Part shown: positions 1 to 64,000 of the stretch, piece after piece
Layout of the letters: each line of letters starts with the position of its first letter
Numbering within the stretch: position 1 is the first letter of the stretch
From: Rhodobiaceae bacterium
GTDB taxonomy: Bacteria > Pseudomonadota > Alphaproteobacteria > Rhizobiales > NORP267
Direction of reading: 5' to 3'
NCBI GenBank assembly: GCA_020441905.1
Contig: JAGRLG010000029.1
Span: 16,922 to 80,921, forward strand
Length of the DNA: 64,000 bases
The notes under the pieces: model-generated
Seen by the model: only the letters and a program-made list of their open reading frames with translations
The model's database searches: none
Told to the model about the DNA's origin: nothing
Made by a program: the position numbers and the translations under genes

Positions 1-195
1 GTCCTGAATCCATGAAGAAAGACGTGGTCCGGCCCCTGCCCTTCAGCGGCGCCGTGCAGGCGGACTTGTACCCCAGAGCGGGCACAGGTCAATGGCCGCG
101 ATGCGACCGCCGCCGCAAAACTGGTTAACTTGCTGTCAACCAGTGCCAATTAACGTTCCCGATGAGGGGAAAATATATCCGGGGGACGATAGAAG

Positions 196-1626
196 ATGTG
201 GTTGCGCAGAGCAAAGCCGGCCGCCAGCTCAGCCGTGGCGGACGCTGCTCAAGAACATTCCTTTGCGCCGGCGGACGATCCGCATGCGCCGGCATTGGCA
301 AAGCTGGAGATTGCCGGCATCGAACAGGGGCTTCTGGCGCTGCGCGAGGGCCGCTACAATGATGCCCGCGGCCTGCCGGGCCACATAGGCCAATCCATCG
401 AAGCGCTGGCCGACAGCCTCGAAGCCTTCGGCATGGAGACCATCAAGCGCACCGTCGAATCGTCCTGGCAGTCCGGCGAAACGATGATCGCCATCGCTTC
501 CATGGCCACCGATCTGGATGGTGTCAGCAACAATGCCGGCACCATTTCCTCAACCGCCGCCGAGATGTCGCAGACTGTCAGCAACATCGCCCAGATGGGC
601 AATTCCGCCGCCGAGGACGCAGCGGCGGCACGTCATGAAACCGACGAAAGCATTGGCCGTGTCGATACCGCCGGCACCGCCATGAGCACCATCAGCGAAG
701 AGGTGCGCGACATGCGCGAGCGCCTCGATGTGCTCCAGCGCGCCGTCGATCAGATTGCCGACATGACCCAGACCATCGAGGACATTTCGAGCCAGACCAA
801 CCTCCTGGCGCTCAATGCCACCATCGAGGCGGCGCGCGCCGGCGAGGCCGGGCGCGGCTTTGCCGTCGTTGCCAGCGAGGTCAAGGCGCTGTCGCAGCAG
901 ACCGCCAGCGCCACCGAGCAGATCCGCGACCGCACCAATGCGCTGACCAGCGAAATGAGTGCGATGATGTCGGCGATCCAGAAAAACGCCGAGTCGGTCC
1001 AGGGCGCCGAGGAAATCGTCTCCGAAGTCTCCAGCCGCTTCCACGGCGTTGGCGAGCAGATTGCAGGCGTATCCAGCCGCATCAGCGAAATGGCGGCGGC
1101 GCTGGACCAGCAGAAAGGCGCCACCGAGGAAATCTCGAGGGCCATCGGCACAATCGCCGAGGAAGCCAAGCGCAGCCGCGGCACCGCCAAGAAGATCGCC
1201 CAATACTCGTCCCAGACCGGCAACCTGATCGGCCAGCAATTCGCCCAGCTCAATCGTCTCGACATTCACAACGGTCCGCTGGAAATGGCCAAGGCCGAGC
1301 ACATGCTGATCAAGAAGCGCATGGCCGAGGTCATCGCCGGTTTCCGTACCCTCAGCTTCGACAAGGTGCCGGTGTCGACCGAGTGCGCGCTGGCGAAATG
1401 GTCGATGTCGCACCTGCATCCCCAATATCGCGAAAGCGCGCAGCACAACGCCCTCAAGGACGTGCACAAGCGCTTCCACGATACCGCCCGTGCCGTACTC
1501 GCCGACTGCAACGAGGGTAGACAGGCGCAGGCCAGGGAAAAGTTCAGATTGCTCGACGGCCTGCTCGAGGAACTCGTCGCCGCCATCGACCGGCTCGAGG
1601 CAACGGCGAAAGAACGGATCGCCTGA
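196..1626 (+). CDS. Soluble methyl-accepting chemotaxis protein with C-terminal CZB domain
   Basis: 476-aa ORF. It carries the canonical MCP signalling hairpin '[40 protein letters not shown]'. No hydrophobic TM segment is visible, so it is predicted cytoplasmic. The C-terminal tail carries a zinc-binding-type H...C...HxxxH pattern. Confidence 0.85.
1270..1623 (+). other. CZB (chemoreceptor zinc-binding) domain of the MCP
   Basis: '[12 protein letters not shown] ... [11 protein letters not shown] ... [12 protein letters not shown]' fits the CZB spacing: first His, then a Cys-x-L-x-x-W segment, then HxxxH (HKRFH). Confidence 0.6.
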
Positions 1627-1644
1627 AGACGGGCGGTCCGCGGC

Positions 1645-1667
1645 GCCGGCTCACCTCCAGAGCCGGC
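1645..1667. terminator. GC hairpin between the convergent MCP and metE-like genes
   Basis: GCCGGCTC-acctcca-GAGCCGGC, an 8-bp perfect stem. It overlaps the stop codon of the minus-strand gene. There is no U-tract, so terminator function is uncertain. Confidence 0.3.
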
Positions 1668-2817
1668 GGCTTGCCACCTTCGCGCCTTCGACCAGCGACG
1701 CCAGCTTGGCCCACACGATCGAGGGATGGAATTCCTCCGAACCGGCGAAGGTGGCAAAGCCGCAATCGGCGCTGGCCAGAACATTTTCGCGCCCCACCGC
1801 CTGGGCGAAACGCTCGATACGGTCGGCAATCGTCTCCGGGTGCTCGACGACCAGGCTGGAATTGGTGATGACGCCGGGAATGAGCACGGTATCGGCGGGC
1901 AGATCGACCTCGGCCCACACCTTCCACTCATGCTCGTGGCGCGGATTGGCGGCCTCGAAGGAGAAGCCCCCCGCCCTGACCTGGAGCATGATGTCGATCA
2001 TGTCCTTCAGTTCCATATCGTGCACCCGCGGCCCCATATTGATGCCGTAGCAGGTGTGGAAGCGGACCTTTTCGCGCGGAATGCCGCGCAGGGCATGGTT
2101 GAGCGCCTCGACCCTGAGCCGCGCCCATTGGCGGCACTGCTCCACGGAAAGGTCGGGCCGGGTGATGTAATAGGTGACAAGGCGCGGATCGTCGATCTGC
2201 ACGATCAGCCCGGCATCGGTGATGGCCTTGTATTCCTCCGCCATGGCCTCGGCGATTGCGAACAGATAGTCCTCTTCGCTGGAATAATGCAGGTTGGCCT
2301 GCCATTCCTCGACATTTGACGGCGACACCGAGGGCAGGAACAACTCGCGGTAGTCCAGTCCCTCGGCGGCCCTTTTGAGGTTCTCGATATCGGCGGCGAT
2401 CTGGTTGTGGCCGGTGTAGCGGATCGGCCCGGTACAGGCCAGATGCACCGCCAGCGCCGAAGCCTTGGTCGAACTCCGTGCCGCCTTTTCATAGAATTCG
2501 GGGAAACTGCGCGCTTCGCGCGTCTCCCCCCAGGGGCTGCCCGACGGCGCCGCCGCGTTGCGCTCGAAGCCGCCCAGCCGGTCATTGACATAATTGACGA
2601 AACTCGGCTTTCCGACCTCGCCATCGGTGATGACATCGAGGCCGGTTTCGACCTGGCGGCGCACGCATTCGCCCACCGCGTCGCGAACCCGCGCCGCGAA
2701 AGCCGCCTCATCGCCCCGCGAGCCGGACATGCGCGCATTGAGCATTTCGAGCAGATCGTCGGGCCGTGGCAGGCTGCCGACATGGGTGGTCAGGATCCGG
2801 TCGGTGCTGCGCTGCAT
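1651..2817 (-). CDS. Cobalamin-independent methionine synthase family protein (MetE C-terminal-domain-like, 'methionine synthase II')
   Basis: 388-aa ORF. The N-terminus 'RILTTHVGSLPRPDDLLEML' and later 'HTCYGN'-like 'RFHTCYGINMG' and 'ASADCGF' are typical of the MetE-C/UROD-like zinc methyltransferase family. A GGGGGAGA Shine-Dalgarno (SD) sequence precedes the ATG. Confidence 0.7.
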   Translation of the reverse strand: MQRSTDRILTTHVGSLPRPDDLLEMLNARMSGSRGDEAAFAARVRDAVGECVRRQVETGLDVITDGEVGKPSFVNYVNDRLGGFERNAAAPSGSPWGETREARSFPEFYEKAARSSTKASALAVHLACTGPIRYTGHNQIAADIENLKRAAEGLDYRELFLPSVSPSNVEEWQANLHYSSEEDYLFAIAEAMAEEYKAITDAGLIVQIDDPRLVTYYITRPDLSVEQCRQWARLRVEALNHALRGIPREKVRFHTCYGINMGPRVHDMELKDMIDIMLQVRAGGFSFEAANPRHEHEWKVWAEVDLPADTVLIPGVITNSSLVVEHPETIADRIERFAQAVGRENVLASADCGFATFAGSEEFHPSIVWAKLASLVEGAKVASRRLWR

Positions 2818-2930
2818 GTCTCCCCCTTTTTGCCATTCGATCGCCCTTGACCCGGCGCGAACCTAGCCAAACGAAAAAGGATTGCGCCGGCAATTGCAAA
2901 GGAATTCGGCCCAAGGGCGGAAACCGGCAG

Positions 2931-2962
2931 GCAAAACAAAACGGGCGCCAGCGACGCCCGTT
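2931..2962 (-). terminator. Rho-independent terminator downstream of the nadABC/small-ORF unit
   Basis: Read on the minus strand: AACGGGCG-tcgctgg-CGCCCGTT followed by TTGTTTTGC. That is an 8-bp GC-rich stem plus a U-rich tail, 60 nt after the stop at 3022. Confidence 0.6.
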
Positions 2963-3021
2963 CTGAAAGCTCCGGTTTCTTGCTCCCGCCGGCCCTGGAG
3001 GGGCGACGGGACGCGGCCAGC

Positions 3022-3234
3022 CTAGAGGGCGTAGCGGTCGATATCGCGTTCCAGCTGGTCGGTCATCATGCCGCCATTCATCTGCGCGAGCTGGGCGATC
3101 TTGCGCTCGGCCTCGCGCTCGCGCGCCTCAACGATAAAGGCCAACACACGCGAGAAAAACCCGCGCTTTGCGGCGCCGCTTTCGGCCCGCGCGGAAAGCT
3201 TTTCGACATGGGAAAAGGTTGCGCTTATAGCCAT
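3022..3234 (-). CDS. Small hypothetical protein (70 aa)
   Basis: Internal ATG of the 3022..3372 ORF, preceded by AGGAG 6 nt upstream (revcomp of 3241-3245). The sequence 'MAISATFSHVEKLSARAESG...ERDIDRYAL' is charged and helical. I recognise no family. Confidence 0.45.
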   Translation of the reverse strand: MAISATFSHVEKLSARAESGAAKRGFFSRVLAFIVEAREREAERKIAQLAQMNGGMMTDQLERDIDRYAL

Positions 3235-3376
3235 GACAATCTCCTGAATGAAGCCCGGCTGATTGCCCGGCCTGTACATTAGCGTTGTCAGGAATATATG
3301 TGGTTGCACCGCACAGCAGAAGTTGCTGCACCGCATTTCAGCCATGCGCCATACGCATGGCTCTGTCATCAAGATG

Positions 3377-4240
3377 TCATCCGCGATGATCGAGGCCGAT
3401 GTCCAGCGCCTTGTTGGAATGGGTCAGCCAACCGATCGAAATCAGGTCGACGCCGCTGGCGGCAATGGCGGGCGCGGTTTGCGGCGTGATGCCGCCCGAA
3501 GCCTCGGTGATCGCCCGTCCGGCCACCAGTTCGACCGCGCGGGCCAGTTGCGCCGGTCCCATATTGTCCAGCAGCACGGCGTCGGTGCCCACCTCCAGCG
3601 CCTCCTCGAGCTGCGCCAGGGTATCGACCTCGACCTCGATCTTGACCAGATGCCCGACATGGGCGCGCGCGCCGGCCACCGCCGCGGCAATTCCGCCAGC
3701 GACCGCGATGTGGTTGTCCTTGATCAGCACCGCGTCGTCGAGACCGTAGCGATGGTTGGAGCCGCCGCCGACCCGTACGGCATATTTCTGCACGATACGC
3801 AGGCCGGGAATGGTCTTGCGGGTAGTGACGATGCGGGCGCGATGGCCGCGCACGGCATCGACGATCTGGCGCGTGGTCGAGGCAATGCCGCTCAAATGGG
3901 AAAGGAAATTGAGCGCTACCCGTTCCCCGGTCAGTATGCCGCGTGCCGGTCCCCTGACATGGGCGATGACATCGCCGGGTCCAATCGCGGCGCCGTCGCC
4001 ACGCACAGTCTCGAAGTCGATTTCCGGCTCGATCAGGTTGAAGGCGATACGCGCCAGATCCAGCCCGGCCACCACGCCTTGCTGGCGCGCGACCAGCGCG
4101 GTTTCAGCGCGCGCCTCCAGCGGCACGATCGAGTCCGTGGTCACGTCTCCGGCGCGGCCGAGATCCTCCAGAAGAGCCGCCCGCACCATGGGTTCGATGA
4201 GGATGGGGGCGAGCGGGGCAATGGTCATGGGCGGGTTCAA
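3377..4240 (-). CDS. nadC: Nicotinate-nucleotide pyrophosphorylase (carboxylating), quinolinate phosphoribosyltransferase
   Basis: 287 aa. It has the typical NadC sequence ('RKTIPGLR', 'NHRYGLDDAVLIKDNH', 'IEVEVDTLAQLEEAL', 'ASGGIT'). It overlaps the nadB stop by 4 nt. Confidence 0.95.
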   Translation of the reverse strand: MNPPMTIAPLAPILIEPMVRAALLEDLGRAGDVTTDSIVPLEARAETALVARQQGVVAGLDLARIAFNLIEPEIDFETVRGDGAAIGPGDVIAHVRGPARGILTGERVALNFLSHLSGIASTTRQIVDAVRGHRARIVTTRKTIPGLRIVQKYAVRVGGGSNHRYGLDDAVLIKDNHIAVAGGIAAAVAGARAHVGHLVKIEVEVDTLAQLEEALEVGTDAVLLDNMGPAQLARAVELVAGRAITEASGGITPQTAPAIAASGVDLISIGWLTHSNKALDIGLDHRG

Positions 4241-5853
4241 GCTCCGATGGCGACGGCGCTCTGGCGCTCGAGGATGTTGCGAGCCATCGCCTCGGCGTCG
4301 TGGAGGCGCAGGGTAAGCCGGTGGCCCCAGGCCGGGTCATGGGCCGGAAAATCGCGCCGCGCATGGCTGCCGCGGCTTTCCTCGCGCATCAGCGCCGCCG
4401 CCGCCACTATCAGCGCCACCGCCGCCGGGTCGGCCGCCGGCGAATTGCTTTTGGCCAGCGGCGCCAGGGCGGCGACAGCCGATTCCAGCAAGGAGCGCTC
4501 GCGCAGCACGCCGACCTTTTCGTCCATGATCTGGCGCACCGGCCCGGCATCGGGCGCCGGCGGCAGTTCCATGGCGGGCAGCAGCGCCGGGACGCGGACG
4601 CGGGTTTGCGCCGCGATGACGCTCTCGGCGACAAAGCGGGCGCATACGGCGGCCTCGAGAAGCGAATTGCTGGCCAGCCGGTTGGCGCCATGCAGCCCGG
4701 TGGCCGCCGCCTCGCCGCAGGCCCACAGTCCTGCCAGCGAACTGCGCCCATTGGCATCGACGGCAATGCCGCCCTGGGCGTAATGGGCGGCGGGAACGAC
4801 CGGTATCGGCTGGCGCGCCGGATCGATGCCGGCGGCGCGGCACTTGGCGGCAATGGATGGGAAACGGGCCTCGAAGCGTGGCCCCAGCGCCCGGCGCGCA
4901 TCGAGAAAGGTGCGGTGCCCCTTTGCCCGGTGGTCGAAAACCGCCCGCGCGACAATGTCGCGCGGCTCGAGCTCGGCCCGGCCCTGGCCGGCCAGAAACC
5001 GGTCCCCTGTCTCGTCGATGAGGATGGCGCCCTCGCCCCGCACCGCCTCGCTGACCAGCGGCATCGGATCAAGTCCGGTATCGAGCGCGGTGGGGTGAAA
5101 CTGCACGAATTCCATGTCCGCCAGCGCCGCCCCTGCGCGCGCCGCCAGCGCCAGGCCCTGGCCGATGGCGCCGCGCGGGTTTGTGGTCTGGCGATAAAGC
5201 CCGCCAAGGCCGCCGCTGGCCATCACGATATGGCGGCTGGCAAGGGTCAGCGGCCCCTGCGGACCGGCGGCCAGCAGCCCGACCACCGCGCCGTCATGGG
5301 TCAGCAGGCGGCGCGCCTCGACCCCTTCCATCAGCGTGATCGAGGGCGCGCTGCGTGCCGCTTCGATCAGCGCGCGCATGATCTCCTGCCCGGTGCCGTC
5401 GCCCTTGGCATGGACGATGCGGTGGCGGCTGTGGGCGGCCTCGAGGCCAAATTCCAGCGCCCCGGCGGCATCGCGGTCGAAGGCAACGCCGCGCCGCGCC
5501 AGTTCCTCGATCGCCTCGCGCGCGGCCGAAGTAATACGCGATACCGTCTGCGGATCGCACAAGCCGTCGCCGGCGGCAAGGGTGTCGGCGGCATGGAGGG
5601 CGGGGGCATCATCGGGGCCTAGGGCGGCGGCAATTCCGCCCTGTGCCCAGCCGCTGGCCGCCCCGGTGCCCAGCGGCGCCTTCGTCAGCACGATCGCCGG
5701 ATGGGGCGCCAGATGCAGCGCCGTCATCAGCCCGGCGAGGCCGGCGCCGACAATGATCACCGGTTCGTTGAAATCGGTGAGAAAACCGGGAGCAAGATGG
5801 GCCAAGGGAGCGCCCTCAGATTTCCAGCATGCGCTCGACGGCAAGGCGGGCAC
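4237..5853 (-). CDS. nadB: L-aspartate oxidase
   Basis: FAD dinucleotide fold '[17 protein letters not shown]' and the fumarate-reductase/L-Asp-oxidase core ('AQGGIAA', 'HPTAL', 'GLWACGEAA', '[10 protein letters not shown]'). The longest ORF overlaps nadA by 38 nt. A TTG at 5805 preceded by GAGGG would remove that overlap and may be the true start. Confidence 0.93.
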
Positions 5854-6808
5854 GCGCCGCCACCGCCGGGTCGATGGTGACCTCGTGGGTCATGGTTTCC
5901 AGCGAGCGCCGGATCTTTGGCAGCGTGATCCGCTTCATGTGCGGGCACATATTGCAGGGCCGGATGAAATCGATTTCCGGATACTGCGCCGCGACATTGT
6001 CGCTCATCGAGCATTCGGTCACCAGCACCACCTTCTTGGGCCGTTCGCGGCCGACAAAATCGATCATGTTGGCGGTCGAGCCGGAAAAGTCGGCCTCGGC
6101 CACGACCGAGGGCGGGCATTCGGGATGGGCGACCACGACCAGGCCGTCATGGGCCTCGCGCATCTCGCGGATTTCCGCCGGGGTGAACTGTTCGTGAACC
6201 TCGCAGCGCCCCGGCCAGGTGATGATCTCGACCCCGGTTTCGGCGGCGATATTCTGCGCCAGATATTCGTCGGGCAGCATGATGACGCGCGCAACGCCAA
6301 GGGATTCGATCACCTTGCGGGCGTTGCCGGACGTGCAGCAGATGTCCGATTCCGCCTTCACCGCCGCCGAGGTGTTGACATAGGTCACCACCGGCACGCC
6401 GGGATATTTCGCCCGCAGGCCGCGAATGTCTTCGGCGGTGATCGAGGAAGCGAGCGAGCACCCGGCCTCAAGATCCGGAATAAGCACGCGCTTTTCCGGA
6501 TTGAGCAGCTTGGCCGTCTCGGCCATGAAATGAACGCCGGCGAGAACGATGGTCTCGGCATCGACAGTCATCGCCTCGCGCGCCAGCGCCAGGCTGTCGC
6601 CGGAAATATCGGCGACGCAATGGAAGATCTCGGGGGTCTGGTAGTTATGGGCCAGGATGACCGCGTTGCGGCTTTCCTTGAGGGTCAGGATGGCGTCGAT
6701 ATCCTTGGCGAATACCGGCCATTCCACCGCCGGGATCAGCGTCTTCACACGCTCGTAGAGCGGCGCGGTGCGCGCCAGCGGGTCGGAAGGATTGACTGCT
6801 ATGTTCAT
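5816..6808 (-). CDS. nadA: Quinolinate synthase
   Basis: 330 aa, with 'ILAHNYQ', 'VHFMAETAK', 'CSLA', 'YVNTSA' and 'HPECP...' motifs of NadA. It is the first gene of the nadA-nadB-nadC operon. Confidence 0.95.
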
Positions 6809-6818
6809 GGCCCCACCT

Positions 6819-6837
6819 TATACTCATATTGAGTATT
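6819..6837. promoter_or_regulatory. Palindromic operator candidate 1 upstream of nadA (NadQ-box-like)
   Basis: TATACTCA-TAT-TGAGTAT(T): 7-bp perfect inverted arms (ATACTCA / TGAGTAT), 11 nt upstream of the nadA ATG. Confidence 0.5.
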
Positions 6838-6879
6838 TACTAGGTCAAAGAAAGCGGGCAACCGATGCCCATAGCTTCA

Positions 6880-6898
6880 TATGCTACATATGAGCATA
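6880..6898. promoter_or_regulatory. Palindromic operator candidate 2 upstream of nadA (NadQ-box-like)
   Basis: TATGCT-acatatg-AGCATA. It has the same TATRCT-N7-AGYATA architecture as site 1, with centres 61 bp apart. Confidence 0.45.
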
Positions 6899-6932
6899 AG
6901 AATCAAGTGCGATTTGTCTCCGCCCGCTCCCG

Positions 6933-7009
6933 GCCAGCCTTCAGCCAGCCTTCAGCCAGCCTTCAGCCAGCCCTCAGCCCGCTCCTAGCCAGCCTTCAGC
7001 CAGCCCCGG
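6933..7009. repeat. 11-bp tandem repeat (GCCAGCCTTCA)
   Basis: Four consecutive units at 6933-6976 (the last reads GCCAGCCCTCA). After an 11-nt gap there are two more units at 6988-7009, which cover the ynfA stop codon. Confidence 0.8.
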
Positions 7010-7328
7010 CGCGCGGACCGAACAGGATGATGGCGGCGCCGATGAGACAAAAGGCGGCGCCGGCGCTGTCCCAGCGGTCCGGGCGCACGCCCTCCACGCC
7101 CCATAGCCAGGCCAGCGACGCGGCAATGTAGACGCCGCCATAAGCGGCATAGGCGCGCCCGGCGAAGGGAACCTCGGCCAGGGCAAGCAGCCCGGCAAAG
7201 GCCATCAGCGAGATCACGCCCGGCACCAGCCACCAGATCGGCTTGTCCAGCCTGAACCAGCCCCAGAAGGCGAAACAGCCCGCGATTTCGGCAATCGCTG
7301 CGCCGATATAGGCGGCAATGGAATTCAT
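6996..7328 (-). CDS. ynfA: YnfA family (UPF0060) small inner-membrane protein
   Basis: 110 aa counted from the internal ATG with a GGAGAG SD. '[27 protein letters not shown]...[21 protein letters not shown]' matches the conserved YnfA signature, with four hydrophobic helices. Confidence 0.8.
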
Positions 7329-7389
7329 CTCTCCCGCCTCCCTGCCCAGACAACGCAAATCGGTGCGGCGGCGCGCGACCAGGCCACGT

Positions 7390-8319
7390 TCAGGCGGAGC
7401 GCGAAAGCGGCAACTGGGTTGCCGCGACGACGCGCTCCAGCAGCACCTCGCGGCGGAAGCGGAACAGCTTGGCCGGGCGCCCGCCGGTTTCCGCCAGCAT
7501 CTTGCCGGTTTCTTCCACCAGGCCCTGCTGGTCGATGAGGCGGCGGAAATTCTGCTTGTGCAGGCGCCGCCCCGCCAGCGCCTCCACCGTGCGCTGCAAT
7601 TGCAGCAGCGTGAAGCTCGGCGGCATCAGTTCGAACACCACCGGGCGGTATTTGATCTTGGCCCTCAGGCGGCCGATCCCGGTGGCCAGGATGCGGCGAT
7701 GGTCGTGCATCATCGCCTCGCCCGGCAGCGGATTGGCAATCGGCTGGCGCCGCCCCGCCGCCGGCACCAGGCGCGCCTCGTAGAGCAGTTCATAGCGTTG
7801 CAGCGCCAGTTCCTCGTTCCAGTTGCGCTCCTCGGCCCCGAAACTGGCTTCGACACGCTGCGCCCGCTCGCGCCGGGTAGCCGCATCGGGGCTGGCGTCG
7901 ATCCATGCCCGGAGCCGGGGCAGGATTTCCCCGCCCAGCATTGCCGGCGCGCCGTCGCGCCAGTCCTCCCACGGCAAAAAGCGGTACCAACTCGCCCAGC
8001 CCGGGCCGTCGCCGCCGGAAGACTTGGTTTCCCGTGTCAGGCCCAGATAGCTGATGGAGATGACGCGTTTCGAGGAATCCAGGGTGCGGTCACGGTCGGC
8101 GAAGGTATAAAGCTGCTCCAGATAACCGAGTGAATGGTGGGTCTGGCGCTCAACCCAGGTGCGCAAGCCGCCCTGCAAGGTGCGGTGCTCGCTCTCCAGC
8201 GGGCCGGACGGCAGCGCCCTGCCGTCGAGAATGGTCAGCACGCGCGGCTCCTCGTCGGTGACCGCCACCAGCACCGCCGTCAGCTCGATCGCCGTGCTAT
8301 TGCGGTCAGCCTCGCCCAA
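7390..8319 (-). CDS. nadQ: Nudix-like / winged-helix transcriptional regulator of NAD synthesis (NadQ, COG4111-type)
   Basis: 309 aa. The N-terminal half is Nudix-fold-like without an intact catalytic Nudix box. The C-terminal part '[27 protein letters not shown]' is wHTH-like. It lies next to nadABC, as described for NadQ in Alpha- and Betaproteobacteria. Confidence 0.65.
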
Positions 8320-9064
8320 TTCGCCCCTTCCCGCCGGCTTTGCCCCGGCGCCTCATGAAAATATGTCTCAACCTCAATCGCGGGACTCCGCGTGGCGGCG
8401 GTGGCCGCGAGCCTGCCCCGGCAGCGGCGCCCGGTCACCGGTCATCGAGTCGCCAGTCATCGAGTCGCCGTTCATTATGCCACAATTGCGGCCGCGCCGC
8501 GCCAGAGCCGCGCTGCGCCGCGGTAGATGCCGCGACAATGCCCGGAAACCGCAATACTGGTGAAACCCGTCAGGCAGGGAGCAAAATGCAAGAGGGCGGC
8601 AGGCCCAAACAACGCGGGGGCCGCGCCCAGCGCGGCCCCCATACGCTTCCGGCCTTGGACGTGCCCCGTCAACCGGCCTGTTAAACTCGCTGCCCGCAGG
8701 CCGCCGCCGGCGGCGGCCGCCATCCCCACACCTGGGAGCACCGCGGGACCTAGCGGAAAGTCTTCTACTTCCTTGTCACTTGGGAATTGATCCATATCAA
8801 TTTTTGGATAATACGCACCCCCCTGACACTGCCGCGCACCTGGCGGAACAGTGCCAAAAGGCGCTGCGCCAAAGCGGACCAGGAAAAGGGAAACAAAAAA
8901 GCGGCGGAGCGCTGGTGATATTCAAAAATGTGGCAACTGGACGCACCCGCTGCGCAGTTGACCTAAGGATACTGGCGGTCGATGCCCATATTGTGGCATA
9001 CCTGTACCGGCGGTAATAAAAAAAAGCGCATGCCCGAGGGGGGCGGCAAAGGCCGGAGATACTT

Positions 9065-9820
9065 TTGGAAAGCCACAAGAGAATGTTGCGCATCCTCGAT
9101 CTTTTCGAGGAGCATAATGAGGGCTGGTCGGCAGAACAATTACACGCGGTACTGGGCTATAGCCGGTCGACTCTCTACAGATATCTGAAAATGCTCACGG
9201 ATTCCGGGCTGTTGACCTCGCTTCCGGGCATCGGCTACGCGCTTGGGCCGCGCATTATCGAACTCGACTACCGGATCCGCACCGGCGATCCGCTGATCCG
9301 CGCCGCCAAGCCGCTGATGCAGGAACTGGTCAAGGAGTTCCCCGGCACCGCCCTGCTGTGCCGACTTTATCGCGACAAGGTGCTTTGCGTCCATCAGGAA
9401 AGCGGCAGCGATGCTTTCCAGAGCAATTTCGAGCGCGGCTGCATCCGCCCGCTGTCCAGGGGCGCCGCCTCCCTGATCATACTCGCCAACCTGCCCGCCC
9501 ACCGGCTGCTCCGTTTGCAGCGCGACAACGCGGAAGAATTCGCCAAGGCCGGCCTGGGCGCCGACCTCGCCGCGGTCAGAACCGGACTTAAGAAATACCG
9601 CCAGCGCGGCTGGGCCGAGACCCATGGCCAGGTTACCCCGGGGGGAACGGGAATTGCGGCAGCGCTGTTTGACGGCGGCAACGAAGTTCACGGCAGCCTC
9701 ATCCTGACCACCGCAAGCGACGGGCTGAGCGAGGAGCGCATCCGCACCATTGCCCAGCGCGTCACCTTCTATGCCCGCATCATCAGCAACTCGCTCGGCA
9801 GCACCCGGCACAAGGGCTGA
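9065..9820 (+). CDS. IclR family transcriptional regulator
   Basis: N-terminal wHTH 'RILDLFEEHNEGWSAEQLHAVLGYSRSTLYRYLKMLTDSGLL' plus a C-terminal IclR effector domain. The TTG start at 9065 has a GGAGA SD 7 nt upstream; an alternative ATG lies at 9083. Confidence 0.85.
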   Translation: MESHKRMLRILDLFEEHNEGWSAEQLHAVLGYSRSTLYRYLKMLTDSGLLTSLPGIGYALGPRIIELDYRIRTGDPLIRAAKPLMQELVKEFPGTALLCRLYRDKVLCVHQESGSDAFQSNFERGCIRPLSRGAASLIILANLPAHRLLRLQRDNAEEFAKAGLGADLAAVRTGLKKYRQRGWAETHGQVTPGGTGIAAALFDGGNEVHGSLILTTASDGLSEERIRTIAQRVTFYARIISNSLGSTRHKG

Positions 9821-10131
9821 AGGACGGCTGCGGGGGAACGGGGCGACGACAAGACCGCCGGTAGCCGGGCCGTCCGGGCGCGGCCGGCCGCCAATTTCGC
9901 CGCAGCGCCGGCAAGGCCATTGACCGTTTCGATTTCGTTCATAATCTCCTGACCCGCCGGGGGATCTCGAAGATCCTGTAACCGGCGACCCCGCGCCGTC
10001 CCGGGCATGGCGGAGCGGGCCGGGTCGCCCCGCTGATCGGAGACAAGATCTTGCACAATCGGACTCAAGGCCGGGACGCCGCTACCGCGTCAGCCATCCC
10101 TGCGTCGCCACGCCCGCAGCCGCGCCGCCCC

Positions 10132-11418
10132 ATGATCTGGTTCGAGGTCGACGACGTCGTTCGCTATTTTCTGACTGCCCGCCAGCCCACCGGCATCCAG
10201 CGCGTCGTCAGTGAAATCCTCGCGGCCGGAATCGGCGAGGCCGGTGAATTGCGCGGCCGCTTCGCCCTGTGCCGCTTCCGCGCCAGCAATGGCCGCCTCG
10301 AACCCATCCCGGCGGCCGAATTCGCCCGCATTTCAGCCGGGGCAAGGCGCGCGCTGCGCACCGGCAGCCGCGCCAGCGCCTGGCAGCGCGCCCATGCCCT
10401 GCTGCACCACGGCGTCTTTGTCGCCGCCAACGTTCTCCGCGCCCGCCTTCGCGATCTGTTCGCCAGCCGCGGCCGCGACCGCGCATTCGCCCGCCTCGTC
10501 CAGCCCGGCGATATTCTGGTCAGCCTGGGCGCCACCTGGGGCCACCGCAATTTCGCCGAACGGCTGAAAGAGGCCAAGACCCGCTACGGGCTGCGCTACG
10601 CCATGATGGTTCACGACATCATTCCCGCCTCGAACCCGGAATTGTGTTCGCCCGCCCATGTCGCCAATTTTACCGGGTGGCTGGCGGCCACGGCGCGCGA
10701 AACAGACCTCTTCTTCACCCCCTCTAAATTCAGCGCCGCCACCCTGAGTGCCTATTCCAGGGCGAAGGGCTGGCCCGGCAAGCCGGTGTTTCCGGTTCGC
10801 TTCGGCACTGGATTTCGCAGCCAGCCCGCCGGCCCCACGCCGCTACGGCTCGAAATCACCGAGCCTTTCGTACTCAAGGTATCGACCATTGAGATCCGCA
10901 AGAACCACCGCCTGCTTGTCGATGTCTGGCGCCGGCTCATCGAGCGCCATGGCAAGGACGCGGTGCCCCCGCTCGTGCTTGTCGGCCGCGTCGGCTGGCA
11001 GGTGGACGACGTGATGAAGGATCTTGCGGCCAGCGACTACCTGGGCGGCAAGGTCATCATTTTCTCTTCGGTTTCCGACGAGATGCTGGCCGCCTATTAC
11101 CGCGCCTGCCTGTTCACGGTCTTTCCCAGCATGGCCGAGGGCTGGGGGCTGCCGGTGGAGGAGTCCTTCGCCCATGGCAAATACTGCATCTGTTCCAGCG
11201 CCAGTTCGGTGCCAGAGGTCGGCGGCGATTTCGCCGACTATTTCGACCCCGCCGATTTCGGCCAGGCCTATGACCTGATCGAGCGCGCCATTTTCGAGCC
11301 CGGCTTCGTCAAATCCCGCGAGGAACGGCTGCGCGCCGGTTTCAAGCCGGAAAAATGGGCCGACACCTTCCGCTCCATCGTCGCCATTCTCGATACCGAA
11401 CTGGCGCGCAAGGACTAG
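10132..11418 (+). CDS. Glycosyltransferase, GT-B fold (family 1/4)
   Basis: C-terminal 'FPSMAEGWGLPVEESFAHGKYCICSSASSVPEVGGDFADYFDP' is the GT1/GT4 EX7E region. I chose the start at ATG 10132 ('MIWFEVDDV'); the track ORF begins at an upstream TTG (10051). Confidence 0.8.
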   Translation: MIWFEVDDVVRYFLTARQPTGIQRVVSEILAAGIGEAGELRGRFALCRFRASNGRLEPIPAAEFARISAGARRALRTGSRASAWQRAHALLHHGVFVAANVLRARLRDLFASRGRDRAFARLVQPGDILVSLGATWGHRNFAERLKEAKTRYGLRYAMMVHDIIPASNPELCSPAHVANFTGWLAATARETDLFFTPSKFSAATLSAYSRAKGWPGKPVFPVRFGTGFRSQPAGPTPLRLEITEPFVLKVSTIEIRKNHRLLVDVWRRLIERHGKDAVPPLVLVGRVGWQVDDVMKDLAASDYLGGKVIIFSSVSDEMLAAYYRACLFTVFPSMAEGWGLPVEESFAHGKYCICSSASSVPEVGGDFADYFDPADFGQAYDLIERAIFEPGFVKSREERLRAGFKPEKWADTFRSIVAILDTELARKD

Positions 11419-11420
11419 GC

Positions 11421-12728
11421 TCAGGCGAAACCGACCGACCGCATCGGCACACCGACGACGCCAAAGCCCACCGGGCTGCGGGCAACCCGGACATGCACCG
11501 CATTCTCCATCCAGTGCAGATGGATATGATCGGCCTGGGTGCCCTCGATGATCGAGGGCGCGAGGTAATAGTCGCCCGCGGGCAGATAGGGGAACTGAAA
11601 GCGGAACCTGGCGGCGAAGCGCTCGCCCGCCGCCATGGCCGGCGGATTTGAATAGGTCGAAAGGAAGGAATTGTCGCCGAACAGGTTCTGGCCGAAGGCA
11701 TCGCGGAACATGAAACCGATGATCGGACGGCGCACTTCCCGGCTGGCCTCGCAGGTGATCCACAGCTCAACCTCCTCGCCGCCTTCGAGCCGCTCGATGA
11801 CGCGCCCGTCCGGCGTGCGGTACCCGGCGTCGATCACCCGGGCGCCGCCATGGCCATGCCATGGCGCGTCGGGGCGGAACGGGCTGACGGTGATTTCGGA
11901 TTTCCCAGCCCAGCGCGGGTCGCGAAAGCTTTGCGGCACTGGCAAGGCCCTGGCCGCGGCGCGGGCCGCCGCCCGGTCGGTGATCGGCGCGTCCCCCAGC
12001 CCCGCCATGGCCAGCTGGTAGACCTCGTTGACTTCCTCGCTCGGCCCCTCCGCCCGCACCGCGCCATGGTCGAGCCAGATCGAGCGCTCGCACACCGAAA
12101 GCACCGCCAGCGAGGAGTGGGAGACGAACAGCAGGGCACCGCCGGCCTCGCGAAACTGGCGCATCCGCGCCATGCACTTGCGCTGGAAGGCGGCGTCGCC
12201 GACGGCGAGAATTTCATCGACCACGAGCAGATCGGCATCGACATGCGTGGCAACGGCGAAAGCGAGGCGGGCGAACATGCCGGAGGAATATTCCCGCACC
12301 GGGCGGTCGAAATAGTCGCCGATGCCGGCAAAGTCGGCGATTGCCGGCAGCCGCGCCTGGATTTCCTTTTCCTTCAGCCCGTGCACGGCCGCATTCATCA
12401 CCGCGTTTTCGCGCCCCGTGAAATCGGGGCTGAACCCGGCCCCCAGCTCCAGCAGCCCGGCGACCCGGCCATTGACGTCGACATAGCCCGAATTCGGCTT
12501 CACCGTGCGGCACAGGATCTGCAGCAGGGTCGACTTGCCCGACCCGTTGCGGCCGATGACTCCCACCGCCTCGCCGCGCGAAACCGAAATGTTCATCGGC
12601 TCCAGCGCCCAGAAGCGCTCGCCGTGGCTGGTTCCCAGAATGAGGTTGGCGGCGTGTTGCGGGATCGAGCAGCCGCGGTAATAGAACTTGCCGATCGCGG
12701 TTCCGGTTATGAGCGGCCGGCTGCTCAT
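11421..12728 (-). CDS. Polysaccharide/glycolipid ABC exporter ATP-binding protein, Wzt-like paralog 2, with C-terminal substrate-binding-type domain
   Basis: Walker A 'GRNGSGKSTLLQ', signature 'YSSGMFARLAF', Walker B 'LLVVDEILAVGD'. The C-terminal extension of about 190 aa is beta-rich, as in Wzt_C. The ATG at 12728 overlaps the upstream stop (ATGA). Confidence 0.85.
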   Translation of the reverse strand: MSSRPLITGTAIGKFYYRGCSIPQHAANLILGTSHGERFWALEPMNISVSRGEAVGVIGRNGSGKSTLLQILCRTVKPNSGYVDVNGRVAGLLELGAGFSPDFTGRENAVMNAAVHGLKEKEIQARLPAIADFAGIGDYFDRPVREYSSGMFARLAFAVATHVDADLLVVDEILAVGDAAFQRKCMARMRQFREAGGALLFVSHSSLAVLSVCERSIWLDHGAVRAEGPSEEVNEVYQLAMAGLGDAPITDRAAARAAARALPVPQSFRDPRWAGKSEITVSPFRPDAPWHGHGGARVIDAGYRTPDGRVIERLEGGEEVELWITCEASREVRRPIIGFMFRDAFGQNLFGDNSFLSTYSNPPAMAAGERFAARFRFQFPYLPAGDYYLAPSIIEGTQADHIHLHWMENAVHVRVARSPVGFGVVGVPMRSVGFA

Positions 12729-14038
12729 GATACCGCCGCGCCCAGCCGCTGGACGGAAACTTCGCGCATGGCGATATTCGCCAGCCCATAGGAGATATGC
12801 GCCGTCGATACCGTCAGGACAAAGGGTTTGGGCGCCCGCGCCACCAGCGCGTCCCCGTCCCCGCCCTGCTCCAGCAGCAACGCCTCGACGACATAGTCGT
12901 TGGAGGGCAGGAACGGCAGGGTGAAGACGAACCGCGCATCGCGCTCTTCGCCGGCCGCCATTGCCGCCGGCGCTTCGTCGCCGCCGGGCGTACGGTCGCC
13001 AAACAGCACTTGCGCGAACTTGTCGCGCACCAGGAAACACACTGAGGGCCGCGTCAGCGCCCGCGCGGCGCGGCAGGTGATACGGATTTCCACCTCCTGG
13101 CCGCCATGGGCCGGCGCCATCGGCCGCCCCTGGCCATCGACCACCTTTATGGCGGCAATCTCGCCGCCGCCGGACGGCGCCGCGAAACCGTCCGGATCGA
13201 AGCGGCCCGGCGCCGGCGCCAGCAGGTCGGCGCGGCGCAGGCAGCCGTCCACCGGGCCCTCGTCGTCATCGATGCCGCCAATGGAGAAGCTGTCGCCGTC
13301 ACCCGCCAGTTTCGACATCGCGGCATGATAGAGACGGCAGACGCGGGGCGTGCGCCCCTCGGCCTCGATGCGGCCCTGGTCGAGCCAGATCGCCCGGTTG
13401 CACAGCGCCCGCACCGCCGAATCGTCGTGGGAAACGAACAGCAGCGTACCGCCGCGTTCGCAAAAGCGGCGCAGATAGCGCAGGCACTTCTGCTGGAACG
13501 CCATGTCGCCGACGGCGAGGATCTCGTCCACCACCAGAATGTCGGTGTCGACATGGATGGCCACCGAGAAGGCCAGGCGGGCGAACATGCCGGAGGAATA
13601 TTCGCGGATCGGCTGGTCGATGAAGCTGCCGATGCCGGCAAAAGCCTCGATGGCCGCCATGCGCTCTTCGAATTGATGGTCCGAAAGCCCAAGAATGGTG
13701 GCGGCGAAACGGGCATTCTCGCGCCCCGTGAAATCAGGATGAAATCCCGCGCCCAGTTCCAGCAGGGCCGCCACCCGCCCGTGAACCTGAACGCTGCCGC
13801 AACTTGCCGCCAGGGTGCCGCAGATCAATTGCAGCAGGGTCGATTTTCCCGAGCCGTTGCGCCCGACGATACCGACCGCTTCGCCGCGCCGGATTTCTAT
13901 ATCGACGTCGCGCAGTGCCCATTTCGGCTCGCCGCGCCGGGTGCCGAAGAACAGGTCGGCGACGCGGTCCGCCTCGTTCTCGTAGCGGCCATAGGCCTTG
14001 CCGAGGCCGCGCGTCGATATGAGGACGTCAGACGACAT
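12725..14038 (-). CDS. Polysaccharide/glycolipid ABC exporter ATP-binding protein, Wzt-like paralog 1, with C-terminal substrate-binding-type domain
   Basis: Walker A 'GRNGSGKSTLLQ', 'YSSGMFARLAF', 'ILVVDEILAVGD'. Its C-terminal domain of about 190 aa is clearly diverged from that of paralog 2. The ATG at 14038 overlaps the end of wzm; the track ORF starts at TTG 14044. Confidence 0.85.
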   Translation of the reverse strand: MSSDVLISTRGLGKAYGRYENEADRVADLFFGTRRGEPKWALRDVDIEIRRGEAVGIVGRNGSGKSTLLQLICGTLAASCGSVQVHGRVAALLELGAGFHPDFTGRENARFAATILGLSDHQFEERMAAIEAFAGIGSFIDQPIREYSSGMFARLAFSVAIHVDTDILVVDEILAVGDMAFQQKCLRYLRRFCERGGTLLFVSHDDSAVRALCNRAIWLDQGRIEAEGRTPRVCRLYHAAMSKLAGDGDSFSIGGIDDDEGPVDGCLRRADLLAPAPGRFDPDGFAAPSGGGEIAAIKVVDGQGRPMAPAHGGQEVEIRITCRAARALTRPSVCFLVRDKFAQVLFGDRTPGGDEAPAAMAAGEERDARFVFTLPFLPSNDYVVEALLLEQGGDGDALVARAPKPFVLTVSTAHISYGLANIAMREVSVQRLGAAVS

Positions 14039-14894
14039 CGGCAAATCCGGGCCTCAGGCGCATGAAGATGCCATGGCCGGCAGCCGCCCACAGCCATCCC
14101 GCCGCCAGATAGACCGCCATCCCGGCAAGGCCCGGCCAGTCGCCGAAAAACAGCGCGTTGCGCATCGACTCCAGGGGAAAGGTCAGCGGGTTGAACATCA
14201 GCACGGCGCGAAGCCCTTCCGGCACCGCCGACAGCGGATAGAACACCGGGCTCAGGAACATGAACAGCATCGTCACCAGCCCGATGAGATGGGCGATGTC
14301 GCGGATGAACACGGAAACCGCGCTGAGGATCCAGGCAAAGCCGAGGGTGAACAGGGCAAGGCCGAAAAACAGCACCGGATAGGTGATGACCGCCAGCGGC
14401 GGCAGGCCGACGATCGGCAGGTAGAAGACGGCAAGAATGGCAAGCCCGATGCCGAAACGGAAAATCGCCGATCCGACGATGGCGAAAGCGAAGATCTCGA
14501 CAGGAAAGAAGATCTTCTTGATGAAGGCCTGGTTTTCGCGCATCAGCGTCGGCGCCCGCGCTACCGAGTCGAAGAAGAAGTTGAAGACGATCAGCCCGGA
14601 AAAATAGATCACCGGAAACAGGAATGGCTCGTCGGTGCGGTCCTGCCAGCGCGAATTGAGAATGACGCCGAAGACAAAGGTATAGATGGCGAGCATGAAG
14701 AGCGGCGCGATCACCGCCCACACCTTGCCCAGCACGGTGCCGCGAAACCGCGATTCGATGTCGCGCTGCACGAGCCGGCGGATGAGGTCGTGATTGCGCA
14801 TCGCGATCGTGTAGGGCGCCGCGACAAAACCCAGCAGGCTGAATTCGCGGCGCGGCGGCACGATTGCACGCGATTCACTGGTCGATTTGTTCAA
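14028..14894 (-). CDS. ABC-2 type exporter permease (Wzm/KpsM/TagG family)
   Basis: 288 aa. 'LVQRDIESRFRGTVLGKVWAVIAPLFML' is the ABC-2 N-terminal signature, followed by six hydrophobic helices. The TTG start at 14894 overlaps the AOS stop by 20 nt; an alternative ATG lies at 14801. Confidence 0.85.
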   Translation of the reverse strand: MNKSTSESRAIVPPRREFSLLGFVAAPYTIAMRNHDLIRRLVQRDIESRFRGTVLGKVWAVIAPLFMLAIYTFVFGVILNSRWQDRTDEPFLFPVIYFSGLIVFNFFFDSVARAPTLMRENQAFIKKIFFPVEIFAFAIVGSAIFRFGIGLAILAVFYLPIVGLPPLAVITYPVLFFGLALFTLGFAWILSAVSVFIRDIAHLIGLVTMLFMFLSPVFYPLSAVPEGLRAVLMFNPLTFPLESMRNALFFGDWPGLAGMAVYLAAGWLWAAAGHGIFMRLRPGFADVV

Positions 14895-16225
14895 GGCAGT
14901 TCCCGATGGCGTTGATGGTGCGGCGAATATCGTCTTCGCTATGGGTGCTGGAGATGAAGAACCGGAGCCGGGCCTTGTTTTCCGGCACCGCCGGATAGCC
15001 GATCGGCAGCGCCAGGAAGCCTTGTCCCAGCAGGGCTTTCGACAGGCGCACCGCCCGGTCCGTGGCCCCGGTCATGATCGGGATGACGGCACTGTCGCGG
15101 CTGGCCCCGGTATCTAGGCCCCGCGCCTTGGCCAGATCCAGGAACAGGCGCGCCCGCGCCTTGAGGCACGCCACCCGCTGCGGCTCCGCTTCCAGCACGC
15201 CAAGGGCGGCCAGCGCCGCCGCCGTGTCCGGCGGCGAAAGCCCGACCGAGTAGACGAAACCGGGGGCGGTCCGCTTCAGATAGGCCACCACCTCGCGCGT
15301 GCCGGCGATATAGCCGCCGCAACTGGCCAGTGCCTTGCTCAAGGTGCCCATCCACAGATCGACATCGCTTCCCGCGACGCCGTGATATTCGCCTATTCCG
15401 CGCCCCGTGCCGCCCAGCACGCCGATCGAATGGGCTTCGTCGACCAACACCAGGGCGTTGTGCCGGCGCTTGATTTCGACCAGGCGCGGCAGGTCGGGAA
15501 TATCGCCGTCCATCGAATAGACACCCTCGACCGCGATCAACGCCTGACGATACGCGCCGCGGCGGCGGGCAAGGATATTCTCCAGCGCCGCCAGGTTGTT
15601 ATGGGGGAACGGCAGCACCGTGGCGCCGGAAAGCTTCGCCCCCTGCTGGATGCTGGCATGGATCAGCGAGTCATAGACGATCAGGTCTTCAGGGCCGAGC
15701 AGATGGCCGATGGCGTTCTCGTTGGTCGAAAAGCCGCCGACAAAGACAACCGCGTCCTCGGCGCCGACCAGCGCCGCGAGCCGGCCTTCAAGCTGGCGAT
15801 GGATCGGCCGCTCGCCCGAGACCAGGCGCGAGGCCGAAACCGAGGTGCCGTAGCGCTCGATGGCCGCGCTGGCCGCGCGCGAAACCTCGTCATGGCCCGA
15901 CAGGCCGAGATAATTGTAGCTGCAGAAATTGACCAGCTCGCGCCCCGACACCATGGCCCGGCTGGCATTCACCCCCTCGCAGAGCTGAAAGAACAGATCG
16001 GCGGCGCCGCCGTCGTCGCTATCCTCGAAGGCGCGGGCGAACCCGGCATATTCGGCCGGAAAGACGAAACCGCCGCGCCCCGCCGCGCGCGCCTCCGCGC
16101 CCGCCGCCAAGGCCGCCCCGGCATTGGGCGCCGCCCCGGCACTGGGCGCCGCCTTTTCGCGCAGCATCTCCTCCAGCAGGGCCCTTTTCTGCGCCGCAGA
16201 CAGGGCCGCGATCCTGTCCGCCCCC

Positions 16226-16233
<8 letters not shown>
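14875..16233 (-). CDS. Alpha-oxoamine synthase (PLP-dependent acyl-(ACP/CoA) : amino acid C-acyltransferase, SPT/BioF/KBL family)
   Basis: 452 aa from ATG 16233. 'VDEAHSIGVLGGTGRGIGE' and the PLP-lysine motif 'GTLSKALASCGGYIAG' are present. There is an N-terminal extension of about 90 aa with the helix 'LSAAQKRALLEEMLREK'. The start overlaps the PKS stop by 8 nt. Confidence 0.85.
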
Positions 16234-23995
<7,762 letters not shown>

Positions 23996-24119
23996 TTTCG
24001 CGCCGCGCCGGTCACGCGGAGGCGGCGGGGCAGCAATTTCCCGGTCCCCATATGCGCATTTTTCAGCACTCGATCAAGAACTGTAGCCGTCATCGCGCCG
24101 CCCGCGAAAGGTCTTTGTA

Positions 24120-25331
24120 TCACTTCGCCAGCAGTTGGCGATAGGTCAGCAGGTGCCGAGCCGTAACCTCGGGCCATGACAGGCCGGGCACGGCGGCGCG
24201 GCATCCTTCGGCGAGCCGGCGCCGCAAGTCCGGCTCGCGGCCATAGCGCGCCAGGGCGGCGGCGAAGGCCCGGTCGCCGTCCGCCAGCAGGCAATCCGCG
24301 CCCTCGGTGAGAAAGTCGCGCAACCCCGCCTCGCGCATGCCCAGAACCGGCACCCCGGCGCAGCGCGCCTCCAGCGCCGCGATGCCGAAGGATTCCAGCC
24401 GCGAGGGCAATAGGAAAAGGTCGGCGCGGGAGAGGGCGGCGCGGATTTCCTCGCGCCCGAGCCGGCCGAGGAACTCTGCGTCCGGTCCAAGGCCAAGCCT
24501 GCCCGCCTGTCTTTCCAGCGCGGCGCGCAGCGGCCCCTCGCCGATGATGCGCAGGCGCAGCCTCTGGCCCTGCGGCAGTTCCCGGCGGGCCTGGGCCACG
24601 GCTCGCAGCAGGGCCTGGGGCCGCTTGCGCGGATGAAGACGCATCACTGCCAGCAGCTCGATCGCCCCTTCTCCGCCGGCCCCGGCCCCGCCGGCATCGT
24701 TGCCCGCCCGCATGGCCCGCGCCGCGCCCCACCAGTCGGCATCGATGCCGTTGGGCAGGATTTCGACCGGTGCCGCGCCCAGCAGAGGGCGCAGCGAGCG
24801 GGCAACGACGCTGCTCACGGCGCTGTGGCGCACCGGCCAGCGGGCGCAGCCGAGCATCCGCCCCAGCGCCGCCGCCAGCGGAATCTGGACATGGCCGATC
24901 ATGGAGTGGAAGGTCGTCAGCACCGGCAGCCCCAGCCGCACCGCTTCGCGCGTCGCCGCATAGGCGAGCGGCGCATTGCCGAAGTGAACATGGACCAGAT
25001 CATAGCGGCCGGCGCGCAACTGCTCGCGCAGGCGCGCGTGAGCCGATTTCCGGTGCGGGCTGGCGAAGCACTCGAGAAAGAAGAAGAGATCGCGCGCGCT
25101 GTTGGCGTGCGGCGGCGGCGGGAAGCGGTAGCCGCCATCGGCGCGCCCCGCCGCGCACAGCCGCCGCACCACCACCCCTTCCACCTCGCCGGGGCCGGGC
25201 ACCGGCGTCAGCACTTCAAGATCCACGCCTTCCGCTTTGAGGTGCACGGTCAGGTCGCGCAGATGCAGCTCGATGCCGCCAAAGCGGGGCAGGTACCAGT
25301 CCGATACCAGGGCAACGCGCGGCGCCGTCAT
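24120..25331 (-). CDS. Glycosyltransferase family 4 (GT-B; PimB/MshA-like N-terminus)
   Basis: 403 aa. N-terminus 'VALVSDWYLPRFGGIELHLRDL' and C-terminus 'LLPSRLESFGIAALEARCAGVPVLGMREAG' (EX7E region). It ends 124 nt upstream of the PKS start. Confidence 0.8.
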   Translation of the reverse strand: MTAPRVALVSDWYLPRFGGIELHLRDLTVHLKAEGVDLEVLTPVPGPGEVEGVVVRRLCAAGRADGGYRFPPPPHANSARDLFFFLECFASPHRKSAHARLREQLRAGRYDLVHVHFGNAPLAYAATREAVRLGLPVLTTFHSMIGHVQIPLAAALGRMLGCARWPVRHSAVSSVVARSLRPLLGAAPVEILPNGIDADWWGAARAMRAGNDAGGAGAGGEGAIELLAVMRLHPRKRPQALLRAVAQARRELPQGQRLRLRIIGEGPLRAALERQAGRLGLGPDAEFLGRLGREEIRAALSRADLFLLPSRLESFGIAALEARCAGVPVLGMREAGLRDFLTEGADCLLADGDRAFAAALARYGREPDLRRRLAEGCRAAVPGLSWPEVTARHLLTYRQLLAK

Positions 25332-25361
25332 CGCCGCGCCGCCCGCCGCCCGGCGCGGGCG

Positions 25362-26333
25362 CTACCACCAGTCGGCAAAGGCATGGATCGCCACCCGGTC
25401 ATTATGGCCCGAAGCGTTGAGGCCGAAGGTCAGCGCCGCCAGCCTGGAGGTGTGCCGCGGGATCGGCAGGCCCGGCGCCGGCACCACCAGCCGCGGCACC
25501 TTGCGCCGCGCCAGATGCGCCGCCACCCACACATCGTCCACCCAGCGCACCTCGTCCGGCCAGCCGGCGTAATCATGCACCCCCTTGTCCAGCGCGCCGG
25601 GCGGGATCAGGTAGCCCCAGACGCCGAGCAGGATGTCGACCTCGGTGGGCTGCGCCACCGCGCTGCCCCAGACATGCTCGAAATGGCGCGGATCGACGCC
25701 CGGCTCCAGGCGCCAGCCGCGCCAGCCCAGGGCAGCCGCCGGAAAGCTGCGATGCGCCTCGACCAGGGTTTGCAGGAAGTCGTGCGGGTAGATCATGTCG
25801 TCATCGACCGCCACCACCAGCGCCTCCGGTTCGGCGAGAAGCGCCGGCAGCAGCTTGGTCGAGGGGCCGGTGTCGACGCAGCGCAGGATGTCGATGCCCT
25901 TGGGCAGGTCCGCCGGCAGCGCATAGGGCTTGCCGCTGCGCAGCGACTTTTCCGGCAGCGCCAAAATGATGCGGTCGGCGGCGCGGGTCTGTTCCCTGAG
26001 GCTGAGCAGGGTTGGAACCAGGGTGTCGATGCGCTCCGGGATCGTGGTCATCGAGACCACCAGGCGCTCGCCGCCGCGCCCGGCCTGGGGCAGCGCCAGG
26101 GAACGCCCCGCGCGCAGCCGCGCCGCGCGGCGATAATCGGCGGCGATGCGCAGGGCCGACAGCCGCCGGAAGCGGATAAACTGGCTGCGGATCTTGCGCC
26201 AGGCGATATCCCGCCGCGTCAATGCCCGGACTGCACCGCTATCCGCCGTCACGCCGCCTGGCCCCGCCCGCCGATCCCCACCCGCCGATTCATGTCGCCG
26301 ATCCCTCTGGTAAGAGGGCGCAAATGTGGACAA
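25362..26333 (-). CDS. Putative GT-A-fold glycosyltransferase (DDD motif)
   Basis: 323 aa. 'VVSMTTIPERIDTLVPTLLSLREQT' followed by 'VVAVDDDMIYPHDFL' looks like a nucleotide-sugar binding fold plus a DxD motif. A basic amphipathic N-terminus is present. Family assignment is tentative. Confidence 0.5.
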   Translation of the reverse strand: MSTFAPSYQRDRRHESAGGDRRAGPGGVTADSGAVRALTRRDIAWRKIRSQFIRFRRLSALRIAADYRRAARLRAGRSLALPQAGRGGERLVVSMTTIPERIDTLVPTLLSLREQTRAADRIILALPEKSLRSGKPYALPADLPKGIDILRCVDTGPSTKLLPALLAEPEALVVAVDDDMIYPHDFLQTLVEAHRSFPAAALGWRGWRLEPGVDPRHFEHVWGSAVAQPTEVDILLGVWGYLIPPGALDKGVHDYAGWPDEVRWVDDVWVAAHLARRKVPRLVVPAPGLPIPRHTSRLAALTFGLNASGHNDRVAIHAFADWW

Positions 26334-26405
26334 TATGTCGGGCGGCGTCTAGACCCGATGGCCGCGCTAAGCGCAGTCACCCTTGGTGAGTGGGGCACCC
26401 AGATC

Positions 26406-27020
26406 ATGGCCGACCTAGCCGGGCCGGAAACCTTGCGCAACCTCTACCGCCGCCTTCTCGACTCGGCGTCGCGCACCCTTGCCGCCGCCGGCATCCACCC
26501 CGACTGGCTGACCATGGCCTCGCTGCCACCGGCGGTCCTTGCCGGCATCGCCGCCGCCTTCGGCTCGTTCACGATCGCCGCCGTCCTGTTCGCCATCAGC
26601 GGCATCCTCGACCTGCTCGACGGCGCGCTGGCCCGCCACACCGGCCGCGCCACCCGTTTCGGCGCGCTGCTCGATTCAACTCTCGACCGCCTTGCCGATG
26701 CTGCCGTGCCCGCCGGCCTCGTCGTCTTTTATGCGCCGCATGGTGCGCTGGCCGCCCTTCCCGTGCTGACCATCATCGCCGGCTTCCTGATTTCCTATAT
26801 CCGCGCCCGCGCCGAAGGCCTCGACATCGCCCTGCCCCGGCTGTGGATGCGCCGCGAGGACCGTTTCCTGGCGATGACCGCCGGCTTGCTTCTGGCCCCG
26901 CTCGCCGCACCGGCCCTCGGCGTTCCGGCGCCCGTGCTGCTCGCGGTGATGGCCGCCCTTGCCGGACTGGGGTTTGTCGCCGCCTTCCAGGCCCTGCGCG
27001 CCGCGGCGAAGCGCAGCTGA
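26406..27020 (+). CDS. CDP-alcohol phosphatidyltransferase (candidate phosphatidylinositol-phosphate synthase)
   Basis: Signature D-x2-D-G-x2-A-R-x8-G-x3-D-x3-D is readable as 'DLLDGALARHTGRATRFGALLDSTLDRLAD'. About 204 aa with multiple TM helices. An alternative ATG lies at 26358. MIPS and PgpA are its neighbours. Confidence 0.8.
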   Translation: MADLAGPETLRNLYRRLLDSASRTLAAAGIHPDWLTMASLPPAVLAGIAAAFGSFTIAAVLFAISGILDLLDGALARHTGRATRFGALLDSTLDRLADAAVPAGLVVFYAPHGALAALPVLTIIAGFLISYIRARAEGLDIALPRLWMRREDRFLAMTAGLLLAPLAAPALGVPAPVLLAVMAALAGLGFVAAFQALRAAAKRS

Positions 27021-27029
27021 GCGCGGCAG

Positions 27030-27557
27030 CTAGAAAGCCAGCGCCGCTAGATGCAGCGCGGCTATGGCATAGAGCGCCGCCAGGCCGTCATCCAGCATGA
27101 CGCCAAGGCCGCCGCCGACCCTGCGGTCGGCCAGCGAAACCGGCCATGGCTTGAGAATATCGAAGGCGCGAAAGAAGACGAAGGCCAGCGCCGATGCGCC
27201 AAGGCCCGGCAGGGCCGGCGGCGCCAGCACCACCACCAGCGCCATGCCGAAGATCTCGTCGATGACAATGGCGCCGTGGTCATGCACCCCCAGCGCCGCG
27301 CCGGCGCGCGACGCCGCCGCCACGCCGATGGCAAAGACCAGTGCCAGGGCGGGCAATGCCGCGGCCAGCGGCAATTGCGCCAGCGCCAGACCGAGCGCGA
27401 GGCCCGGCAGCGAACCGGCCGTTCCCGGCGCCAGCGGGCTGAGGCCGGTGCCGAGGCCGAGAGCGAGGAAATGCCACGGGCTGTCGATGAGGAAGCGCCA
27501 GCCGGGGCGCGCGCCCAAGATGGCTGCCTTTTCAGCGGGCGGGGAAACGGGTTTCAC
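27030..27557 (-). CDS. pgpA: Phosphatidylglycerophosphatase A family protein (candidate PIP phosphatase)
   Basis: 175 aa. 'WHFLALGLGTGLSPLAPGTAGSL' and 'IVIDEIFGM', 'FRAFDILKPWP' are the PgpA signatures. The GTG start lies 6 nt after the MIPS stop. Confidence 0.8.
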   Translation of the reverse strand: MKPVSPPAEKAAILGARPGWRFLIDSPWHFLALGLGTGLSPLAPGTAGSLPGLALGLALAQLPLAAALPALALVFAIGVAAASRAGAALGVHDHGAIVIDEIFGMALVVVLAPPALPGLGASALAFVFFRAFDILKPWPVSLADRRVGGGLGVMLDDGLAALYAIAALHLAALAF

Positions 27558-27563
27558 GCCGCC

Positions 27564-28646
27564 TCAATGGGTCACGAGGTCGTCGACGAATTCGCGGGTG
27601 CGCCGCTGCGCCTCGTGGTCGTCATACTGCACCGGCGGCGACTTCATGAAATAGCTCGACGGGCCTTCGAGGGCGCCGCCGATGCCGCGGTCGAGCGCCA
27701 GCCGCGCGCAACGGATGGCATCGATCACCACGCCGGCGGAATTGGGCGAGTCCCAGACCTCCAGCTTCATCTCCAGGTTGATCTGCGAGCCGCCGAATCC
27801 GGTGCCTTCGAGGCGGATCTGCGCCCATTTGCGGTCCTCCAGCCAGGGCACGTAGTCGCTGGGGCCGACATGGATGTTTCTTTCCTCGAGCGGAAAATCG
27901 ACCTGGCTGGTCACCGCCCGCGTCTTGGAGATCTTCTTCGACTTCAGGCGGTCGCGCTCCAGCATGTTGTGGAAATCCGAATTGCCGCCGAAATTGAGCT
28001 GGTAGGTGCGGTCGAGGCGGATGCCGCGCTGGCCCAGCAGCTGCGCCAGCACCCGATGCACAATGGTGGCGCCGACCTGGCTCTTGATGTCGTCGCCGAT
28101 GATCGGCAGGCCCGTCGCGGCAAAGCGCCCGGCCCAGGCCGGATCGGAGGCGATGAACACCGGAATGCAGTTGACCACGGCGCAGCCGGCCTTGAGCGCC
28201 TCCTCGACATAGAAGCGGGTCGCCGCTTCCGAGCCGACGGGCAGGTAGTTGATCAGGATCTCGGTGCCGGTGGCCTTGAGCACGTCGGTGACATCCACCG
28301 GCGGCGCCTCGGATTCCGGCACCATGTCCTTGAGATATTCGCCGATGCCATCCAGCGTCGGCCCTCGCAGCACCTTGACGCCGGTCTTTTCCACCTCGGC
28401 GAAGCTGCATGTATTGTTGGGGTCGGCGAAAATGGCCTCGGCGAGGTCGCGATCGACTTTGCCGGCATTGACATCGAAAGCCGAGCAGATCTCGACATCG
28501 CGCACGTGATAGCCGCCGAGCGAGACGTTCATCAGCCCCGGCGGCGGCGTATTGGCGTCGGCCTGGTCGTAGAACTTTATGCCCTGAACCAGCGACGAGG
28601 CGCAGTTTCCGACACCAACAATGCCAACTCGAATCTTGTCCGTCAC
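27564..28646 (-). CDS. ino1: myo-Inositol-1-phosphate synthase (inositol-3-phosphate synthase)
   Basis: '[22 protein letters not shown]', 'LPVGSE', '[11 protein letters not shown]', '[12 protein letters not shown]' and 'SKKISKT' match the bacterial/archaeal MIPS family of about 360 aa. I chose GTG 28646 (GGGGG SD 6 nt upstream); the track ORF starts at TTG 28664. Confidence 0.9.
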
Positions 28647-28825
28647 CGAAAGCCCCCATCGCAAGCAGTTTCAGGCTCAAAAGCCCATAGCAGTCATCTT
28701 CGCCAAGTTCCAGTGGCAGCGGCGCCGATGCCGCGGAAAGACCCCTTGCCGGCAACGGCGATCATTGTCTTGGCGCCGGATTGCCGCTAGGCCTTTTGCG
28801 ATCAGGAAGGAAACGAGCCAGCACC

Positions 28826-29884
28826 ATGCGCGCGCCCGCACCGATGCCCGATTGCCCTCGCCCGCCCGCCGCGCGCGCGCGCGCCGATGCCGGATGGCGC
28901 CGCGTTCCGCTGCGCCGGCTTCTCCTCGTCCTTGTCGCCATGGCCATCATTGCCGCCCTGCCCTTCGTGGACTGGGCAGGGCTGGGTATGGCGCTCGCCG
29001 CCGCCGATCCCTATTGGCTGGCCATGGCCGTCATTGCCAATCTTGCCGTTTTCCCGCTCTGGGTCTGGCAATGGCGGCTCCTGGCGCTGCCGGGGCGTGA
29101 CGTCGGCTGGCCGGTCATGGCCGAGATTGTCGCCCTGACGGCTGCCGCCAAGACCACCCTGTCCTCGATCGGCGGCGGCGCCTCGGCGGTGGCCCTACTG
29201 GTGGCGCGCGGCGAACTGACACTGATCGGCGCCACCTCATTGCTCGCCATGGACCAGCTTCTGGTCGGCATTGCCAAGCTGGCCGTCCTCGCCCTGGCGC
29301 TCTCCATTGCCCCGCTCCCCGCCCCCGTCTTCACCGCGGCGCTGGTCTTCGCCGCGCTGGTGGCCGCGTTGCTGGCCGCCCTCACCGTCCTTGCCTTCGG
29401 CCCGGCGCGGCTCGCCGGCATTGTGGCGCGCCGGCGCAGGCTTGGCGCCTGGCTTGGCAACATGCTGGGTCATGTTTCCGTCGGGCTTGCCACCATGCGC
29501 AGTCCGCAACGCGCCGCCCTGACCCTGGCGCTCGCGCTGGTCAAAAAATTCACCGAGGTCGCCGCCGCCCTTGCCATCCAGCTTGCCTGCGGCATCGCGC
29601 CTTCGCCCGCCGCCGCCATCCTGTCGGTGGCCGCCGTGAGCCTGACGACGGCGATACCGGTCATTCCCGGCAATATCGGCACCTATGCCGCCACCGTGTT
29701 TCTGGTCTACGAAGGCCTCGGCATCCCCGCCGCGCCGGCGCTGGCCGCCGGCCTGCTTCAGCACGGCGCCATGCTCATCCCCTCGCTCGCCATCGGCTAT
29801 GGCGCCGTGGCATTGTCGCGCCTTGGCGCAGGCGGCGCGGCGGCCGGCGAGGCGGCGCAAGAAACGGAGCAGGATCCGGCATGA
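28826..29884 (+). CDS. UPF0104 / lysyl-PG-synthase-TM-region family membrane protein (flippase-like)
   Basis: About 352 aa and polytopic. N-terminus 'RRLLLVLVAMAIIAALPFVDW..L..AL...DP.WLA.AV..NL' with 8 or more hydrophobic helices, typical of the MprF flippase-domain family. Its stop overlaps the lptB-like start (ATGA). Confidence 0.6.
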   Translation: MRAPAPMPDCPRPPAARARADAGWRRVPLRRLLLVLVAMAIIAALPFVDWAGLGMALAAADPYWLAMAVIANLAVFPLWVWQWRLLALPGRDVGWPVMAEIVALTAAAKTTLSSIGGGASAVALLVARGELTLIGATSLLAMDQLLVGIAKLAVLALALSIAPLPAPVFTAALVFAALVAALLAALTVLAFGPARLAGIVARRRRLGAWLGNMLGHVSVGLATMRSPQRAALTLALALVKKFTEVAAALAIQLACGIAPSPAAAILSVAAVSLTTAIPVIPGNIGTYAATVFLVYEGLGIPAAPALAAGLLQHGAMLIPSLAIGYGAVALSRLGAGGAAAGEAAQETEQDPA

Positions 29885-30663
29885 CCGCATCAGGGGCACC
29901 AGACGCGAAAATGCTCCAGGCCTCGGGCCTGGCCAAGGCCTATGGCGGCGGCGATGTCGTGGTCGATTTCAGCCTTCGCGTCGCGCGCGGCGAAACCGTC
30001 GCCCTGCTTGGCCCCAACGGCGCCGGCAAGACCACCGTTTTCAGCATGATAACCGGCGTCACGCGCCCCGATGCCGGCGCGGTGCGCATCGACGGCATCG
30101 ATGTCACCAAGATGCCGGTCTATGCCCGCGCCCGCCTCGGCCTCAGCTATCTGCCGCAGGAAACCTCGGTTTTCCGCGGCCTGTCGGTGGAGGACAATAT
30201 CCTGCTCTATCTCGAAAGCATCGAGCCGGATCGCCGCCGCCGCGCCCGCCGCCTGGAAGAACTGCTGGCCGAGGTCGGCCTCGCCGACATGCGCCGCCAG
30301 AGGGCCTCGCGCCTGTCCGGCGGCCAGCGGCGGCGCTGCGAAATCGCCCGCGCCCTCGCCGCCGACCCGCGCTACATCCTGCTTGACGAGCCTTTCGCCG
30401 GCATCGACCCTCTAGCCGTGAGCCACGTCCAGGCCACCATCCGCGACCTCAGCGCGCGCGGCCTCGGCGTTCTTGTCAGCGATCACAATGTGCGCGAGAC
30501 GCTGGCCATCGTCGACCGCGCCTATGTCATCGAATCGGGATACCTGCTGGCCCATGGCACGCCGGGCGAGATCATCGGCGACGAACAGGTGCGCCGCCTC
30601 TATCTCGGCAGCACCTTCGCCGCGCCGCCTTCGGGGGCCGCGCCGCCCGGCCCCACGGCCTGA
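29881..30663 (+). CDS. lptB: LptB-family ABC ATPase (paralog embedded in the lipid island)
   Basis: 'LLGPNGAGKTT.F.MI.G', 'LGLSYLPQE.S.FR.LSVEDN', 'LSGGQRRRCEIARALA..P.YILLDEPFAGIDP' and 'DHNVRETL' are LptB hallmarks. 260 aa. Confidence 0.8.
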   Translation: MTASGAPDAKMLQASGLAKAYGGGDVVVDFSLRVARGETVALLGPNGAGKTTVFSMITGVTRPDAGAVRIDGIDVTKMPVYARARLGLSYLPQETSVFRGLSVEDNILLYLESIEPDRRRRARRLEELLAEVGLADMRRQRASRLSGGQRRRCEIARALAADPRYILLDEPFAGIDPLAVSHVQATIRDLSARGLGVLVSDHNVRETLAIVDRAYVIESGYLLAHGTPGEIIGDEQVRRLYLGSTFAAPPSGAAPPGPTA

Positions 30664-30781
30664 ACGCGGTCCCGACGGGAACGAAACAGGGGAAACAGCC
30701 ATCGCCTCCTTCCAGACACTGCATGCCGGCGCGGCGCGCCGTCACCCTCCCGCCGGCATCCCGCGGCGGCCGGGGCGTGCC

Positions 30782-31945
30782 GTGCCGGGGCGCTATGTCG
30801 GCGGCCTCATCCGCGACATCGCCCGCATCACGCTTGGTGTCCTGGCCGGCATCGAGGCGATCTATCTTTCCGACAAGGTGATCACCCACCTCCTGCCGAC
30901 CACCCTCCAGAACCAGGCCGGATTTGCCGATCTGGCGCTGCTGGTGCTCTACGCGACGCCGGAAATCCTATTCATCGGCTTTCCGGTGGCGCTGCTGATC
31001 GCGGTCTATCTGGTTCTGCTGCGCCGCCGCGAGGCCAATGAGTTCGTCGTCTTCGCCGGTGTCGGCTACGGCACCGGCGCGCTGCTCGCCCTGGTCCTGG
31101 TCATCGGCCTCGCCGGCCAGGCGCTTTCCCTGGCTGCCACCGGCTATATCGAACCCCACGCCCTGCACCTGTTCGGCAAGACGGCGTTCGAAACCCGCTA
31201 CAAGGCGCTGCGTGAAGGCCGCCTCGCCGCCGGCAAGTTCTATGTCTTCGACAAATATGCCGTCTTCGCCCCCTATCGGCGCGGCAATGACGTGGTCGAC
31301 AACCTGTTCATCCATGCCCGCCTCGACGCCAACCGCTACCGCATCATGATCGCGGACCGCGCCACCTTGTTCGGCTCGCCGGAAATCCGCAATCTGGGGC
31401 TGATATTCGAGAATGCGTCGGTCCATGAATTCCACGAGAACCGCACCCTGGACCCCGGCCCAGCCGAATGTCAGAAATGCCGCAACGCCCGTCCGGCGGC
31501 CCCCTTCAACGTTCTCAGGATCAATCACCTCTACGGCGAGCTGCCCGCCGGCGACGGGCAGGAATTCGGCCCGCGCGGCCAGCGCCCGGCGGAACTGACC
31601 AGCCTCGAACTGCTGACCGGGCAAGACACCGGCGGCGGCGCCACGCGGGAAATGTCGGCTCGCGCCGTGCGCGCCCTCACCTGCCTGCTGGCGCCCCTTA
31701 TCGCCCTGCTGGCAGTGGCGCTGACCAGCCAGGCCACCATGTTCATTGCCCTGCCCGCCGCCTGCGCGCTGATCCTCGGCACCGGATTTTTCGGCGGCCA
31801 GGCCGCCGGCCTGCTGCCCCCCGCCGGCATGGCGGCCAATCTTGGCGCGGTGCTGGTGCTGGGGCTTGCCGCCGCCGCGGCCCTCATTTGGGCCGTGCTG
31901 CGCGTCCAGAACGGCTGCGTGCGCCCGCACGGGGTGCGGCTATGA
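30782..31945 (+). CDS. lptF: LptF-like (YjgP/YjgQ family) permease
   Basis: The in-frame GTG at 30782 gives 'MPGRYVGGLIRDIARITLGVLAG...', the family-typical N-terminal RY motif. This is followed by 3 TM helices, a periplasmic domain of about 170 aa and 3 C-terminal TM helices. Its stop overlaps the next start (ATGA). Confidence 0.7.
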   Translation: MPGRYVGGLIRDIARITLGVLAGIEAIYLSDKVITHLLPTTLQNQAGFADLALLVLYATPEILFIGFPVALLIAVYLVLLRRREANEFVVFAGVGYGTGALLALVLVIGLAGQALSLAATGYIEPHALHLFGKTAFETRYKALREGRLAAGKFYVFDKYAVFAPYRRGNDVVDNLFIHARLDANRYRIMIADRATLFGSPEIRNLGLIFENASVHEFHENRTLDPGPAECQKCRNARPAAPFNVLRINHLYGELPAGDGQEFGPRGQRPAELTSLELLTGQDTGGGATREMSARAVRALTCLLAPLIALLAVALTSQATMFIALPAACALILGTGFFGGQAAGLLPPAGMAANLGAVLVLGLAAAAALIWAVLRVQNGCVRPHGVRL

Positions 31946-33120
31946 CCGCGCCGCTGGCCCCGTTCGGCCGCGAGACCCGCTATGTTTCCCGGCTCTATCT
32001 GCAAAGGGTCTTCGTCGTCGCCGCCGCGACCATGGCGATCGTGCTCGCGCTCGACCTTGCCTCGAACATGACCTGGTTGTTGTCGGACCGCGCCGCAGCA
32101 TCGGGGCGGGACGGCTTTGCGCGCCTAGCCTATTATCTCGGCCTGCGCGCCGCCTACAACACGCCGGCCATCCTGCCCATCGCCGCCGTGGTCGGTGTCG
32201 TCTGGGCGGAGTTCGCCCTTGCCGCTTCCTACGAGCGCCTCATGATCTTCAATTCCGGGCGCTCGCCCCTGCGCTCGCTGGTTCCGGCGATCCTGGTCGG
32301 CCTCCTGCTCGGCTCGGCCCAGTTCGCCGCGCTGAGCTATGCCCAGCCCTTTGCCGTGGCGGCGCAGGCGCGATCCAATTTCCGCGATTACGGCCCGAGC
32401 TTCCACCCCGACAGCGTCACCGGGCGCAAATGGATCGCCATCGAGGACGCGCTGGTCAACGCCCGCATCGAATTCGGGCATCCGGTGACCCTGCGCGACA
32501 TGATCGTCTATGGCCTCGACCGCGACGGCCAACTCGAAATCGTCGTCAGCGCCGAACGAGCCGTTCCCGCCGCCGAACCCGGCATGTGGGCGCTTAGCTC
32601 TGGCTCATGGTGGGGCCGCCCCGCCTCGCCGGCACAGGGCGGCGCCGGCGCCGGCGGTGGCGCCGAGGCCGCTTTTGAAAACGCGGAGATCAAGCTGCCG
32701 CTGGATCCGCTCTGGGTCGCCAATTACGAGGTGCCGGCCCGATTCCTGCCGCAGAAGGTCATCCGCGCGCTGGGTTCCGGCGGCCCCGGAATTCCCGAGG
32801 CGTTCAGCTATCGCACCACCTATCAGACGCGGCTGGCCTCGCTGCTCTACCCCCTCGCCATGACCCTCCTCGGCGCCACCTTGTGCCTGCTCATGCTCGG
32901 CCCCAGGGTGCGGCCGATGGTATCGGTGAAGATCGGCCTCGCTGGCTATGGCGTGCACGTCGCTTCCAAGGTTCTGACCACCCTTGGCGAATATGGCTAT
33001 GTCACGCCCGTCGTGGCGGCCTGGGCGCTGCCGGTCGCCGTCGCCGGCGGCGCGCTGCTGGTGCTGGCCCGCCGCGAGCGCAAGGTTCGCCGCTCGCTCG
33101 CCCGCCAGGCGGCAGGCTAG
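31942..33120 (+). CDS. lptG: LptG-like (YjgP/YjgQ family) permease
   Basis: 'RYVSRLYLQRVFVVAAATMAIVLALDL', with the same 3 TM / periplasmic domain / 3 TM topology as its partner. 392 aa. Confidence 0.75.
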   Translation: MTAPLAPFGRETRYVSRLYLQRVFVVAAATMAIVLALDLASNMTWLLSDRAAASGRDGFARLAYYLGLRAAYNTPAILPIAAVVGVVWAEFALAASYERLMIFNSGRSPLRSLVPAILVGLLLGSAQFAALSYAQPFAVAAQARSNFRDYGPSFHPDSVTGRKWIAIEDALVNARIEFGHPVTLRDMIVYGLDRDGQLEIVVSAERAVPAAEPGMWALSSGSWWGRPASPAQGGAGAGGGAEAAFENAEIKLPLDPLWVANYEVPARFLPQKVIRALGSGGPGIPEAFSYRTTYQTRLASLLYPLAMTLLGATLCLLMLGPRVRPMVSVKIGLAGYGVHVASKVLTTLGEYGYVTPVVAAWALPVAVAGGALLVLARRERKVRRSLARQAAG

Positions 33121-33524
33121 AATTCTGCCGTCAGCTCTATTTCCGCCTCGCCCATCACCACGGTCTTGCCGGCGGCGGCCGCGGTCAGCCGCACCACCGC
33201 CCGGCGGGACGCCGGATCGGCCGCGACCACCCGCCCCGAAATCTCCACGCCCTCGCCGAAAAGGACCGGGCGCAGGAAGCGCGCCGCCAGGCGGGCGATG
33301 GCGCCGCAGCGCGGCCAGGCCTCCAGCGCGCGGGAAAACTGCCCCATCACCAGCATGCCGGGAACCGGCAGGCCGGCCATGCCGGCGCCGCGCGCCAGGG
33401 TTTCGTCGCGGTGCAGCGGATTGTCGTCGCCCGAGGCCGCCAGATAGGCGCCGACCGCATCGGCGCCGATGGCTTCGATGGCAAGCCCCGGCAGGCGCTG
33501 GCCGATCAGTTCCTGGCGGCTCAT
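33117..33524 (-). CDS. MaoC-like (R)-specific hydratase/dehydratase, catalytic hot-dog subunit (HadB-like)
   Basis: 135 aa. Hydratase-2 motif 'YLAASGDDNPLHRDETLA' ([YF]-x-x-[STG]-G-D-x-N-P-[LIV]-H). The start overlaps the upstream stop by 4 nt. Confidence 0.75.
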   Translation of the reverse strand: MSRQELIGQRLPGLAIEAIGADAVGAYLAASGDDNPLHRDETLARGAGMAGLPVPGMLVMGQFSRALEAWPRCGAIARLAARFLRPVLFGEGVEISGRVVAADPASRRAVVRLTAAAAGKTVVMGEAEIELTAEF

Positions 33525-33943
33525 GGGCGCGGCTCCTTGCCGCCGGCGAGAACGAAGCTGCCGCACACGCTGGCGACCCTGGCCCCGGCGCCATCGCGCA
33601 GATCGGCCCTCACCCGCGCCACCCCCCTGGCATCCGGCCCGGCAAGGCCGACATCCATGGCATAGGGCTGGCCGATGCGCAGGGGCGCGAAATATTCCAT
33701 TTCCTGGTCGAGATGCACCGGCACCTTGCCGCCGCCGCCCAGCGCCACCAGCAGCGCCGATTTGACCGCCGGCTCCGCCAGCCAGCAGATCGGAAAGGTG
33801 ACCGGCACTTCGCCCCGGCCAGCGCCGCCAGCCCCGCCCAATGCCAGCGCGGCGCGAAAGCGGGCCACCCGCTCCGCCCCGGCCACGACATCGAAACTGC
33901 CGATGCGGCGAAATCCTGGCGCGGGCGCGGCGGGCGTCGCCAT
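33521..33943 (-). CDS. Hot-dog fold protein without hydratase motif (MaoC N-terminal-like, HadA/HadC-like partner)
   Basis: 140 aa from ATG 33943 ('MATPAAPAPGFRRIGSFDVV...'). It has no D-x-N-P-x-H motif. It sits directly between the KAS gene and the catalytic hot-dog gene. Confidence 0.55.
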   Translation of the reverse strand: MATPAAPAPGFRRIGSFDVVAGAERVARFRAALALGGAGGAGRGEVPVTFPICWLAEPAVKSALLVALGGGGKVPVHLDQEMEYFAPLRIGQPYAMDVGLAGPDARGVARVRADLRDGAGARVASVCGSFVLAGGKEPRP

Positions 33944-33948
33944 GCCCG

Positions 33949-35157
33949 TCACTCCGGCCGGGACACGATCAGCGCGGCATTGATGCCGCCAAAGGCGAAG
34001 GAATTGGACAGCGCGGCTTCGAAGCGGTGGGCCTGCGGACCCGCGGTCGGCAGGTTGAGCGGGCATTTGGCGTCCGGCGCCTTGAAATTGATGTGTGCGG
34101 GCACGACCTGGGCCTCCAGGGCGCGAACCGTGATCGCCAGTTCCAGCGCCCCGGCGGCGCCAAGGGTATGGCCGATGACCGGCTTGGAGGACGACACCGG
34201 CAGCTCGCCCACCCCCTCGCCGAAAACCTGGCGCAGGGCGGCCGCCTCGTTGATATCGTTGAGCACGGTGCCGGTGCCGTGGGCATTGACATAGCCGATC
34301 GCGGCGGGCGCGAGGCCGGCATCGGCCAGCGCCGCGCTCATGGCGTTGGCGGCGCCGTCCACGTCGGGCTGGATGATGTCGCGGGCATCGCTGGTGGTGC
34401 CGTAGCCGGCCAGCCGCGCCAGCACCTTGGCGCCGCGCGCCAGCGCCAGATCCTCGGCCTCGAGGACGAAAACCCCCGCCCCCTCGCCGATGACGATGCC
34501 GGTGCGCCCGGCGGAAAAGGGCCGGCAGACATCGGGCGAAAGCACCCGCATCATTTCCCAGGCGCGCAGGGTCGCCGCCGTGATGCAGGCCTCGCTGCCG
34601 CCGACGACGGCGCGGTCGATGGCGCCCGAGCGGATCAGCATGGCGGCGATACCGATCGACTGGCTGGCCGAGGAACAGGCGCTGGTAACGGAAAAACAGG
34701 GGCCGGTGATGCGGTGGGTGATGCTGATATGGGAGGTCGCGGCGCTCGGGATCAGCTTGGGCACGCTCAGCGGATCGACCCGTTTCACGCCGCTGTAGAA
34801 ATCGAAGCAGCCGTCGTCAAGCGTATTCATGCCGCCGATGCCGGTGCCGATGATGGCCGCCGTCCGCGGCCCGGCGATCTCGTCCGCGCCCAGGCCCGAT
34901 TGCGCAATGGCCTCGGCGGCGGCGACATGGGCAAACTGGGTAAAGCGGTCGCAGCGCCGCATGACATCGGCCGGCGCGTGGGAGGCGGGATCGAAATCCT
35001 TCACGCTCGCCGCTACCCGCACGCGCAGGCTTTGCCCGCGCGTGATGTCCAGCGGCCCGACCGCCGACACCCCGTCGCGCGCCGCCAGCCACAGGGCATC
35101 GACCCCGATGCCGGCGGCGCTGATGGCGCCCATGCCTGTAATGGCGACCTTTCTCAT
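33949..35157 (-). CDS. Beta-ketoacyl-ACP synthase I/II family (FabF/FabB-like)
   Basis: 402 aa. Cys-His-His triad context: 'SACSSASQSIG', 'NAHGTGTVLND', 'SSKPVIGHTLGAAGALE'. A GAGGA SD is present. Confidence 0.9.
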   Translation of the reverse strand: MRKVAITGMGAISAAGIGVDALWLAARDGVSAVGPLDITRGQSLRVRVAASVKDFDPASHAPADVMRRCDRFTQFAHVAAAEAIAQSGLGADEIAGPRTAAIIGTGIGGMNTLDDGCFDFYSGVKRVDPLSVPKLIPSAATSHISITHRITGPCFSVTSACSSASQSIGIAAMLIRSGAIDRAVVGGSEACITAATLRAWEMMRVLSPDVCRPFSAGRTGIVIGEGAGVFVLEAEDLALARGAKVLARLAGYGTTSDARDIIQPDVDGAANAMSAALADAGLAPAAIGYVNAHGTGTVLNDINEAAALRQVFGEGVGELPVSSSKPVIGHTLGAAGALELAITVRALEAQVVPAHINFKAPDAKCPLNLPTAGPQAHRFEAALSNSFAFGGINAALIVSRPE

Positions 35158-35170
35158 CGGGAGGATGTCC

Positions 35171-35491
35171 TCACCCGCCCGACGTCGGCGCCGCCGGCTC
35201 GCTCTGCATCGAGGCGACGATGACGCTGATCAACTCGGACAGGTTGCGCGCCTCGGAAAGATCGGAACTCATGGGAATGTAGGTGTCGAATTCCTCTTCC
35301 AGGCCCATCAGCACCATCACGACCTCGATCGATTCAAGGCCCAGCGTTTGCAGCGTCGCCTCGGGCGCGATCTTGTCCCGCTCGACCTTTCCCTCTTCGA
35401 CGATCACCTTGATGATCCGCTCGATCATGTCCGGATCGTCGAGTTGCGGCCATGTCGTCGGCGCCGGGCCGCGTGTGTCCTCATCCGTCAT
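35171..35491 (-). CDS. Dedicated acyl carrier protein
   Basis: 106 aa from ATG 35491 (GGGAG SD). Phosphopantetheine site 'LQTLGLESIEVVMVLMGLEEEF'. It is longer than AcpP, with N- and C-terminal extensions. Confidence 0.8.
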   Translation of the reverse strand: MTDEDTRGPAPTTWPQLDDPDMIERIIKVIVEEGKVERDKIAPEATLQTLGLESIEVVMVLMGLEEEFDTYIPMSSDLSEARNLSELISVIVASMQSEPAAPTSGG

Positions 35492-36671
35492 TGTCGTCTC
35501 CCTCGCCTGCCGCGGCATCAGCTTCCAGCACCTTGTCATAGAGGCGCAGGGTGCGCACGCGCTTGAAGTTGAATTGCTCCAGTATTTTCAGCAATGCCTG
35601 ATTGTTTTCCAGCACCCAGCCCGCTTCCAGCCAGTCGGTTTCATAGTGGGCGCTGCGGGCGATCATCTCGTCGATCATGGTCATGGCGATGGCGGCGCCG
35701 CCGACGCTGTGGCGCAGGTCGAAAACCACGCCGAGCAGGATGATGCGCCCGGTGCGGAACCTGTGGGTGAACATGCGATAGCCGAGCTTGAGCCAGCCCA
35801 GCGGCGAGGGATCGGCGCCAAGATCGCCGGTGGCCTCGAACAGGTTGGGCAGCACCAAGGCGACGCCGACCGGGCGGCCCGCCATTTCGACGATGACACC
35901 GGCATCGGCGGGAACGAAGGGCTTCAGGTCCTTCGAAATGCCCTCCAGATCCTCTTTTTGCAGCGGCACGAAGCCCCAGTTGTCCTGCCAGGCGTCGTTA
36001 TAGACCGCGCGCATGATTTCGACGTCGCGGGCCAGGTTCTTCAGATCGAGCGCGCGCACGACCAGGTCGGGGCGCCGGCGCTGCAGCGCCAGGCGGACGC
36101 GCCGCGCTTCCAGCTCTGCCTGGGCGCTGTCGAGGCGCCAGTAATGCAGGTCGCGCATCTTGGCATAGCCGCAGGCCTCGACATGGCCCTCCAGATAGGC
36201 CGGGTGCCAGGGCACCATGATCAGCGCCGGTTCCTCGCGCCCTTCGACCAGCAGGCCCGCCTCCTCGTTCATCGACAGCAGGCAGGGTCCGAAAACGCGG
36301 CCGAAGCCGCGATCGGCGATCCAGTCCTCGGCGGTTTCGATCAGCGCCCGCACCACCTCCAGCTCGTCAATGGCATCGAGGCAGCCGAACATGCCGGCGC
36401 CCTCCAGGGCGTCGCCGGGGCCGCTGGCGCGGATCTGGGCGTGGTCGATCTGCGCCGAAATGCGCCCCACCGCGGCGCCATCCTTGCGGGCGATCCAGTA
36501 TTGCGCCTCGCCATGCTTGAAGAACGGCGCCTTGGCGGGATCGAGCAGGCCCCGGCGCTCCATGGTCATCGGCGCGGTGTAGCCGGCAAGGCCGCGGTAG
36601 AGCCGGGGCGGCAGGGCGATGAACTCCTTCACCGCCGCCTTGCTGTCGGCGCGTTCGATGGTCACCCTCAT
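35481..36671 (-). CDS. Large GNAT-fold acyltransferase (~396 aa; candidate N-acyltransferase)
   Basis: The in-frame ATG at 36671 overlaps the PAP2 stop (ATGA). 'MRVTIERADSKAAVKEFIALPPRLY...' has a two-lobed GNAT-like organisation, with the acyl-CoA/ACP-binding-type segment 'RIILLGVVFDLRHSVGGAAIAMTMIDEMI'. The track ORF 35481..37544 is an in-frame fusion artefact with the antisense of the PAP2 gene. Confidence 0.55.
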   Translation of the reverse strand: MRVTIERADSKAAVKEFIALPPRLYRGLAGYTAPMTMERRGLLDPAKAPFFKHGEAQYWIARKDGAAVGRISAQIDHAQIRASGPGDALEGAGMFGCLDAIDELEVVRALIETAEDWIADRGFGRVFGPCLLSMNEEAGLLVEGREEPALIMVPWHPAYLEGHVEACGYAKMRDLHYWRLDSAQAELEARRVRLALQRRRPDLVVRALDLKNLARDVEIMRAVYNDAWQDNWGFVPLQKEDLEGISKDLKPFVPADAGVIVEMAGRPVGVALVLPNLFEATGDLGADPSPLGWLKLGYRMFTHRFRTGRIILLGVVFDLRHSVGGAAIAMTMIDEMIARSAHYETDWLEAGWVLENNQALLKILEQFNFKRVRTLRLYDKVLEADAAAGEGDDNDG

Positions 36672-37573
36672 GCCGTCACCGCCTTTGTGAGCCGGCGCGC
36701 CCGCAGCCGCGCCAGAACGAAATCGACCGCCAGCACGATGGCAATTCCGAGCAGCCCGTCGACCAGCCAGTGATGGTCGAGATAGACGCTGGCGGCGAGC
36801 ATCCACAGCACATAGGCAAGCAGCAGCGCCCTTATGCCCCAATTGGTGCCGCGCCACGCCGTCACCAGCATGGCGGTGGGAAAGGCCAGATGCAGCGACG
36901 GCAGGGCGCCGAAGACATTGGGGGAGCGCGAATAGAAGTCGTGGAAATAGCTGATTGCGAGCTGGGCATCGACCCGCGCCAGCGCCGCCGCGTCGGGCAG
37001 CGCATTGATGTCGATGGCGCAGCCGTGGCTTCGCACATACCAGGGCGGCGCCGCCGGCAGCCACAGCCAGATGACGAAAGCGACGGCATGGCTTAGCGCC
37101 AGCACCCAGATGAAGCGGCTCGCCCGCGCCGGGTTGAGGAAATAGAGCGCCAGGCCATAGATGATGGCGACCATCCAGAACACCGTATAGGGCAGGGCGA
37201 AGACCAGGTCGGCGGCGGCGCTGTGGTGAAGCGTGAAATAGTCCGCCAGGGTGGTGTCGGGCCCCAGGCCGGCAAGGCGCAGTTCCACGGCGCGCAATTC
37301 GCAGCCCAGGACCCGTTCCGGGGTGACGAAGAAGGGCCGCAGGTAGCGGATCGCCTCGTAGCCGAGCCCGATGCCCACCCCCGGGAGGCAGGCGATCAGC
37401 AGGCCCTTCGTCTTTTCGGTGCCGGCGCCGAGGGCGACGATGATGGCGACGATGACGACATGCTCGACGCGCAGGTCGCCCAGCGCGGCAAAACCGGCGA
37501 TGAATGCCAGCGGCGCCAGCGGCAACAGCCAGAAATCGCCCCACAGGCCACGCAGATGGCGGACAACGAACAT
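36668..37573 (-). CDS. PAP2_3-type membrane protein (inositol-phosphorylceramide synthase / AUR1-like phosphotransferase)
   Basis: 301 aa, about 7 TM helices. PAP2 C2/C3-type motifs 'FGALPSLHLAFP' and 'SVYLDHHWLVDGLLG' occur in the arrangement I associate with the IPC-synthase-like PAP2 subfamily rather than soluble phosphatases. Confidence 0.6.
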   Translation of the reverse strand: MFVVRHLRGLWGDFWLLPLAPLAFIAGFAALGDLRVEHVVIVAIIVALGAGTEKTKGLLIACLPGVGIGLGYEAIRYLRPFFVTPERVLGCELRAVELRLAGLGPDTTLADYFTLHHSAAADLVFALPYTVFWMVAIIYGLALYFLNPARASRFIWVLALSHAVAFVIWLWLPAAPPWYVRSHGCAIDINALPDAAALARVDAQLAISYFHDFYSRSPNVFGALPSLHLAFPTAMLVTAWRGTNWGIRALLLAYVLWMLAASVYLDHHWLVDGLLGIAIVLAVDFVLARLRARRLTKAVTA

Positions 37574-37776
37574 TTTAGAAGGCGTGCCCCGATCTTCTTC
37601 TGCGCCCGGCGCATCAAATCCCCGTCGCCCCGGCCGCGCTGTTTGAGCCCTTCATAATATGGCTTTCCCGCGATTGCCAGCCGCAGGGCGCATCGGCGCG
37701 GCGACAAAGAAGCTGGCATCGCCGCACCGTTCGCGATAGTCAGCGGGGGCGGGAAACAGGCCACCGGACCACGATC

Positions 37777-38640
37777 ATGGCAACAGTGTCGGCAGCATCT
37801 GGCCGCGGCAAGAGCGGCGACCCGGCTTCGGGGAAGCCGCGCCACGTCCTGATAACCGGGGCCACCGGCGGCCTCGGGCAGGCTCTGGCCGCCCATTACG
37901 CCGCGCCCGGCCGCGTGCTGTCGCTGACCGGGCGCGACGCCGCGCGCCTGTCCGCGATCGCCGACACCTGCGCCGCGCGCGGCGCGCATGTCGTCTCCCG
38001 CGCCCTCGACATCACCGACGCCGAAGCCCTGGGCGGCTGGATCGTCGCCCGCGACGAGGAAGACCCCATCGACCTGCTGATCGCCAATGCCGGCATCGGC
38101 GGCGCGGCCGTGGTCCCGCCTCCGGGCGGCGAAAGCGGCGAATTGGCGCGCCGGATCCTCGCCGTCAACACCATCGGCGCCATCAACACCGTGACCCCGG
38201 CCCTGCCGCGCATGATCGCCCGCCGGCGCGGGCATATCGCCATCGTCGGCTCGATATCCGGATCCATCGGCATGGCCCAGTCGCCGGTCTATTGCGCCTC
38301 CAAGGGCGCGGTACAGATCTATGCCGACGGCCTGCGCCGCCTCGTCAGGCGCCACGGCCTGCGCGTCACCTGCGTGCTGCCGGGTTTCATCGACACGCCG
38401 ATGAGCCGCTCGCTCGACATGCCCCGCCCCTGGTGCTGGCCGGCGGAGCGGGCCGCCCGGCGCATCGCCGCCGACATCGCGCGCGGCGCCAGCAGGAGCA
38501 TCTTTCCCTGGCAGTTGCGCGCCGGCATAGGCCTTCAGAACTACCTGCCCGCGGCCCTCACCGACTTCATTCTGGAGATCGGCGCGCGCGGCGGCGGCTG
38601 GACCAATCCCGAACCGGACGAAGACGGCGGGACGGACTAG
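37777..38640 (+). CDS. Classical short-chain dehydrogenase/reductase (candidate 3-keto reductase)
   Basis: 'HVLITGATGGLGQALA' (TGxxxGxG), 'NAGIG' and the catalytic 'YCASKGAV' (YxxxK). It is transcribed divergently from the PAP2-GNAT-ACP-KAS operon. Confidence 0.85.
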   Translation: MATVSAASGRGKSGDPASGKPRHVLITGATGGLGQALAAHYAAPGRVLSLTGRDAARLSAIADTCAARGAHVVSRALDITDAEALGGWIVARDEEDPIDLLIANAGIGGAAVVPPPGGESGELARRILAVNTIGAINTVTPALPRMIARRRGHIAIVGSISGSIGMAQSPVYCASKGAVQIYADGLRRLVRRHGLRVTCVLPGFIDTPMSRSLDMPRPWCWPAERAARRIAADIARGASRSIFPWQLRAGIGLQNYLPAALTDFILEIGARGGGWTNPEPDEDGGTD

Positions 38641-38668
38641 CGAATTCGCGGTCCGCCGATCTTCCGGC

Positions 38669-38746
38669 CTAGTGTGGTGGATTTGAAGTTCGTTCCACAA
38701 TTTGCGGCAGGCTCTCAAACGAACTTCAAATCCGGAACCACACTAG
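38669..38746. repeat. Palindromic intergenic element, copy A (REP/RIME/MITE-like)
   Basis: CTAGTGTGGTGGATTTGAAGTTCGTT...loop...AACGAACTTCAAATCCGGAACCACACTAG: arms of about 27 bp with 2-3 mismatches. The loop contains TGCGGCAGGCTC. Confidence 0.8.
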
Positions 38747-38759
38747 AATCATATAGTTG

Positions 38760-38835
38760 CTAGTGTCCTTATTGAATCCGAAGTTCGTTCCGAGCCTGCC
38801 GCACAGTGCGACGAACTTCGGATTCAGGACACTAG
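38760..38835. repeat. Palindromic intergenic element, copy B (inverted orientation, diverged)
   Basis: CTAGTGTCCTTATTGAATCCGAAGTTCGT...loop...ACGAACTTCGGATTCAGGACACTAG. The loop contains GAGCCTGCCGCA, the reverse complement of the copy A loop core. The last 4 nt overlap the stop of the DUF4833-like gene. Confidence 0.8.
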
Positions 38836-39440
38836 CGTTGCGCCGGCCGGTCGCCGGGCGCCATGCCCGCCGCGCGCTGGTCGACGAACAGGCGCTCGCT
38901 GACGCGCTCATCCCCCTCCAGCGTGCGCCCGACAATGTCGATATGGCCGATCTCCGGGATATAGCTGTTCGTCAGCAGCTCGATATAGATGCAGTCGAGC
39001 ACCGCCGGCCGGCCGGAAATCTCCAGCAGCCCGCGCGCCTTGCCCGGCGCCACCGGCTCGACCTCGACCTCCAGCGCCGGATAGGAAACGAGATGGGCGC
39101 GGTAGCGGCCAGGCGCCCCCTTGAGCGGCGCATAGCGCGCGCCAAAGGCGAAGGTGCGCTCGAAGAACCCCAATTCCTTGCGCTGCCCCTTTTCGGCATA
39201 GCGCCGCCAATAGACATCGACCGGATGCTGCGCATCGACCTTGCCCGTGCCGTCGAAATTGAGGGCGTAGATCACGGTATTGGCGTTGCTGGTGCGCTGC
39301 AGGTAGAAGACCTGGCCCGGCTCGTTCGGGGCCGGGTATCCGGGCTTTGCCGTGCAGGCCGACTGGGCCGCCCGCGCCGCCGGAACCTGGGCGGCAAGGG
39401 CCAGCATGAACGACAGCGCCAGCAACGCATTGAGCCGCAT
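38832..39440 (-). CDS. Secreted hypothetical protein (DUF4833-like by recollection)
   Basis: 202 aa from ATG 39440 (GGGAG SD). Signal peptide 'MRLNALLALSFMLALAAQVPAARAAQ'. 'VFYLQRTSNANTVIYALNFD' resembles the DUF4833 core as I remember it; this is unverified. Confidence 0.45.
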   Translation of the reverse strand: MRLNALLALSFMLALAAQVPAARAAQSACTAKPGYPAPNEPGQVFYLQRTSNANTVIYALNFDGTGKVDAQHPVDVYWRRYAEKGQRKELGFFERTFAFGARYAPLKGAPGRYRAHLVSYPALEVEVEPVAPGKARGLLEISGRPAVLDCIYIELLTNSYIPEIGHIDIVGRTLEGDERVSERLFVDQRAAGMAPGDRPAQR

Positions 39441-39594
39441 GACGATGGAACTCCCTGGAGACCCCCTTAAACGCGCTTGCGCCAATTGGTTTTGCAGCGT
39501 TTTGCGCTTGTCTACACCACGCCGGGCGCGCTTGACCACCCATGCGGCAATGGAGCCCACTGGAGCGCCCGTCCGATTTCACTAATATCGCGCC

Positions 39595-41064
39595 ATGCCG
39601 GCAATCCTCGACGCCCGTTCATTGCAGACCTCTACCCTCGACGCCCCCGTCTGCATCGTCGGCGGCGGGCCGATGGGGCTTTCGGTTTCCGTTCGGCTGA
39701 GCGAACTGGGCATCGACCACATCGTCCTGGAGAGCGGCGGACGCGAGCCCGGCGACAACCAGGATCTGGCCGGCGGCGAGAACATCGGGCAGGAATACGA
39801 GGATCTGGTTACCACCAGGATCCGCGCCCTCGGCGGCACCACCCATATCTGGGGCGGACATTGCAAGCCCTTGCGGCCCGAGGATTTCCTGCCCCGCGCC
39901 CATATCCCCAATTCGGGCTGGCCGATTACCTTCGAGGAATTCGCGAAACATATCGGCGGCGCCTGCGAACTGGTGGGACTGGAGAACAAGTGGCGCGCCG
40001 CCGACTATGGTGACTTTTCCGCCTGGCTGGATCCGGAAGCCGGCTTTTTCGATTTCGAGGCCTTCAAGCTTTCGCAGATGAACCACAACCCGTCGCAATG
40101 GGCCAAAGGCGATTTCTTCACCGCCAACAGGTCCCGCATCGGCGCCCGCATCCTCACCCACGCCACGGCGCGGCGGCTGCTATTCGACGAGGCGGGACGG
40201 GTCGCGGCCGTCGAATGCGCGGGCGGCGAGGATCGGCCGCTGCAGGTCCGCGCCAAGATTTTCGTCGTCGCCTGCGGCGGCATCGAGACGGCGCGCTTTC
40301 TGCTCATCAACAAGCGCCTTGCCGGCGGCCCGCTTTCCGCCCTGCCCGCGCTGGGGCGCTATTTCATGGAGCATCCGCAGGTCGTGACCGGCCAGGCGCT
40401 GCTTCCGCCGTCCTTGCCGGAATATTTTTTCGGCGTGCGCGAACCCAATGGCGAGGTCAACCAGATGCGGTTCTTCCTGAAGGACCGCATGCAACGCCAA
40501 CACGGTCTGCCCTCTACCATGTTCGAGCTGCTGCGCCCCGAAACCGGAGGGCAGGGGCCGGCCGATCGCGTGGCGCGCCTCGGGGCGGCGGCGCCCATCC
40601 GTTCCGGCATCTTCGCCAAGCCCGAACAGGCGCCGCTTCCAGACCGCTATGTCGCCTTATCGCGGGAGCGCACCGACCGCCTCGGCGACCCGGTGACCCA
40701 GTTGCATTACTTTGCGGATGCGTCGGCACATGCATCGCTCCAGGAGACAACCCGTCTGTTTGCCCGCGAGCTCGGCCTCCAGGGCATCGGCCTGGCGAGA
40801 CTGACCATGGGGCCGCCCGGCGAACCGGCGGGCGGGAAGGATTCCAATGTCGGCTGGCAGCGCCATCACATGGGCACAACAAGAATGGGAACCGACCCCG
40901 CCACCGCCGTTGTCGATGACCAATGCCGGGTCTTTGGCGTCCCCAATCTCTATATCGGCGGCACCAGTGTCTTTCCCACCGGCGGATGCGTCAATCCGAC
41001 CATGAACGCCATCGCCCTGTGCCTGCGCCTCGCGAGCCATATCGGGAGCAGCCTCAATGCCTGA
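39595..41064 (+). CDS. GMC family FAD-dependent oxidoreductase
   Basis: N-terminal 'VCIVGGGPMGLSVSVRLSELG' and the C-terminal GMC signature 'HHMGTTRMGTDPATAVVDDQCRVFGVPNLYIGGTSVFPTGG.VNPT'. Confidence 0.85.
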   Translation: MPAILDARSLQTSTLDAPVCIVGGGPMGLSVSVRLSELGIDHIVLESGGREPGDNQDLAGGENIGQEYEDLVTTRIRALGGTTHIWGGHCKPLRPEDFLPRAHIPNSGWPITFEEFAKHIGGACELVGLENKWRAADYGDFSAWLDPEAGFFDFEAFKLSQMNHNPSQWAKGDFFTANRSRIGARILTHATARRLLFDEAGRVAAVECAGGEDRPLQVRAKIFVVACGGIETARFLLINKRLAGGPLSALPALGRYFMEHPQVVTGQALLPPSLPEYFFGVREPNGEVNQMRFFLKDRMQRQHGLPSTMFELLRPETGGQGPADRVARLGAAAPIRSGIFAKPEQAPLPDRYVALSRERTDRLGDPVTQLHYFADASAHASLQETTRLFARELGLQGIGLARLTMGPPGEPAGGKDSNVGWQRHHMGTTRMGTDPATAVVDDQCRVFGVPNLYIGGTSVFPTGGCVNPTMNAIALCLRLASHIGSSLNA

Positions 41065-41290
41065 GATGACACGGCGCAAGCTGGCGCTCGCGGCTCTGTG
41101 CGGCGCTGGCGCCCTCGCCGCCAGGATCGGCGCCAGATGGGCATGGCAGGCCGCCTCGATGCCCGACCCGCGGATCGTGCGCGCCGAGTTCCTCGCCGGC
41201 GACGTCGTCGAGATAGACGGCTGGATCGTCTCGCGCAGCCAGGCGGCATGGCTTGCCGCCACTGGCACAGACCCGGAAAGCCTGCTCTAG
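41057..41290 (+). CDS. Small protein with Tat-like signal, probable partner subunit of the GMC oxidoreductase
   Basis: 77 aa. 'MTRRKLALAALCGAGALAA' contains a twin arginine plus a hydrophobic region. It overlaps the GMC stop by 8 nt. Confidence 0.45.
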   Translation: MPEMTRRKLALAALCGAGALAARIGARWAWQAASMPDPRIVRAEFLAGDVVEIDGWIVSRSQAAWLAATGTDPESLL

Positions 41291-41302
41291 GCCGCTGGCG
41301 TT

Positions 41303-42715
41303 CTATTCGCTGGATGCCCGCATATAGACATCGTCAAAGCGCACGATGTCGTCCTCGCCCAGATAGCTGCCCGACTGGACCTCGACCAGATAGGCCGGTT
41401 CGCTGCCCGGATTGCCGAGGCGGTGGCGCGTGCCGGCGGCGATATAGGTCGACTGGTTGACGCCGAGCGCGAACACCTCCTCGCCCCGCGTCACCTCAAC
41501 GGTGCCGGCCACCACCACCCAGTGCTCGGAGCGGTGGCGGTGGCTTTGCAGCGACAGCTTTTCCCCCGGCTTGACCATCAGCGACTTGACCTGGAAGCGC
41601 TCGGCGCGGCTCAGCACCTCGTACCAGCCCCAGGGCCTGTAGACCCGGTCATGGGTGGTCGCCTCGGGGCGCTGCTGGGCACGCAGGTGATCGACCACGT
41701 GCTTGACCTGTTCGGCCTCCCGCGCGCTCGCCACCATCACCACGTCCTTGGTGGCGACGACCACCAGGCCCTCGACCCCGAGCACCGATACCAGCTGGCC
41801 CTCGCTGACCGCGAGGCAATTGCCCGAATTGTGAAAATGAACGTCGCCGAGGGCGCAATTGCCGGCCTCGTTCTTTTCCAGCACTTCCCAGATCGCCGCC
41901 CAGGAACCGAGGTCGCTCCAAGCGCCGTCGAATGGCACGCATTTGATATTGCCCGCCTTTTCCATGATCGCGTGATCGAGCGAGATATTGGCGCAGGCGG
42001 CATAGGCCACCTCTTCGAGGCGGATGAAGCCGAGATCGCGCCCGGCGCGCTCCAGCGCCGTGCGGCAACAGGCCACCATGTCCGGCGCAAGGGCCTCGAA
42101 GGCGCAAATCATCGCCGAGGCGGAAAACAGGAAGATGCCGGCATTCCAGAAGAAATGCCCGTGATCGAGAAACTCCTGCGCCCGCTCCGCCGACGGCTTT
42201 TCGACGAAGCGGACGACGTCGAGCACGCTCGTCCCCTCCAGTGTTTCGATATAGCCATAGCCGGTATGGGGGCTGGACGGGCGGATGCCGAAGGTCACCA
42301 GGGCGCCGGCCCGCGCCGCCTCGATGCCCCGTTCAACCGCGGCGCCGAAGGCCGCCGTGTCGGGGATATGATGATCGGATGGCAGCAGCAGGATCAGGCC
42401 GTCCTCGCCCTGCCGCGCCACCTGAAGCGCCGCCGTCAGCGCCGCCGGCGCGGTGTTGCGGCCCACCGGCTCGAGGATGATGTCGCTGCCCTCAACGCCG
42501 ATCTGGCGCAATTGCTCGGCGATGATGAAGCGGTGGTCGAAATTGCCGATCACGCACGGGCTGGCGAACAGCCGGGGCGACAGGCGCTCGCAGGTTTCCT
42601 GGAACAGGCTGACATCGCCGATCAGGTTGAGGAACTGCTTGGGCATCGACTTACGCGATACCGGCCACAGCCGCGTACCGGCCCCGCCGGACAGGATAAC
42701 CGGCCTGATCTTCAT
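41303..42715 (-). CDS. manC: Mannose-1-phosphate guanylyltransferase / mannose-6-phosphate isomerase (type II PMI-GMP)
   Basis: 470 aa. 'PVILSGGAGTRLWPVSR...PKQF' nucleotidyltransferase N-terminus and the cupin C-terminus 'SLQSHRHRSEHWVVVAGTVEV'. Confidence 0.9.
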   Translation of the reverse strand: MKIRPVILSGGAGTRLWPVSRKSMPKQFLNLIGDVSLFQETCERLSPRLFASPCVIGNFDHRFIIAEQLRQIGVEGSDIILEPVGRNTAPAALTAALQVARQGEDGLILLLPSDHHIPDTAAFGAAVERGIEAARAGALVTFGIRPSSPHTGYGYIETLEGTSVLDVVRFVEKPSAERAQEFLDHGHFFWNAGIFLFSASAMICAFEALAPDMVACCRTALERAGRDLGFIRLEEVAYAACANISLDHAIMEKAGNIKCVPFDGAWSDLGSWAAIWEVLEKNEAGNCALGDVHFHNSGNCLAVSEGQLVSVLGVEGLVVVATKDVVMVASAREAEQVKHVVDHLRAQQRPEATTHDRVYRPWGWYEVLSRAERFQVKSLMVKPGEKLSLQSHRHRSEHWVVVAGTVEVTRGEEVFALGVNQSTYIAAGTRHRLGNPGSEPAYLVEVQSGSYLGEDDIVRFDDVYMRASSE

Positions 42716-43031
42716 ATCTGGCGCCCCGAAGAATATTGGATACCCTTGCCTGGAGGATCACATTAGACAAGCCGCCCCGCGAGCGCAAATGGCACTTGCG
42801 AGGCGCATGTGGGACAACCTCTGATTGGTGCCAGCGTGACAAACCGTCCGCGATATTCTATTCCGCCACATGAACGGAATGGCGCAGGCAATCTGAACCT
42901 CGGCAAGGCCGGTTGACTGGCAGGTGCGCAATGGATGCCACACATGAGGGGGCGTTGAAAGCAGGCGCAGGGCAGCACGCCGGGCAACACGCCGGGCAGC
43001 GCGCGGAGCCGGACGCCGGAGTACGCCGCTA

Positions 43032-44849
43032 ATGGCAGTCCAGGCACCTTCCGCCGCCCTGCCCCGGCCGGTCAGCCGGCAACGCATGATGGTCATCGCC
43101 GCCGCCCTGATCGGGCTGTGCCTCGGCCTCGGCCTTCTCGTGCGCACCTATGTCTTCGACTTCCTGGTCCAGGAGGCCGCCCAGCGCGGCAACGCGACGC
43201 TGAATTTCCACGCCGAGACTTTCGAGGGCGCGCTCGACAAATACCGCATCCTGCCCGCCCTTTTCTCCCGCCGCGCCGATATCCGCCAGATGGTGCGCGA
43301 CGCCGCAACGCCGTCCGCTGCCGCCGAAAGCCGGGCCGCAAGCCCCCTGCCCACCGACCTGTTCGGCGAGCACGCCGCCCTTACCGGCGCCCATGCCATC
43401 GCCGTTTCCGATGGCAGCGGCCGGGTCTTCGCCGCCAGCCGCAGCGATCTGCCGGACCTTGCCATTGGCGCGCGGATTGCCGGGCAGGCCCATTTCGCCA
43501 CCGCCCTCGACGGCCGCCTCGGGCGCCAGAGCATGGTGGCTCCCGATGGCAGCCGCCTCTATCTGTTTTCCTATGCCTTGCGGCCGGACCCCGGCGTCCT
43601 CGGCGTCGTTACCGTGGCGGTCAACCTGGAGCGCATCGAGCGCCCCTGGACCCTGGTCCGCGATATCCTGCTGGCCGCCGACGCGGGAGGGCGGATCATC
43701 CTCGCCAACCGGCCCGAGTTGCGCCTGCGCGCCCTGGCCGGCAAACCGCCTCCGGCGGAGGAGGACTACGCTCCGCTGGTGATAGCCGAAGGCGGCCGGG
43801 ACCGGCTGGTGCGTTTGTCCGACCGCGCCCTGTCAGGGCGCTTCGTCATATCCAGGCGCCGCATGCCGGTGCTTGACTGGACCATGGTCGCGCTTGGCGA
43901 AACCGTATCCATCGAACGGCGGGCCGCGCTGGCCGGCGGGCTGGCGGGCACCGCGGCGCTGCTGGTTGCAACTGTGCTGCTCTTCATTCTCCAGGGCCGG
44001 CGCAATCTGGCGCAAAAACTGCGGGACGACCGAGCCATGGCGCTGCGCCTGGAGCGCCTGGTGCGCGACCGCACCAAGGATCTGCTGACCACCCGCGGCG
44101 AACTCATCCAGGCGGCCAAGCTGGCTGCCCTGGGCCAGATGTCGGCGGCCATGGCGCACGAGTTCAACCAGCCGCTGGCCGCCATGCGCTCCAATGCCGA
44201 CAACGCCGAAACCCTGATCCGCCGCGGCGAAGCCGAAAAGGCCATAGAGAATCTGGTCCGCCTGCGCAGCCTCGTTGACCGCCTCGGCGCCACCTCGCGC
44301 TCGCTCAAGACCTTTGCCCGCAAGCCGCGCAGCCAGTTGCGCCCCGTGTCCCTGCGCGCGGTTTGCGATGCCGCCCTGCTGGTCCTTCAGCCGCGCCGCC
44401 GCGAAACCGGAGTCGAGATTGCGGTCAATGCGCCCGGCGGCGACGTGCAGGTTCTTGCCGGCGCCGTGCGCATGGAGCAGGTCATCGTCAATCTGGTTGC
44501 CAATGCCATCGACGCCGCCGCGGAAAAACACCCCGGGCGCGGCGGCCGCGTCGAGATCGAAATCGCGGCCAGCGGCGCCGTCGGCGAGATCAGCGTGCGC
44601 GACAATGGCGCCGGCATCCAGGTGTCCCCGAAGGAAACGGTTTTCGACCCCTTCGTCACCACCAAGGAAGCCGGAGACGGACTCGGCCTCGGCCTCTCGA
44701 TCACCTACAATATCGTCAAGGACTTTTCCGGCACCATCGCCGTCGACGACGCGCCGGGCGGCGGCGCGATGTTTTCGGTCCGGCTGCCGCTGGCCGGAGA
44801 CGGCCCGCCGGGCGAAAGCGCAAGCCAAGGAGACGCGCCAGTTGAGTGA
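43032..44849 (+). CDS. dctB: C4-dicarboxylate-type sensor histidine kinase (DctB-like)
   Basis: 605 aa. Two TM helices flank a periplasmic domain of about 270 aa. HisKA 'LGQMSAAMAHEFNQPL', HATPase 'RDNGAGI...GLGLGLSI'. A DctD-type regulator follows immediately. Confidence 0.8.
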   Translation: MAVQAPSAALPRPVSRQRMMVIAAALIGLCLGLGLLVRTYVFDFLVQEAAQRGNATLNFHAETFEGALDKYRILPALFSRRADIRQMVRDAATPSAAAESRAASPLPTDLFGEHAALTGAHAIAVSDGSGRVFAASRSDLPDLAIGARIAGQAHFATALDGRLGRQSMVAPDGSRLYLFSYALRPDPGVLGVVTVAVNLERIERPWTLVRDILLAADAGGRIILANRPELRLRALAGKPPPAEEDYAPLVIAEGGRDRLVRLSDRALSGRFVISRRRMPVLDWTMVALGETVSIERRAALAGGLAGTAALLVATVLLFILQGRRNLAQKLRDDRAMALRLERLVRDRTKDLLTTRGELIQAAKLAALGQMSAAMAHEFNQPLAAMRSNADNAETLIRRGEAEKAIENLVRLRSLVDRLGATSRSLKTFARKPRSQLRPVSLRAVCDAALLVLQPRRRETGVEIAVNAPGGDVQVLAGAVRMEQVIVNLVANAIDAAAEKHPGRGGRVEIEIAASGAVGEISVRDNGAGIQVSPKETVFDPFVTTKEAGDGLGLGLSITYNIVKDFSGTIAVDDAPGGGAMFSVRLPLAGDGPPGESASQGDAPVE

Positions 44850-46197
44850 AGCGAGCATCCTTCTGGTCGATGACGACGACGACCTGCGCCTGACGCTGGC
44901 CCAGGGGCTGGAACTTGCCGGCTTCGCGGTCGAGGCTTTCGACCATCCCGGCGCGGTGCCGGAGCGCATTTCCAAGTCCTTCCACGGTGTCCTGGTCACC
45001 GATATCCGCCTGCCCGGAATGGACGGCATCGCTCTCATGCGTACCGTGCTCGAGATCGACCCGGCCCTGCCCGTCGTTCTCATCACCGGCCATGGCGATG
45101 TTTCGCTGGCGGTGGAATCGATGAAGGCCGGCGCTTACGATTTCATCGAGAAACCCTTCGCGACCTCGGAGCTCGAAGCCGTCGTCACGCGCGCCGTCGA
45201 ACGCCGTCGCCTGGTGCTGGAAAACCGCGCCCTGCGCGAGCAGCTCTCCGGCGCCAGCGGCCTCGAGGAGCAGATCGTCGGCCGCTCGCCGGTGGCGATC
45301 GAATTGCGCAAGAAGGTGGCGATGATCGCCGGCACCGACGCCGATGTCCTGATCCTTGGCGATACCGGCGCCGGCAAGGAGGTAATCGCCCGCGCCCTGC
45401 ACGAAACCGGGCCGCGCGCGGCGAAGCATTTTGTCGCCATCAATTGCGCCGCCCTGCCCGCCGAGATCATTGAATCGGAGCTTTTCGGCCATGAGGCCGG
45501 CGCCTTCACCGGCGCCCGGGACAAGCGCATCGGCAAATTGGAACACGCCCAGGGCGGCACCGTCTTTCTCGACGAGATCGAATCCATGCCGCTCGACCTT
45601 CAGGCCAAGCTGCTGCGCGTCATCGAAACGCGCAGCCTGGAGCGCCTCGGCTCCAACCGGCAGGTCACCCTTGACGTCCGTTTCCTCGCCGCCTCCAAGG
45701 CCGATCTGGCGCGCCTCTCCGCCTCGGGCGGCTTTCGCGAGGACCTCTATTACCGCCTCAATGTCGTGACCATCGAGGTGCCGCCGCTGGCCGCCCGGCG
45801 CGAGGACGTGCCGCTCTTGCTGCATCACCTGATGCGCAAGGCGCGGGCACGCTATCACCGCGACGTGCCGGAGCTGTCGCCGGCGGCGCTGGCGGCGCTG
45901 GCGGCGCGCGACTGGCCCGGCAATGTGCGCGAATTGCGCAACATGGCCGATCGCCTGGTCCTCGGCGTTGTCGATCCGGCGGAAATCGGCGCTCCGCTGG
46001 CCGGCGACGGCGCCGGCGGGGAAAGCCTGGCCGAGCAGGTCGGCGCCTTCGAGCGCAACGTCATCCAGCACACCTTGCTCAGCCATGGCGGACGCCTCAA
46101 GCCGACCTACGAGGTCCTCGGCGTATCGCGCAAGACGCTCTACGACAAGATCCGCCGCCACGGCCTCGGCAAGTTCGCCGATGGGGAGAATTCGTGA
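44842..46197 (+). CDS. dctD: Sigma-54-dependent response regulator (DctD/NtrC family)
   Basis: The TTG start at 44842 (AAGGAG SD 10 nt upstream) gives 'MSEASILLVDDDDDLR'. Receiver domain, AAA+ 'GDTGAGKEV', 'GAFTGA' (GAFTGA loop), 'ESELFGHE', and a C-terminal Fis-type HTH 'VLGVSRKTLYDKIRRHGL'. Confidence 0.88.
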   Translation: MSEASILLVDDDDDLRLTLAQGLELAGFAVEAFDHPGAVPERISKSFHGVLVTDIRLPGMDGIALMRTVLEIDPALPVVLITGHGDVSLAVESMKAGAYDFIEKPFATSELEAVVTRAVERRRLVLENRALREQLSGASGLEEQIVGRSPVAIELRKKVAMIAGTDADVLILGDTGAGKEVIARALHETGPRAAKHFVAINCAALPAEIIESELFGHEAGAFTGARDKRIGKLEHAQGGTVFLDEIESMPLDLQAKLLRVIETRSLERLGSNRQVTLDVRFLAASKADLARLSASGGFREDLYYRLNVVTIEVPPLAARREDVPLLLHHLMRKARARYHRDVPELSPAALAALAARDWPGNVRELRNMADRLVLGVVDPAEIGAPLAGDGAGGESLAEQVGAFERNVIQHTLLSHGGRLKPTYEVLGVSRKTLYDKIRRHGLGKFADGENS

Positions 46198-46211
46198 CAT
46201 CGCGACTGGCC

Positions 46212-46233
46212 GATGTATGGAATTCCACACATC
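46212..46233. promoter_or_regulatory. Candidate upstream activator sequence (22-bp near-perfect palindrome)
   Basis: GATGTATGGAATTCCACACATC, with 2 mismatches from a perfect dyad. Its centre lies about 90 bp upstream of the -24 element of the dctP promoter. Confidence 0.35.
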
Positions 46234-46307
46234 TGGCAAGCCGCCCCGTCCCGGTGGAAGAGATTAAAATTTTATAAACAAACGCTTTTCTTGCGCAGTC
46301 AACGGAC

Positions 46308-46323
46308 TGGCACGGGGCCTGCA
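46308..46323 (+). promoter_or_regulatory. Sigma-54 (-24/-12) promoter of dctPQM
   Basis: TGGCACggggcCTGCA has the correct GG-N10-GC spacing (consensus TGGCACG-N4-TTGCW). It lies about 100 nt upstream of the dctP ATG and downstream of dctD. Confidence 0.65.
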
Positions 46324-46425
46324 ACCATGAGGTCAGGTTGACGCCATCTTGGGCGCATCGACTTGTATCCGACGGTTCGCAATGCTTGCGCCGTTTCAGT
46401 TGCACCTATCGGGAGGACTGCTCGC

Positions 46426-47418
46426 ATGAAACTTATTCTGGGTGCCGCCGCGGCGGCCGCAATTCTGTTTTCCGCGCCCTCGGCCTTCGCCAATTGCGAT
46501 CCGGGCGAAACCGTCATCAAATTCAGCCATGTCGTTGCCGGAACCGGCCATCCCAAGGGCGATGCCGCAACCCTGCTCGCAAGCCGCGTCAACGAGGAAA
46601 TGAATGGCAAGGCCTGCATGGAGGTCTTCCCGCAATCCACCCTTTATGACGACGATAAGGTCATGGAGGCCCTGTTGCTCGGCGACGTCCAGCTTGCCGC
46701 CCCCTCGCTCTCCAAGTTCGAGGCCTATACCAAGAAGTACCGCATTTTCGACATGCCGTTCCTGTTCGCCAATCTCAATGCCGTTGACGCCTTTATCGGC
46801 TCCGACAAGGGCAAGGACCTGCTCAAGGTCATGGAAGGCCAGGGCTATACCGGGCTCGGCTACTGGATGTCGGGCATGAAGTATTTCTCGGCCAAGAAGC
46901 CGCTTCTGGTGCCGGCCGATGCGGCCGGGCTGAAATACCGCGTGCAGACCTCCGATGTCGCGGTGGCGATGATCGAGGCCATGGGCGGATCGGCCCAGAA
47001 GCTCGCCTTCAAGGAGGTCTACGGCGCCTTGCAGACCGGCGTCGTCGACGGCCAGGAGAATACCTGGTGCAACATCTTCAAGCAGAAGTTCTTCGAGGTT
47101 CAGGACGGCATCACCGAAACCAGCCACCAGACCCTGGCCTATCTGCTGGTGACCTCGACCGAATGGCTGGCCGGGCTTGATCCCGCCGTCCGCGACCAGT
47201 TCCTCGCCATCGTGGCCAAGGTATCGATGGAGGCCAATGCCGACGTCGCCGCCAAGGAGGCCGAATGCAAGCAGGGCATCGTCAATGCCGGTGGCACGAT
47301 CCGCACCCTGACGCCGGAACAGCGCCAGCTTTGGGTCGATGCCATGAAGCCGGTCTGGGCCAAGTTCGAAGGCGATATCGGCAAGGACCTGATCGACGCC
47401 GCCGCTGCGACCAACTGA
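46426..47418 (+). CDS. dctP: TRAP transporter substrate-binding protein DctP
   Basis: ATG at 46426 with a GGGAGGA SD. Signal peptide 'MKLILGAAAAAAILFSAPSAFA', then 'IKFSHVVA...HPKG' and the DctP-family core. Confidence 0.9.
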   Translation: MKLILGAAAAAAILFSAPSAFANCDPGETVIKFSHVVAGTGHPKGDAATLLASRVNEEMNGKACMEVFPQSTLYDDDKVMEALLLGDVQLAAPSLSKFEAYTKKYRIFDMPFLFANLNAVDAFIGSDKGKDLLKVMEGQGYTGLGYWMSGMKYFSAKKPLLVPADAAGLKYRVQTSDVAVAMIEAMGGSAQKLAFKEVYGALQTGVVDGQENTWCNIFKQKFFEVQDGITETSHQTLAYLLVTSTEWLAGLDPAVRDQFLAIVAKVSMEANADVAAKEAECKQGIVNAGGTIRTLTPEQRQLWVDAMKPVWAKFEGDIGKDLIDAAAATN

Positions 47419-47444
47419 GAATGATGCTAATAGAGTAAGATAAC

Positions 47445-47474
47445 GGCCGTCCGGGCAGCCCTGCCCGGACGGCC
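47445..47474 (+). terminator. Strong intra-operon hairpin after dctP
   Basis: GGCCGTCCGGGCA-gccc-TGCCCGGACGGCC (13-bp perfect stem), 27 nt after the dctP stop. There is no U-tract, so it is likely an mRNA-stabilising or attenuating element, as often seen after SBP genes. Confidence 0.5.
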
Positions 47475-47523
47475 ATCGATACACCGGCCTTTTCGCCGGA
47501 ATCTGCGGGGGGAGAAACAAGCC

Positions 47524-48210
47524 ATGGCGCTGCTGTTATCGCTGCCGGTACTCATTCTGGCCGCCATCGTGGTTGCTTTCTTTCTCATCGAGAAGCGCTT
47601 TCCGCGCGCGATCACCGCATTTGAGGAAAACCTCCTCGCCATCCTGATGGCCACCATCACCCTGGTGTCCTTCACCCAGGTCATCGCCCGCTACGGCTTC
47701 AATTCCGGCTGGGGCGGAGCGCTTGAATTCACCCGCATCCTCTTTGCCTGGCTGATCCTGTTCGGCATGAGCTACGGCATCAAGATCGGCGCGCATCTCG
47801 GCGTTGACGCCGCCATCCGCCTGCTGCCCGCGCGCGGCTTTCGCGCGGCGGCTGTTTTCGGCGCCGTTTGCGGCATTCTCTACGCCGGCATCCTGCTCTA
47901 TTCCGACTGGCTTCAGTTCTTCGGCGCCAATGCCCGGGGCGGCGCCCTCGACTACTGGTCGAAGATGTACAAGATCGGGGTCGGCCTCGACGACCTGCGC
48001 TATCCCGACTGGATCCAGGAAGCTTTCGGCATGCGCGAGCGCGTCCAGCGCTGGATCGCCTACCTCATCCTGCCCATCGGGCTCGGCCTGTTCATGTATC
48101 GCTGCATTCAGGCCATGATCGCCATTCTGCGCGGCGAAAAGGAAATGATCATTGCCGCCCACGAGGCGGAGGAACTGGTCGCTGAAAACAAGAACGCATT
48201 GAAGGACTGA
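47524..48210 (+). CDS. dctQ: TRAP transporter small permease DctQ
   Basis: 228 aa with four hydrophobic helices. 'TQVIARYGFN' is a typical DctQ segment. It sits between dctP and dctM. Confidence 0.85.
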   Translation: MALLLSLPVLILAAIVVAFFLIEKRFPRAITAFEENLLAILMATITLVSFTQVIARYGFNSGWGGALEFTRILFAWLILFGMSYGIKIGAHLGVDAAIRLLPARGFRAAAVFGAVCGILYAGILLYSDWLQFFGANARGGALDYWSKMYKIGVGLDDLRYPDWIQEAFGMRERVQRWIAYLILPIGLGLFMYRCIQAMIAILRGEKEMIIAAHEAEELVAENKNALKD

Positions 48211-48216
48211 CCGGCC

Positions 48217-49836
48217 ATGGAATCCATCATCCTCTTCGCCCTCGTCCTCTCCCTCCTGTTCCTCGGCGTGCCGATCGCCATTTCGCTGGGCCTGTCGTCG
48301 ATCGTGCTGATCGCCTTCTTCTCGACCGACTCCCTGTCCTCGGTCGCGCTTCAGCTCTTCACCGCCTCGCAGAACTACACCCTGCTGGCGATCCCCTTCT
48401 TCATCCTCGCCTCGGCCTTCATGTCCACCGGCGGCGTGGCGCGGCGCATCATCCGCTTCGCCATTTCATCGGTCGGCCATTTCCGCGGCGGGCTGGCCAT
48501 GGCCAGCGTGCTCGCCTGCATGCTGTTCGCCGCCCTGTCCGGCTCCTCGCCGGCGACCGTGGTCGCCATCGGCACCATCGCCATCGCCGGCATGCGCCAG
48601 GTCGGCTACACCAAGGACTTCGCCGCCGGCATCATCGCCAATGCCGGCACCCTGGGCATCCTCATCCCGCCCTCGATCGTCATGGTGGTCTATTCGGCGG
48701 CCACCGATGTCTCGGTCGGGCGCATGTTCCTCGCCGGTGTCGTGCCCGGCATCGTCGCCGGCCTCATGCTCATGGCCGCGATCTATTTCATGGCCCGGCG
48801 GCGCAACCTGCCGGCCGAGGAATGGAAGGGCTTCCACGAAATCGTCAATGGCGGCAAGGAAGCCGGCTGGGGCCTGTTCCTGATCATCATCATCATAGGC
48901 GGCATCTATGGCGGCGTCTTCACGCCCACCGAGGCCGCCGCCGTCGCCGCCGTCTATGCCGCCTTTATTGCCCTGTTCATCTATCGCGACATGGGGCCGA
49001 TGAAGGACGTGTCCTGGCTGAAGGAAAGCGACAGCAAGAAGGCGCGGGTCGGCTTCTCGGCCCTGGTCTATGCCATCTCCTTCTTCTTCGTCTGGATGAT
49101 CCTGTCCTTCTTCGCCACCGCCGAGTGGGAAAATGTCACCGCCGGCGGGCGCGCCATCGTCGGCGTCGTCATCTCGGTGCTGCTCATGATCGCCTATGCC
49201 ATCTGGCGCGACCGCGACTCCAATCCGCTCAATATCCCCTCCTTCCTGCTTGCCAGCCTGCCGATCTGGCGGCGCAACCTGGCGCTGATGGGCCGCAATT
49301 TCCTCGCCGCCTGGGTCCATGCCGAAACGCGCCGGGTGCTGGTCGAATCCTCGCGCACGACGATCATGCTCATGTTCATCATCGTCAACGCGCTGCTCTT
49401 TGCCCATGTGCTGACCTCGGAGCGCATCCCCCAGACCATCACCGATCTGATGATCGGCGCCGGCTTCAACTGGTTCACCTTCCTCATCGCGGTCAATGTG
49501 CTGCTGCTGCTCGGCGGCCAGTTCATGGAGCCGTCCGGCCTGTTGCTCATCGTTGCCCCGGTGGTGTTCCCCATCGCCATGGAGCTTGGCGTCGATCCGG
49601 TGCATCTCGGCATCATCATGGTGGTGAACATGGAAATCGGCATGATCACGCCGCCGATCGGCCTCAACCTGTTCGTCACCTCGGGGATCACCGGCATGGA
49701 CCTCATACAGGTGGTGCGCGCGGCGGCGCCCTTTGTCGCCGTGCTCTTCGTCTTCCTGATCCTGGTCACCTATGTGCCGCAGCTCTCCACCACCCTGCCC
49801 TATGCGCTGATGGGGCCGGAGATCGTTACCCGCTGA
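48217..49836 (+). CDS. dctM: TRAP transporter large permease DctM (with ~105-aa internal insertion)
   Basis: 539 aa. 'LGVPIAISLGLSS', 'IPFFILA..FM..GG...RI' and 'PPSI.MV.Y' are DctM signatures. An extra two-helix segment lies between 'FIYRDMG' and 'VLVESSRTT'. Confidence 0.9.
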   Translation: MESIILFALVLSLLFLGVPIAISLGLSSIVLIAFFSTDSLSSVALQLFTASQNYTLLAIPFFILASAFMSTGGVARRIIRFAISSVGHFRGGLAMASVLACMLFAALSGSSPATVVAIGTIAIAGMRQVGYTKDFAAGIIANAGTLGILIPPSIVMVVYSAATDVSVGRMFLAGVVPGIVAGLMLMAAIYFMARRRNLPAEEWKGFHEIVNGGKEAGWGLFLIIIIIGGIYGGVFTPTEAAAVAAVYAAFIALFIYRDMGPMKDVSWLKESDSKKARVGFSALVYAISFFFVWMILSFFATAEWENVTAGGRAIVGVVISVLLMIAYAIWRDRDSNPLNIPSFLLASLPIWRRNLALMGRNFLAAWVHAETRRVLVESSRTTIMLMFIIVNALLFAHVLTSERIPQTITDLMIGAGFNWFTFLIAVNVLLLLGGQFMEPSGLLLIVAPVVFPIAMELGVDPVHLGIIMVVNMEIGMITPPIGLNLFVTSGITGMDLIQVVRAAAPFVAVLFVFLILVTYVPQLSTTLPYALMGPEIVTR

Positions 49837-49855
49837 GGCAACCGGGCCTTGCGGT

Positions 49856-50815
49856 TCAGGCTGGCAGCTTGAGCAGGCGGATGGCGTTTTGCGACGCGAT
49901 CTTGGCGCGCACGCTTTCGGAGATCCGGGCGGCGCGCATGAAATCGCCGGCCACCTGCGGGTCCTCGAAAGGATAGTCGGCGGCGAACATGATGTTGTCC
50001 TCGCCCAGCGCGGCAAGCGCGCAGGCCAGCGGTTCATCGGAATAGACCCCGGAAATGGTCACCGGAATGTTGCGCTTGATATAGCCCGAGGGCAGCGGGC
50101 GCGGATCGCCCGGCTCGCGGTAGAGCATGGCCCGGCTGTCGAGGCGCCACAGCAGATAGGGCAGCGTTTCGCCCATATGGCCGAGGATCAGCCGCGCGCC
50201 GGGAAAACGCTCGAAGGTGCCGTTGAAGACCATGCGCAAGGCGTGGGTAGCGGTCTCGACCGTCCATTCCCAGGTCGGCCGGCGCAGCAGCCGCTGGCCC
50301 TCCAGCGCGGCATAGGTGCGCTCCGGATCGGCCGGGTGCAGATAGATCGGCGCCGCCAGCTCCTGCGCCCGCTCCCAGAACGGGAAAAAGCGCTCCTCGT
50401 CGAGATAATGTCCCAGCGTCTGGCCGTTGATCAGGGCGCCGCAAAAGCCAAGCTCGCGCACGCAGCGCTCCAGTTCATCGGCGGCCCCTTGCGGATCCTG
50501 AAGCGCCAGATGGGCGAAACCAGCCAGCCGCTTTGGGTGCCGCGCCACCTTCCCGGCCAGCTCGTCATTGGCGCGCCGGGCATGGGACGTCGCCAGCGCC
50601 GCATCGGGTTCGGTCTGCACGCCGGGTCCTGAAACCGACAGCACGGCAAGGTCGATGCCGGCGGCGTCCATTTCCTCCAGGCGCAGGGTATCGCAGTCGA
50701 ACAGGCGCCGCTTGATGCGGTCATAGGTGACCTTCGGCATGCCGGCCACCGACGGTTCCCAATAATCTGCCAGATGCTGGGGAAGGAAATGCTCTTCGAG
50801 TGCGATGATCTTCAT
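49856..50815 (-). CDS. Amidohydrolase-2 family protein (ACMSD/metal-dependent hydrolase-like)
   Basis: 319 aa from ATG 50815. 'MKIIALEEHF' is a typical N-terminal metal-ligand strand. 'ILGHMGE' and 'FAADYPFE' are typical of the amidohydrolase_2 TIM-barrel family. Confidence 0.75.
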   Translation of the reverse strand: MKIIALEEHFLPQHLADYWEPSVAGMPKVTYDRIKRRLFDCDTLRLEEMDAAGIDLAVLSVSGPGVQTEPDAALATSHARRANDELAGKVARHPKRLAGFAHLALQDPQGAADELERCVRELGFCGALINGQTLGHYLDEERFFPFWERAQELAAPIYLHPADPERTYAALEGQRLLRRPTWEWTVETATHALRMVFNGTFERFPGARLILGHMGETLPYLLWRLDSRAMLYREPGDPRPLPSGYIKRNIPVTISGVYSDEPLACALAALGEDNIMFAADYPFEDPQVAGDFMRAARISESVRAKIASQNAIRLLKLPA

Positions 50816-50820
50816 GGCGT

Positions 50821-50927
50821 CCTGCTGGTGATTGGCCTGCTGGTGATTAGCCCGCTCGCTGGTTGGCCCGCTCGCTGGTCGGCTCCTCGCTTGTTGGCCC
50901 CTCGCTTGTTGGCCCCTCGCTAGATCG
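50821..50927. repeat. Array of seven 15-16-bp tandem repeats in three duplicated subtypes
   Basis: CCTGCTGGTGATTGG / CCTGCTGGTGATTAG / CCCGCTCGCTGGTTGG / CCCGCTCGCTGGTCGG / CTCCTCGCTTGTTGG / CCCCTCGCTTGTTGG / CCCCTCGCTAGATCG. The array starts 6 nt upstream of the amidohydrolase ATG. Confidence 0.85.
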
Positions 50928-51131
50928 CCCCGGCTGACGGCCGCGGCCCGGCCCATTGTACTATCATATGGTGCATATGTATCGTATCGCAGTCAACGCC
51001 GATTCACGGCCCACCGCGCCGGTTCATTTCGTCGTGGCGATTGCCTCATTCCTCCTCGACCGCGACAATGGCACAATGTCGACGCGGTAGCGAAGAAACG
51101 GCAGGGGCAAGCCTCGGGCCGGGGGGCGATC

Positions 51132-52808
51132 ATGGCCGATCAGGGATTCGAGTACAGGTTCCGGGCACCGCTGGGCGCGCCGCGGGACAAGGGCGCCGAG
51201 CCGCCAGCCTTTCGCCGCGAGGTCGTCGGCGGCATGCTCATCGAGCGCGATGTCGCCGTGCCGCTGCGCGACGGCACCGTGATCTATCTCGACCTTTTCC
51301 GCCCCGTTGACGGGCCGCCGGCCCCCCCGCTGATCGGCTGGGGACCCTATGGCAAGCACGGCCACACCCGCTACAGCCAGTCTTTCCCCAAGGCCGATGT
51401 CGCCGATGAACACCTGACGAAATATACCGCCTTCGAGGCCCCCGACCCGGTGTTCTGGGTCGCCAACGGCTATGCCGTCATCAATGTCGATCCGCGCGGC
51501 ACCTGGTATTCGCAAGGCCGCGCAACCTATCTTTCGCCCCAGGAGGCGGAGGACTTCTTCGACGTCATCGAATGGGCCGGCACCAGGGACTGGAGCAATG
51601 GCAAGGTCGGCCTGTCGGGGGTGTCCTACCTGACCTGTTCGCAGTGGCGGGTGGCGGAGTTGAACCCGCCCCACCTTGCCGCCATCAACCCCTGGGAGGG
51701 CTGGTCCGACACCTACCGCGAGGTGGCGCGCCATGGCGGCATTCCGGAAACCTCGTTCTGGCCCTATCTGCCGACGCGCTGGGGCCATTCGACGACGCAA
51801 GTCGAGGATTTGGCGCTTGAAACGGCGGAACGGCCCTTTTTCGATGCCTACTGGGCATCCAAGGCCGCGCAATTGGAGAAGATAGCGGTTCCCGCTTACG
51901 TCGTCGCGAGCTGGACCGACCAGGGCCTGCATACGCGCGGTACGCTGGAGGGCTTCCGGCGCATTTCCTCGGAGCAGAAATGGCTCGAGGTCCATGGCCG
52001 CAAGAAATGGGCGCATTACTACGACCCCGAAAGCGTGAAGCGGCAGAAGGCCTTTTTCGATCATTTCCTCAAGGGGCAGAAAAGCGAACTTGCCCGCTGG
52101 CCCAGGGTGCGTTTCGAGGTGCGCGAGAAGTATTTGACCGCGGCCGAACATGCGGCCACCGACTGGCCACTGCCCGGTACGCGCTACACCAGGCTCCATC
52201 TCGATGCCGCCGCCGGCAGCCTGTCTTTCGACCCGCCGCAAGGCGCGGCGCGGTGCGCCTATGACAGCGCGGCGGACAGCGCGGCGGGCGGCGAGGCGGC
52301 GCGGGCAAGCTTCGACATCACCTTTGCCGAGCCGGTGGAACTGGTCGGCCACATGAAGCTGCGCATCTGGATGGCGGCGGAGGCTTGCGACGACATGGAT
52401 ATCTTCGTCGCCGTGCAGAAGCTGGGCAAGGATGGCGAGATCGTGCCCTTTGCCTATTACGCCCAGTTTGAGGACGGCCCGGTGGCCCTGGGCTGGCTGC
52501 GCGCCTCGCACCGCGAACTCGATACCGCGCGCTCCACCGAGTATCGGCCGGTGCTTGCCCATGTCCGCGAGGCGAAACTGGTTCATGGCGGATTCGTGCC
52601 GCTGGACATCGAAATCTGGCCCTCGGGCACCGCCTTTGCCGCCGGCGAGGGCCTGCGCCTCGTCGTTCAGGGCCGCGATATCTACGATTATCCCAAGCCC
52701 AGCGTCTACGCCCGGCACGAGGATCTGGTCAATCGCGGCCGCCACCTGATCGCCACCGGCAGCGGCCGGGAATCCTATTTGCTGGTTCCCGTTACCGGGC
52801 CTGACTAA
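51132..52808 (+). CDS. CocE/NonD family hydrolase (S15 X-Pro dipeptidyl-peptidase-like alpha/beta hydrolase)
   Basis: 558 aa. 'RDGTVIYLDLFRP', the nucleophile elbow 'GLSGVSYL' (GxSYxG) and a C-terminal beta-sandwich domain are typical of the family. Confidence 0.8.
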   Translation: MADQGFEYRFRAPLGAPRDKGAEPPAFRREVVGGMLIERDVAVPLRDGTVIYLDLFRPVDGPPAPPLIGWGPYGKHGHTRYSQSFPKADVADEHLTKYTAFEAPDPVFWVANGYAVINVDPRGTWYSQGRATYLSPQEAEDFFDVIEWAGTRDWSNGKVGLSGVSYLTCSQWRVAELNPPHLAAINPWEGWSDTYREVARHGGIPETSFWPYLPTRWGHSTTQVEDLALETAERPFFDAYWASKAAQLEKIAVPAYVVASWTDQGLHTRGTLEGFRRISSEQKWLEVHGRKKWAHYYDPESVKRQKAFFDHFLKGQKSELARWPRVRFEVREKYLTAAEHAATDWPLPGTRYTRLHLDAAAGSLSFDPPQGAARCAYDSAADSAAGGEAARASFDITFAEPVELVGHMKLRIWMAAEACDDMDIFVAVQKLGKDGEIVPFAYYAQFEDGPVALGWLRASHRELDTARSTEYRPVLAHVREAKLVHGGFVPLDIEIWPSGTAFAAGEGLRLVVQGRDIYDYPKPSVYARHEDLVNRGRHLIATGSGRESYLLVPVTGPD

Positions 52809-52954
52809 CGCTTGCGTCGCGATCGCGCGCATGCGGATAATGATGCGACGTGCGGTCGCGCCCCGGTTACGGAGAGCGTAATCTATTGACTTATTGAATG
52901 TTATTCTCTAGAACTCATTACAACGATAACATTATCGTCAAGGGAGAAAAGTCA

Positions 52955-54133
52955 ATGTCGAGGATTGCAGCAGTAATTGTAAGTCTGTTCGCCTTGGCCG
53001 TCGGGATCTCCGGCGCCCAGGCCCAGGATACCGTGAAGGTCGGCCTTATCCTTCCCTATTCCGGCCAGTTCGCCGATGCCGGCATCCAGATCGAAAACGG
53101 GCTCAAGCTCTATATGAGCCAGCACGGCGATACTGTCGCCGGCAAGAAGATCGAAATCATCCGCAAGGATGTCGGCGGCATCGCCCCCGACGTTGCCAAG
53201 CGCCTGGCGCAGGAACTTATCGTGCGCGACGGCGTCGACATGATTGCCGGTTTTGCCCTGACGCCGAACGCGCTCGCCGCCGGCGACGTCTCGGCACAGG
53301 CCAAGAAGTTCATGGTGGTCATGAATGCCGCCACCTCGATCATCACCACCAAGTCGCCCTATATGGTCCGCACCTCGCTGACCATTCCCCAGCTTGAAGA
53401 AGCCTTTGGCGAATGGGTTGCCAAGAACGGCACCAAGACCGTCTACACCATGGTTTCCGACTACGGCCCCGGCCACGACGCCGAGCAGGCCTTCATCCGC
53501 GGCTACACCAAGGGCGGCGGCAAGATCGTCGGCTCGGTGCGCATGCCGATCGCCAATCCGGACTTCTCGGCCTTCGTCCAGCGCGCCAAGGATGTCAGCC
53601 CGGAAGGCATCTTCATCTTCGTGCCCGGCGGCGCCCAGCCGGCGGCTCTCGGCAAGGCGATGGCTGAACGCGGCATCGACCCGTCCAACACCAAGATCAT
53701 GGGCCAGGGCGAGATCACCATGGAAAAGGGGCTGGAAAGCCTGGGCGATTCCGCCCTCGGCATCGTCACCACCTTCCATTATGACGTCAGCCACGATTCC
53801 GACCTCAACCGCGCCTTCGTCAAGGACTACAAGGCGATGTTCGATCGCAACCCGGACCTCTTCAGCGCCGGCGGCTATGACGGCGCCCACCTGATCTACG
53901 AAGCGCTTAAGAAGACCAATGGCAACACCGACGCCCAGGCGCTTGTCGATGCCGCCAAGGGCATGGCCTGGGAAAGCCCGCGCGGCCCGGTTTCCATCGA
54001 TCCGGAAACCCGCGACATCATCCAGACCGTCTATGTGCGCGAGGTCCAGAAGGTCGATGGCGTTCTCACCAATGTCGAGATCGCCAAGATCGAAAACGTC
54101 AAGGACCCGGTCAAGGAAGCGATGAAGAAGTAA
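52955..54133 (+). CDS. ABC transporter substrate-binding protein (Leu/Ile/Val-binding, LivK-like family)
   Basis: ATG at 52955 with an AGGGAG SD. Signal peptide 'MSRIAAVIVSLFALAVGISGAQA', then 'VKVGLILPYSGQFAD', typical of the Peripla_BP_6 family. Confidence 0.85.
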   Translation: MSRIAAVIVSLFALAVGISGAQAQDTVKVGLILPYSGQFADAGIQIENGLKLYMSQHGDTVAGKKIEIIRKDVGGIAPDVAKRLAQELIVRDGVDMIAGFALTPNALAAGDVSAQAKKFMVVMNAATSIITTKSPYMVRTSLTIPQLEEAFGEWVAKNGTKTVYTMVSDYGPGHDAEQAFIRGYTKGGGKIVGSVRMPIANPDFSAFVQRAKDVSPEGIFIFVPGGAQPAALGKAMAERGIDPSNTKIMGQGEITMEKGLESLGDSALGIVTTFHYDVSHDSDLNRAFVKDYKAMFDRNPDLFSAGGYDGAHLIYEALKKTNGNTDAQALVDAAKGMAWESPRGPVSIDPETRDIIQTVYVREVQKVDGVLTNVEIAKIENVKDPVKEAMKK

Positions 54134-54178
54134 CCGGCCGGTCTATTTGGCAGCGGCAACAAGCATCCGAGAGCGCAT

Positions 54179-55042
54179 ATGACCACCCAGATCGTCGGCA
54201 TTCTCTTTGACGGACTGGCCTTTGGGATGCTGTTGTTCGTCCTATCGGTGGGGCTGTCCGTGACGCTGGGCCTGATGAATTTCATCAACCTGGCGCATGG
54301 CAGCTTCGCCATGATCGGCGGCTATGTCACGCTGACACTGATGCGCGAAGGCGGCTGGCCCTTTCTGGCGACACTGCCCGCCGCCTTCGTCATCACCGCC
54401 CTTATCTCCGTTGCCTTCGAGCGCACCCTGTTTCGCCGCCTCTATCGCTCGACGGCCCTTAACCAGGTCCTGCTCACCATCGGCCTGGTCTTCGTATCTG
54501 CGGCCATCGCGGCCTATTTCTATGGCACCGTGCAGCAGCCGATCCAGGTGCCCGATTACCTGCGCGGATCCCATGAGATCGCCGGCGTCAGCTTCGCCAC
54601 CTATCGCCTGTTCCTGCTTGTCGTCGCGCTCTTCCTCGTCGCCCTGCTCATCGGGGGCCTGGAATATACCCGTTTCGGCGCCCGCATCCGCGCCGCCGTC
54701 GACGACCAGCGCATGGCGCGCGGCCTCGGCATCGATGTCGACTCCGTTTTCGCCGTCACCTTCGCCCTGGGCAGCGGCCTTGCCGGCCTCGGCGGCGCCC
54801 TGGCGATCGAGATCGTCGGCCTCGACCCATCCTTCGGCTTCCATTATCTCGTCTTCATGCTGATCGTCGTCGCCGTTGGCGGCCTCGGCTCGGTCGGCGG
54901 ATCCTTCGCCGCCGCCGCCCTGCTCGGCATATTCGACGTCGCGGGAAAATACTATGTGCCGGCACTCGGCTCGTTCCTCATCTATATCGTGCTGATCGTG
55001 CTGCTATTCGTGCGTCCGCGCGGCCTGTTCGGAAAGCGCTGA
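54179..55042 (+). CDS. livH: Branched-chain amino acid-type ABC permease (LivH family)
   Basis: 287 aa. 'NFINLAHGSFAMIGGY' is the LivH signature. Confidence 0.85.
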   Translation: MTTQIVGILFDGLAFGMLLFVLSVGLSVTLGLMNFINLAHGSFAMIGGYVTLTLMREGGWPFLATLPAAFVITALISVAFERTLFRRLYRSTALNQVLLTIGLVFVSAAIAAYFYGTVQQPIQVPDYLRGSHEIAGVSFATYRLFLLVVALFLVALLIGGLEYTRFGARIRAAVDDQRMARGLGIDVDSVFAVTFALGSGLAGLGGALAIEIVGLDPSFGFHYLVFMLIVVAVGGLGSVGGSFAAAALLGIFDVAGKYYVPALGSFLIYIVLIVLLFVRPRGLFGKR

Positions 55043-55045
55043 GCC

Positions 55046-56053
55046 ATGCCCGCCATTCGCACGACACCGGCCGATACGGCGCCCGGCCCCCAAGCCTTTC
55101 TTGCCGCCCAGACGCGCTGGCGCCTGGTCGAGATCCTGTTCTGGCTGGCCCTGCTGTCGCCTTTCTTCCTGCTTCCGACCTATCTCACCCTGGCCAGCCA
55201 GATCGCCATTACCGCGCTGTTCGCGCTCTCGGTCGATCTCATTCTCGGCTATGCCGGTATCATCACCCTGGGCCACGCCCTGTTTTTCGGAATTGGCGCC
55301 TATACTGCCGGCCTTGTCGCCAAATGGGGCTGGGGCGAAGCCATTTCCGGCCTCGTCCTGGCCGCGCTGGCCGCCGGGTTCGTCGGCTATGTCACCGGCT
55401 TCATCATCACCCGCGTCCACCACCTGGCGCTGATCATGATCACGCTTGGCCTCGGCCTGGTGGCGGTCGAGGCCGCCAATTCGGCCAGCTGGCTCACCGG
55501 CGGCGCCGACGGCCTTCAGGGCGTGCGCATGTGGAAGCTCCTGGGCACCTTCGAATTCGACCTCTGGGGCTACTCCGCCTATGGCTATTCCTTGGGGGCC
55601 CTGTTCGTCTTTTTCCTTATTTCCCGCCGCATCGTGCATTCGCCCTTCGGCCTGTCGCTGCGCGGCATCAGGGAAAATCTCGACCGCATGCCGGCCATCG
55701 GCGCGCCCAGCCGCGCCCGCCTGCACAAGATCTATGTCATCTCGGCGGCCATGGCTGGCGTCGCCGGCGCCCTGCTGGCCCAGACCACCGAAACCGTTTC
55801 GCTCGAAACCCTCGGCTTCCAGCGCTCGGCCGATGTCGTCATCATGCTCATCCTCGGCGGCACCGGGCGCCTTTACGGCGGCATAGTCGGCGCCATCATC
55901 TTCATGATCGCCCGCGACCAGCTCGCCGACATGAACCCGCAATACTGGTATTTCTGGATCGGACTGCTGCTGGTCGCCGTCGTGCTGTTCCTGTCCAACG
56001 GTATCCTCGGCGGCCTCGACCGCCTGCTGCCGCGCCGGCGGGGCGACGCATGA
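55046..56053 (+). CDS. livM: Branched-chain amino acid-type ABC permease (LivM family)
   Basis: 335 aa. 'LILGYAGIITLGHALFFGIGAY' is the LivM signature. Confidence 0.85.
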   Translation: MPAIRTTPADTAPGPQAFLAAQTRWRLVEILFWLALLSPFFLLPTYLTLASQIAITALFALSVDLILGYAGIITLGHALFFGIGAYTAGLVAKWGWGEAISGLVLAALAAGFVGYVTGFIITRVHHLALIMITLGLGLVAVEAANSASWLTGGADGLQGVRMWKLLGTFEFDLWGYSAYGYSLGALFVFFLISRRIVHSPFGLSLRGIRENLDRMPAIGAPSRARLHKIYVISAAMAGVAGALLAQTTETVSLETLGFQRSADVVIMLILGGTGRLYGGIVGAIIFMIARDQLADMNPQYWYFWIGLLLVAVVLFLSNGILGGLDRLLPRRRGDA

Positions 56054-56805
56054 ACGCGCCCATGCTCCAGACCCGCGGCCTCGACAAGCGTTTCGGCTCG
56101 CTGATCGTCGCCCAGAGTATCGAGATCGACCTGCCGCAGGGCGCCCGCCACGCGCTGATCGGCCCCAATGGCGCCGGCAAGACGACCTTGATCAATCTCA
56201 TGACCGGCAGGTTGCGCCCCGATGCCGGCCAGATCCGCCTTGGCGGGGAGAATATCTCGGCGCTGGCGCCCGAGGCCCGCGTCAAGCGCGGCCTGGTGCG
56301 CACCTTCCAGATCAACACCCTGTTCCCGCACCTTACCGCGCTCGAAGCGGTCACGCTTGCGGTCTGCGAACGCCGCGGCCAGGCCGGCAGGTGGTGGCGC
56401 AAGCTTTCCGATCACAAGGACGCCATCGACGAAGCCCATGAAATCCTGACCTCGCTGCAACTTGCCGCCGATTGCCTGCGCCCGACCCACGCCCTGGCCT
56501 ATGGCCAGCAGCGCCTGCTCGAGATCGCCCTGGCCCTGGCGACGCGGCCCAAGGTGCTCCTGCTCGACGAGCCGGCCGCCGGCGTGCCCCAGGGCGAAAG
56601 CGCCGAGCTTTTCACCGCCATCGCCAATCTGCCCAAGGACATGGCGGTGCTGTTCATCGAGCATGACATGAACCTTGTCTTCCGCTTCGCCACCCGCATC
56701 ATCGTGCTGGTTGCCGGCGCCGTGCTCACCGAGGGCACGCCGGACGAGATCGCCGCCGATCCGCGCGTGCGCGAAGTCTATCTGGGGAGCGCCCATCATG
56801 GCTGA
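56050..56805 (+). CDS. livG: ABC ATP-binding protein (LivG family)
   Basis: The ATG at 56050 overlaps the livM stop. 'LIGPNGAGKTT', 'RTFQ', 'LAYGQQRLLEIALAL', 'LLLDEPAAG'. Confidence 0.85.
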   Translation: MNAPMLQTRGLDKRFGSLIVAQSIEIDLPQGARHALIGPNGAGKTTLINLMTGRLRPDAGQIRLGGENISALAPEARVKRGLVRTFQINTLFPHLTALEAVTLAVCERRGQAGRWWRKLSDHKDAIDEAHEILTSLQLAADCLRPTHALAYGQQRLLEIALALATRPKVLLLDEPAAGVPQGESAELFTAIANLPKDMAVLFIEHDMNLVFRFATRIIVLVAGAVLTEGTPDEIAADPRVREVYLGSAHHG

Positions 56806-57526
56806 CCCCCTGCTGTCGCTGAAAAACGTCCAGGCCGGCTATGGCGAGTCGATCGTGCTCGACGGCATCTCGCTCGACATCGAGGAAGACGGCAGCCTGT
56901 CGGTGCTCGGCCGCAATGGCGTCGGCAAGTCGACCCTGCTGCTGACCATCATGGGCTTTACCAATGTCAGCGCCGGAACGGTCACGTGGCGCGGCAAGGA
57001 CATTACCGGCTGGCTGCCCCACAAACGCGCCCGCGCCGGCATCGGCTGGGTATCGCAGGAGCGCGACATATTCCCCTCGCTCACCGTGGAGGAAAACCTC
57101 ACCGTCGCCGCCAGCCCCGGACGCTGGGATCTCAAGGCGGTCTACGACCTCTTTCCGCGCCTTGCCGAGCGGCGCACCAATATGGGCAATCACCTTTCGG
57201 GGGGCGAGCAGCAGATGCTCACCATCGCCCGTACCCTGATGACCAATCCGGCGATCCTGCTTCTCGACGAACCGCTGGAGGGCCTGGCGCCCATCGTCGT
57301 CGAGGAACTGACCGCGGCCATCGAACGCATGAACGACCAGGAAAAAATGGCTCTCGTGCTGGTCGAGCAGCATGCCAGCGTGGCGCTGGCGCTGACCGAG
57401 CAGGCCCTGGTCATCGAGCGCGGCGCCGCGGCCTGGGCCGGCGCCTCGGGCGACCTCGTCAAGGACCAGGCCCTTATCGACCGCTATATCGGCCTCAACC
57501 TGACCGGGCAGGCGAAAGCCGGCTGA
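56798..57526 (+). CDS. livF: ABC ATP-binding protein (LivF family)
   Basis: The ATG at 56798 overlaps the livG stop. 'VLGRNGVGKSTLL', 'LSGGEQQMLTIARTL', 'LLLDEPLEGLAP'. Confidence 0.85.
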   Translation: MADPLLSLKNVQAGYGESIVLDGISLDIEEDGSLSVLGRNGVGKSTLLLTIMGFTNVSAGTVTWRGKDITGWLPHKRARAGIGWVSQERDIFPSLTVEENLTVAASPGRWDLKAVYDLFPRLAERRTNMGNHLSGGEQQMLTIARTLMTNPAILLLDEPLEGLAPIVVEELTAAIERMNDQEKMALVLVEQHASVALALTEQALVIERGAAAWAGASGDLVKDQALIDRYIGLNLTGQAKAG

Positions 57527-57546
57527 CGGGCAGATGCCCTGCCTGC

Positions 57547-58290
57547 TCAATTGCAGGTCGTCGGATTGTCACCGTCTTCCAGGATCTCAGCCGCCGCCTT
57601 GAAGGGCTCCAGCAATTGCGGGTACTTGCTGGCGCAGGCCGCCGTTATCGCGATTTTTCCCAGCGAATCCGGGGCCTTGACCTCGCGGATCGTCCATTCG
57701 ATTTCGCCCTCGGCCGCTCCGGGCGCATCGGCGCAGGGCGCCGGATCCCGGTACAATACGCCCTCGGCGCCGCGCAGCGCGCCGAGCAGCGCCACCGCCT
57801 CCCGGCCCGACAGCGCGGCGGAACAGCGGCGGCCATCGCCCTCGCCGAGCAGGGCGGTATAGACGCCGCCCCTGTCCCATTGCGCTTCCATGCGGGCGAA
57901 AGCCCGGCCCGCGCCGGGCGCCGGATGGGCAAGTACCACGGTGAATCTGTTCAGATTGGCATAGGCCTGCTCAAGATGGGCGTCGCGCTCCGCATTCGAT
58001 TTGGTCATGGCCCGGCCGATCAGAACGGCAATCGCCATGCCGGCGACAATGGCCGGCAGCGCAGTGGCAAGCAGCCAGCGCGGCGGCAGATAGATGGCCA
58101 GGCCCAGCGCGGCAATGCCGAGGCCCGCCGCGCCCAGCACGCCGTAGCCGAGCGCGATGGCCGGACCGGCAAGGCCACTGCCCGGCGCCACGAAATAGCG
58201 CCCGCCGATCATGGTGCCGAGCACCAGCCCGATAAGCATGAAGGCGATAACAAAGACGGCTCCAAGCAGAATTCGCATACGCCGTGTCAT
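57547..58290 (-). CDS. Hypothetical membrane protein
   Basis: 247 aa from ATG 58290 (AAGGAGG SD). Three N-terminal hydrophobic helices precede a Cys-containing soluble domain. I recognise no family. Confidence 0.5.
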   Translation of the reverse strand: MTRRMRILLGAVFVIAFMLIGLVLGTMIGGRYFVAPGSGLAGPAIALGYGVLGAAGLGIAALGLAIYLPPRWLLATALPAIVAGMAIAVLIGRAMTKSNAERDAHLEQAYANLNRFTVVLAHPAPGAGRAFARMEAQWDRGGVYTALLGEGDGRRCSAALSGREAVALLGALRGAEGVLYRDPAPCADAPGAAEGEIEWTIREVKAPDSLGKIAITAACASKYPQLLEPFKAAAEILEDGDNPTTCN

Positions 58291-58520
58291 CGTGCCCCTC
58301 CTTGCGCGCGGATCTCCTTTGCGGCCCGGCGGCGCTACCGCCGGCTGTCGCCGATCAACGATACAATCGTCGCCAAGGCTGGCAAGTTCCGGTTCAGCGC
58401 TACTCGCGCGGCGCCCGGATCCGCGACGGGCGGTTGCACCTAGACCAAAGATATAGCTGCGCGCGCTTGCGATTCGCCAAGTTTTAGGTCTTAATGACAA
58501 TAAGTTCAATTTTGGGAGGC

Positions 58521-58539
58521 GGGTTCAACTATTGAACCC
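58521..58539. promoter_or_regulatory. Perfect 8-3-8 palindrome upstream of the formate dehydrogenase operon
   Basis: GGGTTCAA-cta-TTGAACCC, 25 nt upstream of the GTG start of the TorD-like gene, in a locally AT-richer region. Confidence 0.25.
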
Positions 58540-58563
58540 GGCTAAAAAAGAAGCCCGAACAGG

Positions 58564-59187
58564 GTGGCGAACGCCGTGTCTGCTACAAAAGCCAGGCAGG
58601 TCGCCGTTTTGGAGGAAGACGAGCTTAGGGCTCAAGTCTACCGGCTCTTGGCAAATTTGCTCCGGAAGGCGCCTGAGGAAGGCGAACTCAAGCTCATATC
58701 GGGTTTGAGCGGGGATGAATCGGCCCTCGGCAGCGCCTTTCAGAAGATCGCGAAAACCGCAGGCAACTCCTCTGCGCCGGACATATCGGACCAGTTCGAC
58801 CAGATCTTCGTCGGGGTTGGCCGCGGCGAGTTGCTCCCCTACGCATCCTATTATCTGACCGGTTTCCTGCACGAGAAGCCCTTGGCCAAGCTGCGCACCG
58901 ACATGGCCGAACTCGGCGTTGCGCGCGGCAACAATGTCTCGGAACCGGAGGATCATATCGCGGCCCTGTGCGAGATGATGGCCGGGTTGATCCTGGGTGA
59001 CTTTGGCGAAGTCGTCCCGCTGCAACGGCAAAAAGAGTTTTTCGCCCGCCATGTCGAATCCTGGGCGAAGCTGTTCTTCGAGGATCTCGCCGCAACCAAT
59101 TCATCGAAGTTCTACGGCGCCGTTGGCGAGGTGGGCGCGGCGTTCATTGATATCGAGACTGACGCGTTTCGAATGATCGAGTCCTGA
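58564..59187 (+). CDS. TorD/DmsD-family redox-enzyme maturation chaperone
   Basis: 207 aa. 'RAQVYRLLANLL...P', 'LPYASYYLTGFL' and 'EPEDHIAALCEMMA' are typical TorD-family segments. It is the first gene of the fdh cluster. Confidence 0.7.
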   Translation: MANAVSATKARQVAVLEEDELRAQVYRLLANLLRKAPEEGELKLISGLSGDESALGSAFQKIAKTAGNSSAPDISDQFDQIFVGVGRGELLPYASYYLTGFLHEKPLAKLRTDMAELGVARGNNVSEPEDHIAALCEMMAGLILGDFGEVVPLQRQKEFFARHVESWAKLFFEDLAATNSSKFYGAVGEVGAAFIDIETDAFRMIES

Positions 59188-59405
59188 GCCGAACAGGCCA
59201 GGCGGCTGCGCATTGACGCAGCCTTGCAGGTTCCGGGCCGATTCCCGGAAACAGGAACAAGTGAGCACAAGGCTGCAGTCCGGGACCAACCGGCTCCAAG
59301 AAGTAACCGTCAGTCGCGTGAACTTTTTGCAGATGCGCATGCCCGATGCGTTCCGCGGCGATACCGAAGCGCCGCACGGCAAATACGAGCAGGAGGAACA
59401 ATAAA

Positions 59406-59600
59406 ATGTCTGCTGACGCCAAGACCGAAAAAGCCGGCCGCCGGGGTTTCCTGAAACTGATCAGCCTGTCCGCCGCCTTCGGCGGGGCGCTTGCCCTGAC
59501 CAAGGGCAAGGCAGAGGCCGGCGAGGCAGAGCCTGAGGATAATTCGGGGTATCGGGAATCCGAGCACGTGAAGACCTATTACAAGCTCGCGCGGTTCTAG
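59406..59600 (+). CDS. Small Tat-signal protein of formate dehydrogenase regions ('formate dehydrogenase region TAT target')
   Basis: 64 aa. AGGAGGA SD. Twin-arginine signal 'GRRGFLKLISLSAAFGGALAL'. It ends with 'YYKLARF'. Confidence 0.7.
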   Translation: MSADAKTEKAGRRGFLKLISLSAAFGGALALTKGKAEAGEAEPEDNSGYRESEHVKTYYKLARF

Positions 59601-59695
59601 GCCCGCACTCGGGACAATCCGCCGCCGGCGCCGCCAGGCAAACCGGCAGGATCGCCGGATGCCCGTCAAGGCCTTGTTGATAAAGGGAGAATGAC

Positions 59696-62611
59696 ATGCT
59701 TAGGAAAAAGACTGACGGCGTGGCAATCAGGTCCCGATTGTCCTCGGCCTTGTCCGAAACCGCCGGGCAGGCGGTCGACCGGCGCACCTTCCTAAGGCGT
59801 TCGGGCCTGACCGTCGGCGGTCTAGCCGCGGCATCCATGGTGTCGGGCGGCATGGTCAAGAAGGCCGAGGCCGCCACCGAAGGCGCGGGCAATATCCAAA
59901 CCATCAAATCGGTGTGCACCCATTGCGCGGTCGGCTGCACCGTATCGGCTGAAGTCCAGGACGGCGTCTGGATCGGCCAGGAACCCGGCACGGACAGCCC
60001 GATCAACCTGGGCGCCCACTGCGCCAAGGGCGCATCCGTGCGCGAGCATGCCCATGGCGAGCGGCGGCTGAAATACCCGACCAAGCTGGTCAACGGCAAA
60101 TGGCAGCGCATGTCCTGGGACGACGCCATCAACGAGATCGGCGACAAGCTCCTCGAAATCAAGAAAACGTCCGGCCCCGACTCGGTCTATTGGCTCGGTT
60201 CGGCCAAGCACAACAACGAGCAGGCTTATCTGTTCCGCAAGATGTACGCCTTCTGGGGCACCAATAACGGCGATCATCAGGCCCGTATCTGCCATTCGAC
60301 CACGGTCGCGGGTGTGGCAAACACCTGGGGCTATGGCGCGATGACCAATTCGCTCAACGACATGCACAATTCGCGCGCCATCCTGCTCATCGGCGGCAAC
60401 CCGGCCGAAGCCCATCCGGTTTCGCTGATGCATCTGATGAAGGCCAAAGAGGAAAACAACGCCGCGCTGATCGTGGCCGATCCGCGCTTCACGCGCACGG
60501 CGGCCCATGCCACCGAATATGTCCGCTTCCGCCCCGGCACCGATGTCGCGCTGATCTGGGGCATCCTCTACCACATCTTCGACAATGGATGGGAGGACAA
60601 GGACTACATCCAGAAGCGCGTCTGGGGCATGGAATACATCCGCGAAGAAGTGATGAAATGGAATCCCGACGAGGTCAAGCGGGTCACCGGCGTTCCGGAA
60701 GCTCAGGTCAAGCGCGTCGCCCGGACGCTAGCCAGCAACAAACCCGGCACCATCATCTGGTGCATGGGCGGAACCCAGCACACCACCGGCAACAACAATA
60801 CGCGGGCCTATTGTGTCCTGCAGTTGGCCCTTGGCAATATCGGCAAGGCCGGCGGCGGCGCCAATATCTTCCGTGGCCATGACAATGTGCAGGGCGCCAC
60901 CGACTTCTGCGTGCTGTCGGACAACCTGCCCGGCTATTACGGGCTCGCCAAGGGCGCCTGGCAGCATTGGGCGCGGGTTTGGGACGTCAAGTACGAGGAT
61001 CTGCTCGCCAACTTCGCTTCCGACAAACTGATGGAATCGGCGGGCATTCCGGTGTCGCGCTGGATCGACGGCGTCCTTGAGGACAAGGGCAAGATCGACC
61101 AGCCGGACAATCTGCGTGCCATGATTTTCTGGGGCCACGCACCGAACTCGCAGACCCGCGGGCCGGAAATGCAGGAGGCGATGAACAAGCTCGACATTCT
61201 GGTTGTCGTCGACCCCTATCCGACCATGTCGGCGGTGATGCACAACCGCAAGGACGGCGTCTATCTGCTGCCGGCGGCGACACAGTTCGAAACCTATGGC
61301 TCGGTGACCGCCTCCAACCGCTCGCTGCAATGGCGTGACAAGGTGGTCGAGCCGCTCTTCGAGTCGCTTCCCGATCACACCATCATGTACAAGTTCGCCA
61401 AGAAGCTCGGTTTCGCCGACCAGATCTGCAAGAACATCGAGGTCAAGAACGACGAGCCGCTGATCGAAGACATCACCCGCGAATACAACAAGGGCATGTG
61501 GACCATCGGCTATACCGGCCAGTCGCCGGAGCGCCTCAAGCTCCACATGGCCAATCAGCACACCTTCGACCGCACCACCTTGCGGGCCAATGGCGGCCCC
61601 GCCGACGGCGAGTTCTACGGCCTGCCCTGGCCGTGCTGGGGCCCGCCGGAGATGAAACATCCCGGAACGGCGAACCTCTACGATCCGTCCCTGCCGGTGG
61701 CCGAGGGCGGGCTGAACTTCCGCGCCCGTTTCGGCGTCAAGGCACCGGACGAATGGGGCGGCGCCAATCTGCTCGCCGAGGGCGATGTCGAGGGCGTGTC
61801 CTATCCGGTCGGCAACGAGCTGAAGGGAGGGCATCCCGAATTCAGCATGGCGATGCTGGAAAAACTGGGCTGGGACGCCGATCTCACCGACGCCGAACGC
61901 AGCGTCATTGCCTCCGTCGCCGGGTCGAACACCAACTGGAAGACAGATCTTTCCGGCGGTATACAGCGCGTCGCCATCAAGCATGGCTGCGCACCCTTCG
62001 GCAATGCCAAGGCCCGGGCCGTGGTGTGGCCATTCCCCGATCCGGTGCCCGTGCACCGCGAGGCGCTCTACACCAACCGGCGCGACCTGCTGCCCAAATA
62101 CGCCACCTATGCCGACAAGCAGGCCTACCGCCTGCCGACGGCCTATGCCTCGATCCAGGCGAACGACTATTCCAAGGATTACCCGATAATCCTGACCTCG
62201 GGGCGGCTGGTAGAATATGAGGGCGGCGGCGACGAGTCGCGGTCAAATCCGTGGCTGGCCGAATTGCAGCAGGACATGTTCGTCGAGATCAATCCGACCG
62301 ATGCCAACAATATGGGCATCCGCAATGATGACATGGTCTGGGTGCAGGGGCCACCGACCCATACCGGACAAATGGGCGGCAAGGTCAAGGTCAAGGCCAT
62401 GCTCACCGAGCGGGTGGAAAAGGGCGTTGCCTTCATGCCCTTCCATTTCGGCGGCCATTTCCAGGGCGAGGACCTGCGCTCGAAATACCCGCAAGGGTCC
62501 GACCCCTACGTCCTCGGTGAAGCCTCGAATACGGCTCAGAGCTACGGCTATGACTCGGTGACCCAGATGCAGGAAACCAAGGCAACCCTGTGCCGCATCG
62601 AGAAAGCGTAA
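59696..62611 (+). CDS. fdhA: Formate dehydrogenase alpha subunit, molybdopterin, Tat-exported, Cys-type
   Basis: 971 aa. Tat signal 'VDRRTFLRRSGLTVGGLAA', 4Fe-4S motif 'CTHCAVGCT', active-site region 'HQARICHSTTVAG' (Cys where selenoenzymes have U). No in-frame TGA. Confidence 0.93.
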   Translation: MLRKKTDGVAIRSRLSSALSETAGQAVDRRTFLRRSGLTVGGLAAASMVSGGMVKKAEAATEGAGNIQTIKSVCTHCAVGCTVSAEVQDGVWIGQEPGTDSPINLGAHCAKGASVREHAHGERRLKYPTKLVNGKWQRMSWDDAINEIGDKLLEIKKTSGPDSVYWLGSAKHNNEQAYLFRKMYAFWGTNNGDHQARICHSTTVAGVANTWGYGAMTNSLNDMHNSRAILLIGGNPAEAHPVSLMHLMKAKEENNAALIVADPRFTRTAAHATEYVRFRPGTDVALIWGILYHIFDNGWEDKDYIQKRVWGMEYIREEVMKWNPDEVKRVTGVPEAQVKRVARTLASNKPGTIIWCMGGTQHTTGNNNTRAYCVLQLALGNIGKAGGGANIFRGHDNVQGATDFCVLSDNLPGYYGLAKGAWQHWARVWDVKYEDLLANFASDKLMESAGIPVSRWIDGVLEDKGKIDQPDNLRAMIFWGHAPNSQTRGPEMQEAMNKLDILVVVDPYPTMSAVMHNRKDGVYLLPAATQFETYGSVTASNRSLQWRDKVVEPLFESLPDHTIMYKFAKKLGFADQICKNIEVKNDEPLIEDITREYNKGMWTIGYTGQSPERLKLHMANQHTFDRTTLRANGGPADGEFYGLPWPCWGPPEMKHPGTANLYDPSLPVAEGGLNFRARFGVKAPDEWGGANLLAEGDVEGVSYPVGNELKGGHPEFSMAMLEKLGWDADLTDAERSVIASVAGSNTNWKTDLSGGIQRVAIKHGCAPFGNAKARAVVWPFPDPVPVHREALYTNRRDLLPKYATYADKQAYRLPTAYASIQANDYSKDYPIILTSGRLVEYEGGGDESRSNPWLAELQQDMFVEINPTDANNMGIRNDDMVWVQGPPTHTGQMGGKVKVKAMLTERVEKGVAFMPFHFGGHFQGEDLRSKYPQGSDPYVLGEASNTAQSYGYDSVTQMQETKATLCRIEKA

Positions 62612-62623
62612 GGAGACACACAA

Positions 62624-63217
62624 ATGGCCAGAATGAAGTTCCTTTGTGATGCCGAGCGCTGCATCGAATGCAATGCCTGTGTCACCGCCTGCAAGAACGA
62701 GCACGAGGTGCCCTGGGGCGTAAACCGGCGCCGCGTCGTCACCATCAATGACGGCAAGCCCGGCGAACGCTCGATATCGGTCGCCTGCATGCATTGTTCG
62801 GACGCGCCCTGCATGGCGGTCTGCCCGGTGGATGTCTTCTACCAGACCGACCAGGGCGTCGTGCTGCACAACAAGGATTTGTGCATCGGTTGCGGCTATT
62901 GCTTCTATGCCTGCCCGTTCGGCGCGCCGCAGTTCCCCCAGGCGTCGAATTTCGGCTCTCGCGGCAAGATGGACAAATGCACCTTCTGCGCCGGCGGGCC
63001 GGAAAAAGACTTCTCCGATGCCGAGTTCAAGAAATATGGCCGCAATCGCCTGGCCGAAGGCAAGCTGCCGCTCTGCGCGGAGATGTGCTCGACCAAGGCG
63101 CTGCTCGCCGGTGACGGCGACCAGGTGTCCAACATCTACCGCGAGCGCGTGGTGGCCCGCGGTTTCGGTTCCGGGGCCTGGGGCTGGAGCCGGGCTTATC
63201 CCGGCCAGGGCGCCTGA
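62624..63217 (+). CDS. fdhB: Formate dehydrogenase iron-sulfur (beta) subunit
   Basis: 197 aa. Four ferredoxin-type Cys clusters ('CIECNACVTAC', 'CMHCSDAPC', 'CIGCGYCFYAC', 'CTFC...C'). AGGAGA SD. Confidence 0.9.
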   Translation: MARMKFLCDAERCIECNACVTACKNEHEVPWGVNRRRVVTINDGKPGERSISVACMHCSDAPCMAVCPVDVFYQTDQGVVLHNKDLCIGCGYCFYACPFGAPQFPQASNFGSRGKMDKCTFCAGGPEKDFSDAEFKKYGRNRLAEGKLPLCAEMCSTKALLAGDGDQVSNIYRERVVARGFGSGAWGWSRAYPGQGA

Positions 63218-63392
63218 GCGGCACCTGAGCGACAACGCGGCCGGAGCGGGCCATCCGCCCCCTCCGGCCGCGCGCATGGCGGTCATGCCGGCCCATTGGC
63301 GGGTCCTCCCGCGGCATTGGCCGGGGGCACGAAAGCGGAGCCACGAGCGGCGGATAAACCGGCGTCAGGCGGCAGATGGAGTTTTCCGCACC

Positions 63393-63596
63393 ATGAACAA
63401 GACCAAGAAGATCGTCATTGCGGCATTCGCCCTGGCCCTCGCATCGGGCCTCGCCGGCTGCCGCGACGAAGAGCAGAACCGCCCCCTGTCGACCAGCAAG
63501 AGCACTTATCACGGCCCGAGCGACGACAAGCTCAGCGAGCAACAGCTGCGCGAAATCCGCCACCGCATGAATATCCAGGCTGGCGGCCAGATCTAG
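63393..63596 (+). CDS. Small lipoprotein (67 aa)
   Basis: 'MNKTKKIVIAAFALALASGLAGC' is a signal peptide with a lipobox (LAGC). It lies between the fdh beta and gamma subunit genes. Confidence 0.5.
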   Translation: MNKTKKIVIAAFALALASGLAGCRDEEQNRPLSTSKSTYHGPSDDKLSEQQLREIRHRMNIQAGGQI

Positions 63597-63645
63597 CTTA
63601 CCGGTCCGGCATCATCCAGGCCGGTATTTTGGGAGGAAACAGGCA

Positions 63646-64000
63646 ATGAACAGGCTGGCTGATGGCGACGCGCGTTGTGGAATGCTGGGCCTGGCCGGAA
63701 GATTTCTGGTCGCGGTCTCCCTGCTTCTCCTCCTCTTTGCGACTCCCGCCCTGTCGCCGGCGCGGGCGCAGAATGCCACCGATGTTCAGGGCACCAGCGC
63801 GCGCAGCGAGTTCTGGGAGGAGATCCGCCAGGGCAAGGAAGGCAGTGTCTCGATCCCCGACGCCAAGGCCGGCCGGCTGATCCAGTCCGAGGGGGATGTC
63901 TGGCGCGCCTGGCGCAATGGTCCGGTCAGCACCTATGGCGCCCAGGGCCTGGTCGCCGTCGTTCTCGTGCTCGCCGCGTTCTTTCTCATTCGCGGACGGC
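63646..64000 (+). CDS. fdhC: Formate dehydrogenase gamma subunit (cytochrome b), 5' part, truncated by the window end
   Basis: My own translation from ATG 63646 (GGGAGGA SD) gives 'MNRLADGD...SEFWEEIRQGKEGSVSIPD..AGRLIQSEGDVWRAWRNGPVSTYGAQGLVAVVLVLAAFFLIRGR'. This is typical of the N-terminus of FdnI/FdhC. No stop codon occurs before nt 64000. Confidence 0.7.
   Translation, partial: MNRLADGDARCGMLGLAGRFLVAVSLLLLLFATPALSPARAQNATDVQGTSARSEFWEEIRQGKEGSVSIPDAKAGRLIQSEGDVWRAWRNGPVSTYGAQGLVAVVLVLAAFFLIRGR

Follow-up and report, generated by a model that had tools for sequence, protein, structure and literature searches.

An exporter of the Wzm/Wzt type with two different Wzt proteins is encoded by the last three of five overlapping genes, PKS-AOS-Wzm-Wzt1-Wzt2, which lie on the minus strand from 23995 to 11421 of the 64-kb window, i.e. 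the whole stretch of DNA analysed. These genes are the core of a ~32 kb envelope-lipid locus (about 10.0-42.8 kb) that, judged from its gene content, is an inositol-phospho-sphingolipid locus. We propose, with a confidence that stops a little short of even, that the exporter, with its two distinct carbohydrate-binding domains, moves across the membrane a glycan attached to the inositol-phospho-sphingolipid made by the locus itself.

Table 1. Features of the locus, with positions in the window
Feature	Position	Strand	Description
GT4a	10051-11418	+	Convergent GT4 glycosyltransferase; Glycos_transf_1, 62 bits (Pfam)
Wzt2	11421-12728	-	435 aa; ATPase plus conserved carbohydrate-binding domain (CBM-B)
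Wzt1	12725-14038	-	437 aa; ATPase plus variable carbohydrate-binding domain (CBM-A)
Wzm	14028-14894	-	ABC-2 membrane subunit, 288 aa from TTG 14894; ABC2_membrane, 92.5 bits (Pfam)
AOS	14875-16233	-	452 aa; alpha-oxoamine synthase, serine-palmitoyltransferase-like; Aminotran_1_2, 178 bits (Pfam)
PKS	16226-23995	-	2589 aa; single-module, fully reducing type I, KS-AT-DH-MT-ER-KR-ACP (Pfam)
GT4b	24120-25331	-	Glycosyltransferase upstream of PKS; Glyco_transf_4 and Glycos_transf_1 (Pfam)
unk25	25362-26333	-	Conserved, no family; weak Glycos_transf_2 (E 0.0095), DDD motif
CDP-alcohol phosphatidyltransferase	about 26358-27020	+	Pfam; inositol-lipid block 26358-28664
PgpA-like phosphatase	27030-27557	-	Pfam; same block
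Myo-inositol-1-phosphate synthase (MIPS)	27564-28664	-	Pfam; same block
LPG_synthase_TM ('flippase-like') protein, LptB homologue, two LptF/G-like permeases	28781-33120	+	Pfam
Ceramide-type genes	33117-38640		MaoC and hotdog-like pair, KS, ACP, unk35, PAP2_3, SDR (Pfam)
DUF4833 protein, GMC oxidoreductase, ManC	38832-42757		GDP-mannose supply (ManC); Pfam

The chain of overlaps described in the initial annotation was re-read from the sequence and upheld, including the TTG start of Wzm. The PKS stop runs past the AOS start, giving an overlap of 8 nt, followed by overlaps of 20 nt between AOS and Wzm with Wzm read from TTG, 11 nt between Wzm and Wzt1, and 4 nt (ATGA) between Wzt1 and Wzt2. The Wzm start is the sole soft point among the gene boundaries: an alternative GTG at 14861, 13 nt past the AOS stop, gives a protein of 277 aa, and on metagenome contigs identical to the window, gene callers chose the 277-aa form three times and the 288-aa form once. 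A Shine-Dalgarno-like GGGAA lies 6 nt upstream of the TTG. Moreover, two syntenic genomes, L001 and L002, keep the TTG, with GGGGGAA before it and a 14 nt overlap with AOS; because the TTG and the Shine-Dalgarno-like motif are conserved in both, we conclude that the TTG is the better start. For Wzt1, translation could also begin at TTG 14044, but the N terminus of its homologues, MSS-, matches the ATG start. L001 and L002, which were compared by tblastn only, share a syntenic block of nine genes (CDP-OH transferase, unk25, GT4b, PKS, AOS, Wzm, Wzt1, Wzt2 and the convergent GT4a) at 42-71% amino-acid identity with the overlapping junctions retained. Given this synteny, the gene arrangement is beyond chance.

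Wzt1 and Wzt2 are intact paralogues, and pairwise alignment bore out the earlier description of similar NBDs and diverged C-terminal domains: identity was 45% overall, 57% in the NBD (residues 1-240) and 32% in the C-terminal domain. At identical positions, both proteins keep an intact Walker A, Q-loop, YSSGM signature, Walker B, D-loop and H-loop. In Pfam, Wzt1 scored 68.7 bits with ABC_tran and 53.9 bits with Wzt_C, and Wzt2 scored 66.7 and 99.1 bits, respectively; both thus exceeded the Wzt_C cut-off of 30.4 bits. For the AlphaFold models (mean pLDDT 85.5 for Wzt1 and 90.3 for Wzt2), the top fold matches in the PDB were full-length chains of A. aeolicus WzmWzt over ~410-435 columns, with 7k2t as the top match, and the alignments covered the NBD as well as the carbohydrate-binding domain. 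Because both ATP sites are canonical, a heterodimer and two homodimeric complexes sharing one Wzm fit equally; coupled translation, together with the fusion proteins described below, makes us lean slightly to the view that both CBM types may act within one complex.

A Wzm-WztA-WztB module, usually with a convergent GT4 after it, was found in at least 11 other loci. Nine loci were looked up by the Pfam matches of their called genes, and L001 and L002 by tblastn. The convergent GT4 occupies the position of GT4a in L001, L002, L088-L091, L096 and L100, and full-length GT4a homologues lie at other positions in L092 (39%) and L095 (42%). The second-position domain, CBM-B, forms an orthologous group with 46-67% identity across six loci, the range also found between the Wzt2 C-terminal domain and the second-position Wzt of five other loci, while the first-position CBM-A is variable (29-42% between lineages); CBM-A and CBM-B are 24-33% identical to each other. 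Position-matched Wzt orthologues are 58-63% identical compared with 45% between the paralogues, and orthologues by position exceed paralogues in likeness in NBD and CBM alike. The Wzt duplication is old, and the pairing has been maintained. Moreover, 21 homologues of ~620 aa contain one NBD, then a CBM-A-like domain and then CBM-B. Finally, the wzt pair of L089 has a DNA identity of 97-100% over the first ~720 nt that drops to 68%, then 41%, at the NBD/CBM boundary, and the CBMs in this lineage remain ~32% identical despite near-identical NBDs, a pattern of gene conversion limited to the NBD, with the CBMs spared. The fusion proteins and the NBD-limited gene conversion show that what has been selected is the presence of two different recognition modules.

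Upstream of the exporter, the PKS is likely iterative and would make the long acyl chain of a sphingoid base. The best PDB matches of AOS were serine palmitoyltransferases (3a2b, 8guh; E 4e-69), with KBL close behind, and every NCBIfam match was under the equivalog cut-off. The GT4a stop lies 2 nt from that of Wzt2, and the gene-caller start of GT4a at ~10132 gives 428 aa. Seven of the nine PDB matches of GT4b were inositol-acceptor GT4 enzymes (MshA 3c48/3c4q/7qsg, PimB' 3oka/3okc, PimA 2gej/4n9w; E 4e-15 to 5e-12) and the other two were GT4-family entries labelled just 'group 1'; the GT4b acceptor probably contains inositol. The product of unk25, which had no at-threshold match in Pfam or NCBIfam and has homologues in L001 and L002 (56-61%) and L095 (51%), is possibly a GT-A-fold glycosyltransferase. 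The window thus holds only two or three glycosyltransferases, a point against a glycan on the sphingolipid.

The inositol-lipid block, consisting of the CDP-alcohol phosphatidyltransferase, PgpA-like phosphatase and MIPS, corresponds to Bacteroides BT_1523, BT_1525 and BT_1526 (PMC9246714). The PAP2_3 enzyme scored 127.6 bits with NCBIfam PhinosDhcerSyn (equivalog cut-off 480) and is phosphoinositol-dihydroceramide-synthase-like; each of the four inositol-lipid enzymes of Bacteroides has a homologue in the locus. GNAT-like unk35 is a candidate ceramide synthase, and its homologues adjoin AOS/SPT genes in Pirellulales, L080, L088 and L089. The LPG_synthase_TM protein had a sub-threshold match to the TIGR00374 flippase-like domain and the LptB-like protein matched PDB LptB with E 2e-77; this flippase-like/LptB/LptF/G block is also found alongside the two-Wzt module of L090, L096 and L100. 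The region with DUF4833, GMC and ManC is likely the right-hand edge of the locus, and a sigma-54 two-component pair and TRAP transporter genes lie past 42757.

Among the 11 other loci examined with two Wzt or a fused Wzt, 10 have sphingolipid or inositol-lipid genes at most 10 kb away, in several differing gene orders: PAP2_3, a GNAT-like protein, ACP, KS and LptBFG in L090, L096 and L100, MIPS with a PKS in L092, MIPS, CDP-OH transferase, PgpA, unk25 and GT4a/b in L095, in L099 an AOS immediately ahead of Wzm, and GT21 in L088, L089 and L093. None of these genes was found in two single-Wzt Azospirillum O-antigen loci. The initial annotation had suggested export of a PKS-derived (glyco)lipid; the link to a PKS/AOS lipid stands and gains precision, in that the module sits in an inositol-phospho-sphingolipid locus and tracks such loci elsewhere. 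CBM-B taken by itself points to a capped glycan and not a lipid.

In the mechanism that we favour, a glycan, probably mannose-containing, would be assembled on the cytoplasmic face with the locus's own inositol-phospho-sphingolipid or an inositol phospholipid as acceptor; the product would be a lipoglycan that is GIPC-like or lipomannan-like. Wzm, Wzt1 and Wzt2 would move the glycan-bearing lipid across the inner membrane, with CBM-B binding a conserved and CBM-A a lineage-specific feature of the glycan, and the Lpt-like set would then take the lipid to the outer membrane. Because a separate flippase-like gene and LptB/F/G are available for plain lipid, Wzm/Wzt would be left for a larger glycoconjugate. 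Moreover, the CBD lies beneath the NBDs and far from the membrane in solved full-length WzmWzt structures, which favours a long glycan over a head group of two or three sugars. The support for this mechanism is gene content and association, the locus being known here from sequence. Against it, the window shows no chain-terminating methyltransferase or kinase, the usual companion of a CBM-bearing Wzt. We know of no Wzm/Wzt-type exporter shown to handle a substrate other than a polyprenol-linked one; KpsMT acts on glycolipid-anchored capsules.

Alternatively, the module could serve ordinary O-antigen or capsule export: an unlinked WecA-type enzyme would start a glycan on undecaprenyl phosphate, which after export by Wzm/Wzt would be joined to lipid A-core or some other acceptor. 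The placement of the module in a sphingolipid locus would then reflect co-regulation of outer-membrane components, and homodimeric Wzt1 and Wzt2 transporters would share Wzm and serve two differently capped glycans. Taken jointly, we consider these proposals rather unlikely, at clearly lower probability than a sphingolipid-borne glycan. Pfam, fold and sequence matches in the PDB all mark both proteins as canonical Wzt, and the complete catalytic motifs in both NBDs make homodimers feasible. CBM-B-like domains (41-50% identical) are also present in classical single-Wzt O-antigen clusters of Azospirillum and Nitratireductor with rfbABCD and large methyltransferases (SAM-dependent in both Azospirillum loci examined), so that this CBM indicates a capped glycan with no implied sphingolipid anchor. 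Pfam scans of sizeable ORFs in the 64-kb window gave no match to an initiating transferase of the WecA/MraY or WbaP type, in agreement with the initial annotation, and none to an O-antigen ligase, and the called-gene Pfam listings of the nine looked-up loci contained no initiating transferase or ligase either. The argument drawn earlier from the missing WecA/WbaP is weak, since classical Wzm/Wzt systems often have wecA and waaL at a distance from the exporter genes and their absence proves little. Against ordinary export also speak the repeated occurrence of the module next to sphingolipid or inositol-lipid genes in varied orders, its translational coupling to AOS here and its position adjoining an AOS in L099, and the fusion proteins, in which a single NBD carries both CBMs.

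A flippase for a small glycosphingolipid, e.g. a mono- or di-mannosyl inositol-phosphoceramide, with CBMs that bind the head group and no polymer, would suit a window with just two GT4s and one possible GT-A enzyme as well as the resemblance of GT4b to PimA/PimB', the makers of PIM1 and PIM2 on the cytoplasmic face; moreover, the inner-membrane flipping step of bacterial sphingolipids has no assigned protein in the literature. We regard this as improbable, because in solved WzmWzt structures the CBD below the NBDs cannot reach a short membrane-embedded head group, a flippase-like protein is already encoded beside LptB/F/G, and related loci contain WbdA-like two-domain GT4s (884-1013 aa) and large methyltransferases, typical of capped polymers. 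That one wzt gene is a redundant recent duplicate without a function of its own deserves hardly any credence: the genes are in tandem and their NBDs similar, but this idea is already contradicted by position-specific orthologues in distant lineages, by intact genes with complete motifs, by the strong conservation of CBM-B, by fusions that retain both CBMs, and by the gene conversion in L089 that evened out the NBDs and spared the CBMs.

The best sequence and fold matches of the module are the CBD-bearing WzmWzt exporters of E. coli O9a, K. pneumoniae O12 and A. aeolicus (PDB 7k2t, 8dku), with which it shares an ABC-2 subunit, a YSSGM Wzt-type NBD and a C-terminal Wzt_C beta-sandwich. These systems use a single Wzt homodimer, whereas here two wzt genes carry different CBMs and relatives of the module have one Wzt with two; also unlike them, the module lies within a sphingolipid/inositol-lipid locus with terminator enzyme, WecA and WaaL not in view. 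The CBD of the known systems recognises the modified glycan end (PMC9445017). The mycobacterial PDIM exporter DrrABC, proposed earlier as the analogue, is likewise of the ABC-2 type and has a genetic link to PKS genes (PMC11539658). This analogy is poor, as DrrABC consists of a single NBD gene with two membrane genes, lacks a CBM, and has a non-glycosylated wax as substrate. PKS-containing rkp/wcb capsule loci, KpsMT glycolipid-anchored capsules and the LptF2/G2 of sphingolipid loci are closer parallels.

The PKS capsule loci, i.e. Sinorhizobium rkp-1 (rkpA, rkpG-J) and Burkholderia pseudomallei wcb (wcbR, wcbT, wzm2/wzt2), export through transporters of the KpsM/KpsT type, which lack a CBM, and also encode KpsC/S-type Kdo transferases and KpsD/E; Pfam families of the KpsC/S and KpsD/E types were not found in the window. 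Inositol-lipid genes and a two-Wzt arrangement are not known from these loci. The likeness, which is one of gene type, is that a locus for an ABC-2-exported polysaccharide includes a type I PKS together with a gene resembling AOS, and the rkp-1 products are proposed to supply the capsule with a specific lipid carrier (PMC4881576, PMC3908369, PMC10913486). The PKS/AOS pair SgaAB of Pseudomonas fluorescens MYb115 makes C24-C28 very-long-chain sphinganines and is described as a two-gene cluster in a paper whose text does not contain 'ABC' (PMC12134224). Likened by description, both loci have an adjoining single-module PKS and SPT-like AOS; unlike SgaAB, the pair here runs straight into an exporter, among head-group genes. 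From the Bacteroides thetaiotaomicron cluster BT_1522-BT_1526, the locus has homologues of MIPS, of the CDP-alcohol phosphatidyltransferase that serves as PIP synthase, of the PgpA-like PIP phosphatase and, far under the equivalog cut-off, of the PAP2-type phosphoinositol-dihydroceramide synthase; it differs in its alphaproteobacterial host, in a sphingoid base from a PKS instead of SPT with acyl-CoA, and in the added GT4, Wzm/Wzt and Lpt genes. The Caulobacter sphingolipid locus (LptF2, LptG2, LptC2 and candidate flippase CC_1166) likewise contains LptF/G paralogues and a putative flippase; here, by contrast, the locus has its own LptB homologue, and Wzm/Wzt, unmentioned in the Caulobacter studies, is added. 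Altogether, the recurrence of the module beside such lipid genes in other Alphaproteobacteria makes the exporter a candidate for the export of a sugar-decorated bacterial sphingolipid.

Five genes on the minus strand, encoding a polyketide synthase (PKS), an alpha-oxoamine synthase resembling serine palmitoyltransferase (AOS), the membrane subunit Wzm and two Wzt ATPases, overlap one another. The initial annotation had read start/stop overlaps of 8, 20, 11 and 4 nt along this chain, and the junctions in the sequence have these lengths, the last being an ATGA. Only the start of Wzm is debatable: on identical metagenome contigs, gene callers chose the TTG of the 288-aa form once and the GTG of a 277-aa form three times. 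A GGGAA lies 6 nt upstream of this TTG; in two loci from other genomes, L001 and L002, a TTG preceded by GGGGGAA occurs at the same place and the overlap with AOS is 14 nt. In a promoter and terminator scan over 9.8-29 kb of the window, the number of sites was no higher than in shuffled sequence. The coordinates of the locus, from a GC3-guided gene map with families from Pfam and NCBIfam scans, are summarised in the table.

Genes of the exporter and the surrounding lipid locus (positions in the window)
Feature	Position	Strand	Description
GT4a	10051-11418		GT4 glycosyltransferase; convergent with Wzt2
Wzt2	11421-12728	minus	435 aa; ABC_tran + Wzt_C (Pfam)
Wzt1	12725-14038	minus	437 aa; ABC_tran + Wzt_C (Pfam)
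Wzm	14028-14894	minus	288 aa from TTG; ABC2_membrane (Pfam)
AOS	14875-16233	minus	452 aa; Aminotran_1_2 (Pfam)
PKS	16226-23995	minus	2589 aa; KS-AT-DH-MT-ER-KR-ACP (Pfam)
GT4b	24120-25331		PDB matches led by MshA, PimB', PimA
unk25	25362-26333	minus	323 aa, conserved; weak GT2 / GT-A signal, DDD motif
CDP-alcohol phosphatidyltransferase, PgpA-like phosphatase, MIPS (myo-inositol-1-phosphate synthase)	26358-28664		CDP-OH_P_transf, PgpA, Inos-1-P_synth (Pfam)
LPG_synthase_TM 'flippase-like' protein, LptB homologue, two LptF/G-like permeases	28781-33120	plus	
MaoC + hotdog-like pair, KS, ACP, unk35, PAP2_3 enzyme, SDR	33117-38640		unk35 weakly GNAT-like
unk35	35481-36671	minus	~396 aa; no family assignment, weak GNAT match (E 0.018)
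PAP2_3 enzyme	36668-37573		NCBIfam phosphoinositol-dihydroceramide-synthase model (PhinosDhcerSyn), 127.6 bits, below equivalog cut-off
DUF4833 protein, GMC oxidoreductase, ManC	to 42757		locus edge
DUF4833 protein	38832-39578	minus	

The best PDB matches of AOS are solved serine palmitoyltransferases (SPT), with a narrow lead over KBL. The PKS C terminus (...LSDSEVEALLRQMAQEEHGNV; 16226-16290, minus strand) and the N-terminal extension of AOS (MSEGADRIAALSAAQKRALLEEMLREK...; 16150-16233, minus strand) look like candidate matching docking helices, and this AOS extension of ~55-80 residues is also found in cyanobacterial homologues adjoining PKS genes. At the other end of the chain, the stop codons of the convergent Wzt2 and GT4a genes are 2 nt apart (11418-11423), and in the related loci L088-L090 the convergent pair of Wzt2-position gene and GT4 gene overlaps by 4-8 nt, leaving no space for terminators.

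On all sequence and fold criteria, the exporter belongs to the Wzm/Wzt family. Wzm matches the ABC-2 membrane-subunit family (PF01061, ABC2_membrane) with 92.5 bits over residues 38-249, and Wzt1 and Wzt2 each retain the full set of six intact ATPase motifs, at identical positions. In PDB sequence searches, both ATPases match Aquifex aeolicus Wzt best, with TarH and TagH next. The two proteins had been described as paralogues with ATPase domains (NBDs) near-identical in motifs and diverged C-terminal domains. In pairwise alignment they are 45% identical overall; identity is 57% for the NBDs but 32% for the C-terminal domains. Both C-terminal domains match Wzt_C (PF14524; 53.9 bits for Wzt1 and 99.1 bits for Wzt2, cut-off 30.4), and the best PDB fold matches of the AlphaFold models (pLDDT 85.5 and 90.3, respectively) are full-length A. 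aeolicus WzmWzt chains spanning the NBD and the carbohydrate-binding domain (8dne, 7k2t, 8dku); therefore, these domains are Wzt_C-like carbohydrate-binding modules (CBMs), as the initial annotation had assumed. The exporter departs from the described Wzm/Wzt systems in the number of wzt genes, two of which are adjacent here and conserved by position in other lineages.

The two CBMs differ in their conservation. Among six tandem loci, the CBM of the second-position Wzt2 (CBM-B) is 46-67% identical, while that of the first-position Wzt1 (CBM-A) is 29-42% identical between lineages, and CBM-A and CBM-B are 24-33% identical to each other. Moreover, 21 homologues of ~620 aa (P0004, P0021, P0023 and 18 others) carry a Wzt1-like NBD, a CBM-A-like domain and a CBM-B in one protein, the CBM-B being 44-58% identical to the Wzt2 domain. 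In L092 and L093, such a dual-CBM single Wzt adjoins a methyltransferase of 536-549 aa. In L089 (10001-12644), the DNA of the tandem wzt genes is 97-100% identical over the first ~720 nt and then drops abruptly to 68% and then 41%; L088 (10001-12650) has the same NBD-high pattern, with 77-89% identity and a sharp drop at the NBD/CBM junction. Judged from these alignments, gene conversion has acted on the ATPase domain only. The NBDs are interchangeable, and even homogenised, while two different CBMs are kept; selection is for having two recognition domains with a single Wzm. A 452-aa Wzt2 variant without Pfam matches in L082 proved to be a scaffold-gap artefact (run of N).

That the two CBMs act together in a single complex is favoured by the ATGA coupling and by the fusions; the canonical motifs in both NBDs allow either a Wzt1:Wzt2 heterodimer or two homodimers. 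Taken as genomic evidence, dual CBMs, known here from tandem genes, from fusions and from gene conversion that stops at the NBD, show that substrate checking by Wzm/Wzt can be combinatorial.

The tight CBM-B family is small: 1.84 billion representatives contain 24 clusters of it at E <= 1e-30. CBM-B-like domains, 41-50% identical, are also found in single Wzt proteins of Azospirillum and Nitratireductor, and we therefore rejected a restriction of CBM-B to sphingolipid loci. The genomic context of these single Wzt proteins was examined at two loci from cultured Azospirillum, L097 and L098. Each is a classical O-antigen cluster that encodes large SAM methyltransferases, with RgpF in L097 and rfbABCD in L098; none of the sphingolipid or inositol-lipid genes was found at either locus. 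Given this occurrence in classical O-antigen clusters, the probable ligand of CBM-B is a widespread feature of glycans, perhaps a methylated terminal sugar, rather than the lipid. Among the plasmid reference set, 178 Wzt matches fell in 174 records; therefore, at most four records hold more than one, and nearly all are single.

The relatives place the exporter repeatedly beside lipid genes. Identical copies of the Wzt1 protein are present on 11 metagenome contigs. All that a metagenome scan with Wzm yielded was three copies identical to the sequence of the window itself, and no new relatives. In a species-genome scan with AOS, most matches were AOS genes of cyanobacteria, planctomycetes and myxobacteria that are not accompanied by Wzm/Wzt; the only syntenic loci were L001 and L002, which contain the full block from the CDP-OH transferase to GT4a with its order kept, 42-71% identity and overlapping junctions. 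Their Wzt1 and Wzt2 are 58% and 60-63% identical, respectively, to the orthologues in the window, while the paralogues in the window are 45% identical; therefore, the Wzt duplication predates these lineages. L001 (JBFWQA010000001.1) is labelled as a Flavobacteriaceae MAG, has 65% G+C over 21 kb and is syntenic with the Rhodobiaceae locus at 43-71% identity; an error in binning or naming probably explains the label.

The loci of more distant Wzt homologues (~50% identical), onto which the proteins of the window were mapped by tblastn, had the Wzm-Wzt-Wzt module or the fused form every time, the module in L094 being disrupted by IS elements. In L090/L091, L096 and L100, the module adjoins PAP2_3, a GNAT-like protein, ACP, KS, MaoC, two LptF/G and LptB, with LPG_synthase_TM also present in L096 and L100; these neighbours correspond to the right-hand block of the window without the intervening PKS/AOS. 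In L095, it adjoins MIPS, a CDP-OH transferase, PgpA and homologues of unk25, GT4a and GT4b, and in L099 an AOS/SPT gene (45% identical) lies directly upstream of Wzm. L099 also has a third ORF downstream of the Wzt pair (11708-12721), encoding 337 aa with a Wzt_C domain only. GT21, the ceramide-glucosyltransferase family, occurs in L088, L089 and L093; L088 and L089 contain a GNAT-like protein and an SDR, and L089 additionally an SPT-like gene and a fatty-acid hydroxylase. L092 encodes MIPS, a GT4a homologue, a PF04488 glycosyltransferase and a 2534-aa PKS.

In Bacteroides, MIPS, PIP synthase, a PgpA-like PIP phosphatase and a PAP2 synthase produce phosphoinositol dihydroceramide (PMC9246714). 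Pfam families for all four functions, the last as a PAP2_3 enzyme resembling PI-dihydroceramide synthase, are found in the window of this alphaproteobacterial MAG. Seven of the nine PDB matches of GT4b are MshA, PimB' and PimA, enzymes with inositol-type acceptors. With no at-threshold family match in Pfam or NCBIfam, unk25 is probably a GT-A glycosyltransferase, judged from its weak GT2 signal and DDD motif; it travels with GT4b in L001 and L002 and is also present in L095. Between its start and the divergently transcribed CDP-OH transferase gene there are ~25 nt. The LPG_synthase_TM gene is followed by those for LptB, which matches solved LptB with an E value of 2e-77, and the two permeases, with overlapping starts. 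Homologues of unk35 adjoin AOS/SPT genes in Pirellulales (L007, L021, L048), L080, L088 and L089, and also lie inside the PAP2_3 block of L090, L096 and L100; unk35 is a candidate bacterial ceramide synthase. The neighbourhood of a 32% identical homologue of the DUF4833 protein, near an AOS and a GNAT-like gene in L080 (Sedimentisphaerales), hints at a part in sphingolipid metabolism. The NCBIfam scan returned nothing for unk25, unk33 (a further unassigned protein), unk35 or DUF4833, and Pfam gave only weak hints for the first three. The locus is bordered at one end by nadABC and regulators; genes for a sigma-54 two-component pair and a TRAP transporter follow at the other end.

The described Wzm/Wzt systems have a single Wzt, whereas here there are two Wzt subunits or two CBMs in the setting of a lipid locus. 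In the literature searched for two Wzt genes or Wzt paralogues, this arrangement was not described, and we conclude that the dual-CBM exporter architecture is recurrent and, in that literature, previously undescribed. The earlier analogy to DrrABC holds only loosely: DrrABC has one NBD (DrrA), two ABC-2 membrane proteins (DrrB and DrrC) and no CBM, whereas the exporter of the window has one membrane gene and two NBD genes, both with CBMs. By domain architecture, the locus shares with the rkp and wcb capsule loci a type I PKS, an AOS-like acyltransferase and an ABC exporter. The rkp and wcb loci use KpsMT-type machinery; none of the Pfam families of KpsM/KpsT, KpsC/KpsS and KpsD/KpsE was found among the ORFs of the window, where the exporter is Wzm/Wzt with CBMs. 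A flippase-like protein adjoining LptB/F/G is the arrangement proposed in Caulobacter, where CC_1166 and LptF2/G2 are proposed to act on plain phosphosphingolipids. The Caulobacter sphingolipid locus has LptF2/G2 without LptB; a sphingolipid locus with a complete LptB-F-G set of its own may therefore be new. Finally, a PKS and an SPT-like AOS make very-long-chain sphinganines in Pseudomonas fluorescens (PMC12134224), and adjacent genes for a single-module reducing PKS and an SPT-like AOS of this SgaAB type are also present here, predicting a sphinganine product from the genes.

Altogether, we tentatively prefer the reading, for which the case falls just short of even, that the exported glycan is built on the putative inositol lipid of the locus itself. 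The locus would make a PKS-derived sphingoid base or ceramide, the PAP2_3 enzyme would add inositol phosphate from phosphatidylinositol, and GT4b, GT4a and unk25 would glycosylate it at the cytoplasmic face with GDP-mannose from ManC, the Wzm/Wzt pair handling a longer, end-marked glycan. That the module is instead a flippase for a short glycolipid is quite improbable. In solved WzmWzt, the carbohydrate-binding domain is situated under the NBDs and well away from the membrane; together with the flippase-like protein and LptB/F/G that the locus has of its own, this suggests that Wzm/Wzt serves a longer, end-marked glycan. KpsMT capsules on lyso-phosphatidylglycerol are a precedent for the export of lipid-anchored glycans, and the hypothesised rkp-1 lipid carrier is a further one (PMC4881576). 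As to the end mark, Pfam found no stand-alone methyltransferase or kinase as chain terminator in the locus of the window; such genes are present in the related loci L088, L089, L092-L094 and L099, and a capping glycosyltransferase such as GT4a could be the terminator.

Alternatively, the substrate may be an undecaprenyl-linked glycan, the exporter being merely co-located or co-regulated with the lipid genes, which we regard as unlikely but worth serious consideration. The initial annotation saw no WecA- or WbaP-type transferase, and Pfam scans of the entire 64-kb window confirmed this and found no WaaL either; these undecaprenyl priming and ligation families are likewise absent by Pfam from the flanks of the related loci, though such genes are often unlinked. 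That one Wzt is a redundant duplicate has next to no probability, and we rejected it on the basis of the position-conserved CBMs, the fusions, the NBD-limited conversion and the intact motifs in both Wzt proteins. In a more specific form of the preferred reading, which we consider doubtful, a PKS-derived inositol-phosphoceramide of some Alphaproteobacteria would bear the polysaccharide directly, without undecaprenyl, in a GIPC- or lipomannan-like manner; a heterodimeric Wzm2-Wzt1-Wzt2 would check and translocate it, its two CBMs reading a conserved feature and a lineage-specific cap, and the dedicated LptB2FG paralogue would pass it to the outer membrane.

The route of bacterial sphingolipids, glycosylated ones included, across the inner membrane is still an open question (PMC11324152; bioRxiv 10.64898/2026.04.12.717747), and Wzm/Wzt is not mentioned in recent papers on sphingolipid transport. 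The Wzm/Wzt exporter of this locus and its relatives, genetically tied to sphingolipid/inositol-lipid synthesis and to LptB/F/G paralogues, is a concrete candidate for this step, and the locus makes the export question for sphingolipids and glycolipids testable. If the more specific reading is true, the product would be an equivalent of LPS that is built on a sphingolipid and exported by an O-antigen-style route of its own. The locus would also link the long-unexplained PKS genes of rkp and wcb to a theme of PKS-made lipid anchors for ABC-exported glycans.

What the first reader, a model, noticed from the sequence alone, without database searches (positions are those of the whole stretch)
24120..26333. 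Two glycosyltransferases head the PKS operon, and ManC closes the island: a mannosylated product is likely
A GT-A-like protein (DDD motif, basic amphipathic N-terminus) and a GT4 protein sit directly upstream of the PKS on the same strand, with gaps of 30 and 124 nt. The GT4 N-terminus 'SDWYLPRFGGIE' resembles actinobacterial PimB/MshA-type enzymes. A third GT4 (10132-11418) converges on the exporter genes. A bifunctional GDP-mannose-forming ManC (41303-42715) ends the island. Combined with the inositol module, this resembles PIM or mannosyl-IPC logic (inositol-phospholipid + GDP-mannose), which would be unusual in a Gram-negative envelope.
Basis: inference. Interest (0 to 1): 0.55.

Follow-up and report, generated by a model that had tools for sequence, protein, structure and literature searches.

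The report
Two glycosyltransferases decorating an inositol lipid
Two real sugar-adding enzymes sit in a conserved alphaproteobacterial gene island that makes an inositol-containing, sphingolipid-like membrane lipid, and they probably attach sugars to its inositol headgroup, but nothing supports the claim that the sugar is mannose or that the nearby ManC gene belongs to the island.

Summary
The genes are real. 24120-25331(-) is a GT4 enzyme of the PimA/BshA/MshA/PimB' clade. 25362-26222/26333(-) has no Pfam or NCBIfam hit, but it is a confidently modelled GT-A enzyme related to the GT45 alpha-GlcNAc transferases KfiA and PmHS2.

The window comes from a Rhodobiaceae MAG. Both GTs belong to an island found in about 25 alphaproteobacterial species. 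The island holds inositol-phosphate synthase, PIP synthase, a PgpA-like phosphatase, an IPC-synthase-like PAP2_3, an Spt-like oxoamine synthase (with or without a PKS), a GNAT-like protein, an SDR, a UPF0104 flippase-like protein and LptB/F/G-like genes.

In relatives the GT4 usually lies directly beside the flippase-like gene. A NodB-type deacetylase is present in 21 loci. This matches the published GT + deacetylase + flippase modules GpgSDF and HexSDF, and it points to an N-acetylhexosamine for at least one GT.

ManC is a genuine bifunctional gene, but it is monocistronic and absent from all 93 related loci, including the syntenic sister genomes. The idea of a glycosylated inositol lipid is supported. 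Mannose and "ManC closes the island" are not. No paper describing this system was found.

The parts
25362..26333 (-). GT-A-fold glycosyltransferase, GT45-like (KfiA/PmHS2-like). The likely true start is the TTG at 26222 (286 aa). The N-terminus is a basic amphipathic helix pair. Invariant DDD and DD motifs.
   Evidence: No Pfam or NCBIfam hit. AF2 pLDDT 93.5. Foldseek best match KfiA 5z8b, E 7e-11. Family profile against PDB: PmHS2 5.5e-10, KfiA 1.3e-5. Invariant residues. No TM segment.
24120..25331 (-). GT4 (GT-B, retaining-type) glycosyltransferase of the PimA/BshA/MshA/PimB' clade. EX7E motif at E313-E321; G18-G19 loop.
   Evidence: Pfam. Every NCBIfam hit is far below its cutoff. PDB single-sequence and profile searches. 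Invariant residues. No TM segment.
16226..23995 (-). Single-module type I PKS (KS-AT-DH-MT-ER-KR-ACP), 124 nt downstream of the GT4 on the same strand.
   Evidence: Pfam. The same gene order is seen in L001.
14875..16398 (-). Alpha-oxoamine synthase (Spt/BioF-like). The N-terminal ~70 codons of the ORF overlap the PKS 3' end and are probably not translated.
   Evidence: Pfam Aminotran_1_2 at 5e-52. BioF, Kbl and Spt models all score below cutoff. The orthologue in L001 is 434 aa.
14028..14894 (-). Wzm-type ABC-2 permease.
   Evidence: Pfam. Conserved after the oxoamine synthase gene in L001.
11421..14044 (-). Two tandem Wzt-type ABC ATPases, each with a Wzt_C carbohydrate-binding domain (ORFs 12725-14044 and 11421-13040).
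   Evidence: Pfam. The same tandem is seen in L012 and L089.
10051..11418 (+). Third glycosyltransferase. Only the C-terminal Glycos_transf_1 domain is recognisable. Convergent on the Wzt genes and travels with the Wzm/Wzt module in relatives.
   Evidence: Pfam 6e-17. Weak C-terminal hit to MshA. 34% identical to the gene that follows Wzm-Wzt-Wzt in L089. Not related to the operon GT4.
26430..27020 (+). CDP-alcohol phosphatidyltransferase, phosphatidylinositol-phosphate synthase-like. Divergent from the GT operon.
   Evidence: Motif read in the translation. NCBIfam PIPSynth 105 bits and archaetidylinositol-P synthase 121 bits, both below cutoff.
27030..27557 (-). PgpA-family phosphatase (candidate PIP phosphatase, like BT_1525).
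   Evidence: Pfam PgpA at 2e-37. Role of BT_1525 taken from PMC9246714.
27564..28664 (-). myo-Inositol-3-phosphate synthase.
   Evidence: Pfam. TIGR03450 at 523.7 bits, cutoff 638.
28781..29884 (+). LPG_synthase_TM / UPF0104 flippase-like membrane protein (GpgF/HexF/BT_1521-like).
   Evidence: Pfam 1.5e-22. TIGR00374 flippase-like domain. Directly beside the GT4 in 19 related loci.
29881..33120 (+). LptB (passes its equivalog cutoff) followed by divergent LptF-like and LptG-like permeases (ORFs 30473-31945 and 31468-33120; their true starts are probably later).
   Evidence: Pfam. NCBIfam: LptB 317.9 bits against cutoff 240; LptF 79.7 against 230; LptG 68.5 against 240. Conserved inside the island in several families.
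35481..36680 (-). Conserved ~380-aa protein with no Pfam hit of its own. Some homologues carry a GNAT (PF00583) hit. Candidate N-acyltransferase (bacterial ceramide synthase-like).
   Evidence: GC3 frame analysis. No Pfam or NCBIfam hit. Homologues. Syntenic beside PAP2_3.
36668..37573 (-). PAP2_3 protein, phosphoinositol-dihydroceramide (IPC) synthase-like.
   Evidence: Pfam 5.7e-19. NF052609 at 127.6 bits, cutoff 480. Used as the anchor for 80 related loci.
37777..38640 (+). Short-chain dehydrogenase (candidate 3-keto reductase of the sphingoid pathway).
   Evidence: Pfam. Syntenic in relatives.
38832..39560 (-). DUF4833 protein. Last gene of the island that is conserved in relatives.
   Evidence: Pfam 1.8e-29. 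Present in L001, L005, L008, L009 and L018.
41303..42715 (-). Bifunctional ManC (mannose-1-phosphate guanylyltransferase / mannose-6-phosphate isomerase). A neighbour of the island, not a conserved member.
   Evidence: TIGR01479 at 604.8 bits, above cutoff. No homologue in any of the 93 other loci. The sister genome has RND efflux and PhaC genes at that position.

Best explanation
The two genes encode soluble or peripheral glycosyltransferases that work at the cytoplasmic face of the inner membrane. They are part of a conserved alphaproteobacterial island for an inositol-phosphate-headed, sphingolipid-like lipid.

Proposed pathway (inferred step by step):
1. MIPS, PIP synthase and the PgpA-like phosphatase make phosphatidylinositol.
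2. The PKS, oxoamine synthase, GNAT-like protein and SDR make a ceramide-like lipid.
3. The PAP2_3 enzyme transfers inositol phosphate onto that lipid.
4. The GT4 (PimA/PIG-A/MshA-like) glycosylates the inositol headgroup.
5. The GT45-like GT-A adds a second sugar, most probably an alpha-linked N-acetylhexosamine from a UDP-sugar.
6. The UPF0104 flippase-like protein, possibly with Wzm/Wzt, moves the glycolipid across the inner membrane.
7. The island's own LptB/F/G-like transporter may extract it towards the outer membrane.

Most relatives also carry a NodB-type deacetylase that would turn HexNAc into a cationic HexN. This genome lacks one within about 84 kb. ManC is an unlinked neighbour.

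Shown: gene identities, folds and synteny. Inferred: acceptor, donors, order of steps and export route.
For: - GT identities.
- Neither GT has a TM segment, and the GT-A N-terminus is basic and amphipathic.
- Island synteny holds across Rhodobiaceae, Devosiaceae, Rhodobacteraceae, Stellaceae, Phreatobacter, Beijerinckiaceae and Hyphomicrobiales.
- In Stellaceae the GT4 overlaps the PAP2_3 gene by 4 nt.
- The GT4 lies less than 250 bp from the UPF0104 gene in 19 non-redundant loci. A NodB deacetylase is present in 21 loci and is always accompanied by a GT4 hit (partial in L038).
- GT-A -> NodB -> UPF0104 form a co-directional run with gaps of 30-92 nt in at least 8 loci.
- Myxococcota loci carry PAP2_3 and PIPS without GTs, so the GTs are an add-on to an inositol-lipid core.
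- The Nocardia vaccinii GT-A homologue (51% identity) sits with a GT4, a PIG-L deacetylase and an acyltransferase. This is GPI-like logic in an organism that makes PI.
- Published precedents exist for GT + deacetylase + UPF0104 flippase modules: GpgSDF (PMC12713373) and HexSDF (PMC10128005).
- The Bacteroides inositol-lipid cluster includes an LPG-synthase-like neighbour (PMC9246714).
Against: - No biochemical or lipidomic data exist for any member.
- Most related loci were collected with PAP2_3 as the anchor, so the co-occurrence counts are biased.
- Among contexts found from the GT side, Gemmatirosa (GT4), L093 (GT4) and L089 (GT-A) show no inositol genes within 8-10 kb. In those organisms the acceptor could be another headgroup or a glycan.
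- The window has no deacetylase, so the HexNAc inference for this genome rests on orthology and on the GT45 homology.
- In L018 and L089 the GT-A sits next to Wzm/Wzt. It may therefore work on the exported glycan rather than on inositol itself.
- PimA (a GDP-mannose enzyme) is the single best PDB match of the GT4 profile.
Confidence: 0.55

Rival explanations
1. The GTs are GDP-mannose-dependent (PimA/PimB'-like) and build a mannosylated PI or IPC (PIM- or MIPC-like), with the adjacent ManC supplying GDP-mannose.
For: - The GT4 family profile matches PimA best, and also matches PimB'.
- ManC is a bona fide bifunctional enzyme 15 kb away.
- Two relatives (L005, L010) carry an MptA/B-family GT-C inside the island, which hints at polyprenyl-phosphate-mannose chemistry in some lineages.
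- This genome lacks the deacetylase seen in most relatives.
Against: - ManC is absent from all 93 related loci, including the syntenic sister genomes L008 and L009.
- ManC is monocistronic and convergent with a GMC gene that is itself not conserved.
- BshA and MshA (UDP-GlcNAc enzymes) score almost as well as PimA (133 and 122 bits against 138).
- The GT-A is homologous to GT45 GlcNAc transferases.
- Deacetylases co-occur with orthologues that are 37-54% identical.
- The window has no MptA/B homologue.
Confidence: 0.17
2. The GTs, the third GT4 and Wzm/Wzt form an ordinary ABC-transporter-dependent O-antigen or EPS pathway acting on an undecaprenyl-linked glycan (like the E. coli O9a polymannan). 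Their position next to the lipid genes is coincidental.
For: - One Wzm plus two Wzt proteins with Wzt_C glycan-binding domains.
- A GT converges on them, and ManC is nearby.
- GT-A homologues sit beside Wzm/Wzt in L018 and L089 without a GT4.
Against: - No initiating phosphoglycosyltransferase, ligase or chain terminator was found among the island ORFs scanned.
- Wzm/Wzt are co-transcribed with the PKS and oxoamine synthase genes here and in L001.
- The GT4 is tied to PAP2_3, PIPS and UPF0104 in genomes that lack Wzm/Wzt.
Confidence: 0.1
3. The GTs glycosylate something other than inositol. One option is the ceramide-like or PKS-derived amino alcohol itself (a glycosphingolipid, as in Sphingomonas or Caulobacter). 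The other is an anionic phospholipid such as PG (as GpgS does).
For: - Here the GTs share an operon with the PKS and oxoamine synthase.
- GpgS is also a GT4 working with a deacetylase and a UPF0104 flippase, on PG.
- The Gemmatirosa GT4 homologue has the deacetylase and flippase but no inositol or sphingolipid genes nearby.
Against: - GpgS model NF053787 scores only 32.9 bits against a cutoff of 480.
- In most relatives the GTs are separated from the PKS but stay beside PIPS, PAP2_3 and MIPS.
- The Nocardia homologues occur in a sphingolipid-free organism that makes PI.
- The closest solved relatives mostly use inositol acceptors.
Confidence: 0.15

Closest known systems
Actinobacterial PIM pathway (PimA, PimB'; GT4)
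   Same: GT4 enzymes acting at the cytoplasmic face. They are encoded in organisms that make PI through PIP synthase. PimA and PimB' are among the best solved matches of the GT4 family profile (E 3e-39 and 2e-30).
   Different: - No equivalog-level match.
- The donor is unknown.
- The host is an alphaproteobacterium with Lpt genes.
- The lipid anchor is probably ceramide-like.
- The partner is a GT45-like GT-A, not a second GT4.
- ManC is not conserved with the island.
GPI-anchor initiation (PIG-A GT4 + PIG-L deacetylase) and mycothiol MshA/MshB
   Same: The logic is a GT4 placing GlcNAc on inositol, followed by de-N-acetylation. Relatives pair the GT4 and GT-A with NodB-type or PIG-L deacetylases. 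19 of 28 family members give weak PIGA-domain hits.
   Different: - The window GT4 itself has no PIGA hit.
- MshA model TIGR03449 scores 78.6 bits against a cutoff of 462.5.
- The window contains no deacetylase.
- The deacetylase in most relatives is NodB-type, not PIG-L.
GpgSDF (P. aeruginosa GlcN-PG) and HexSDF (C. difficile aminoglycolipid)
   Same: A glycosyltransferase, a deacetylase and a UPF0104/MprF-like flippase form a module that makes a lipid with an amino-sugar head. The same trio is adjacent in most relatives.
   Different: - The acceptor here is probably an inositol-phosphate headgroup, not PG or a glycosyl-DAG.
- There are two GTs, one of them a GT-A.
- The GpgS model is not matched (32.9 bits against 480).
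- The deacetylase is missing in this genome.
GT45 alpha-N-acetylglucosaminyltransferases (KfiA; KfiA-like domain of PmHS2)
   Same: GT-A fold, the motifs 'T(T/S)IP.R' and 'DDD.IYP.D(F/Y)', and significant matches at both profile and structure level.
   Different: - About 20% identity.
- GT45 enzymes elongate a heparosan polymer.
- This subfamily has a basic amphipathic N-terminus and a lipid-island context.
- Its wider clade (more than 7,000 cluster representatives at E<=1e-10) is largely unannotated.
Fungal and plant MIPC/GIPC glycosylation, and the Bacteroides inositol-lipid cluster BT_1521-1526
   Same: Inositol-phosphoryl-ceramide made from PI by a PAP2-type synthase and then glycosylated on inositol. 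Homologues of BT_1521, 1522, 1523, 1525 and 1526 are all present.
   Different: - The Bacteroides cluster has no GTs, and no glycosylated product was reported (PMC9246714).
- The eukaryotic GTs belong to other families (own knowledge, not tested here).
- All NCBIfam equivalog cutoffs for the Bacteroides and mycobacterial enzymes are missed.

Membership tests
CAZy GT4 / GT-B retaining glycosyltransferases | N-terminal Glyco_transf_4 domain plus C-terminal Glycos_transf_1 domain | tested here: met
   Pfam 1.7e-19 and 2.3e-28 for 24120-25331.
CAZy GT4 / GT-B retaining glycosyltransferases | EX7E motif, basic R/K donor-phosphate ligands and N-terminal Gly-Gly loop | tested here: met
   E313 and E321, R231 and G18-G19 are invariant, and K236 is nearly invariant, in 28 homologues.
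PimA / PimB' (PI mannosyltransferases) | Orthologue-level sequence similarity | tested here: inconclusive
   Best PDB profile hits are PimA at 138.5 bits and PimB' at 109 bits, but BshA (133) and MshA (122) are equally close. The single-sequence E-values are only 1e-12 to 1e-14.
PimA / PimB' (PI mannosyltransferases) | GDP-mannose donor and PI or PIM acceptor | not testable with these tools
   Needs enzyme assays. The linked ManC is not conserved.
MshA (TIGR03449) | Score above the equivalog cutoff | tested here: not met
   78.6 bits against a cutoff of 462.5.
PIG-A / GPI-GlcNAc transferase | PIGA N-terminal domain (PF08288) | tested here: not met
   The window protein gives no hit at E<=1. 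19 of 28 relatives give weak hits, the best at 5.9e-6.
GpgS (NF053787) and the S-D-F aminoglycolipid module | Equivalog score for the synthase | tested here: not met
   32.9 bits against a cutoff of 480.
GpgS (NF053787) and the S-D-F aminoglycolipid module | GT, deacetylase and UPF0104 flippase encoded together | tested here: inconclusive
   The window has the GTs and the UPF0104 gene (3.4 kb apart) but no deacetylase. 21 related loci have all three.
GT45 (KfiA-type alpha-GlcNAc transferases) | GT-A fold closest to KfiA/PmHS2, with significant sequence-profile similarity | tested here: met
   Foldseek: KfiA at E 7e-11 and PmHS2 at 9e-9. hmmsearch: PmHS2 residues 300-498 at 5.5e-10 and KfiA at 1.3e-5.
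GT45 (KfiA-type alpha-GlcNAc transferases) | DxD metal/nucleotide-sugar motif | tested here: met
   'VDDDMIYPHDF' aligns with KfiA 'TDDDIIYPPDY'. The DDD is invariant.
GT45 (KfiA-type alpha-GlcNAc transferases) | UDP-GlcNAc donor and retaining mechanism | not testable with these tools
   Inferred only from homology and from deacetylase co-occurrence.
ManC (GMP/PMI, TIGR01479) | Equivalog score and two-domain architecture | tested here: met
   604.8 bits against a cutoff of 372.95, with NTP_transferase and MannoseP_isomer domains.
ABC-transporter-dependent O-antigen pathway | Wzm, and Wzt with a Wzt_C domain | tested here: met
   Pfam.
ABC-transporter-dependent O-antigen pathway | Initiating phosphoglycosyltransferase (WecA/WbaP type) and ligase in the locus | tested here: not met
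   No such domain was found in any ORF scanned between 10 and 43 kb. They could be encoded elsewhere in the genome.
Bacteroides-type inositol-lipid cluster (BT_1521-1526) | MIPS, PIP synthase, PgpA-like phosphatase, PAP2 PI-DHC synthase and an LPG-synthase-like neighbour, all present | tested here: met
   All five families are present. Every one scores below its NCBIfam equivalog cutoff, so they are homologues rather than equivalogs.

The most novel reading that the evidence does not exclude
Many Alphaproteobacteria (Rhodobiaceae, Phreatobacter, Devosiaceae, Stellaceae, some Rhodobacteraceae and Beijerinckiaceae) make a GPI/GIPC-like surface glycolipid that has not been described. It would be a HexN(Ac)-(Hex)-inositol-phospho-ceramide-like lipid. 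In some lineages its long-chain base would be primed by a type I PKS. The lipid would be glycosylated by a GT4 plus a GT45-like GT-A, flipped by a UPF0104 protein, and delivered to the outer membrane by a dedicated LptB/F/G-like (and Wzm/Wzt) machinery. That would amount to a second, LPS-independent glycolipid export route.
Probability: 0.3. Interest if true: 0.8.

Novelty: new variant of a known kind. Interest (0 to 1): 0.58.

Why it matters
Glycosylated inositol phospholipids (PIM/LAM, GPI, MIPC/GIPC) are hallmark surface lipids of actinobacteria and eukaryotes. No equivalent is established for Gram-negative bacteria.

This locus and about 25 related species carry a coherent gene set for such a lipid, joined to bacterial sphingolipid synthesis. 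The same island holds a flippase-like protein and Lpt-like genes. The Caulobacter sphingolipid literature states that no flippase or transporter for these lipids is yet known (PMC11087976). The island therefore supplies concrete candidates for that gap.

It also gives a biological context to a large, almost unannotated GT45-like clade of GT-A domains.

Tried and rejected
- Searching the PDB with only the first 58 residues of the GT4 (the 'SDWYLPRFGGIE' motif) found nothing relevant. The motif alone is not diagnostic.
- Pfam and NCBIfam gave no hit for the GT-A. Single-sequence PDB search gave only E~1 to KfiA. Family assignment needed the AF2 model and the family profile.
- tblastn for NodB, PIG-L, MptA/B and U557 homologues in the window found none. 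Inspecting 10 kb beyond each window end also found no deacetylase, ManB or Ppm1-like gene.
- I considered the third GT4 a paralogue of the operon GT4 and rejected this (BLASTP E 0.1).
- I considered the GT-A family very rare, because the word-indexed search returned only 44 hits. I rejected this after a full HMM search found 10,932 cluster representatives at E<=1e-3. Only the close subfamily is small.
- Seven literature searches found no paper describing this island or its GTs. Only open-access papers and bioRxiv were searched.
- Donor specificity of the GT4 could not be resolved from sequence, because PimA, BshA and MshA score alike.
- The promoter/terminator scan was uninformative beyond showing no terminator between the genes.


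Full report
**Origin and gene map.** The window is 64 kb at about 67% GC. It comes from a Rhodobiaceae MAG: the 286-aa product of 25362-26222(-) is identical to an NCBI protein of a 'Rhodobiaceae bacterium' on a 100-kb contig. ORF listing with GC3 frame analysis, Pfam and NCBIfam give the following map.
- 10051-11418(+): a glycosyltransferase with only a C-terminal Glycos_transf_1 domain.
- 11421-14044(-): two Wzt ATPases with Wzt_C domains.
- 14028-14894(-): Wzm.
- 14875-16398(-): an Spt/BioF-like oxoamine synthase.
- 16226-23995(-): a KS-AT-DH-MT-ER-KR-ACP PKS.
- 24120-25331(-): the GT4.
- 25362-26333(-): the protein with no Pfam hit.
- ~26430-27020(+): a PIP-synthase-like CDP-alcohol phosphatidyltransferase.
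- 27030-27557(-): a PgpA-like phosphatase.
- 27564-28664(-): MIPS.
- 28781-29884(+): an LPG_synthase_TM/UPF0104 flippase-like protein.
- 29881-33120(+): LptB and LptF/G-like genes.
- 33117-35539(-): MaoC-like, FabF-like and ACP genes.
- 35481-36680(-): a conserved 380-aa protein.
- 36668-37573(-): an IPC-synthase-like PAP2_3.
- 37777-38640(+): an SDR.
- 38832-39560(-): DUF4833.
- 39595-41064(+): a GMC oxidoreductase.
- 41303-42715(-): ManC.

Outside this block lie NAD biosynthesis and regulator genes on the left. On the right are a two-component system, TRAP and Liv transporters.

**Checking the observation.** The GT4 call is solid: both GT4 domains are present, and the EX7E motif, R/K pair and Gly-Gly loop are conserved in 28 homologues.

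The upstream protein is invisible to Pfam and NCBIfam. An alignment of 24 homologues shows invariant DDD and DD motifs. It yields an AlphaFold model with pLDDT 93.5. That model's best PDB matches are KfiA (E 7e-11, TM 0.67-0.72), the KfiA-like domain of PmHS2, then ppGalNAc-T2, SpsA and EXTL2. The family profile also hits PmHS2 residues 300-498 (5.5e-10) and KfiA (1.3e-5) by sequence. So it is a GT-A enzyme homologous to GT45 alpha-GlcNAc transferases.

Its N-terminus is strongly basic and amphipathic. Neither GT has a TM segment. The 30-nt and 124-nt gaps are correct, and no terminator-like site separates the genes. The likely start of the GT-A is 26222 rather than 26333. ManC passes its equivalog cutoff.

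**What the surroundings say.** I fetched contexts from the GT-A side and from the GT4 side. I also fetched 80 loci anchored on the PAP2_3 protein from one genome per GTDB species. I scored all of them by tblastn with the island proteins. Four results matter.

1. *Conserved island.* The whole island recurs with rearranged order in Rhodobiaceae, Devosiaceae, Rhodobacteraceae, Stellaceae, Phreatobacter, Beijerinckiaceae and other Hyphomicrobiales. Myxococcota (Sorangium, Polyangium) have only PAP2_3 with PIPS, with or without PgpA, and no GTs. The GTs are therefore an alphaproteobacterial add-on to an inositol-lipid core.

2. *GT4 partners.* The GT4 lies less than 250 bp from the UPF0104 flippase-like gene in 19 non-redundant loci. 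In Stellaceae it overlaps the PAP2_3 gene by 4 nt. A NodB-type deacetylase is present in 21 loci and always comes with a GT4 hit (only a partial one in L038).

3. *GT-A partners.* The GT-A is present in 22 loci. In at least 8 of them it heads a GT-A -> NodB -> UPF0104 run with gaps of 30-92 nt. It directly abuts the GT4 only in this window, in its two sister genomes, and in Nocardia vaccinii. In Nocardia the pair sits with a PIG-L deacetylase and an acyltransferase. In L018 and L089 the GT-A sits beside Wzm/Wzt instead.

4. *ManC.* ManC and the GMC gene have no homologue in any of the 93 other loci. In the sister genome the DNA beyond DUF4833 encodes RND efflux, PhaC and MaoC proteins.

**Mechanism.** The trio of GT, deacetylase and UPF0104 flippase is the architecture of two characterised systems. 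GpgSDF makes GlcN-PG through a GT4, a deacetylase and a predicted flippase (PMC12713373). HexSDF does the equivalent in C. difficile (PMC10128005). The Bacteroides inositol-lipid cluster also keeps an LPG-synthase-like neighbour (PMC9246714).

The GT4 family profile matches PimA (138 bits), BshA (133), MshA (122) and PimB' (109) over its full length. Three of these four use an inositol acceptor. 19 of 28 relatives give weak PIGA-domain hits.

The best reading is that the GT4 glycosylates the inositol of PI or of the IPC-like lipid. The GT45-like GT-A then adds a second sugar, probably a HexNAc. The product is flipped and exported.

The ceramide-like anchor is inferred from four genes: the oxoamine synthase, the GNAT-like 380-aa family (some homologues carry PF00583 hits; members occur in Novosphingobium), the SDR and the PAP2_3. 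All steps beyond gene identity are inference.

**The mannose claim.** GDP-mannose cannot be excluded for the GT4, because PimA is its top match. Two relatives carry an MptA/B-family GT-C. However, ManC is not conserved with the island and is not co-transcribed with it. The GT-A's homologues are GlcNAc transferases, and orthologous GTs travel with deacetylases. This genome lacks a deacetylase in the window and in 10 kb on each side. Its product may therefore stay N-acetylated, or it may use another sugar.

**Rivals.** An ordinary O-antigen or EPS pathway is supported by Wzm/Wzt and the third GT. It is weakened by the missing initiating transferase and by the GT4's fixed partnership with lipid genes. 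Direct glycosylation of ceramide or PG remains possible, because Gemmatirosa, L093 and L089 lack inositol genes nearby.

**Novelty.** No paper describing this island was found in seven searches of the held library. The GT4 is a new member of a known family. The GT-A belongs to a large, almost unannotated GT45-like clade: 10,932 cluster representatives at E<=1e-3 and 7,193 at E<=1e-10, with only sub-threshold GT2 hits. The system as a whole is a new variant of glycosyl-inositol-phospholipid biosynthesis in a Gram-negative lineage.

**Verdict.** The mannose and ManC part is not supported.

Noticed in passing
window 29881-33120 (+): An LptB gene (passes TIGR04406, 317.9 bits against cutoff 240) followed by LptF-like and LptG-like permeases that score far below their equivalog cutoffs (79.7/230 and 68.5/240). 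They sit in one operon with the UPF0104 flippase-like gene. The same set recurs inside the island in Rhodobiaceae, Devosiaceae, Rhodobacteraceae and (LptB at least) Phreatobacter. This may be a dedicated Lpt-like exporter for the island's lipid rather than the housekeeping LPS transporter.
   Followed up: partly
window 14875-23995 (-): A single-module fully reducing type I PKS with a C-methyltransferase domain (KS-AT-DH-MT-ER-KR-ACP), directly followed by an Spt/BioF-like oxoamine synthase. This looks like a PKS-primed sphingoid base. The same pair occurs in L001, L006/L007, L017 and (PKS) L005. Other relatives have the oxoamine synthase with a FabF-like KS and an ACP instead. L094 has a ligase-ACAD-ACP-oxoamine synthase fusion.
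   Followed up: partly
window 35481-36680 (-): A conserved ~380-aa protein with no Pfam or NCBIfam hit, always next to PAP2_3. It has more than 857 homologues, a few with GNAT (PF00583) hits, and occurs in Novosphingobium, Hoeflea, Devosia and Roseibium. It is a candidate bacterial ceramide synthase-type N-acyltransferase.
   Followed up: partly
window 33117-35539 (-): A FabF-like ketosynthase, an ACP, a MaoC-like dehydratase and an unassigned small ORF (33521-~33940) are inserted between the LptG-like gene and the GNAT-like gene. They are present in L011, L012, L013, L014 and L018 but absent from the sister Rhodobiaceae loci.
   Followed up: partly
window 11421-14044 (-): Two tandem Wzt ATPases, each with its own Wzt_C glycan-binding domain, serve one Wzm permease. 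The same Wzm-Wzt-Wzt-GT arrangement is found in L012 and L089.
   Followed up: partly
L002 2187-6089 (Nocardia vaccinii): A GT4, a GT45-like GT-A (51% identical to the window protein), a PIG-L family deacetylase and a PlsC-type acyltransferase are clustered in an actinobacterium. This looks like a GPI-like GlcN-(acyl)PI pathway distinct from the PIM genes.
   Followed up: partly
L005 13460-17165; L010: In two relatives the island carries an MptA/B-family GT-C (the family of lipomannan-type mannosyltransferases) and a 557-aa protein with no Pfam or NCBIfam hit. This suggests periplasmic extension of the glycolipid in some lineages.
   Followed up: no
window 38832-39560 (-): A DUF4833 protein with a hydrophobic N-terminal segment marks the conserved right end of the island (L001, L005, L008, L009, L018). 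Its function is unknown.
   Followed up: no
profile of alignment A1 (GT-A family): The GT45-like domain defines a very large clade: 10,932 50%-identity cluster representatives at E<=1e-3. Pfam barely recognises it. Many members are 500-1600-aa multidomain proteins fused to true GT2 or LicD domains, reminiscent of capsule or teichoic-acid polymerases.
   Followed up: partly
window 16226-16398: The longest ORF of the oxoamine synthase overlaps the 3' end of the PKS gene by 173 nt. The orthologue in L001 is 434 aa, so the real start is probably downstream, near the PKS stop codon.
   Followed up: no
window 3377-8319 (-): A nadA-nadB-nadC operon lies with an NrtR-type regulator and a YnfA-family gene left of the island. 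This is ordinary housekeeping context that marks the island's left boundary, together with an IclR regulator at 9065-9820.
   Followed up: no

Follow-up and report, generated by a model that had tools for sequence, protein, structure and literature searches.

We propose that four co-directional genes at positions 28826-33120 (+) of the 64,000-nucleotide stretch analysed here (the window) encode the part of a dedicated export route that works at the inner membrane, the cargo being the outer-membrane lipid of the island in which they lie, and we put the probability of this reading at roughly 0.7. The genes specify a PF03706 membrane protein, an LptB-type ATPase (LptB2) and two highly divergent permeases of the LptF/LptG family (LptF2 and LptG2). 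The enzymes predicted around them would most likely make an inositol-phosphoceramide, perhaps glycosylated, whose long-chain base comes from a PKS. The concept of sphingolipid export by an LptF2/G2 pair is already in the literature for Caulobacter, which lessens the novelty here. New elements here are a dedicated clade of LptB paralogs, a tightly coupled candidate flippase of the PplT type, and the connection with an inositol headgroup; the operon would add to the Caulobacter system an ATPase of its own and a new candidate for the flippase.

The PF03706 gene (28826-29884 (+), 352 aa) ends in an ATGA at 29881-29884 that holds both its stop codon and the start codon of lptB2 (29881-30663 (+), 260 aa). 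A second ATGA, at 31942-31945, joins the end of lptF2 (30782-31945 (+), 387 aa) to the start of lptG2 (31942-33120 (+), 392 aa). Both overlaps had been pointed out in an initial annotation and can be read directly in the sequence. The GTG start at 30782 that it assigned to lptF2, giving the N-terminus MPGRY, is also the one picked by independent gene callers on identical metagenome contigs, and its identification of the four genes agrees with the Pfam and NCBIfam matches detailed below.

LptB2 passes the LptB equivalog model TIGR04406 (317.9 bits; cut-off 240) and aligns over its full length with solved LptB (263 bits). In that alignment it keeps Walker B, the switch His, the groove residues F90/R91 and the LptB C-terminal motif. 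Two residues, I127L and F158Y, are clade-specific, being found in 14 of 14 LptB2 proteins and rarely or never in the canonical LptB sequences compared. The four LptB-like top matches whose context was looked up (64-68% identical to the window protein) all lie inside islands of this kind. None of the lptB2 genes in the islands examined is beside lptA, lptC or rpoN, and the control, a canonical lptB from Bosea, sits in lptC-lptA-lptB-rpoN. By these marks of sequence and context, LptB2 is a member of a dedicated LptB paralog clade of sphingolipid islands.

The permeases are far more divergent. LptF2 matches PF03739 over its full length (93.1 bits), and LptG2 matches the same family (107 bits). 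Their best NCBIfam matches are LptF (TIGR04407, 81 bits; cut-off 230) and LptG (TIGR04408, 70 bits; cut-off 240), respectively, and neither protein matches a solved LptF or LptG in the PDB by sequence. An AF2 model of LptG2 (pLDDT 90.5, pTM 0.86) has six TM helices, a coupling helix and a periplasmic beta-jellyroll at about residues 159-251. In a Foldseek search its top matches were the LptG chains 6mjp_G and 6mit_G (TM 0.70/0.76, 14-16% identity), and the model can be superposed, beta-jellyroll included, on the LptG subunit of solved LptB2FG(C) structures. E98 of the coupling helix is invariant among the LptG2 sequences compared. The equivalent Glu of LptF2 (in the motif NEF) is conserved across orthologs, with Asp in two sequences. 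LptF2 also has a CxxC (C230, C233) between TM3 and TM4, in the stretch that in LptG2 forms the beta-jellyroll.

About a dozen genomes and metagenome contigs of Alphaproteobacteria have the same island, and LptB2, LptF2 and LptG2 are present in 12/12 related islands examined. All four genes occur in the same order in seven divergent loci (L008, L010, L011, L012, L013, L014 and L016), with 32-63% protein identity, and in two more organisms (L007/L019 and L024) they are all present, split into two divergent units. Because the same genes recur in such divergent loci, the arrangement is more than a chance association. The carriers are patchily distributed, being genomes or MAGs labelled Rhodobacteraceae (including Roseovarius and Pararhodobacter), Rhodobiaceae, Hoeflea and Roseibium, and the genes always lie in a sphingolipid island.

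The operons on both sides are lipid-biosynthetic, as the initial annotation had it. To the left lie genes for a myo-inositol-1-phosphate synthase (MIPS; 27564-28646 (-), PF01658), which would supply the inositol headgroup and has orthologs 65-76% identical in eight loci, a PgpA-family phosphatase (27030-27557 (-), PF04608) predicted to convert PIP to PI, and a PIP-synthase-like CDP-alcohol phosphatidyltransferase (26358-27020 (+), PF01066). Next come a weakly GT2-like protein of 296 aa (25362-26252 (-)) and a GT4 glycosyltransferase (24120-25331 (-)), both with orthologs in related loci. Beyond them, a single-module, fully reducing PKS (16226-23995 (-); KS-AT-DH-MT-ER-KR-ACP by Pfam domains) is followed by an alpha-oxoamine synthase of the Spt-like type (14875-16233 (-); AOS family matches, likely true start 16233, 452 aa), a pair that we predict to make the long-chain base. 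A glycan ABC exporter trio closes this side: Wzm (14028-14894 (-)) and two Wzt ATPases with Wzt_C domains (12725-14044 (-) and 11421-12728 (-)).

To the right, an operon at 33117-37573 (-) encodes a MaoC dehydratase, a hotdog-like protein of 140 aa, a FabF-like KS, an ACP, a 396-aa protein with GNAT matches that resembles bacterial ceramide synthases, and a PAP2_3 protein (36668-37573 (-)) resembling inositol-phosphoceramide synthases. This operon is conserved in L007, L008, L010, L011, L016 and L024; of its genes, L013/L014 yielded only those for the 396-aa protein and PAP2_3, and everything except PAP2_3 is present in L020 and L023. Further out lie an SDR (37777-38640 (+)), predicted to be a 3-keto reductase, a DUF4833 protein (38832-39440 (-)) and, at the island edge, ManC (GDP-mannose pyrophosphorylase/PMI; 41303-42715 (-)), likely supplying a sugar donor. 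The inositol-phosphoceramide-synthase, PIP-synthase and Spt assignments all score under the NCBIfam equivalog cut-offs; the PIP-synthase-like protein reaches 121.7 bits with NF040950 and 105.4 bits with NF045883 (PIPSynth), and the PAP2_3 protein 127.6 bits with NF052609, whose cut-off is 480. That the transporter serves the island's own lipid was the proposal of the initial annotation, which recognized a lipid island and missed its sphingolipid nature.

An important question is whether the operon could be doing the ordinary work of LPS transport. It might be the organism's only LptB2FG, either the housekeeping extractor for LPS or, as in Sphingomonas, the extractor for sphingolipid in an LPS-free cell. 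We regard this as unlikely, even though the sphingolipid-linked LptFG homologs of S. wittichii are reported to be sole copies and LptB2 still passes the LptB model. The derived residues that the LptB2 proteins have in common, their gene context, the low equivalog scores of the permeases and the patchy distribution within sphingolipid islands all speak for a set apart from the housekeeping one. Of 185,579 species genomes, in addition, just 5 contain the LptG2 motif of the window type; three of these are Rhodobacteraceae, a family in which it was otherwise not found. With the family profile, only 348 of 1.84 billion representatives score E<=1e-10. We infer from these facts that this LptBFG set is probably a second, extra copy in the genome. 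It is more improbable still that LptB2F2G2 is adapted to a modified LPS and that the right-hand operon is an AcpXL-type cluster for very-long-chain fatty acids or lipid A remodelling. The ACP/KS/MaoC/hotdog set resembles the rhizobial acpXL-fabZXL-fabF cluster, lipid A phosphatases are found among PAP2 enzymes, and Wzm/Wzt with glycosyltransferases are typical of O-antigen loci. However, phosphoinositol dihydroceramide synthase (NF052609) is the only NCBIfam match of the PAP2_3 protein, and the 396-aa protein is GNAT-like and returned no match to a lipid A acyltransferase family. Further, an Spt/AOS gene is present in every island and MIPS in many, and among the relatives there are genes for a fatty-acid hydroxylase and for a desaturase of the sphingolipid delta-4 type.

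The role of the PF03706 protein is less certain. It matches PF03706 (LPG_synthase_TM) with 81.1 bits (cut-off 33.4) over profile positions 5-302 of 302, and TIGR00374 with only 26 bits (cut-off 43). It has no match in the PDB by sequence, and its single-sequence AF2 model is of poor quality and provides no structural tie to MprF. Nine other loci have an ortholog immediately before lptB2. In all ten the gene adjoins or overlaps the start of lptB2, and in the seven with gene calls, the window included, the overlap or gap is <=7 nt. A PAP2_3 gene is in the same island in nine of the ten (for the L019 organism, in L007); the tenth, L012, ends before the corresponding point and has MIPS. Three islands with neither MIPS nor PAP2_3 within 10 kb (L020, L021 and L023) have no PF03706 gene. 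Among the islands examined, then, no PF03706 gene directly precedes lptB2 unless inositol or PAP2_3 genes are also there. The abstract of Hauser et al. (bioRxiv 10.1101/2022.03.11.483950) proposes PF03706 domains as general prokaryotic lipid translocases, gives lipid translocation in MprF as their sole demonstrated function, and makes no mention of a PF03706-Lpt-inositol association. We consider the protein a candidate flippase that would move the inositol lipid across the inner membrane.

There is an appreciable, though clearly smaller, chance that it is something else: a regulatory or otherwise accessory component of the ABC complex, replacing, for example, the TM helix of LptC, or a participant in biosynthesis only; the finished lipid would then be flipped by other means, namely Wzm/Wzt, MsbA or a spontaneous process. 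In the biosynthetic variant it could, for instance, hand PI to a PAP2_3 enzyme that faces the periplasm. The translational coupling to lptB2, tight and conserved as it is, hints that the products are physical partners, and the gene follows the inositol/PAP2_3 module rather than LptB2F2G2, being absent from the islands of Hoeflea and Roseibium and from L021, which has an MsbA-like half-transporter instead. Ceramide itself flips fast. Wzm/Wzt/Wzt, kept in the window and in five related islands (L008, L010, L011, L023 and L024), may also be an alternative or additional translocation step, which counts against our preferred explanation as well. The one activity demonstrated for a PF03706 domain nevertheless favors the flippase assignment, and nothing links the domain to LptC.

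The export route that we favor would begin with a sphingoid base made by the PKS and alpha-oxoamine synthase. The GNAT-type enzyme would N-acylate it with a chain from the private ACP/KS/dehydratase set, and the SDR would reduce the 3-keto group. MIPS, the PIP-synthase-like enzyme and PgpA would furnish phosphatidylinositol, from which the PAP2_3 enzyme would transfer inositol phosphate to ceramide, and the GT4/GT2 enzymes might add sugars. GT4 enzymes work in the cytoplasm, a fact that bears on the sequence in which sugars are added, the headgroup is transferred and the lipid is flipped, and that weighs against this scheme. The PF03706 protein would flip the inositol lipid, either the PI donor or finished inositol-phosphoceramide. 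An (LptB2)2-LptF2-LptG2 complex, driven by ATP, would then extract it from the periplasmic leaflet and push it into the LptF2/G2 beta-jellyrolls, whence it would presumably enter a periplasmic Lpt bridge. Since the island has no paralogs of LptC, LptA, LptD or LptE, this bridge is probably the housekeeping LptC/LptA/LptDE, and the set, described initially as self-contained, is so for the inner-membrane step alone. The reported absence of lptA, lptC and rpoN nearby is borne out: Pfam found no LptA, LptC, LptD or RpoN among the scanned predicted genes of the window (all but the ORFs at 58564-63999), and Bosea LptC and LptA had no phmmer match among all its six-frame ORFs. Canonical LptB2FG requires LptC, so the missing partner also counts against our reading.

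The suggestion of a dedicated flip-and-extract route parallel to LPS transport finds support both in this comparative genomics and in published work on Caulobacter crescentus. There, LptF2/LptG2 (CCNA_01214/01213) and LptC2 (CCNA_01226) belong to a sphingolipid locus (bioRxiv 10.64898/2026.04.12.717747), and an exporter role for them was proposed in 2024 (PMC11324152). In their 2026 preprint, Uchendu, Isom & Klein report that cells require LptF2/G2 only if they make anionic sphingolipid, and that the pair binds the housekeeping LptB (bioRxiv 10.64898/2026.04.12.717747). Both systems have an extra LptF/LptG-family pair in an Alphaproteobacterial sphingolipid locus, likened by family, locus and predicted LptFG fold with beta-jellyrolls, and in both the pair is proposed to draw an anionic sphingolipid out of the inner membrane toward the outer one. 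Caulobacter, however, has LptC2 and no second lptB, whereas the window has no LptC2 and a dedicated LptB2 of its own clade. As flippase candidate Caulobacter has the Wzx-type CC_1166 (IPR002797) and the window a PF03706/PplT-type protein translationally coupled to lptB2; the lipids are ceramide phosphoglycerate and, by prediction, inositol-phosphoceramide with a PKS-made base.

Canonical LptB2FG(C) of E. coli, Enterobacter, Vibrio and Acinetobacter (6MIT, 6MJP, 8FRL) has the same ABC architecture, ATPase groove residues, LptG fold and coupling-helix Glu in both permeases. The window differs from it in permeases only 14-16% identical to solved LptG that fail the equivalog models, in a context that is neither lptCAB-rpoN nor lptFG, in lacking LptC, and in a predicted substrate with two acyl/alkyl chains and one phosphate, as opposed to hexa-acylated, bis-phosphorylated lipid A. 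Like PplT (E. coli YbhN) and the MprF flippase domain, the PF03706 protein is a multi-helix member of that Pfam family found with lipid-synthesis genes; unlike MprF, it stands alone, without a fused synthase, and it is coupled to an Lpt-type extractor and tied to inositol lipid genes. The enzyme logic of MIPS, CDP-alcohol phosphatidyltransferase, PGP-phosphatase-like protein and PAP2-type IPC synthase is that of Bacteroides thetaiotaomicron BT1522-1526, with PgpA analogous to BT1525 (PMC8791184). The window proteins, though, score under the Bacteroides-derived equivalog cut-offs, and that operon has a GtrA-like protein in place of Lpt paralogs or a PF03706 gene. A monomodular PKS followed by an AOS is likewise the sphingoid base source in SgaAB of Pseudomonas fluorescens MYb115 (PMC12134224), where a text search found no Lpt or flippase genes mentioned; the window PKS differs in its methyltransferase domain, and the pair here lies within a full island for ceramide, headgroup and export.

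Finally, we note two features at the ends of the operon. A terminator-like hairpin, known from a pattern match only (33108-33132 (+); stem of 9 bp with 6 GC pairs, weak T tail), spans the lptG2 stop, where this gene and the one for the MaoC dehydratase converge. At the other end, the intergenic region at 28647-28825, which has no match to the sigma-70 consensus, separates the divergent MIPS (-) and PF03706-lptB2F2G2 (+) transcription units and is presumed to be their shared promoter region; this divergent arrangement is kept in L008, L010, L012 and L019.

How bacterial sphingolipids pass across the inner membrane to the outer membrane is an open question, and it is this question that the four-gene operon at 28826-33120 (+) addresses. 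The initial annotation read this operon as a gene of the UPF0104/MprF-flippase-domain family followed by LptB, LptF-like and LptG-like genes, a reading that Pfam and NCBIfam searches bear out. The first gene encodes a 352-aa membrane protein (PF03706, LPG_synthase_TM); it is followed by genes for a 260-aa ATPase (TIGR04406) starting in the overlap at 29881, a 387-aa permease (PF03739; best NCBIfam match LptF) with a GTG start at 30782, and a 392-aa permease (PF03739; best NCBIfam match LptG) starting in the overlap at 31942-31945. We refer to the last three as LptB2, LptF2 and LptG2, the “2” denoting the sphingolipid-island version. The sequence shows the GTG start and both ATGA start/stop overlaps (29881-29884; 31942-31945) as first described, and independent gene calls on identical metagenome contigs agree with all three. 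No copy of lptA, lptC or rpoN had been seen nearby; likewise, a Pfam scan for Lpt partners, covering the window's genes up to the last four small ORFs at its far 3' end, found no LptA, LptC, LptD or RpoN encoded in the 64 kb. The lptB2 gene thus lies outside the alphaproteobacterial housekeeping context lptC-lptA-lptB-rpoN. When the six-frame ORFs of the window and of 11 related loci were searched by phmmer, using LptC and LptA from Bosea as queries, none matched, at a low sensitivity that could miss a very divergent LptC2. A promoter scan of the operon yielded no sigma-70-like site, and alignment of the lptB2-lptF2 spacer across loci revealed no conserved element.

LptB2 retains the sequence hallmarks of LptB. 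It exceeds the cut-off of the LptB equivalog TIGR04406 (317.9 bits against 240) and scores 273 bits, below the cut-off of 381, with the narrower NF008144 model. It aligns end to end with the solved LptB of K. pneumoniae (263 bits), and in this alignment it keeps Walker A (GPNGAGKTT), the signature motif (LSGGQRRR), Walker B (LLDEPFAG), the switch histidine (DHNVRETL), the equivalents of the groove residues F90/R91 (VFRGLSV) and the LptB C-terminal motif (VRRLYLGSTF). Its best matches (64-71% identity, about 247-253 aa) rank above the canonical LptB proteins of Hyphomicrobiales (59-61%, about 292 aa). Every top match whose context was checked (P0017, P0041, P0051 and P0028) is encoded inside a sphingolipid island; the gene for a canonical control from Bosea (P0090) lies in the order lptC-lptA-lptB-rpoN-hpf-ptsN. 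A neighbour-joining tree places the island-linked proteins outside the tight clade formed by canonical LptB. They also have in common several substitutions seen rarely or never among the canonical sequences compared: I127L and F158Y (14/14 each), G81S (12/14) and the loss of Y47 (14/14). Taken together, the ranking, the island contexts, the tree and these substitutions argue for LptB2 as a dedicated ATPase lineage that co-evolved with LptF2 and LptG2.

The two permeases are far more divergent. Both match the LptF_LptG family PF03739 over about 350 of its 353 profile positions (LptF2 93.1 bits, LptG2 107 bits; gathering score 27.9), and both fall short of their equivalog models (LptF2 81.1 bits with TIGR04407, cut-off 230; LptG2 70.1 bits with TIGR04408, cut-off 240). 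Single-sequence searches of the Protein Data Bank with either protein reached no solved LptF or LptG, but a profile of the LptG2 family does reach LptG (E = 2e-7). An AlphaFold2 model of LptG2 built with 25 homologs (pLDDT 90.5, pTM 0.86) predicts TM1-3 with a short cytoplasmic coupling helix, a periplasmic beta-jellyroll at approximately residues 159-251, and TM4-6. Its best Foldseek matches in the Protein Data Bank are the LptG chains of LptB2FG(C), with TM-scores of 0.70/0.76 and 14-16% identity across some 380 columns; LptC is a further match for the sheet domain. By the predicted model for LptG2 and by alignment for LptF2, the two proteins are true members of the LptF/LptG fold, very distant from the housekeeping proteins. 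In LptF and LptG, a coupling-helix glutamate contacts LptB. This residue is invariant across the LptG2 family (E98), and its LptF2 counterpart (in the motif NEF) is conserved, with Asp in two sequences. Given the fold match and the conserved glutamate, the pair is predicted to have all that is required for docking an LptB dimer and passing a lipid to a periplasmic jellyroll bridge. We also observed a CxxC motif (C230 and C233; 31469-31480) between TM3 and TM4 of LptF2, in its predicted periplasmic domain. It is kept in members of the PKS type (L007, L021) and of the Hoeflea/Roseibium type and is missing in those of the Rhodobacteraceae type.

Systems of this kind are rare. The window's LptG2 has only 12 detectable relatives in a word-indexed set of 5.8 billion proteins. 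Of 185,579 species genomes, 5 contain its motifs, and when 1.84 billion representatives were scanned in full with an HMM, 100 scored E<=1e-30 and 348 scored E<=1e-10. The order PF03706-lptB2-lptF2-lptG2 is found in seven divergent loci, among them Rhodobacteraceae and Pararhodobacter MAGs and a Rhodobiaceae MAG, at identities to the window of 52-63% (LptB2), 32-52% (LptF2), 37-49% (LptG2) and 42-53% (PF03706). In one organism (L007/L019, a 1.07-Mb contig), the genes lie instead in two divergent operons, PKS-AOS-lptF2-lptG2 (AOS, alpha-oxoamine synthase) and PF03706-lptB2. More distant islands, those of a Hoeflea sp. (L020) and Roseibium sp. M-1 (L023) and two on other contigs (L021, L024), encode LptB2, LptF2 and LptG2 together, adjoining an Spt gene, a GNAT-like gene, ACP/KS/dehydratase genes and an SDR; several add a sphingolipid-type desaturase (Lipid_DES), a fatty-acid hydroxylase (FA_hydroxylase) and Wzm/Wzt/Wzt. 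The Roseibium strain and Hoeflea spp. could serve as experimental handles if isolates exist. A tblastn search with LptG2 against 72,556 plasmids gave no match, and thus no sign of a plasmid-borne island. One locus (L013, on the 1.35-Mb contig JBFWQA010000001.1) is labelled as a “Flavobacteriaceae bacterium” MAG, yet its G+C content is 65%; its gene order is that of the Rhodobiaceae MAG locus L014, and the two resemble the window to a similar degree in sequence identity. Probably, L013 has been given the wrong taxonomic label or was wrongly binned.

The permeases are extremely divergent, their distribution is rare and patchy, they are always encoded in sphingolipid islands, and the LptB2 residues are derived; these features suggest, indirectly, that canonical lptB, lptF and lptG are also present in the same genome. 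Among the LptB matches, no second protein came from a contig equal in length to a known island contig. That the window instead holds the only copy has a small probability, which we retain because sphingolipid-linked LptFG of Sphingomonas is reported to be a sole copy.

The lipid that such an extra set would carry can be predicted from the neighbouring genes. Both flanking operons had been read as lipid-making; this proved correct, and their genes can be assigned more precisely to sphingolipid and inositol functions, with an AOS/Spt-like enzyme, a GNAT ceramide-synthase-like protein, an SDR and an inositol-phosphoceramide (IPC)-synthase-like PAP2_3 protein encoded on either side of the Lpt operon. 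To the left, Pfam domains identify a 2589-aa, single-module, fully reducing PKS (KS-AT-DH-MT-ER-KR-ACP; 16226-23995, -) directly followed by an alpha-oxoamine synthase of the BioF/Kbl/Spt family (14875-16233, -). The two genes overlap by 8 nt, with the likely true AOS start at 16233 giving 452 aa. A PKS and AOS pair makes sphingoid bases in Pseudomonas fluorescens (PMC12134224), and the window's pair looks like this SgaAB-type route with an added C-methyltransferase domain. In its Rhodobacteraceae versions, the island lacks a PKS and carries a plain Spt-like gene of 409 aa. The left side also encodes a GT4 glycosyltransferase, a weak GT2-like protein, a PIP-synthase-like CDP-alcohol phosphatidyltransferase, PgpA and myo-inositol-1-phosphate synthase (MIPS). 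The right side encodes MaoC, a hotdog-like protein, a FabF-like KS, an ACP, a 396-aa GNAT-like protein, the PAP2_3 protein, the SDR, a DUF4833 protein and, at the edge, ManC. Bacterial ceramide synthases are GNAT-like. The 396-aa protein has a weak GNAT match and its L021 ortholog scores above the Pfam threshold, which fits a candidate bacterial ceramide synthase.

The headgroup enzymes all score below equivalog cut-offs. The sole NCBIfam match of the PAP2_3 protein is phosphoinositol dihydroceramide synthase (NF052609; 127.6 bits, cut-off 480), and the CDP-alcohol phosphatidyltransferase scores 105 bits with the PIP synthase model (cut-off 170); as judged from these scores, the two are family-level relatives rather than equivalogs. 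The inositol part follows the same enzyme logic as the inositol-phosphoceramide operon BT1522-1526 of Bacteroides (PMC8791184), and the four gene types compared (IPC synthase, PIP synthase (NF045883/NF052561), MIPS and a PGP-phosphatase-like gene) are all represented in the window. The most economical prediction for the product is an inositol-phosphoceramide with a PKS-derived base, the base being possibly methyl-branched and the lipid probably glycosylated. Alphaproteobacteria probably also make lipids of the inositol-phosphoceramide type, which Bacteroidetes and eukaryotes are known to have, in this case from a PKS-derived base. We also considered a cluster for phosphatidylinositol mannosides (PIM-like), given the CDP-alcohol phosphatidyltransferase and the GT4. 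This candidate was dropped because a GNAT ceramide-synthase-like gene and an Spt/AOS gene occur in every island, joined by an IPC-synthase-like gene where inositol genes are present.

The first gene of the operon, on the grounds of its family and its linkage, encodes a candidate flippase for the pathway. The protein matches PF03706 with 81.1 bits (gathering score 33.4) and scores 26.4 bits with TIGR00374, under the cut-off of 43.2. The MprF flippase domain belongs to PF03706, and for stand-alone members of this family (PplT) a role as general prokaryotic lipid translocases has been proposed (bioRxiv 10.1101/2022.03.11.483950). Searches of the Protein Data Bank with its sequence gave no match and with its profile nothing meaningful, and an AlphaFold2 prediction from the single sequence without an alignment gave a poor model (pLDDT 52.7). 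In ten loci the gene immediately precedes lptB2; in the seven with gene calls, the window included, the two overlap by 1-4 nt or are separated by at most 7 nt. A PAP2_3 gene occurs in the same island in nine of these ten (for the L019 organism, in L007); the sequence of the tenth, L012, ends before the corresponding point and has MIPS. The PF03706 gene is absent from the three islands without MIPS and PAP2_3 within 10 kb (L020, L021 and L023). PplT is hence tied to lptB2 wherever the inositol headgroup module occurs, which makes it a concrete and testable flippase candidate, with either the PI donor or the finished lipid as its putative substrate. This could be the first physiological substrate for stand-alone PplT proteins. 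L021, with no PF03706 gene, encodes a 575-aa MsbA-like ABC half-transporter (ABC_membrane and ABC_tran; 1860-3587, -) that may act as the flippase in its place.

That extra LptF/LptG copies serve as sphingolipid exporters is an idea already published for Caulobacter (PMC11324152; bioRxiv 10.64898/2026.04.12.717747). There, CC_1168/1156/1155 have been labelled LptC2/F2/G2, with the Wzx-type CC_1166 as a possible flippase (PMC11324152, 2024). Its lptF2, lptG2 and lptC2 can be deleted only if anionic sphingolipid synthesis is blocked, and LptF2 binds LptG2, with both also binding the only LptB, the housekeeping one, as lptB has no duplicate; the downstream and flipping steps are stated to be unknown (bioRxiv 10.64898/2026.04.12.717747). 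By analogy, the window's system, with LptF2 and LptG2 likewise within a sphingolipid locus, would work alike. It differs in having a dedicated lptB2, which forms part of the operon and recurs in all related islands examined, where Caulobacter uses the housekeeping LptB; in a flippase candidate of the PplT rather than the Wzx type; in that no LptC2 was found in the window by a search of low sensitivity, whereas Caulobacter has one; and in the lipid predicted. Word-indexed searches yielded 12 proteins for the LptG2 of the window and 13 for that of Hoeflea; no Caulobacter protein was among them, and neither search reached the other's subfamily. For the sphingolipid locus of E. coli UTI89, no locus tags were found in the literature. 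A private LptB for the sphingolipid extractor in some Alphaproteobacteria would allow the specificity between Lpt ATPase and permease to be tested with natural paralogs.

These features raise a broader possibility, which we offer tentatively and consider on balance unlikely: that the island is a complete second outer-membrane glycolipid pathway, based on ceramide instead of lipid A. The pathway would yield a bacterial equivalent of eukaryotic GIPC, with inositol-phosphoceramide as the anchor. After flipping by a PplT-type flippase, this anchor would be decorated with a glycan that the conserved Wzm/Wzt/Wzt system exports, and the Lpt extractor with its own ATPase would send the lipid to the cell surface; the private LptB2 would separate sphingolipid traffic from LPS export both energetically and regulatorily. 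If true, PplT proteins would for the first time have a defined physiological substrate outside MprF, and LPS-bearing Alphaproteobacteria would prove to have a “sphingo-LPS”.

Further to the left, the window encodes Wzm and two consecutive Wzt ATPases, each with a Wzt_C carbohydrate-binding domain (11421-14894, -). The same trio accompanies the sphingolipid island in distant relatives (L008, L010, L011, L023 and L024), a linkage that hints at a glycan joined to the lipid, or at the glycolipid itself as the substrate. The related island L007 carries an MptA_B-family (GT-C mannosyltransferase-like) gene (17571-19124, -), which suggests, by analogy with mycobacterial lipomannan, periplasmic extension of the headgroup with polyprenol-linked sugars. 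At the island's edge lie the gene for the DUF4833 protein (38832-39440, -), also found in L007, L013, L014 and L021, and one for a GMC oxidoreductase (39595-41064, +). The island extends over about 9-43 kb of the window and is flanked by ordinary housekeeping genes at 3377-8319 and 43032-57526: nadC-nadB-nadA, an NrtR-type regulator and an MCP on one side, and a histidine kinase, a sigma-54-dependent response regulator, a TRAP DctPQM transporter and a Liv-type ABC system on the other.

Follow-up and report, generated by a model that had tools for sequence, protein, structure and literature searches.

A Rhodobiaceae operon combining a putative ceramide synthase and head-group transferase with an optional fatty-acid cassette in a probable sphingolipid island

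In the window (the whole stretch of 64,000 nucleotides that was analyzed), positions 33117 to 37573 carry six minus-strand genes encoding, in order, a PAP2_3 membrane protein, a tandem-GNAT protein, an acyl carrier protein (ACP), a β-ketoacyl-ACP synthase (KAS), and two hot-dog proteins (HotA and HotB). The operon is composed of a two-gene core, PAP2_3 and the bCerS-family GNAT, and an optional four-gene cassette. It is probably part of a bacterial sphingolipid island of roughly 32 kb, the product of which is probably inositol-phosphoceramide, and the four fatty-acid genes probably represent an undescribed optional add-on making one of the acyl chains of this lipid. We tentatively favor the reading that the operon encodes ceramide formation and head-group addition in a polyketide synthase (PKS)-type sphingolipid pathway, plus a cassette providing the acyl-ACP for the amide-linked chain. 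A preliminary description of this DNA is partly supported by our data; the island, the homology of PAP2_3 to phospho-inositol dihydroceramide synthase, and the split into core and optional cassette go beyond it. The genes of the operon, with open reading frame coordinates read from the window, are the following:

36668-37573, minus strand: PAP2_3 membrane protein, 301 aa, first gene of the operon
35481-36671, minus strand: tandem-GNAT N-acyltransferase of the bCerS/CC_1154/YghO family, 396 aa, putative ceramide synthase
35171-35491, minus strand: dedicated ACP, 106 aa
33949-35157, minus strand: FabF-type, elongating KAS, 402 aa
33521-33943, minus strand: HotA, 140 aa, putative noncatalytic partner of HotB
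33117-33524, minus strand: HotB, 135 aa, MaoC/HadB-like (3R)-hydroxyacyl-thioester dehydratase, catalytic subunit

As read from the sequence, the PAP2/GNAT and HotA/HotB junctions are both ATGA overlaps, and GNAT and ACP overlap by 11 nt (ATGACGGATGA). A 13-nt gap separates ACP from KAS, with a GAGGA lying across the stop codon of ACP, and a 5-nt gap separates KAS from HotA; if HotA began at an alternative GTG, it would overlap the stop codon of KAS. Products of 301, 396, 106, 402, 140, and 135 aa were also obtained by independent gene calls (four metagenome contigs), and no internal terminator signal above shuffle expectation was detected in the operon. In Devosia sp. CAU 1758 (locus L092), a cultured isolate, the six genes have the identical order with overlapping junctions. 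Similarly, a Devosiaceae MAG (L008) carries PAP2-GNAT-ACP-KAS-HotA-HotB, with five genes at 45 to 63% amino acid identity to the window (tblastn) and a HotA, orthologous by position, at 43%. This recurrence in other genomes argues against a chance arrangement. The preliminary description had given the overlapping operon with exactly these coordinates and junctions, and its view of the products (a PAP2 protein, a two-lobed GNAT, an atypical ACP, an elongating KAS with a Cys-His-His triad, and a split, HadB-like dehydratase) was borne out by the analyses that follow, as was the aptness of the comparison with Caulobacter bCerS that it proposed.

The GNAT-like protein matched no Pfam or NCBIfam model, including PF13444 (OlsB/NAS) and the acetyltransferase families of Pfam. 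Its AF2 model is a tandem GNAT fold (pLDDT 92), the Foldseek matches of which are tandem GNATs (2wpw, 7q3a, MshD, and NMT), and Escherichia coli YghO aligned with it over the full length at 34% identity (E = 1e-73). The genes yghO (ECD_02850) and CC_1154 have been grouped as "aca" (PMC9386255, Fig. 9 legend) and labeled "acyl-CoA N-acyltransferase" (PMC9386255), dihydroceramide synthesis requires CC_1154 by genetics (PMC9386255, PMC11324152), and Caulobacter bcerS adjoins lptG2/lptF2 (bioRxiv 10.64898/2026.04.12.717747; PMC11324152). By homology to YghO and by this grouping of YghO with CC_1154, we assign the protein to the bCerS/CC_1154/YghO family. An α-oxoamine synthase (AONS)/Spt homologue was found within 10 kb of a GNAT homologue in 38 of 80 genome loci, and the E. 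coli locus reads lptF-lptG-spt-acp-epimerase-FAAL-yghO, tying the family to AONS/Spt genes across phyla. bCerS has reportedly been assayed in vitro with acyl-CoA, and we know of no acyl-ACP-dependent ceramide synthase.

The PAP2_3 protein matched Pfam PF14378 (69 bits) and, over residues 31 to 284, NCBIfam NF052609 ("phosphoinositol dihydroceramide synthase") with 127.6 bits. Since this is far under the equivalog cut-off of 480, a head group other than inositol phosphate is possible. The catalytic His/His/Asp motifs PSLH and LDHHWLVDG (His228, His267/268, and Asp272) are invariant in four orthologues. At this subthreshold score, the protein resembles the phospho-inositol dihydroceramide synthase of Bacteroides, suggesting an AUR1-like head-group transferase. 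Its island also encodes MIPS, PgpA, and a PIP-synthase-like protein.

The ACP matched PF00550 (31 bits), with every NCBIfam ACP model under its cut-off. It has an N-terminal extension of roughly 20 aa and a serine within GLESIEVV; this serine is kept in six orthologues and preceded by E, A, P, Q, or K rather than D. Over about 55 aa, it is 41% identical to E. coli AcpR and also 41% to AcpP. The KAS matched the N- and C-terminal ketoacyl-synt families of Pfam and TIGR03150 (fabF; 395 bits, cut-off 493), and its nearest solved structure is a FabF (1j3n; E = 6e-89). Six orthologues retain Cys161, His293, Lys326, and His331.

HotB matched PF01575 (MaoC_dehydratas; 38 bits), the C-terminal half of the fused HadA/HadB model NF040620 (57 bits), and HadB NF010246 (44.7 bits, cut-off 203); its PDB matches were 5i7n/4v12 and HadB 5zy8_B/4rlj_B. 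The motif SGDDNP[LVI]H, SGDDNPLH in the window, is conserved including the Asp and the His. HotA had no significant family match (best, PF13452; E = 0.0066), and among 5.8 billion proteins the only relative retrieved was HotA itself. Positional orthologues at five loci have a TFP..W motif in common; three of six HotA sequences weakly match PF13452 (best E = 0.0016), and others weakly match further hot-dog families. hhalign aligned HotA in register with HotB (E = 0.02), and the AF2 single-sequence model was too low in confidence to use (pLDDT 44). Judged from these weak matches, HotA is putatively a fast-evolving, motif-less hot-dog protein with a HadA-like noncatalytic role.

The surrounding island contains a PKS-AONS pair, an SDR, inositol-lipid genes, LptB/F/G paralogs, Wzm/Wzt, GT4 glycosyltransferases, and ManC. 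The features that bear on the pathway are as follows:

14875-16233, minus strand: AONS (Pfam), overlapping the PKS gene by 8 nt
16226-23935, minus strand: type I PKS, KS-AT-DH-MT-ER-KR-ACP (Pfam)
26358-27020, plus strand: CDP-alcohol phosphatidyltransferase, PIP-synthase-like (Pfam, NCBIfam)
27030-27557, minus strand: PgpA-like (Pfam, NCBIfam)
27564-28646, minus strand: MIPS (Pfam, NCBIfam)
28844-29884, plus strand: LPG_synthase_TM (Pfam, NCBIfam)
29911-33120, plus strand: LptB, LptF, and LptG paralogs (PF03739 twice, ABC_tran), convergent with the operon
37786-38640, plus strand: SDR (PF00106; generic NCBIfam SDR matches), divergent from the operon

The AONS scored under the cut-off of both the Spt and the BioF models of NCBIfam. 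We infer that PKS and AONS form an SgaA/SgaB-type long-chain-base module; with the SDR, their arrangement corresponds to that of SgaABC, which makes C24-C28 sphinganines (PMC12134224). The pair also adjoins GNAT homologues in L005, L007, and L089, and the pair, SDR, and LptF/G are found near close GNAT homologues in these loci and in L090. The LptB paralog reached 318 bits on TIGR04406 (cut-off 240), and the LptB/F/G paralogs are a putative sphingolipid exporter. An SDR is a conserved neighbor of GNAT whether the cassette is present or not (L005, L006, L008, L089, L090, L091, and L092). Because it is kept where the cassette is missing (L005, L089, and L090), the SDR is more likely an SgaC-like 3-ketosphinganine reductase than a ketoreductase of the cassette.

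ACP-KAS(-HotA-HotB) directly follows GNAT, co-directionally and with overlapping or very short junctions, in the window and in L006, L007, L008, L009, L091, L092, and L094; GNAT-ACP-KAS-HotA-HotB recurs in the cultured Roseibium sp. M-1 (L006), Labrys (L009), L091, and L094. The L091 contig encodes a protein named Hoeflea sp. by NCBI. The PKS islands L005, L089, and L090, the last an otherwise syntenic Rhodobiaceae island, keep GNAT without the cassette, indicating that the cassette is not needed for N-acylation as such.

As the main alternative, which we consider somewhat less likely, the cassette could serve the long-chain-base side. The ACP would then be AcpR-like, with the acyl chain built directly on it by KAS, the HadAB-like dehydratase, and housekeeping FabG/FabI in place of AasR, the acyl-ACP synthetase of canonical loci; the AONS would condense the acyl-ACP with serine, and the ceramide synthase would use ordinary acyl-CoA. 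Proteobacterial Spt enzymes indeed prefer dedicated acyl-AcpR, as with the AcpR serving Spt in Caulobacter, and CC_1154/yghO has been termed an acyl-CoA enzyme (both PMC9386255). The window ACP and E. coli AcpR have the GLESI serine context in common, but the ACP as a whole is no closer to AcpR than to AcpP. Six cassette loci have no PKS within 10 kb (L006, L008, L009, L091, L092, and L094), and the AONS found in all of them but L009 has no fatty acyl-AMP ligase gene beside it, a pattern that would be equally well explained by a cassette that loads an AcpR-like ACP for the AONS; this absence of PKS covers the 10-kb range only, and a PKS may lie farther away in these genomes. The PKS islands lacking the cassette suggest partly alternative chain suppliers. 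However, cassette and AONS-coupled PKS coexist in the window and L007, and in L093 the distance between a PKS and an ACP-KAS pair is within 10 kb, so the two are not mutually exclusive. Moreover, the AONS-coupled PKS of the window and L007 carries an ACP domain itself, making a discrete ACP unneeded on the base side. The cassette is also contiguous and co-directional with GNAT, whereas the AONS lies 17 kb away in the window and elsewhere on the other strand, behind LptF/G. L015 and L020, where cassette and SDR form an operon of their own away from the AONS-GNAT pair, count against the amide-chain reading. We take the amide-linked chain for the ceramide synthase to be the most likely fate of the cassette's acyl-ACP.

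It is improbable that the tandem GNAT acylates a head-group amine, e.g., GlcN-inositol produced by GT4 and a deacetylase, with the cassette acyl-ACP as donor (compare MshD for mycothiol and NodA for Nod factor). MshD is among its Foldseek matches, MIPS and GT4 genes are in the island, a polysaccharide deacetylase is added in L005, L089, and L092, and NodFE/NodA is a general precedent. Nevertheless, GNAT is a full-length homologue of YghO/CC_1154, which genetics has shown to be needed for ceramide to form (PMC9386255, PMC11324152); the minimal locus L010 consists of AONS, SDR, and GNAT alone, and its neighborhood lacks inositol and GT genes; and the annotated genes of the island include no other ceramide synthase candidate. 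We give very little credence to a rhizobial acpXL very-long-chain fatty acid/lipid A cluster or to GNAT as an OlsB-type N-acyl amino acid synthase or small-molecule acetyltransferase, which resemble the operon in superficial architecture only (a special ACP, KAS, and dehydratase beside an acyltransferase). The preliminary description had itself raised the acpXL/LpxXL cluster and a lipid-unrelated acetyltransferase as alternatives. The former was rejected: the 26 proteins annotated between 10 and 45 kb include none with a Lip_A_acyltrans/LpxXL-type domain, the dehydratase is of the split MaoC type and not the FabZ type, and a single KAS is present instead of two. The ACP also reached only 21.5 bits on NF005079, a 93-position model that we take to be AcpXL-type. 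OlsB identity and an acetyltransferase unrelated to lipids were rejected given the lack of a PF13444 match or any acetyltransferase Pfam match and the linkage of the family to AONS/Spt genes.

In the favored pathway, proposed on the grounds of homology and gene context, the coupled iterative PKS and AONS would form a long 3-keto amino-alcohol, which the divergent SDR would reduce. The tandem GNAT would N-acylate this base to ceramide, and PAP2_3 would move phospho-inositol onto it, giving inositol-phosphoceramide, with phosphatidylinositol from the neighboring MIPS, PIP-synthase-like, and PgpA-like genes as the donor. The lipid might be glycosylated by the GT4 enzymes and ManC and would be delivered to the outer membrane by the island's own LptB/F/G set. 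The ACP, FabF-like KAS, and HadAB-like split dehydratase, kept in step by translational coupling, would extend an acyl chain bound to the private ACP with FabG and FabI borrowed from the housekeeping set, and the ceramide synthase would receive the amide-linked chain from this acyl-ACP. The intact KAS triad and HotB catalytic motif support this role, and a private FAS-II branch passing acyl-ACP to an N-acyltransferase, the central mechanism of the preliminary description, is plausible. In NodF/NodE with NodA and AcpXL with LpxXL, a single acyltransferase is supplied with a special chain made by a private ACP and a KAS. Compared by description, the PKS-AONS architecture of the window matches PfSgaAB (PMC12134224). 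By gene content, its inositol-lipid genes match the Bacteroides set BT_1521/1523/1525/1526, and with PAP2_3 the island holds a complete BT_1521-1526-like set (PMC9246714).

The six-gene operon is a real, conserved feature of a bacterial sphingolipid biosynthetic locus. It consists of the following genes:

36668-37573, minus strand: PAP2_3 protein, 301 aa
35481-36671, minus strand: GNAT-like protein (GNAT), 396 aa
35171-35491, minus strand: ACP, 106 aa
33949-35157, minus strand: KAS, 402 aa
33521-33943, minus strand: hot-dog A (HotA), 140 aa
33117-33524, minus strand: hot-dog B (HotB), 135 aa

The preliminary description had proposed an operon coupled at every junction, and direct reading of the sequence bore out each of them: an ATGA overlap between PAP2_3 and GNAT, an 11-nt overlap between GNAT and ACP, a 13-nt gap between ACP and KAS with a GAGGA spanning the ACP stop codon, a 5-nt gap between KAS and HotA, and an ATGA overlap between HotA and HotB. 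The domain identities proposed for these genes also agreed with Pfam and NCBIfam. A codon-usage model trained on the window chose the same six reading frames, with later starts for ACP, KAS, and GNAT and an earlier GTG for HotA, and independent gene predictions for four metagenome contigs yield the identical six products. At 33117-33120, HotB (minus strand) and an LptG-like gene (plus strand) converge so closely that a CTAG palindrome holds the overlapping stop codons of both, leaving no intergenic room for a terminator. A scan of the operon for promoters and terminators was uninformative in this GC-rich DNA.

The GNAT protein matched no Pfam or NCBIfam model, and a profile search against PDB sequences gave no match. 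A Rhodobiaceae MAG encodes a hypothetical protein that matches it at 100% identity. GNAT belongs to a large family, the members of which are around 380 aa long and mostly unannotated or named "dATP pyrophosphohydrolase" or "GNAT." An AlphaFold (AF2) model built from 51 homologues (pLDDT 92, pTM 0.90) confirmed the predicted two-lobed fold, since its top Foldseek matches in the PDB were all tandem (two-domain) GNATs (E ~1e-12, TM 0.5-0.6), the best solved ones being the clavulanate tandem GNAT 2wpw, MAB_4324, MshD, N-myristoyltransferase, Eis, and FemX. Relatives were recovered by a reference-genome scan in Alpha-, Beta-, and Gammaproteobacteria, Myxococcota, Actinomycetota, and others, and local tblastn placed a homologue of the α-oxoamine synthase (AONS, Spt/BioF family) within 10 kb of the GNAT relative in 38 of 80 distant loci.

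E. coli yghO was reached via DNA similarity from a Citrobacter relative, and GNAT aligns with YghO over its full length (34% identity over 380 aa, E = 1e-73). Strain PAR of E. coli (locus L088) carries the gene in an lptF-lptG-spt-acp-epimerase-fatty acyl-AMP ligase-yghO array; this compact sphingolipid locus (3350-11119) adjoins glcC, and its spt is annotated as a truncated pseudogene. The gene group "aca: CC_1154, yghO ECD_02850, Swit_3908 ... Neut_1100" has been described as the N-acyltransferase gene required for dihydroceramide synthesis (PMC9386255, Fig. 9 legend). CC_1154 is CCNA_01212, the bacterial ceramide synthase bCerS of Caulobacter (PMC11324152, PMC9393093), and the bCerS gene adjoins lptG2 and lptF2 (bioRxiv 10.64898/2026.04.12.717747). 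As in that linkage, AONS, SDR, and LptF/G genes surround GNAT in the window and likewise its close homologues. On the basis of the YghO alignment, the published grouping, and the lptF2/lptG2 linkage, we therefore filed GNAT as a putative member of the bCerS/CC_1154/YghO family, the tie to CC_1154 running through YghO.

The family was revealed only by fold comparison and the E. coli route. A homology search seeded with a Euryhalocaulis MAG homologue, picked as a probable Caulobacter relative, returned no Caulobacter protein among the best 120 matches listed, for which the annotations were only "dATP pyrophosphohydrolase" and "GNAT," and a literature search pairing "dATP pyrophosphohydrolase" with "ceramide" found nothing. 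Other assignments were considered and rejected: an OlsB/N-acyl amino acid synthase (no PF13444 match, and no Pfam match at E <= 0.01), a FemX-type aminoacyl-tRNA transferase, and a small-molecule acetyltransferase unrelated to lipids, which had been named at the outset as the finding that would speak against a lipid role.

The operon lies within a larger island, in which Pfam and NCBIfam scans identified the genes around it:

10132-11418, plus strand: GT4 glycosyltransferase
11421-14861, minus strand: two Wzt and one Wzm
14875-16233, minus strand: Spt/BioF-family α-oxoamine synthase, 8-nt overlap with the PKS gene
16226-23935, minus strand: type I PKS, 2569 aa, KS-AT-DH-MT-ER-KR-ACP
24120-25331, minus strand: GT4 glycosyltransferase
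25362-26222, minus strand: open reading frame of 286 aa, left unannotated by the scan
26358-27020, plus strand: PIP-synthase-like CDP-alcohol transferase
27030-27557, minus strand: PgpA-like phosphatase
27564-28646, minus strand: inositol-3-phosphate synthase (MIPS)
28844-29884, plus strand: LPG_synthase_TM protein
29911-33120, plus strand: LptB, LptF, and LptG paralogs
33117-37573, minus strand: the six-gene operon
37786-38640, plus strand: SDR, divergent from the operon
38832-39440, minus strand: DUF4833 protein
39622-41064, plus strand: GMC oxidoreductase
41303-42715, minus strand: ManC

Three published systems are recognizable in this island: SgaA/SgaB/SgaC, the Bacteroides inositol-lipid cluster, and the LptF2/G2 exporter. 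The MT domain and the 8-nt AONS overlap in the stretch 14875-23935 suggest a methyl-branched, PKS-made long-chain base. PAP2_3 matches PF14378, and in the orthologue alignment PSLH and HHWLVD are invariant, the catalytic His (C2) and His...Asp (C3) being kept. Against NCBIfam NF052609 (Bacteroides PI-dihydroceramide synthase), it scores 127.6 bits (E = 6.5e-37) over nearly its whole length; the equivalog cutoff is 480 bits, so the protein is a homologue and not an equivalog. The PI-supply genes (MIPS, PIP synthase, and PIP phosphatase) co-occur with PAP2_3 in the window and also in L008, L090, and L092 (numbers preceded by L designate loci of other genomes that carry GNAT homologues).

LptF2/G2 is the proposed sphingolipid exporter of Caulobacter (PMC11324152; bioRxiv 10.64898/2026.04.12.717747). 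The LptB paralog of the window (29911-30663, plus strand) reaches 318 bits against a TIGR04406 cutoff of 240 and adjoins the LptF/G paralogs at 30782-33120; ABC ATPase genes similar to it are found in L006, L008, L090, L091, and L092. The island is flanked by Wzm, two Wzt ATPases with Wzt_C carbohydrate-binding domains, and a GT4 (10132-14861) on one side and ManC (41303-42715) on the other, which may serve glycosylation of the sphingolipid or export of a separate glycan; Wzm/Wzt genes also adjoin the GNAT gene in L006, L009, L091, and L094. The DUF4833 protein (38832-39440) is kept beside the SDR in L005 and L090, and no mention of DUF4833 was found in the literature searched. The 286-aa open reading frame (25362-26222) is kept beside the GT4 and CDP-alcohol transferase genes and is 304 aa long in L090.

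Within the cassette formed by ACP, KAS, HotA, and HotB, KAS is FabF-type. Among solved structures it is closest to T. thermophilus FabF (1j3n, E = 6e-89), it falls below the fabF equivalog cutoff, and Cys161, His293, Lys326, and His331 are kept across six orthologues, in agreement with the proposed Cys-His-His triad. The reading of HotB as the hydratase-2-motif hot-dog protein held up equally well: SGDDNP[LVI]H (SGDDNPLH in the window) is conserved across six orthologues with its Asp/His motif intact, the protein can be aligned to HadB as well as to the C-terminal half of fused HadA/HadB, and HadB structures were matched at E = 1e-10. Its score against the HadB model is 44.7 bits versus a cutoff of 203. 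The ACP serine is also kept in six orthologues, preceded by E, A, P, Q, or K and not by the canonical D. This ACP is equally distant from E. coli AcpR and AcpP, and the GLESI context is common to ACP and AcpR.

HotA evolves fast. Searching 5.8 billion proteins retrieved only HotA itself, and its profile had no match in the PDB. Its positional orthologues are 19 to 43% identical and share a TFP..W motif; three of six match PF13452 (FAS1_DH_region) weakly, which we take to be the Pfam family that holds HadA, and others show weak matches to further hot-dog families. hhalign placed HotA residues 77-124 on HotB residues 76-123, a weak match (E = 0.02), and a single-sequence AF2 model (pLDDT 44.5) was too poor for use. 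It is a reasonable inference that HotA is a HadA-like noncatalytic hot-dog partner. The 4-nt overlap of HotA and HotB is kept in the window, L006, L091, L092, and L094, which fits a stoichiometric heterodimer.

Loci with GNAT homologues of at least 43% identity were then grouped by their content:

PKS and AONS, without cassette: L005, L089, L090
Cassette, no PKS within 10 kb: L006, L008, L009, L091, L092, L094
Both PKS and cassette: the window, L007, L093
SDR and GNAT, without PKS or cassette: L010 (AONS also present), L011

The cassette carriers include Roseibium sp. M-1 (L006), a Devosiaceae MAG (L008), Labrys (L009, no AONS within 10 kb), Devosia sp. CAU 1758 (L092), and Pararhodospirillum oryzae (L093), and one protein encoded in L091 is listed by NCBI under Hoeflea sp. 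For L007 and L093, the cassette parts observed were ACP and KAS alone. Two Acetobacteraceae MAGs supply L010 and L011; L011 covers only ~1.2 kb upstream of the GNAT gene, and an AONS is possible there. Locus L090 (Rhodobiaceae MAG GCA_020637895.1, 7544-21134) has the same island order as the window, and there the convergent Lpt genes come immediately after PAP2_3 and GNAT, with no ACP-KAS-HotA-HotB cassette in between. This indicates an accessory insertion or deletion, and the six-gene operon is thus a two-gene core (PAP2_3 and GNAT) with an optional four-gene cassette. All six genes are found together again in Devosia (L092 and L008), where the junctions likewise overlap. The SDR adjoins the GNAT gene with or without the cassette, which favors a role as 3-ketosphinganine reductase over one as the ketoreductase of the cassette.

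Some of these loci have additional genes. The cultured strain Devosia sp. CAU 1758 (L092, 833-4943) has the full operon and inositol genes, with an AMP-binding-PCP-thioesterase protein (958 aa) and a P450 nearby. The Roseibium-type islands L006, L091, and L094 carry, at ~5500-8800, Lipid_DES/FA_desaturase and FA_hydroxylase genes beside the SDR and GNAT genes, the former similar to sphingolipid Δ4-desaturases.

Homology and genomic context show co-translation, within a sphingolipid island, of an enzyme of the ceramide synthase family and one resembling IPC synthase. In the pathway that we propose, the PKS and AONS would make a long-chain base, the SDR would reduce it, GNAT would N-acylate it, PAP2_3 would add phospho-inositol from PI, GT4 and ManC would glycosylate the lipid, and LptB2FG would export it. 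As for the cassette, we favor its supplying the amide-linked chain to the ceramide synthase, because in eight loci it directly adjoins the GNAT gene, runs in the same direction, and is translationally coupled to it, because the PKS of the window and of L007 has an ACP of its own and is coupled to AONS, and because NodFE/NodA and AcpXL/LpxXL are precedents in which a private ACP and KAS serve one acyltransferase. The main competing reading is that the cassette supplies an AcpR-like acyl-ACP to AONS in place of AasR. Proteobacterial Spt is known to depend on AcpR, and CC_1154/yghO is labeled "acyl-CoA N-acyltransferase" (PMC9386255); the six cassette-only loci also speak for this rival.

The preliminary reading of a private FAS-II branch feeding an N-acyltransferase is thus partly supported: the operon is real and conserved, and supply of the amide-linked chain is the favored role of the cassette. 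We consider it possible, yet rather doubtful, that the cassette is a sphingolipid-dedicated FAS-II side branch the acyl-ACP of which is the direct donor for a bCerS-family enzyme, which would make this the first acyl-ACP-dependent ceramide synthase. As no enoyl reductase is encoded, its donor might be a very long, 3-hydroxy, or 2-enoyl chain. The resulting lipid would be an inositol-phosphoceramide whose base, made by the PKS, might be methyl-branched and which a complete private LptB2FG would export, i.e., a eukaryote-like IPC put together in Alphaproteobacteria from purely bacterial components.

How bacteria synthesize sphingolipids has become clear only from about 2021 on, with the Spt/AcpR/AasR and bCerS/CerR enzymes, the SgaAB PKS route, the Bacteroides inositol cluster, and LptF2/G2 transport. 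The island unites all these modules in one locus and adds a part absent from those studies, a split dehydratase with its own ACP and KAS, all coupled to the ceramide synthase. Published relatives exist for every module but not for the combination: in the literature searched, we found no description of an ACP-KAS-split-dehydratase cassette attached to a bCerS gene, of an IPC-synthase homologue co-transcribed with bCerS in Alphaproteobacteria, or of an LptB belonging to a sphingolipid locus. Supply of the amide-linked chain by the cassette would, if true, change the view of the bCerS acyl donor and explain how bacteria tailor ceramide chains independently of bulk fatty acid synthesis. From the island one would also expect inositol-phosphoceramides in bacteria other than Bacteroidetes and an exporter of sphingolipids that has an LptB to itself, and these predictions are directly testable in the cultured carriers Devosia sp. 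CAU 1758 and Roseibium sp. M-1.

In the rhizobial systems NodF/NodE-NodA and AcpXL-FabF/FabZ(XL)-LpxXL, a private ACP and a dedicated KAS build an unusual chain for one acyltransferase; the AcpXL system also has a dedicated dehydratase, and both encode no enoyl reductase and borrow housekeeping enzymes. The cassette may share this logic, by analogy and not by homology. However, the acyltransferase is a tandem GNAT instead of NodA or LpxXL, the dehydratase is a split MaoC instead of FabZ, and the acceptor lipid differs. Orthology to the acpXL/LpxXL VLCFA-lipid A cluster, raised in the preliminary description as a competing explanation, was rejected, as the operon has no LpxXL, no FabZ-type dehydratase, and one KAS instead of two. 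As in mycobacterial HadAB, a putatively noncatalytic gene comes first and a catalytic MaoC-type gene second, with a 4-nt overlap, but HotA has no significant similarity to HadA and there is neither HadC nor a mycolic-acid context.

GNAT and bCerS/YghO are of the same length class (~380 to 396 aa), with full-length homology and a tandem GNAT fold, and their genes neighbor lptF2/lptG2-type paralogs, with an Spt-family enzyme and a reductase encoded close by. Unlike bCerS, GNAT falls in a sub-clade (at least 43% identity) tied to an SgaAB-type PKS/AONS and not to spt-acpR-aasR-cerR, and its gene is translationally coupled to PAP2_3 upstream and to the ACP-KAS-dehydratase cassette downstream. No such cassette is named in the descriptions of the Caulobacter locus consulted or annotated in the E. 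coli yghO locus, and Caulobacter is reported to have no lptB duplicate, either within its sphingolipid locus or at any other chromosomal site (bioRxiv 10.64898/2026.04.12.717747).

In P. fluorescens MYb115, SgaA/SgaB/SgaC (PKS, AONS, and SDR) make C24-C28 sphinganines (PMC12134224). The window matches this system by arrangement, with a fully reducing, single-module, iterative-type type I PKS directly coupled to AONS and an SDR nearby, and the related locus L005 has the order SDR-GNAT-LptG-LptF-AONS-PKS. The MYb115 work, however, describes free C24-C28 sphinganines and phosphoglycerol derivatives and names no N-acyltransferase, ACP/KAS/dehydratase cassette, or inositol genes (PMC12134224), and the PKS of the window carries a C-methyltransferase domain. 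Similarly, Bacteroides BT_1521-1526 encode MIPS, PIP synthase, a PgpA-like phosphatase, an LPG-synthase-like protein, and an AUR1-like PAP2 protein (PMC9246714), and every one of these functional classes is present in the window (the PIP synthase as a CDP-alcohol transferase of that type, the LPG-synthase-like protein as LPG_synthase_TM). In contrast to Bacteroides, the host is an alphaproteobacterium, the inositol genes are split around the Lpt transporter, and PAP2_3 shares its transcript with the ceramide synthase gene and not with the PI genes.
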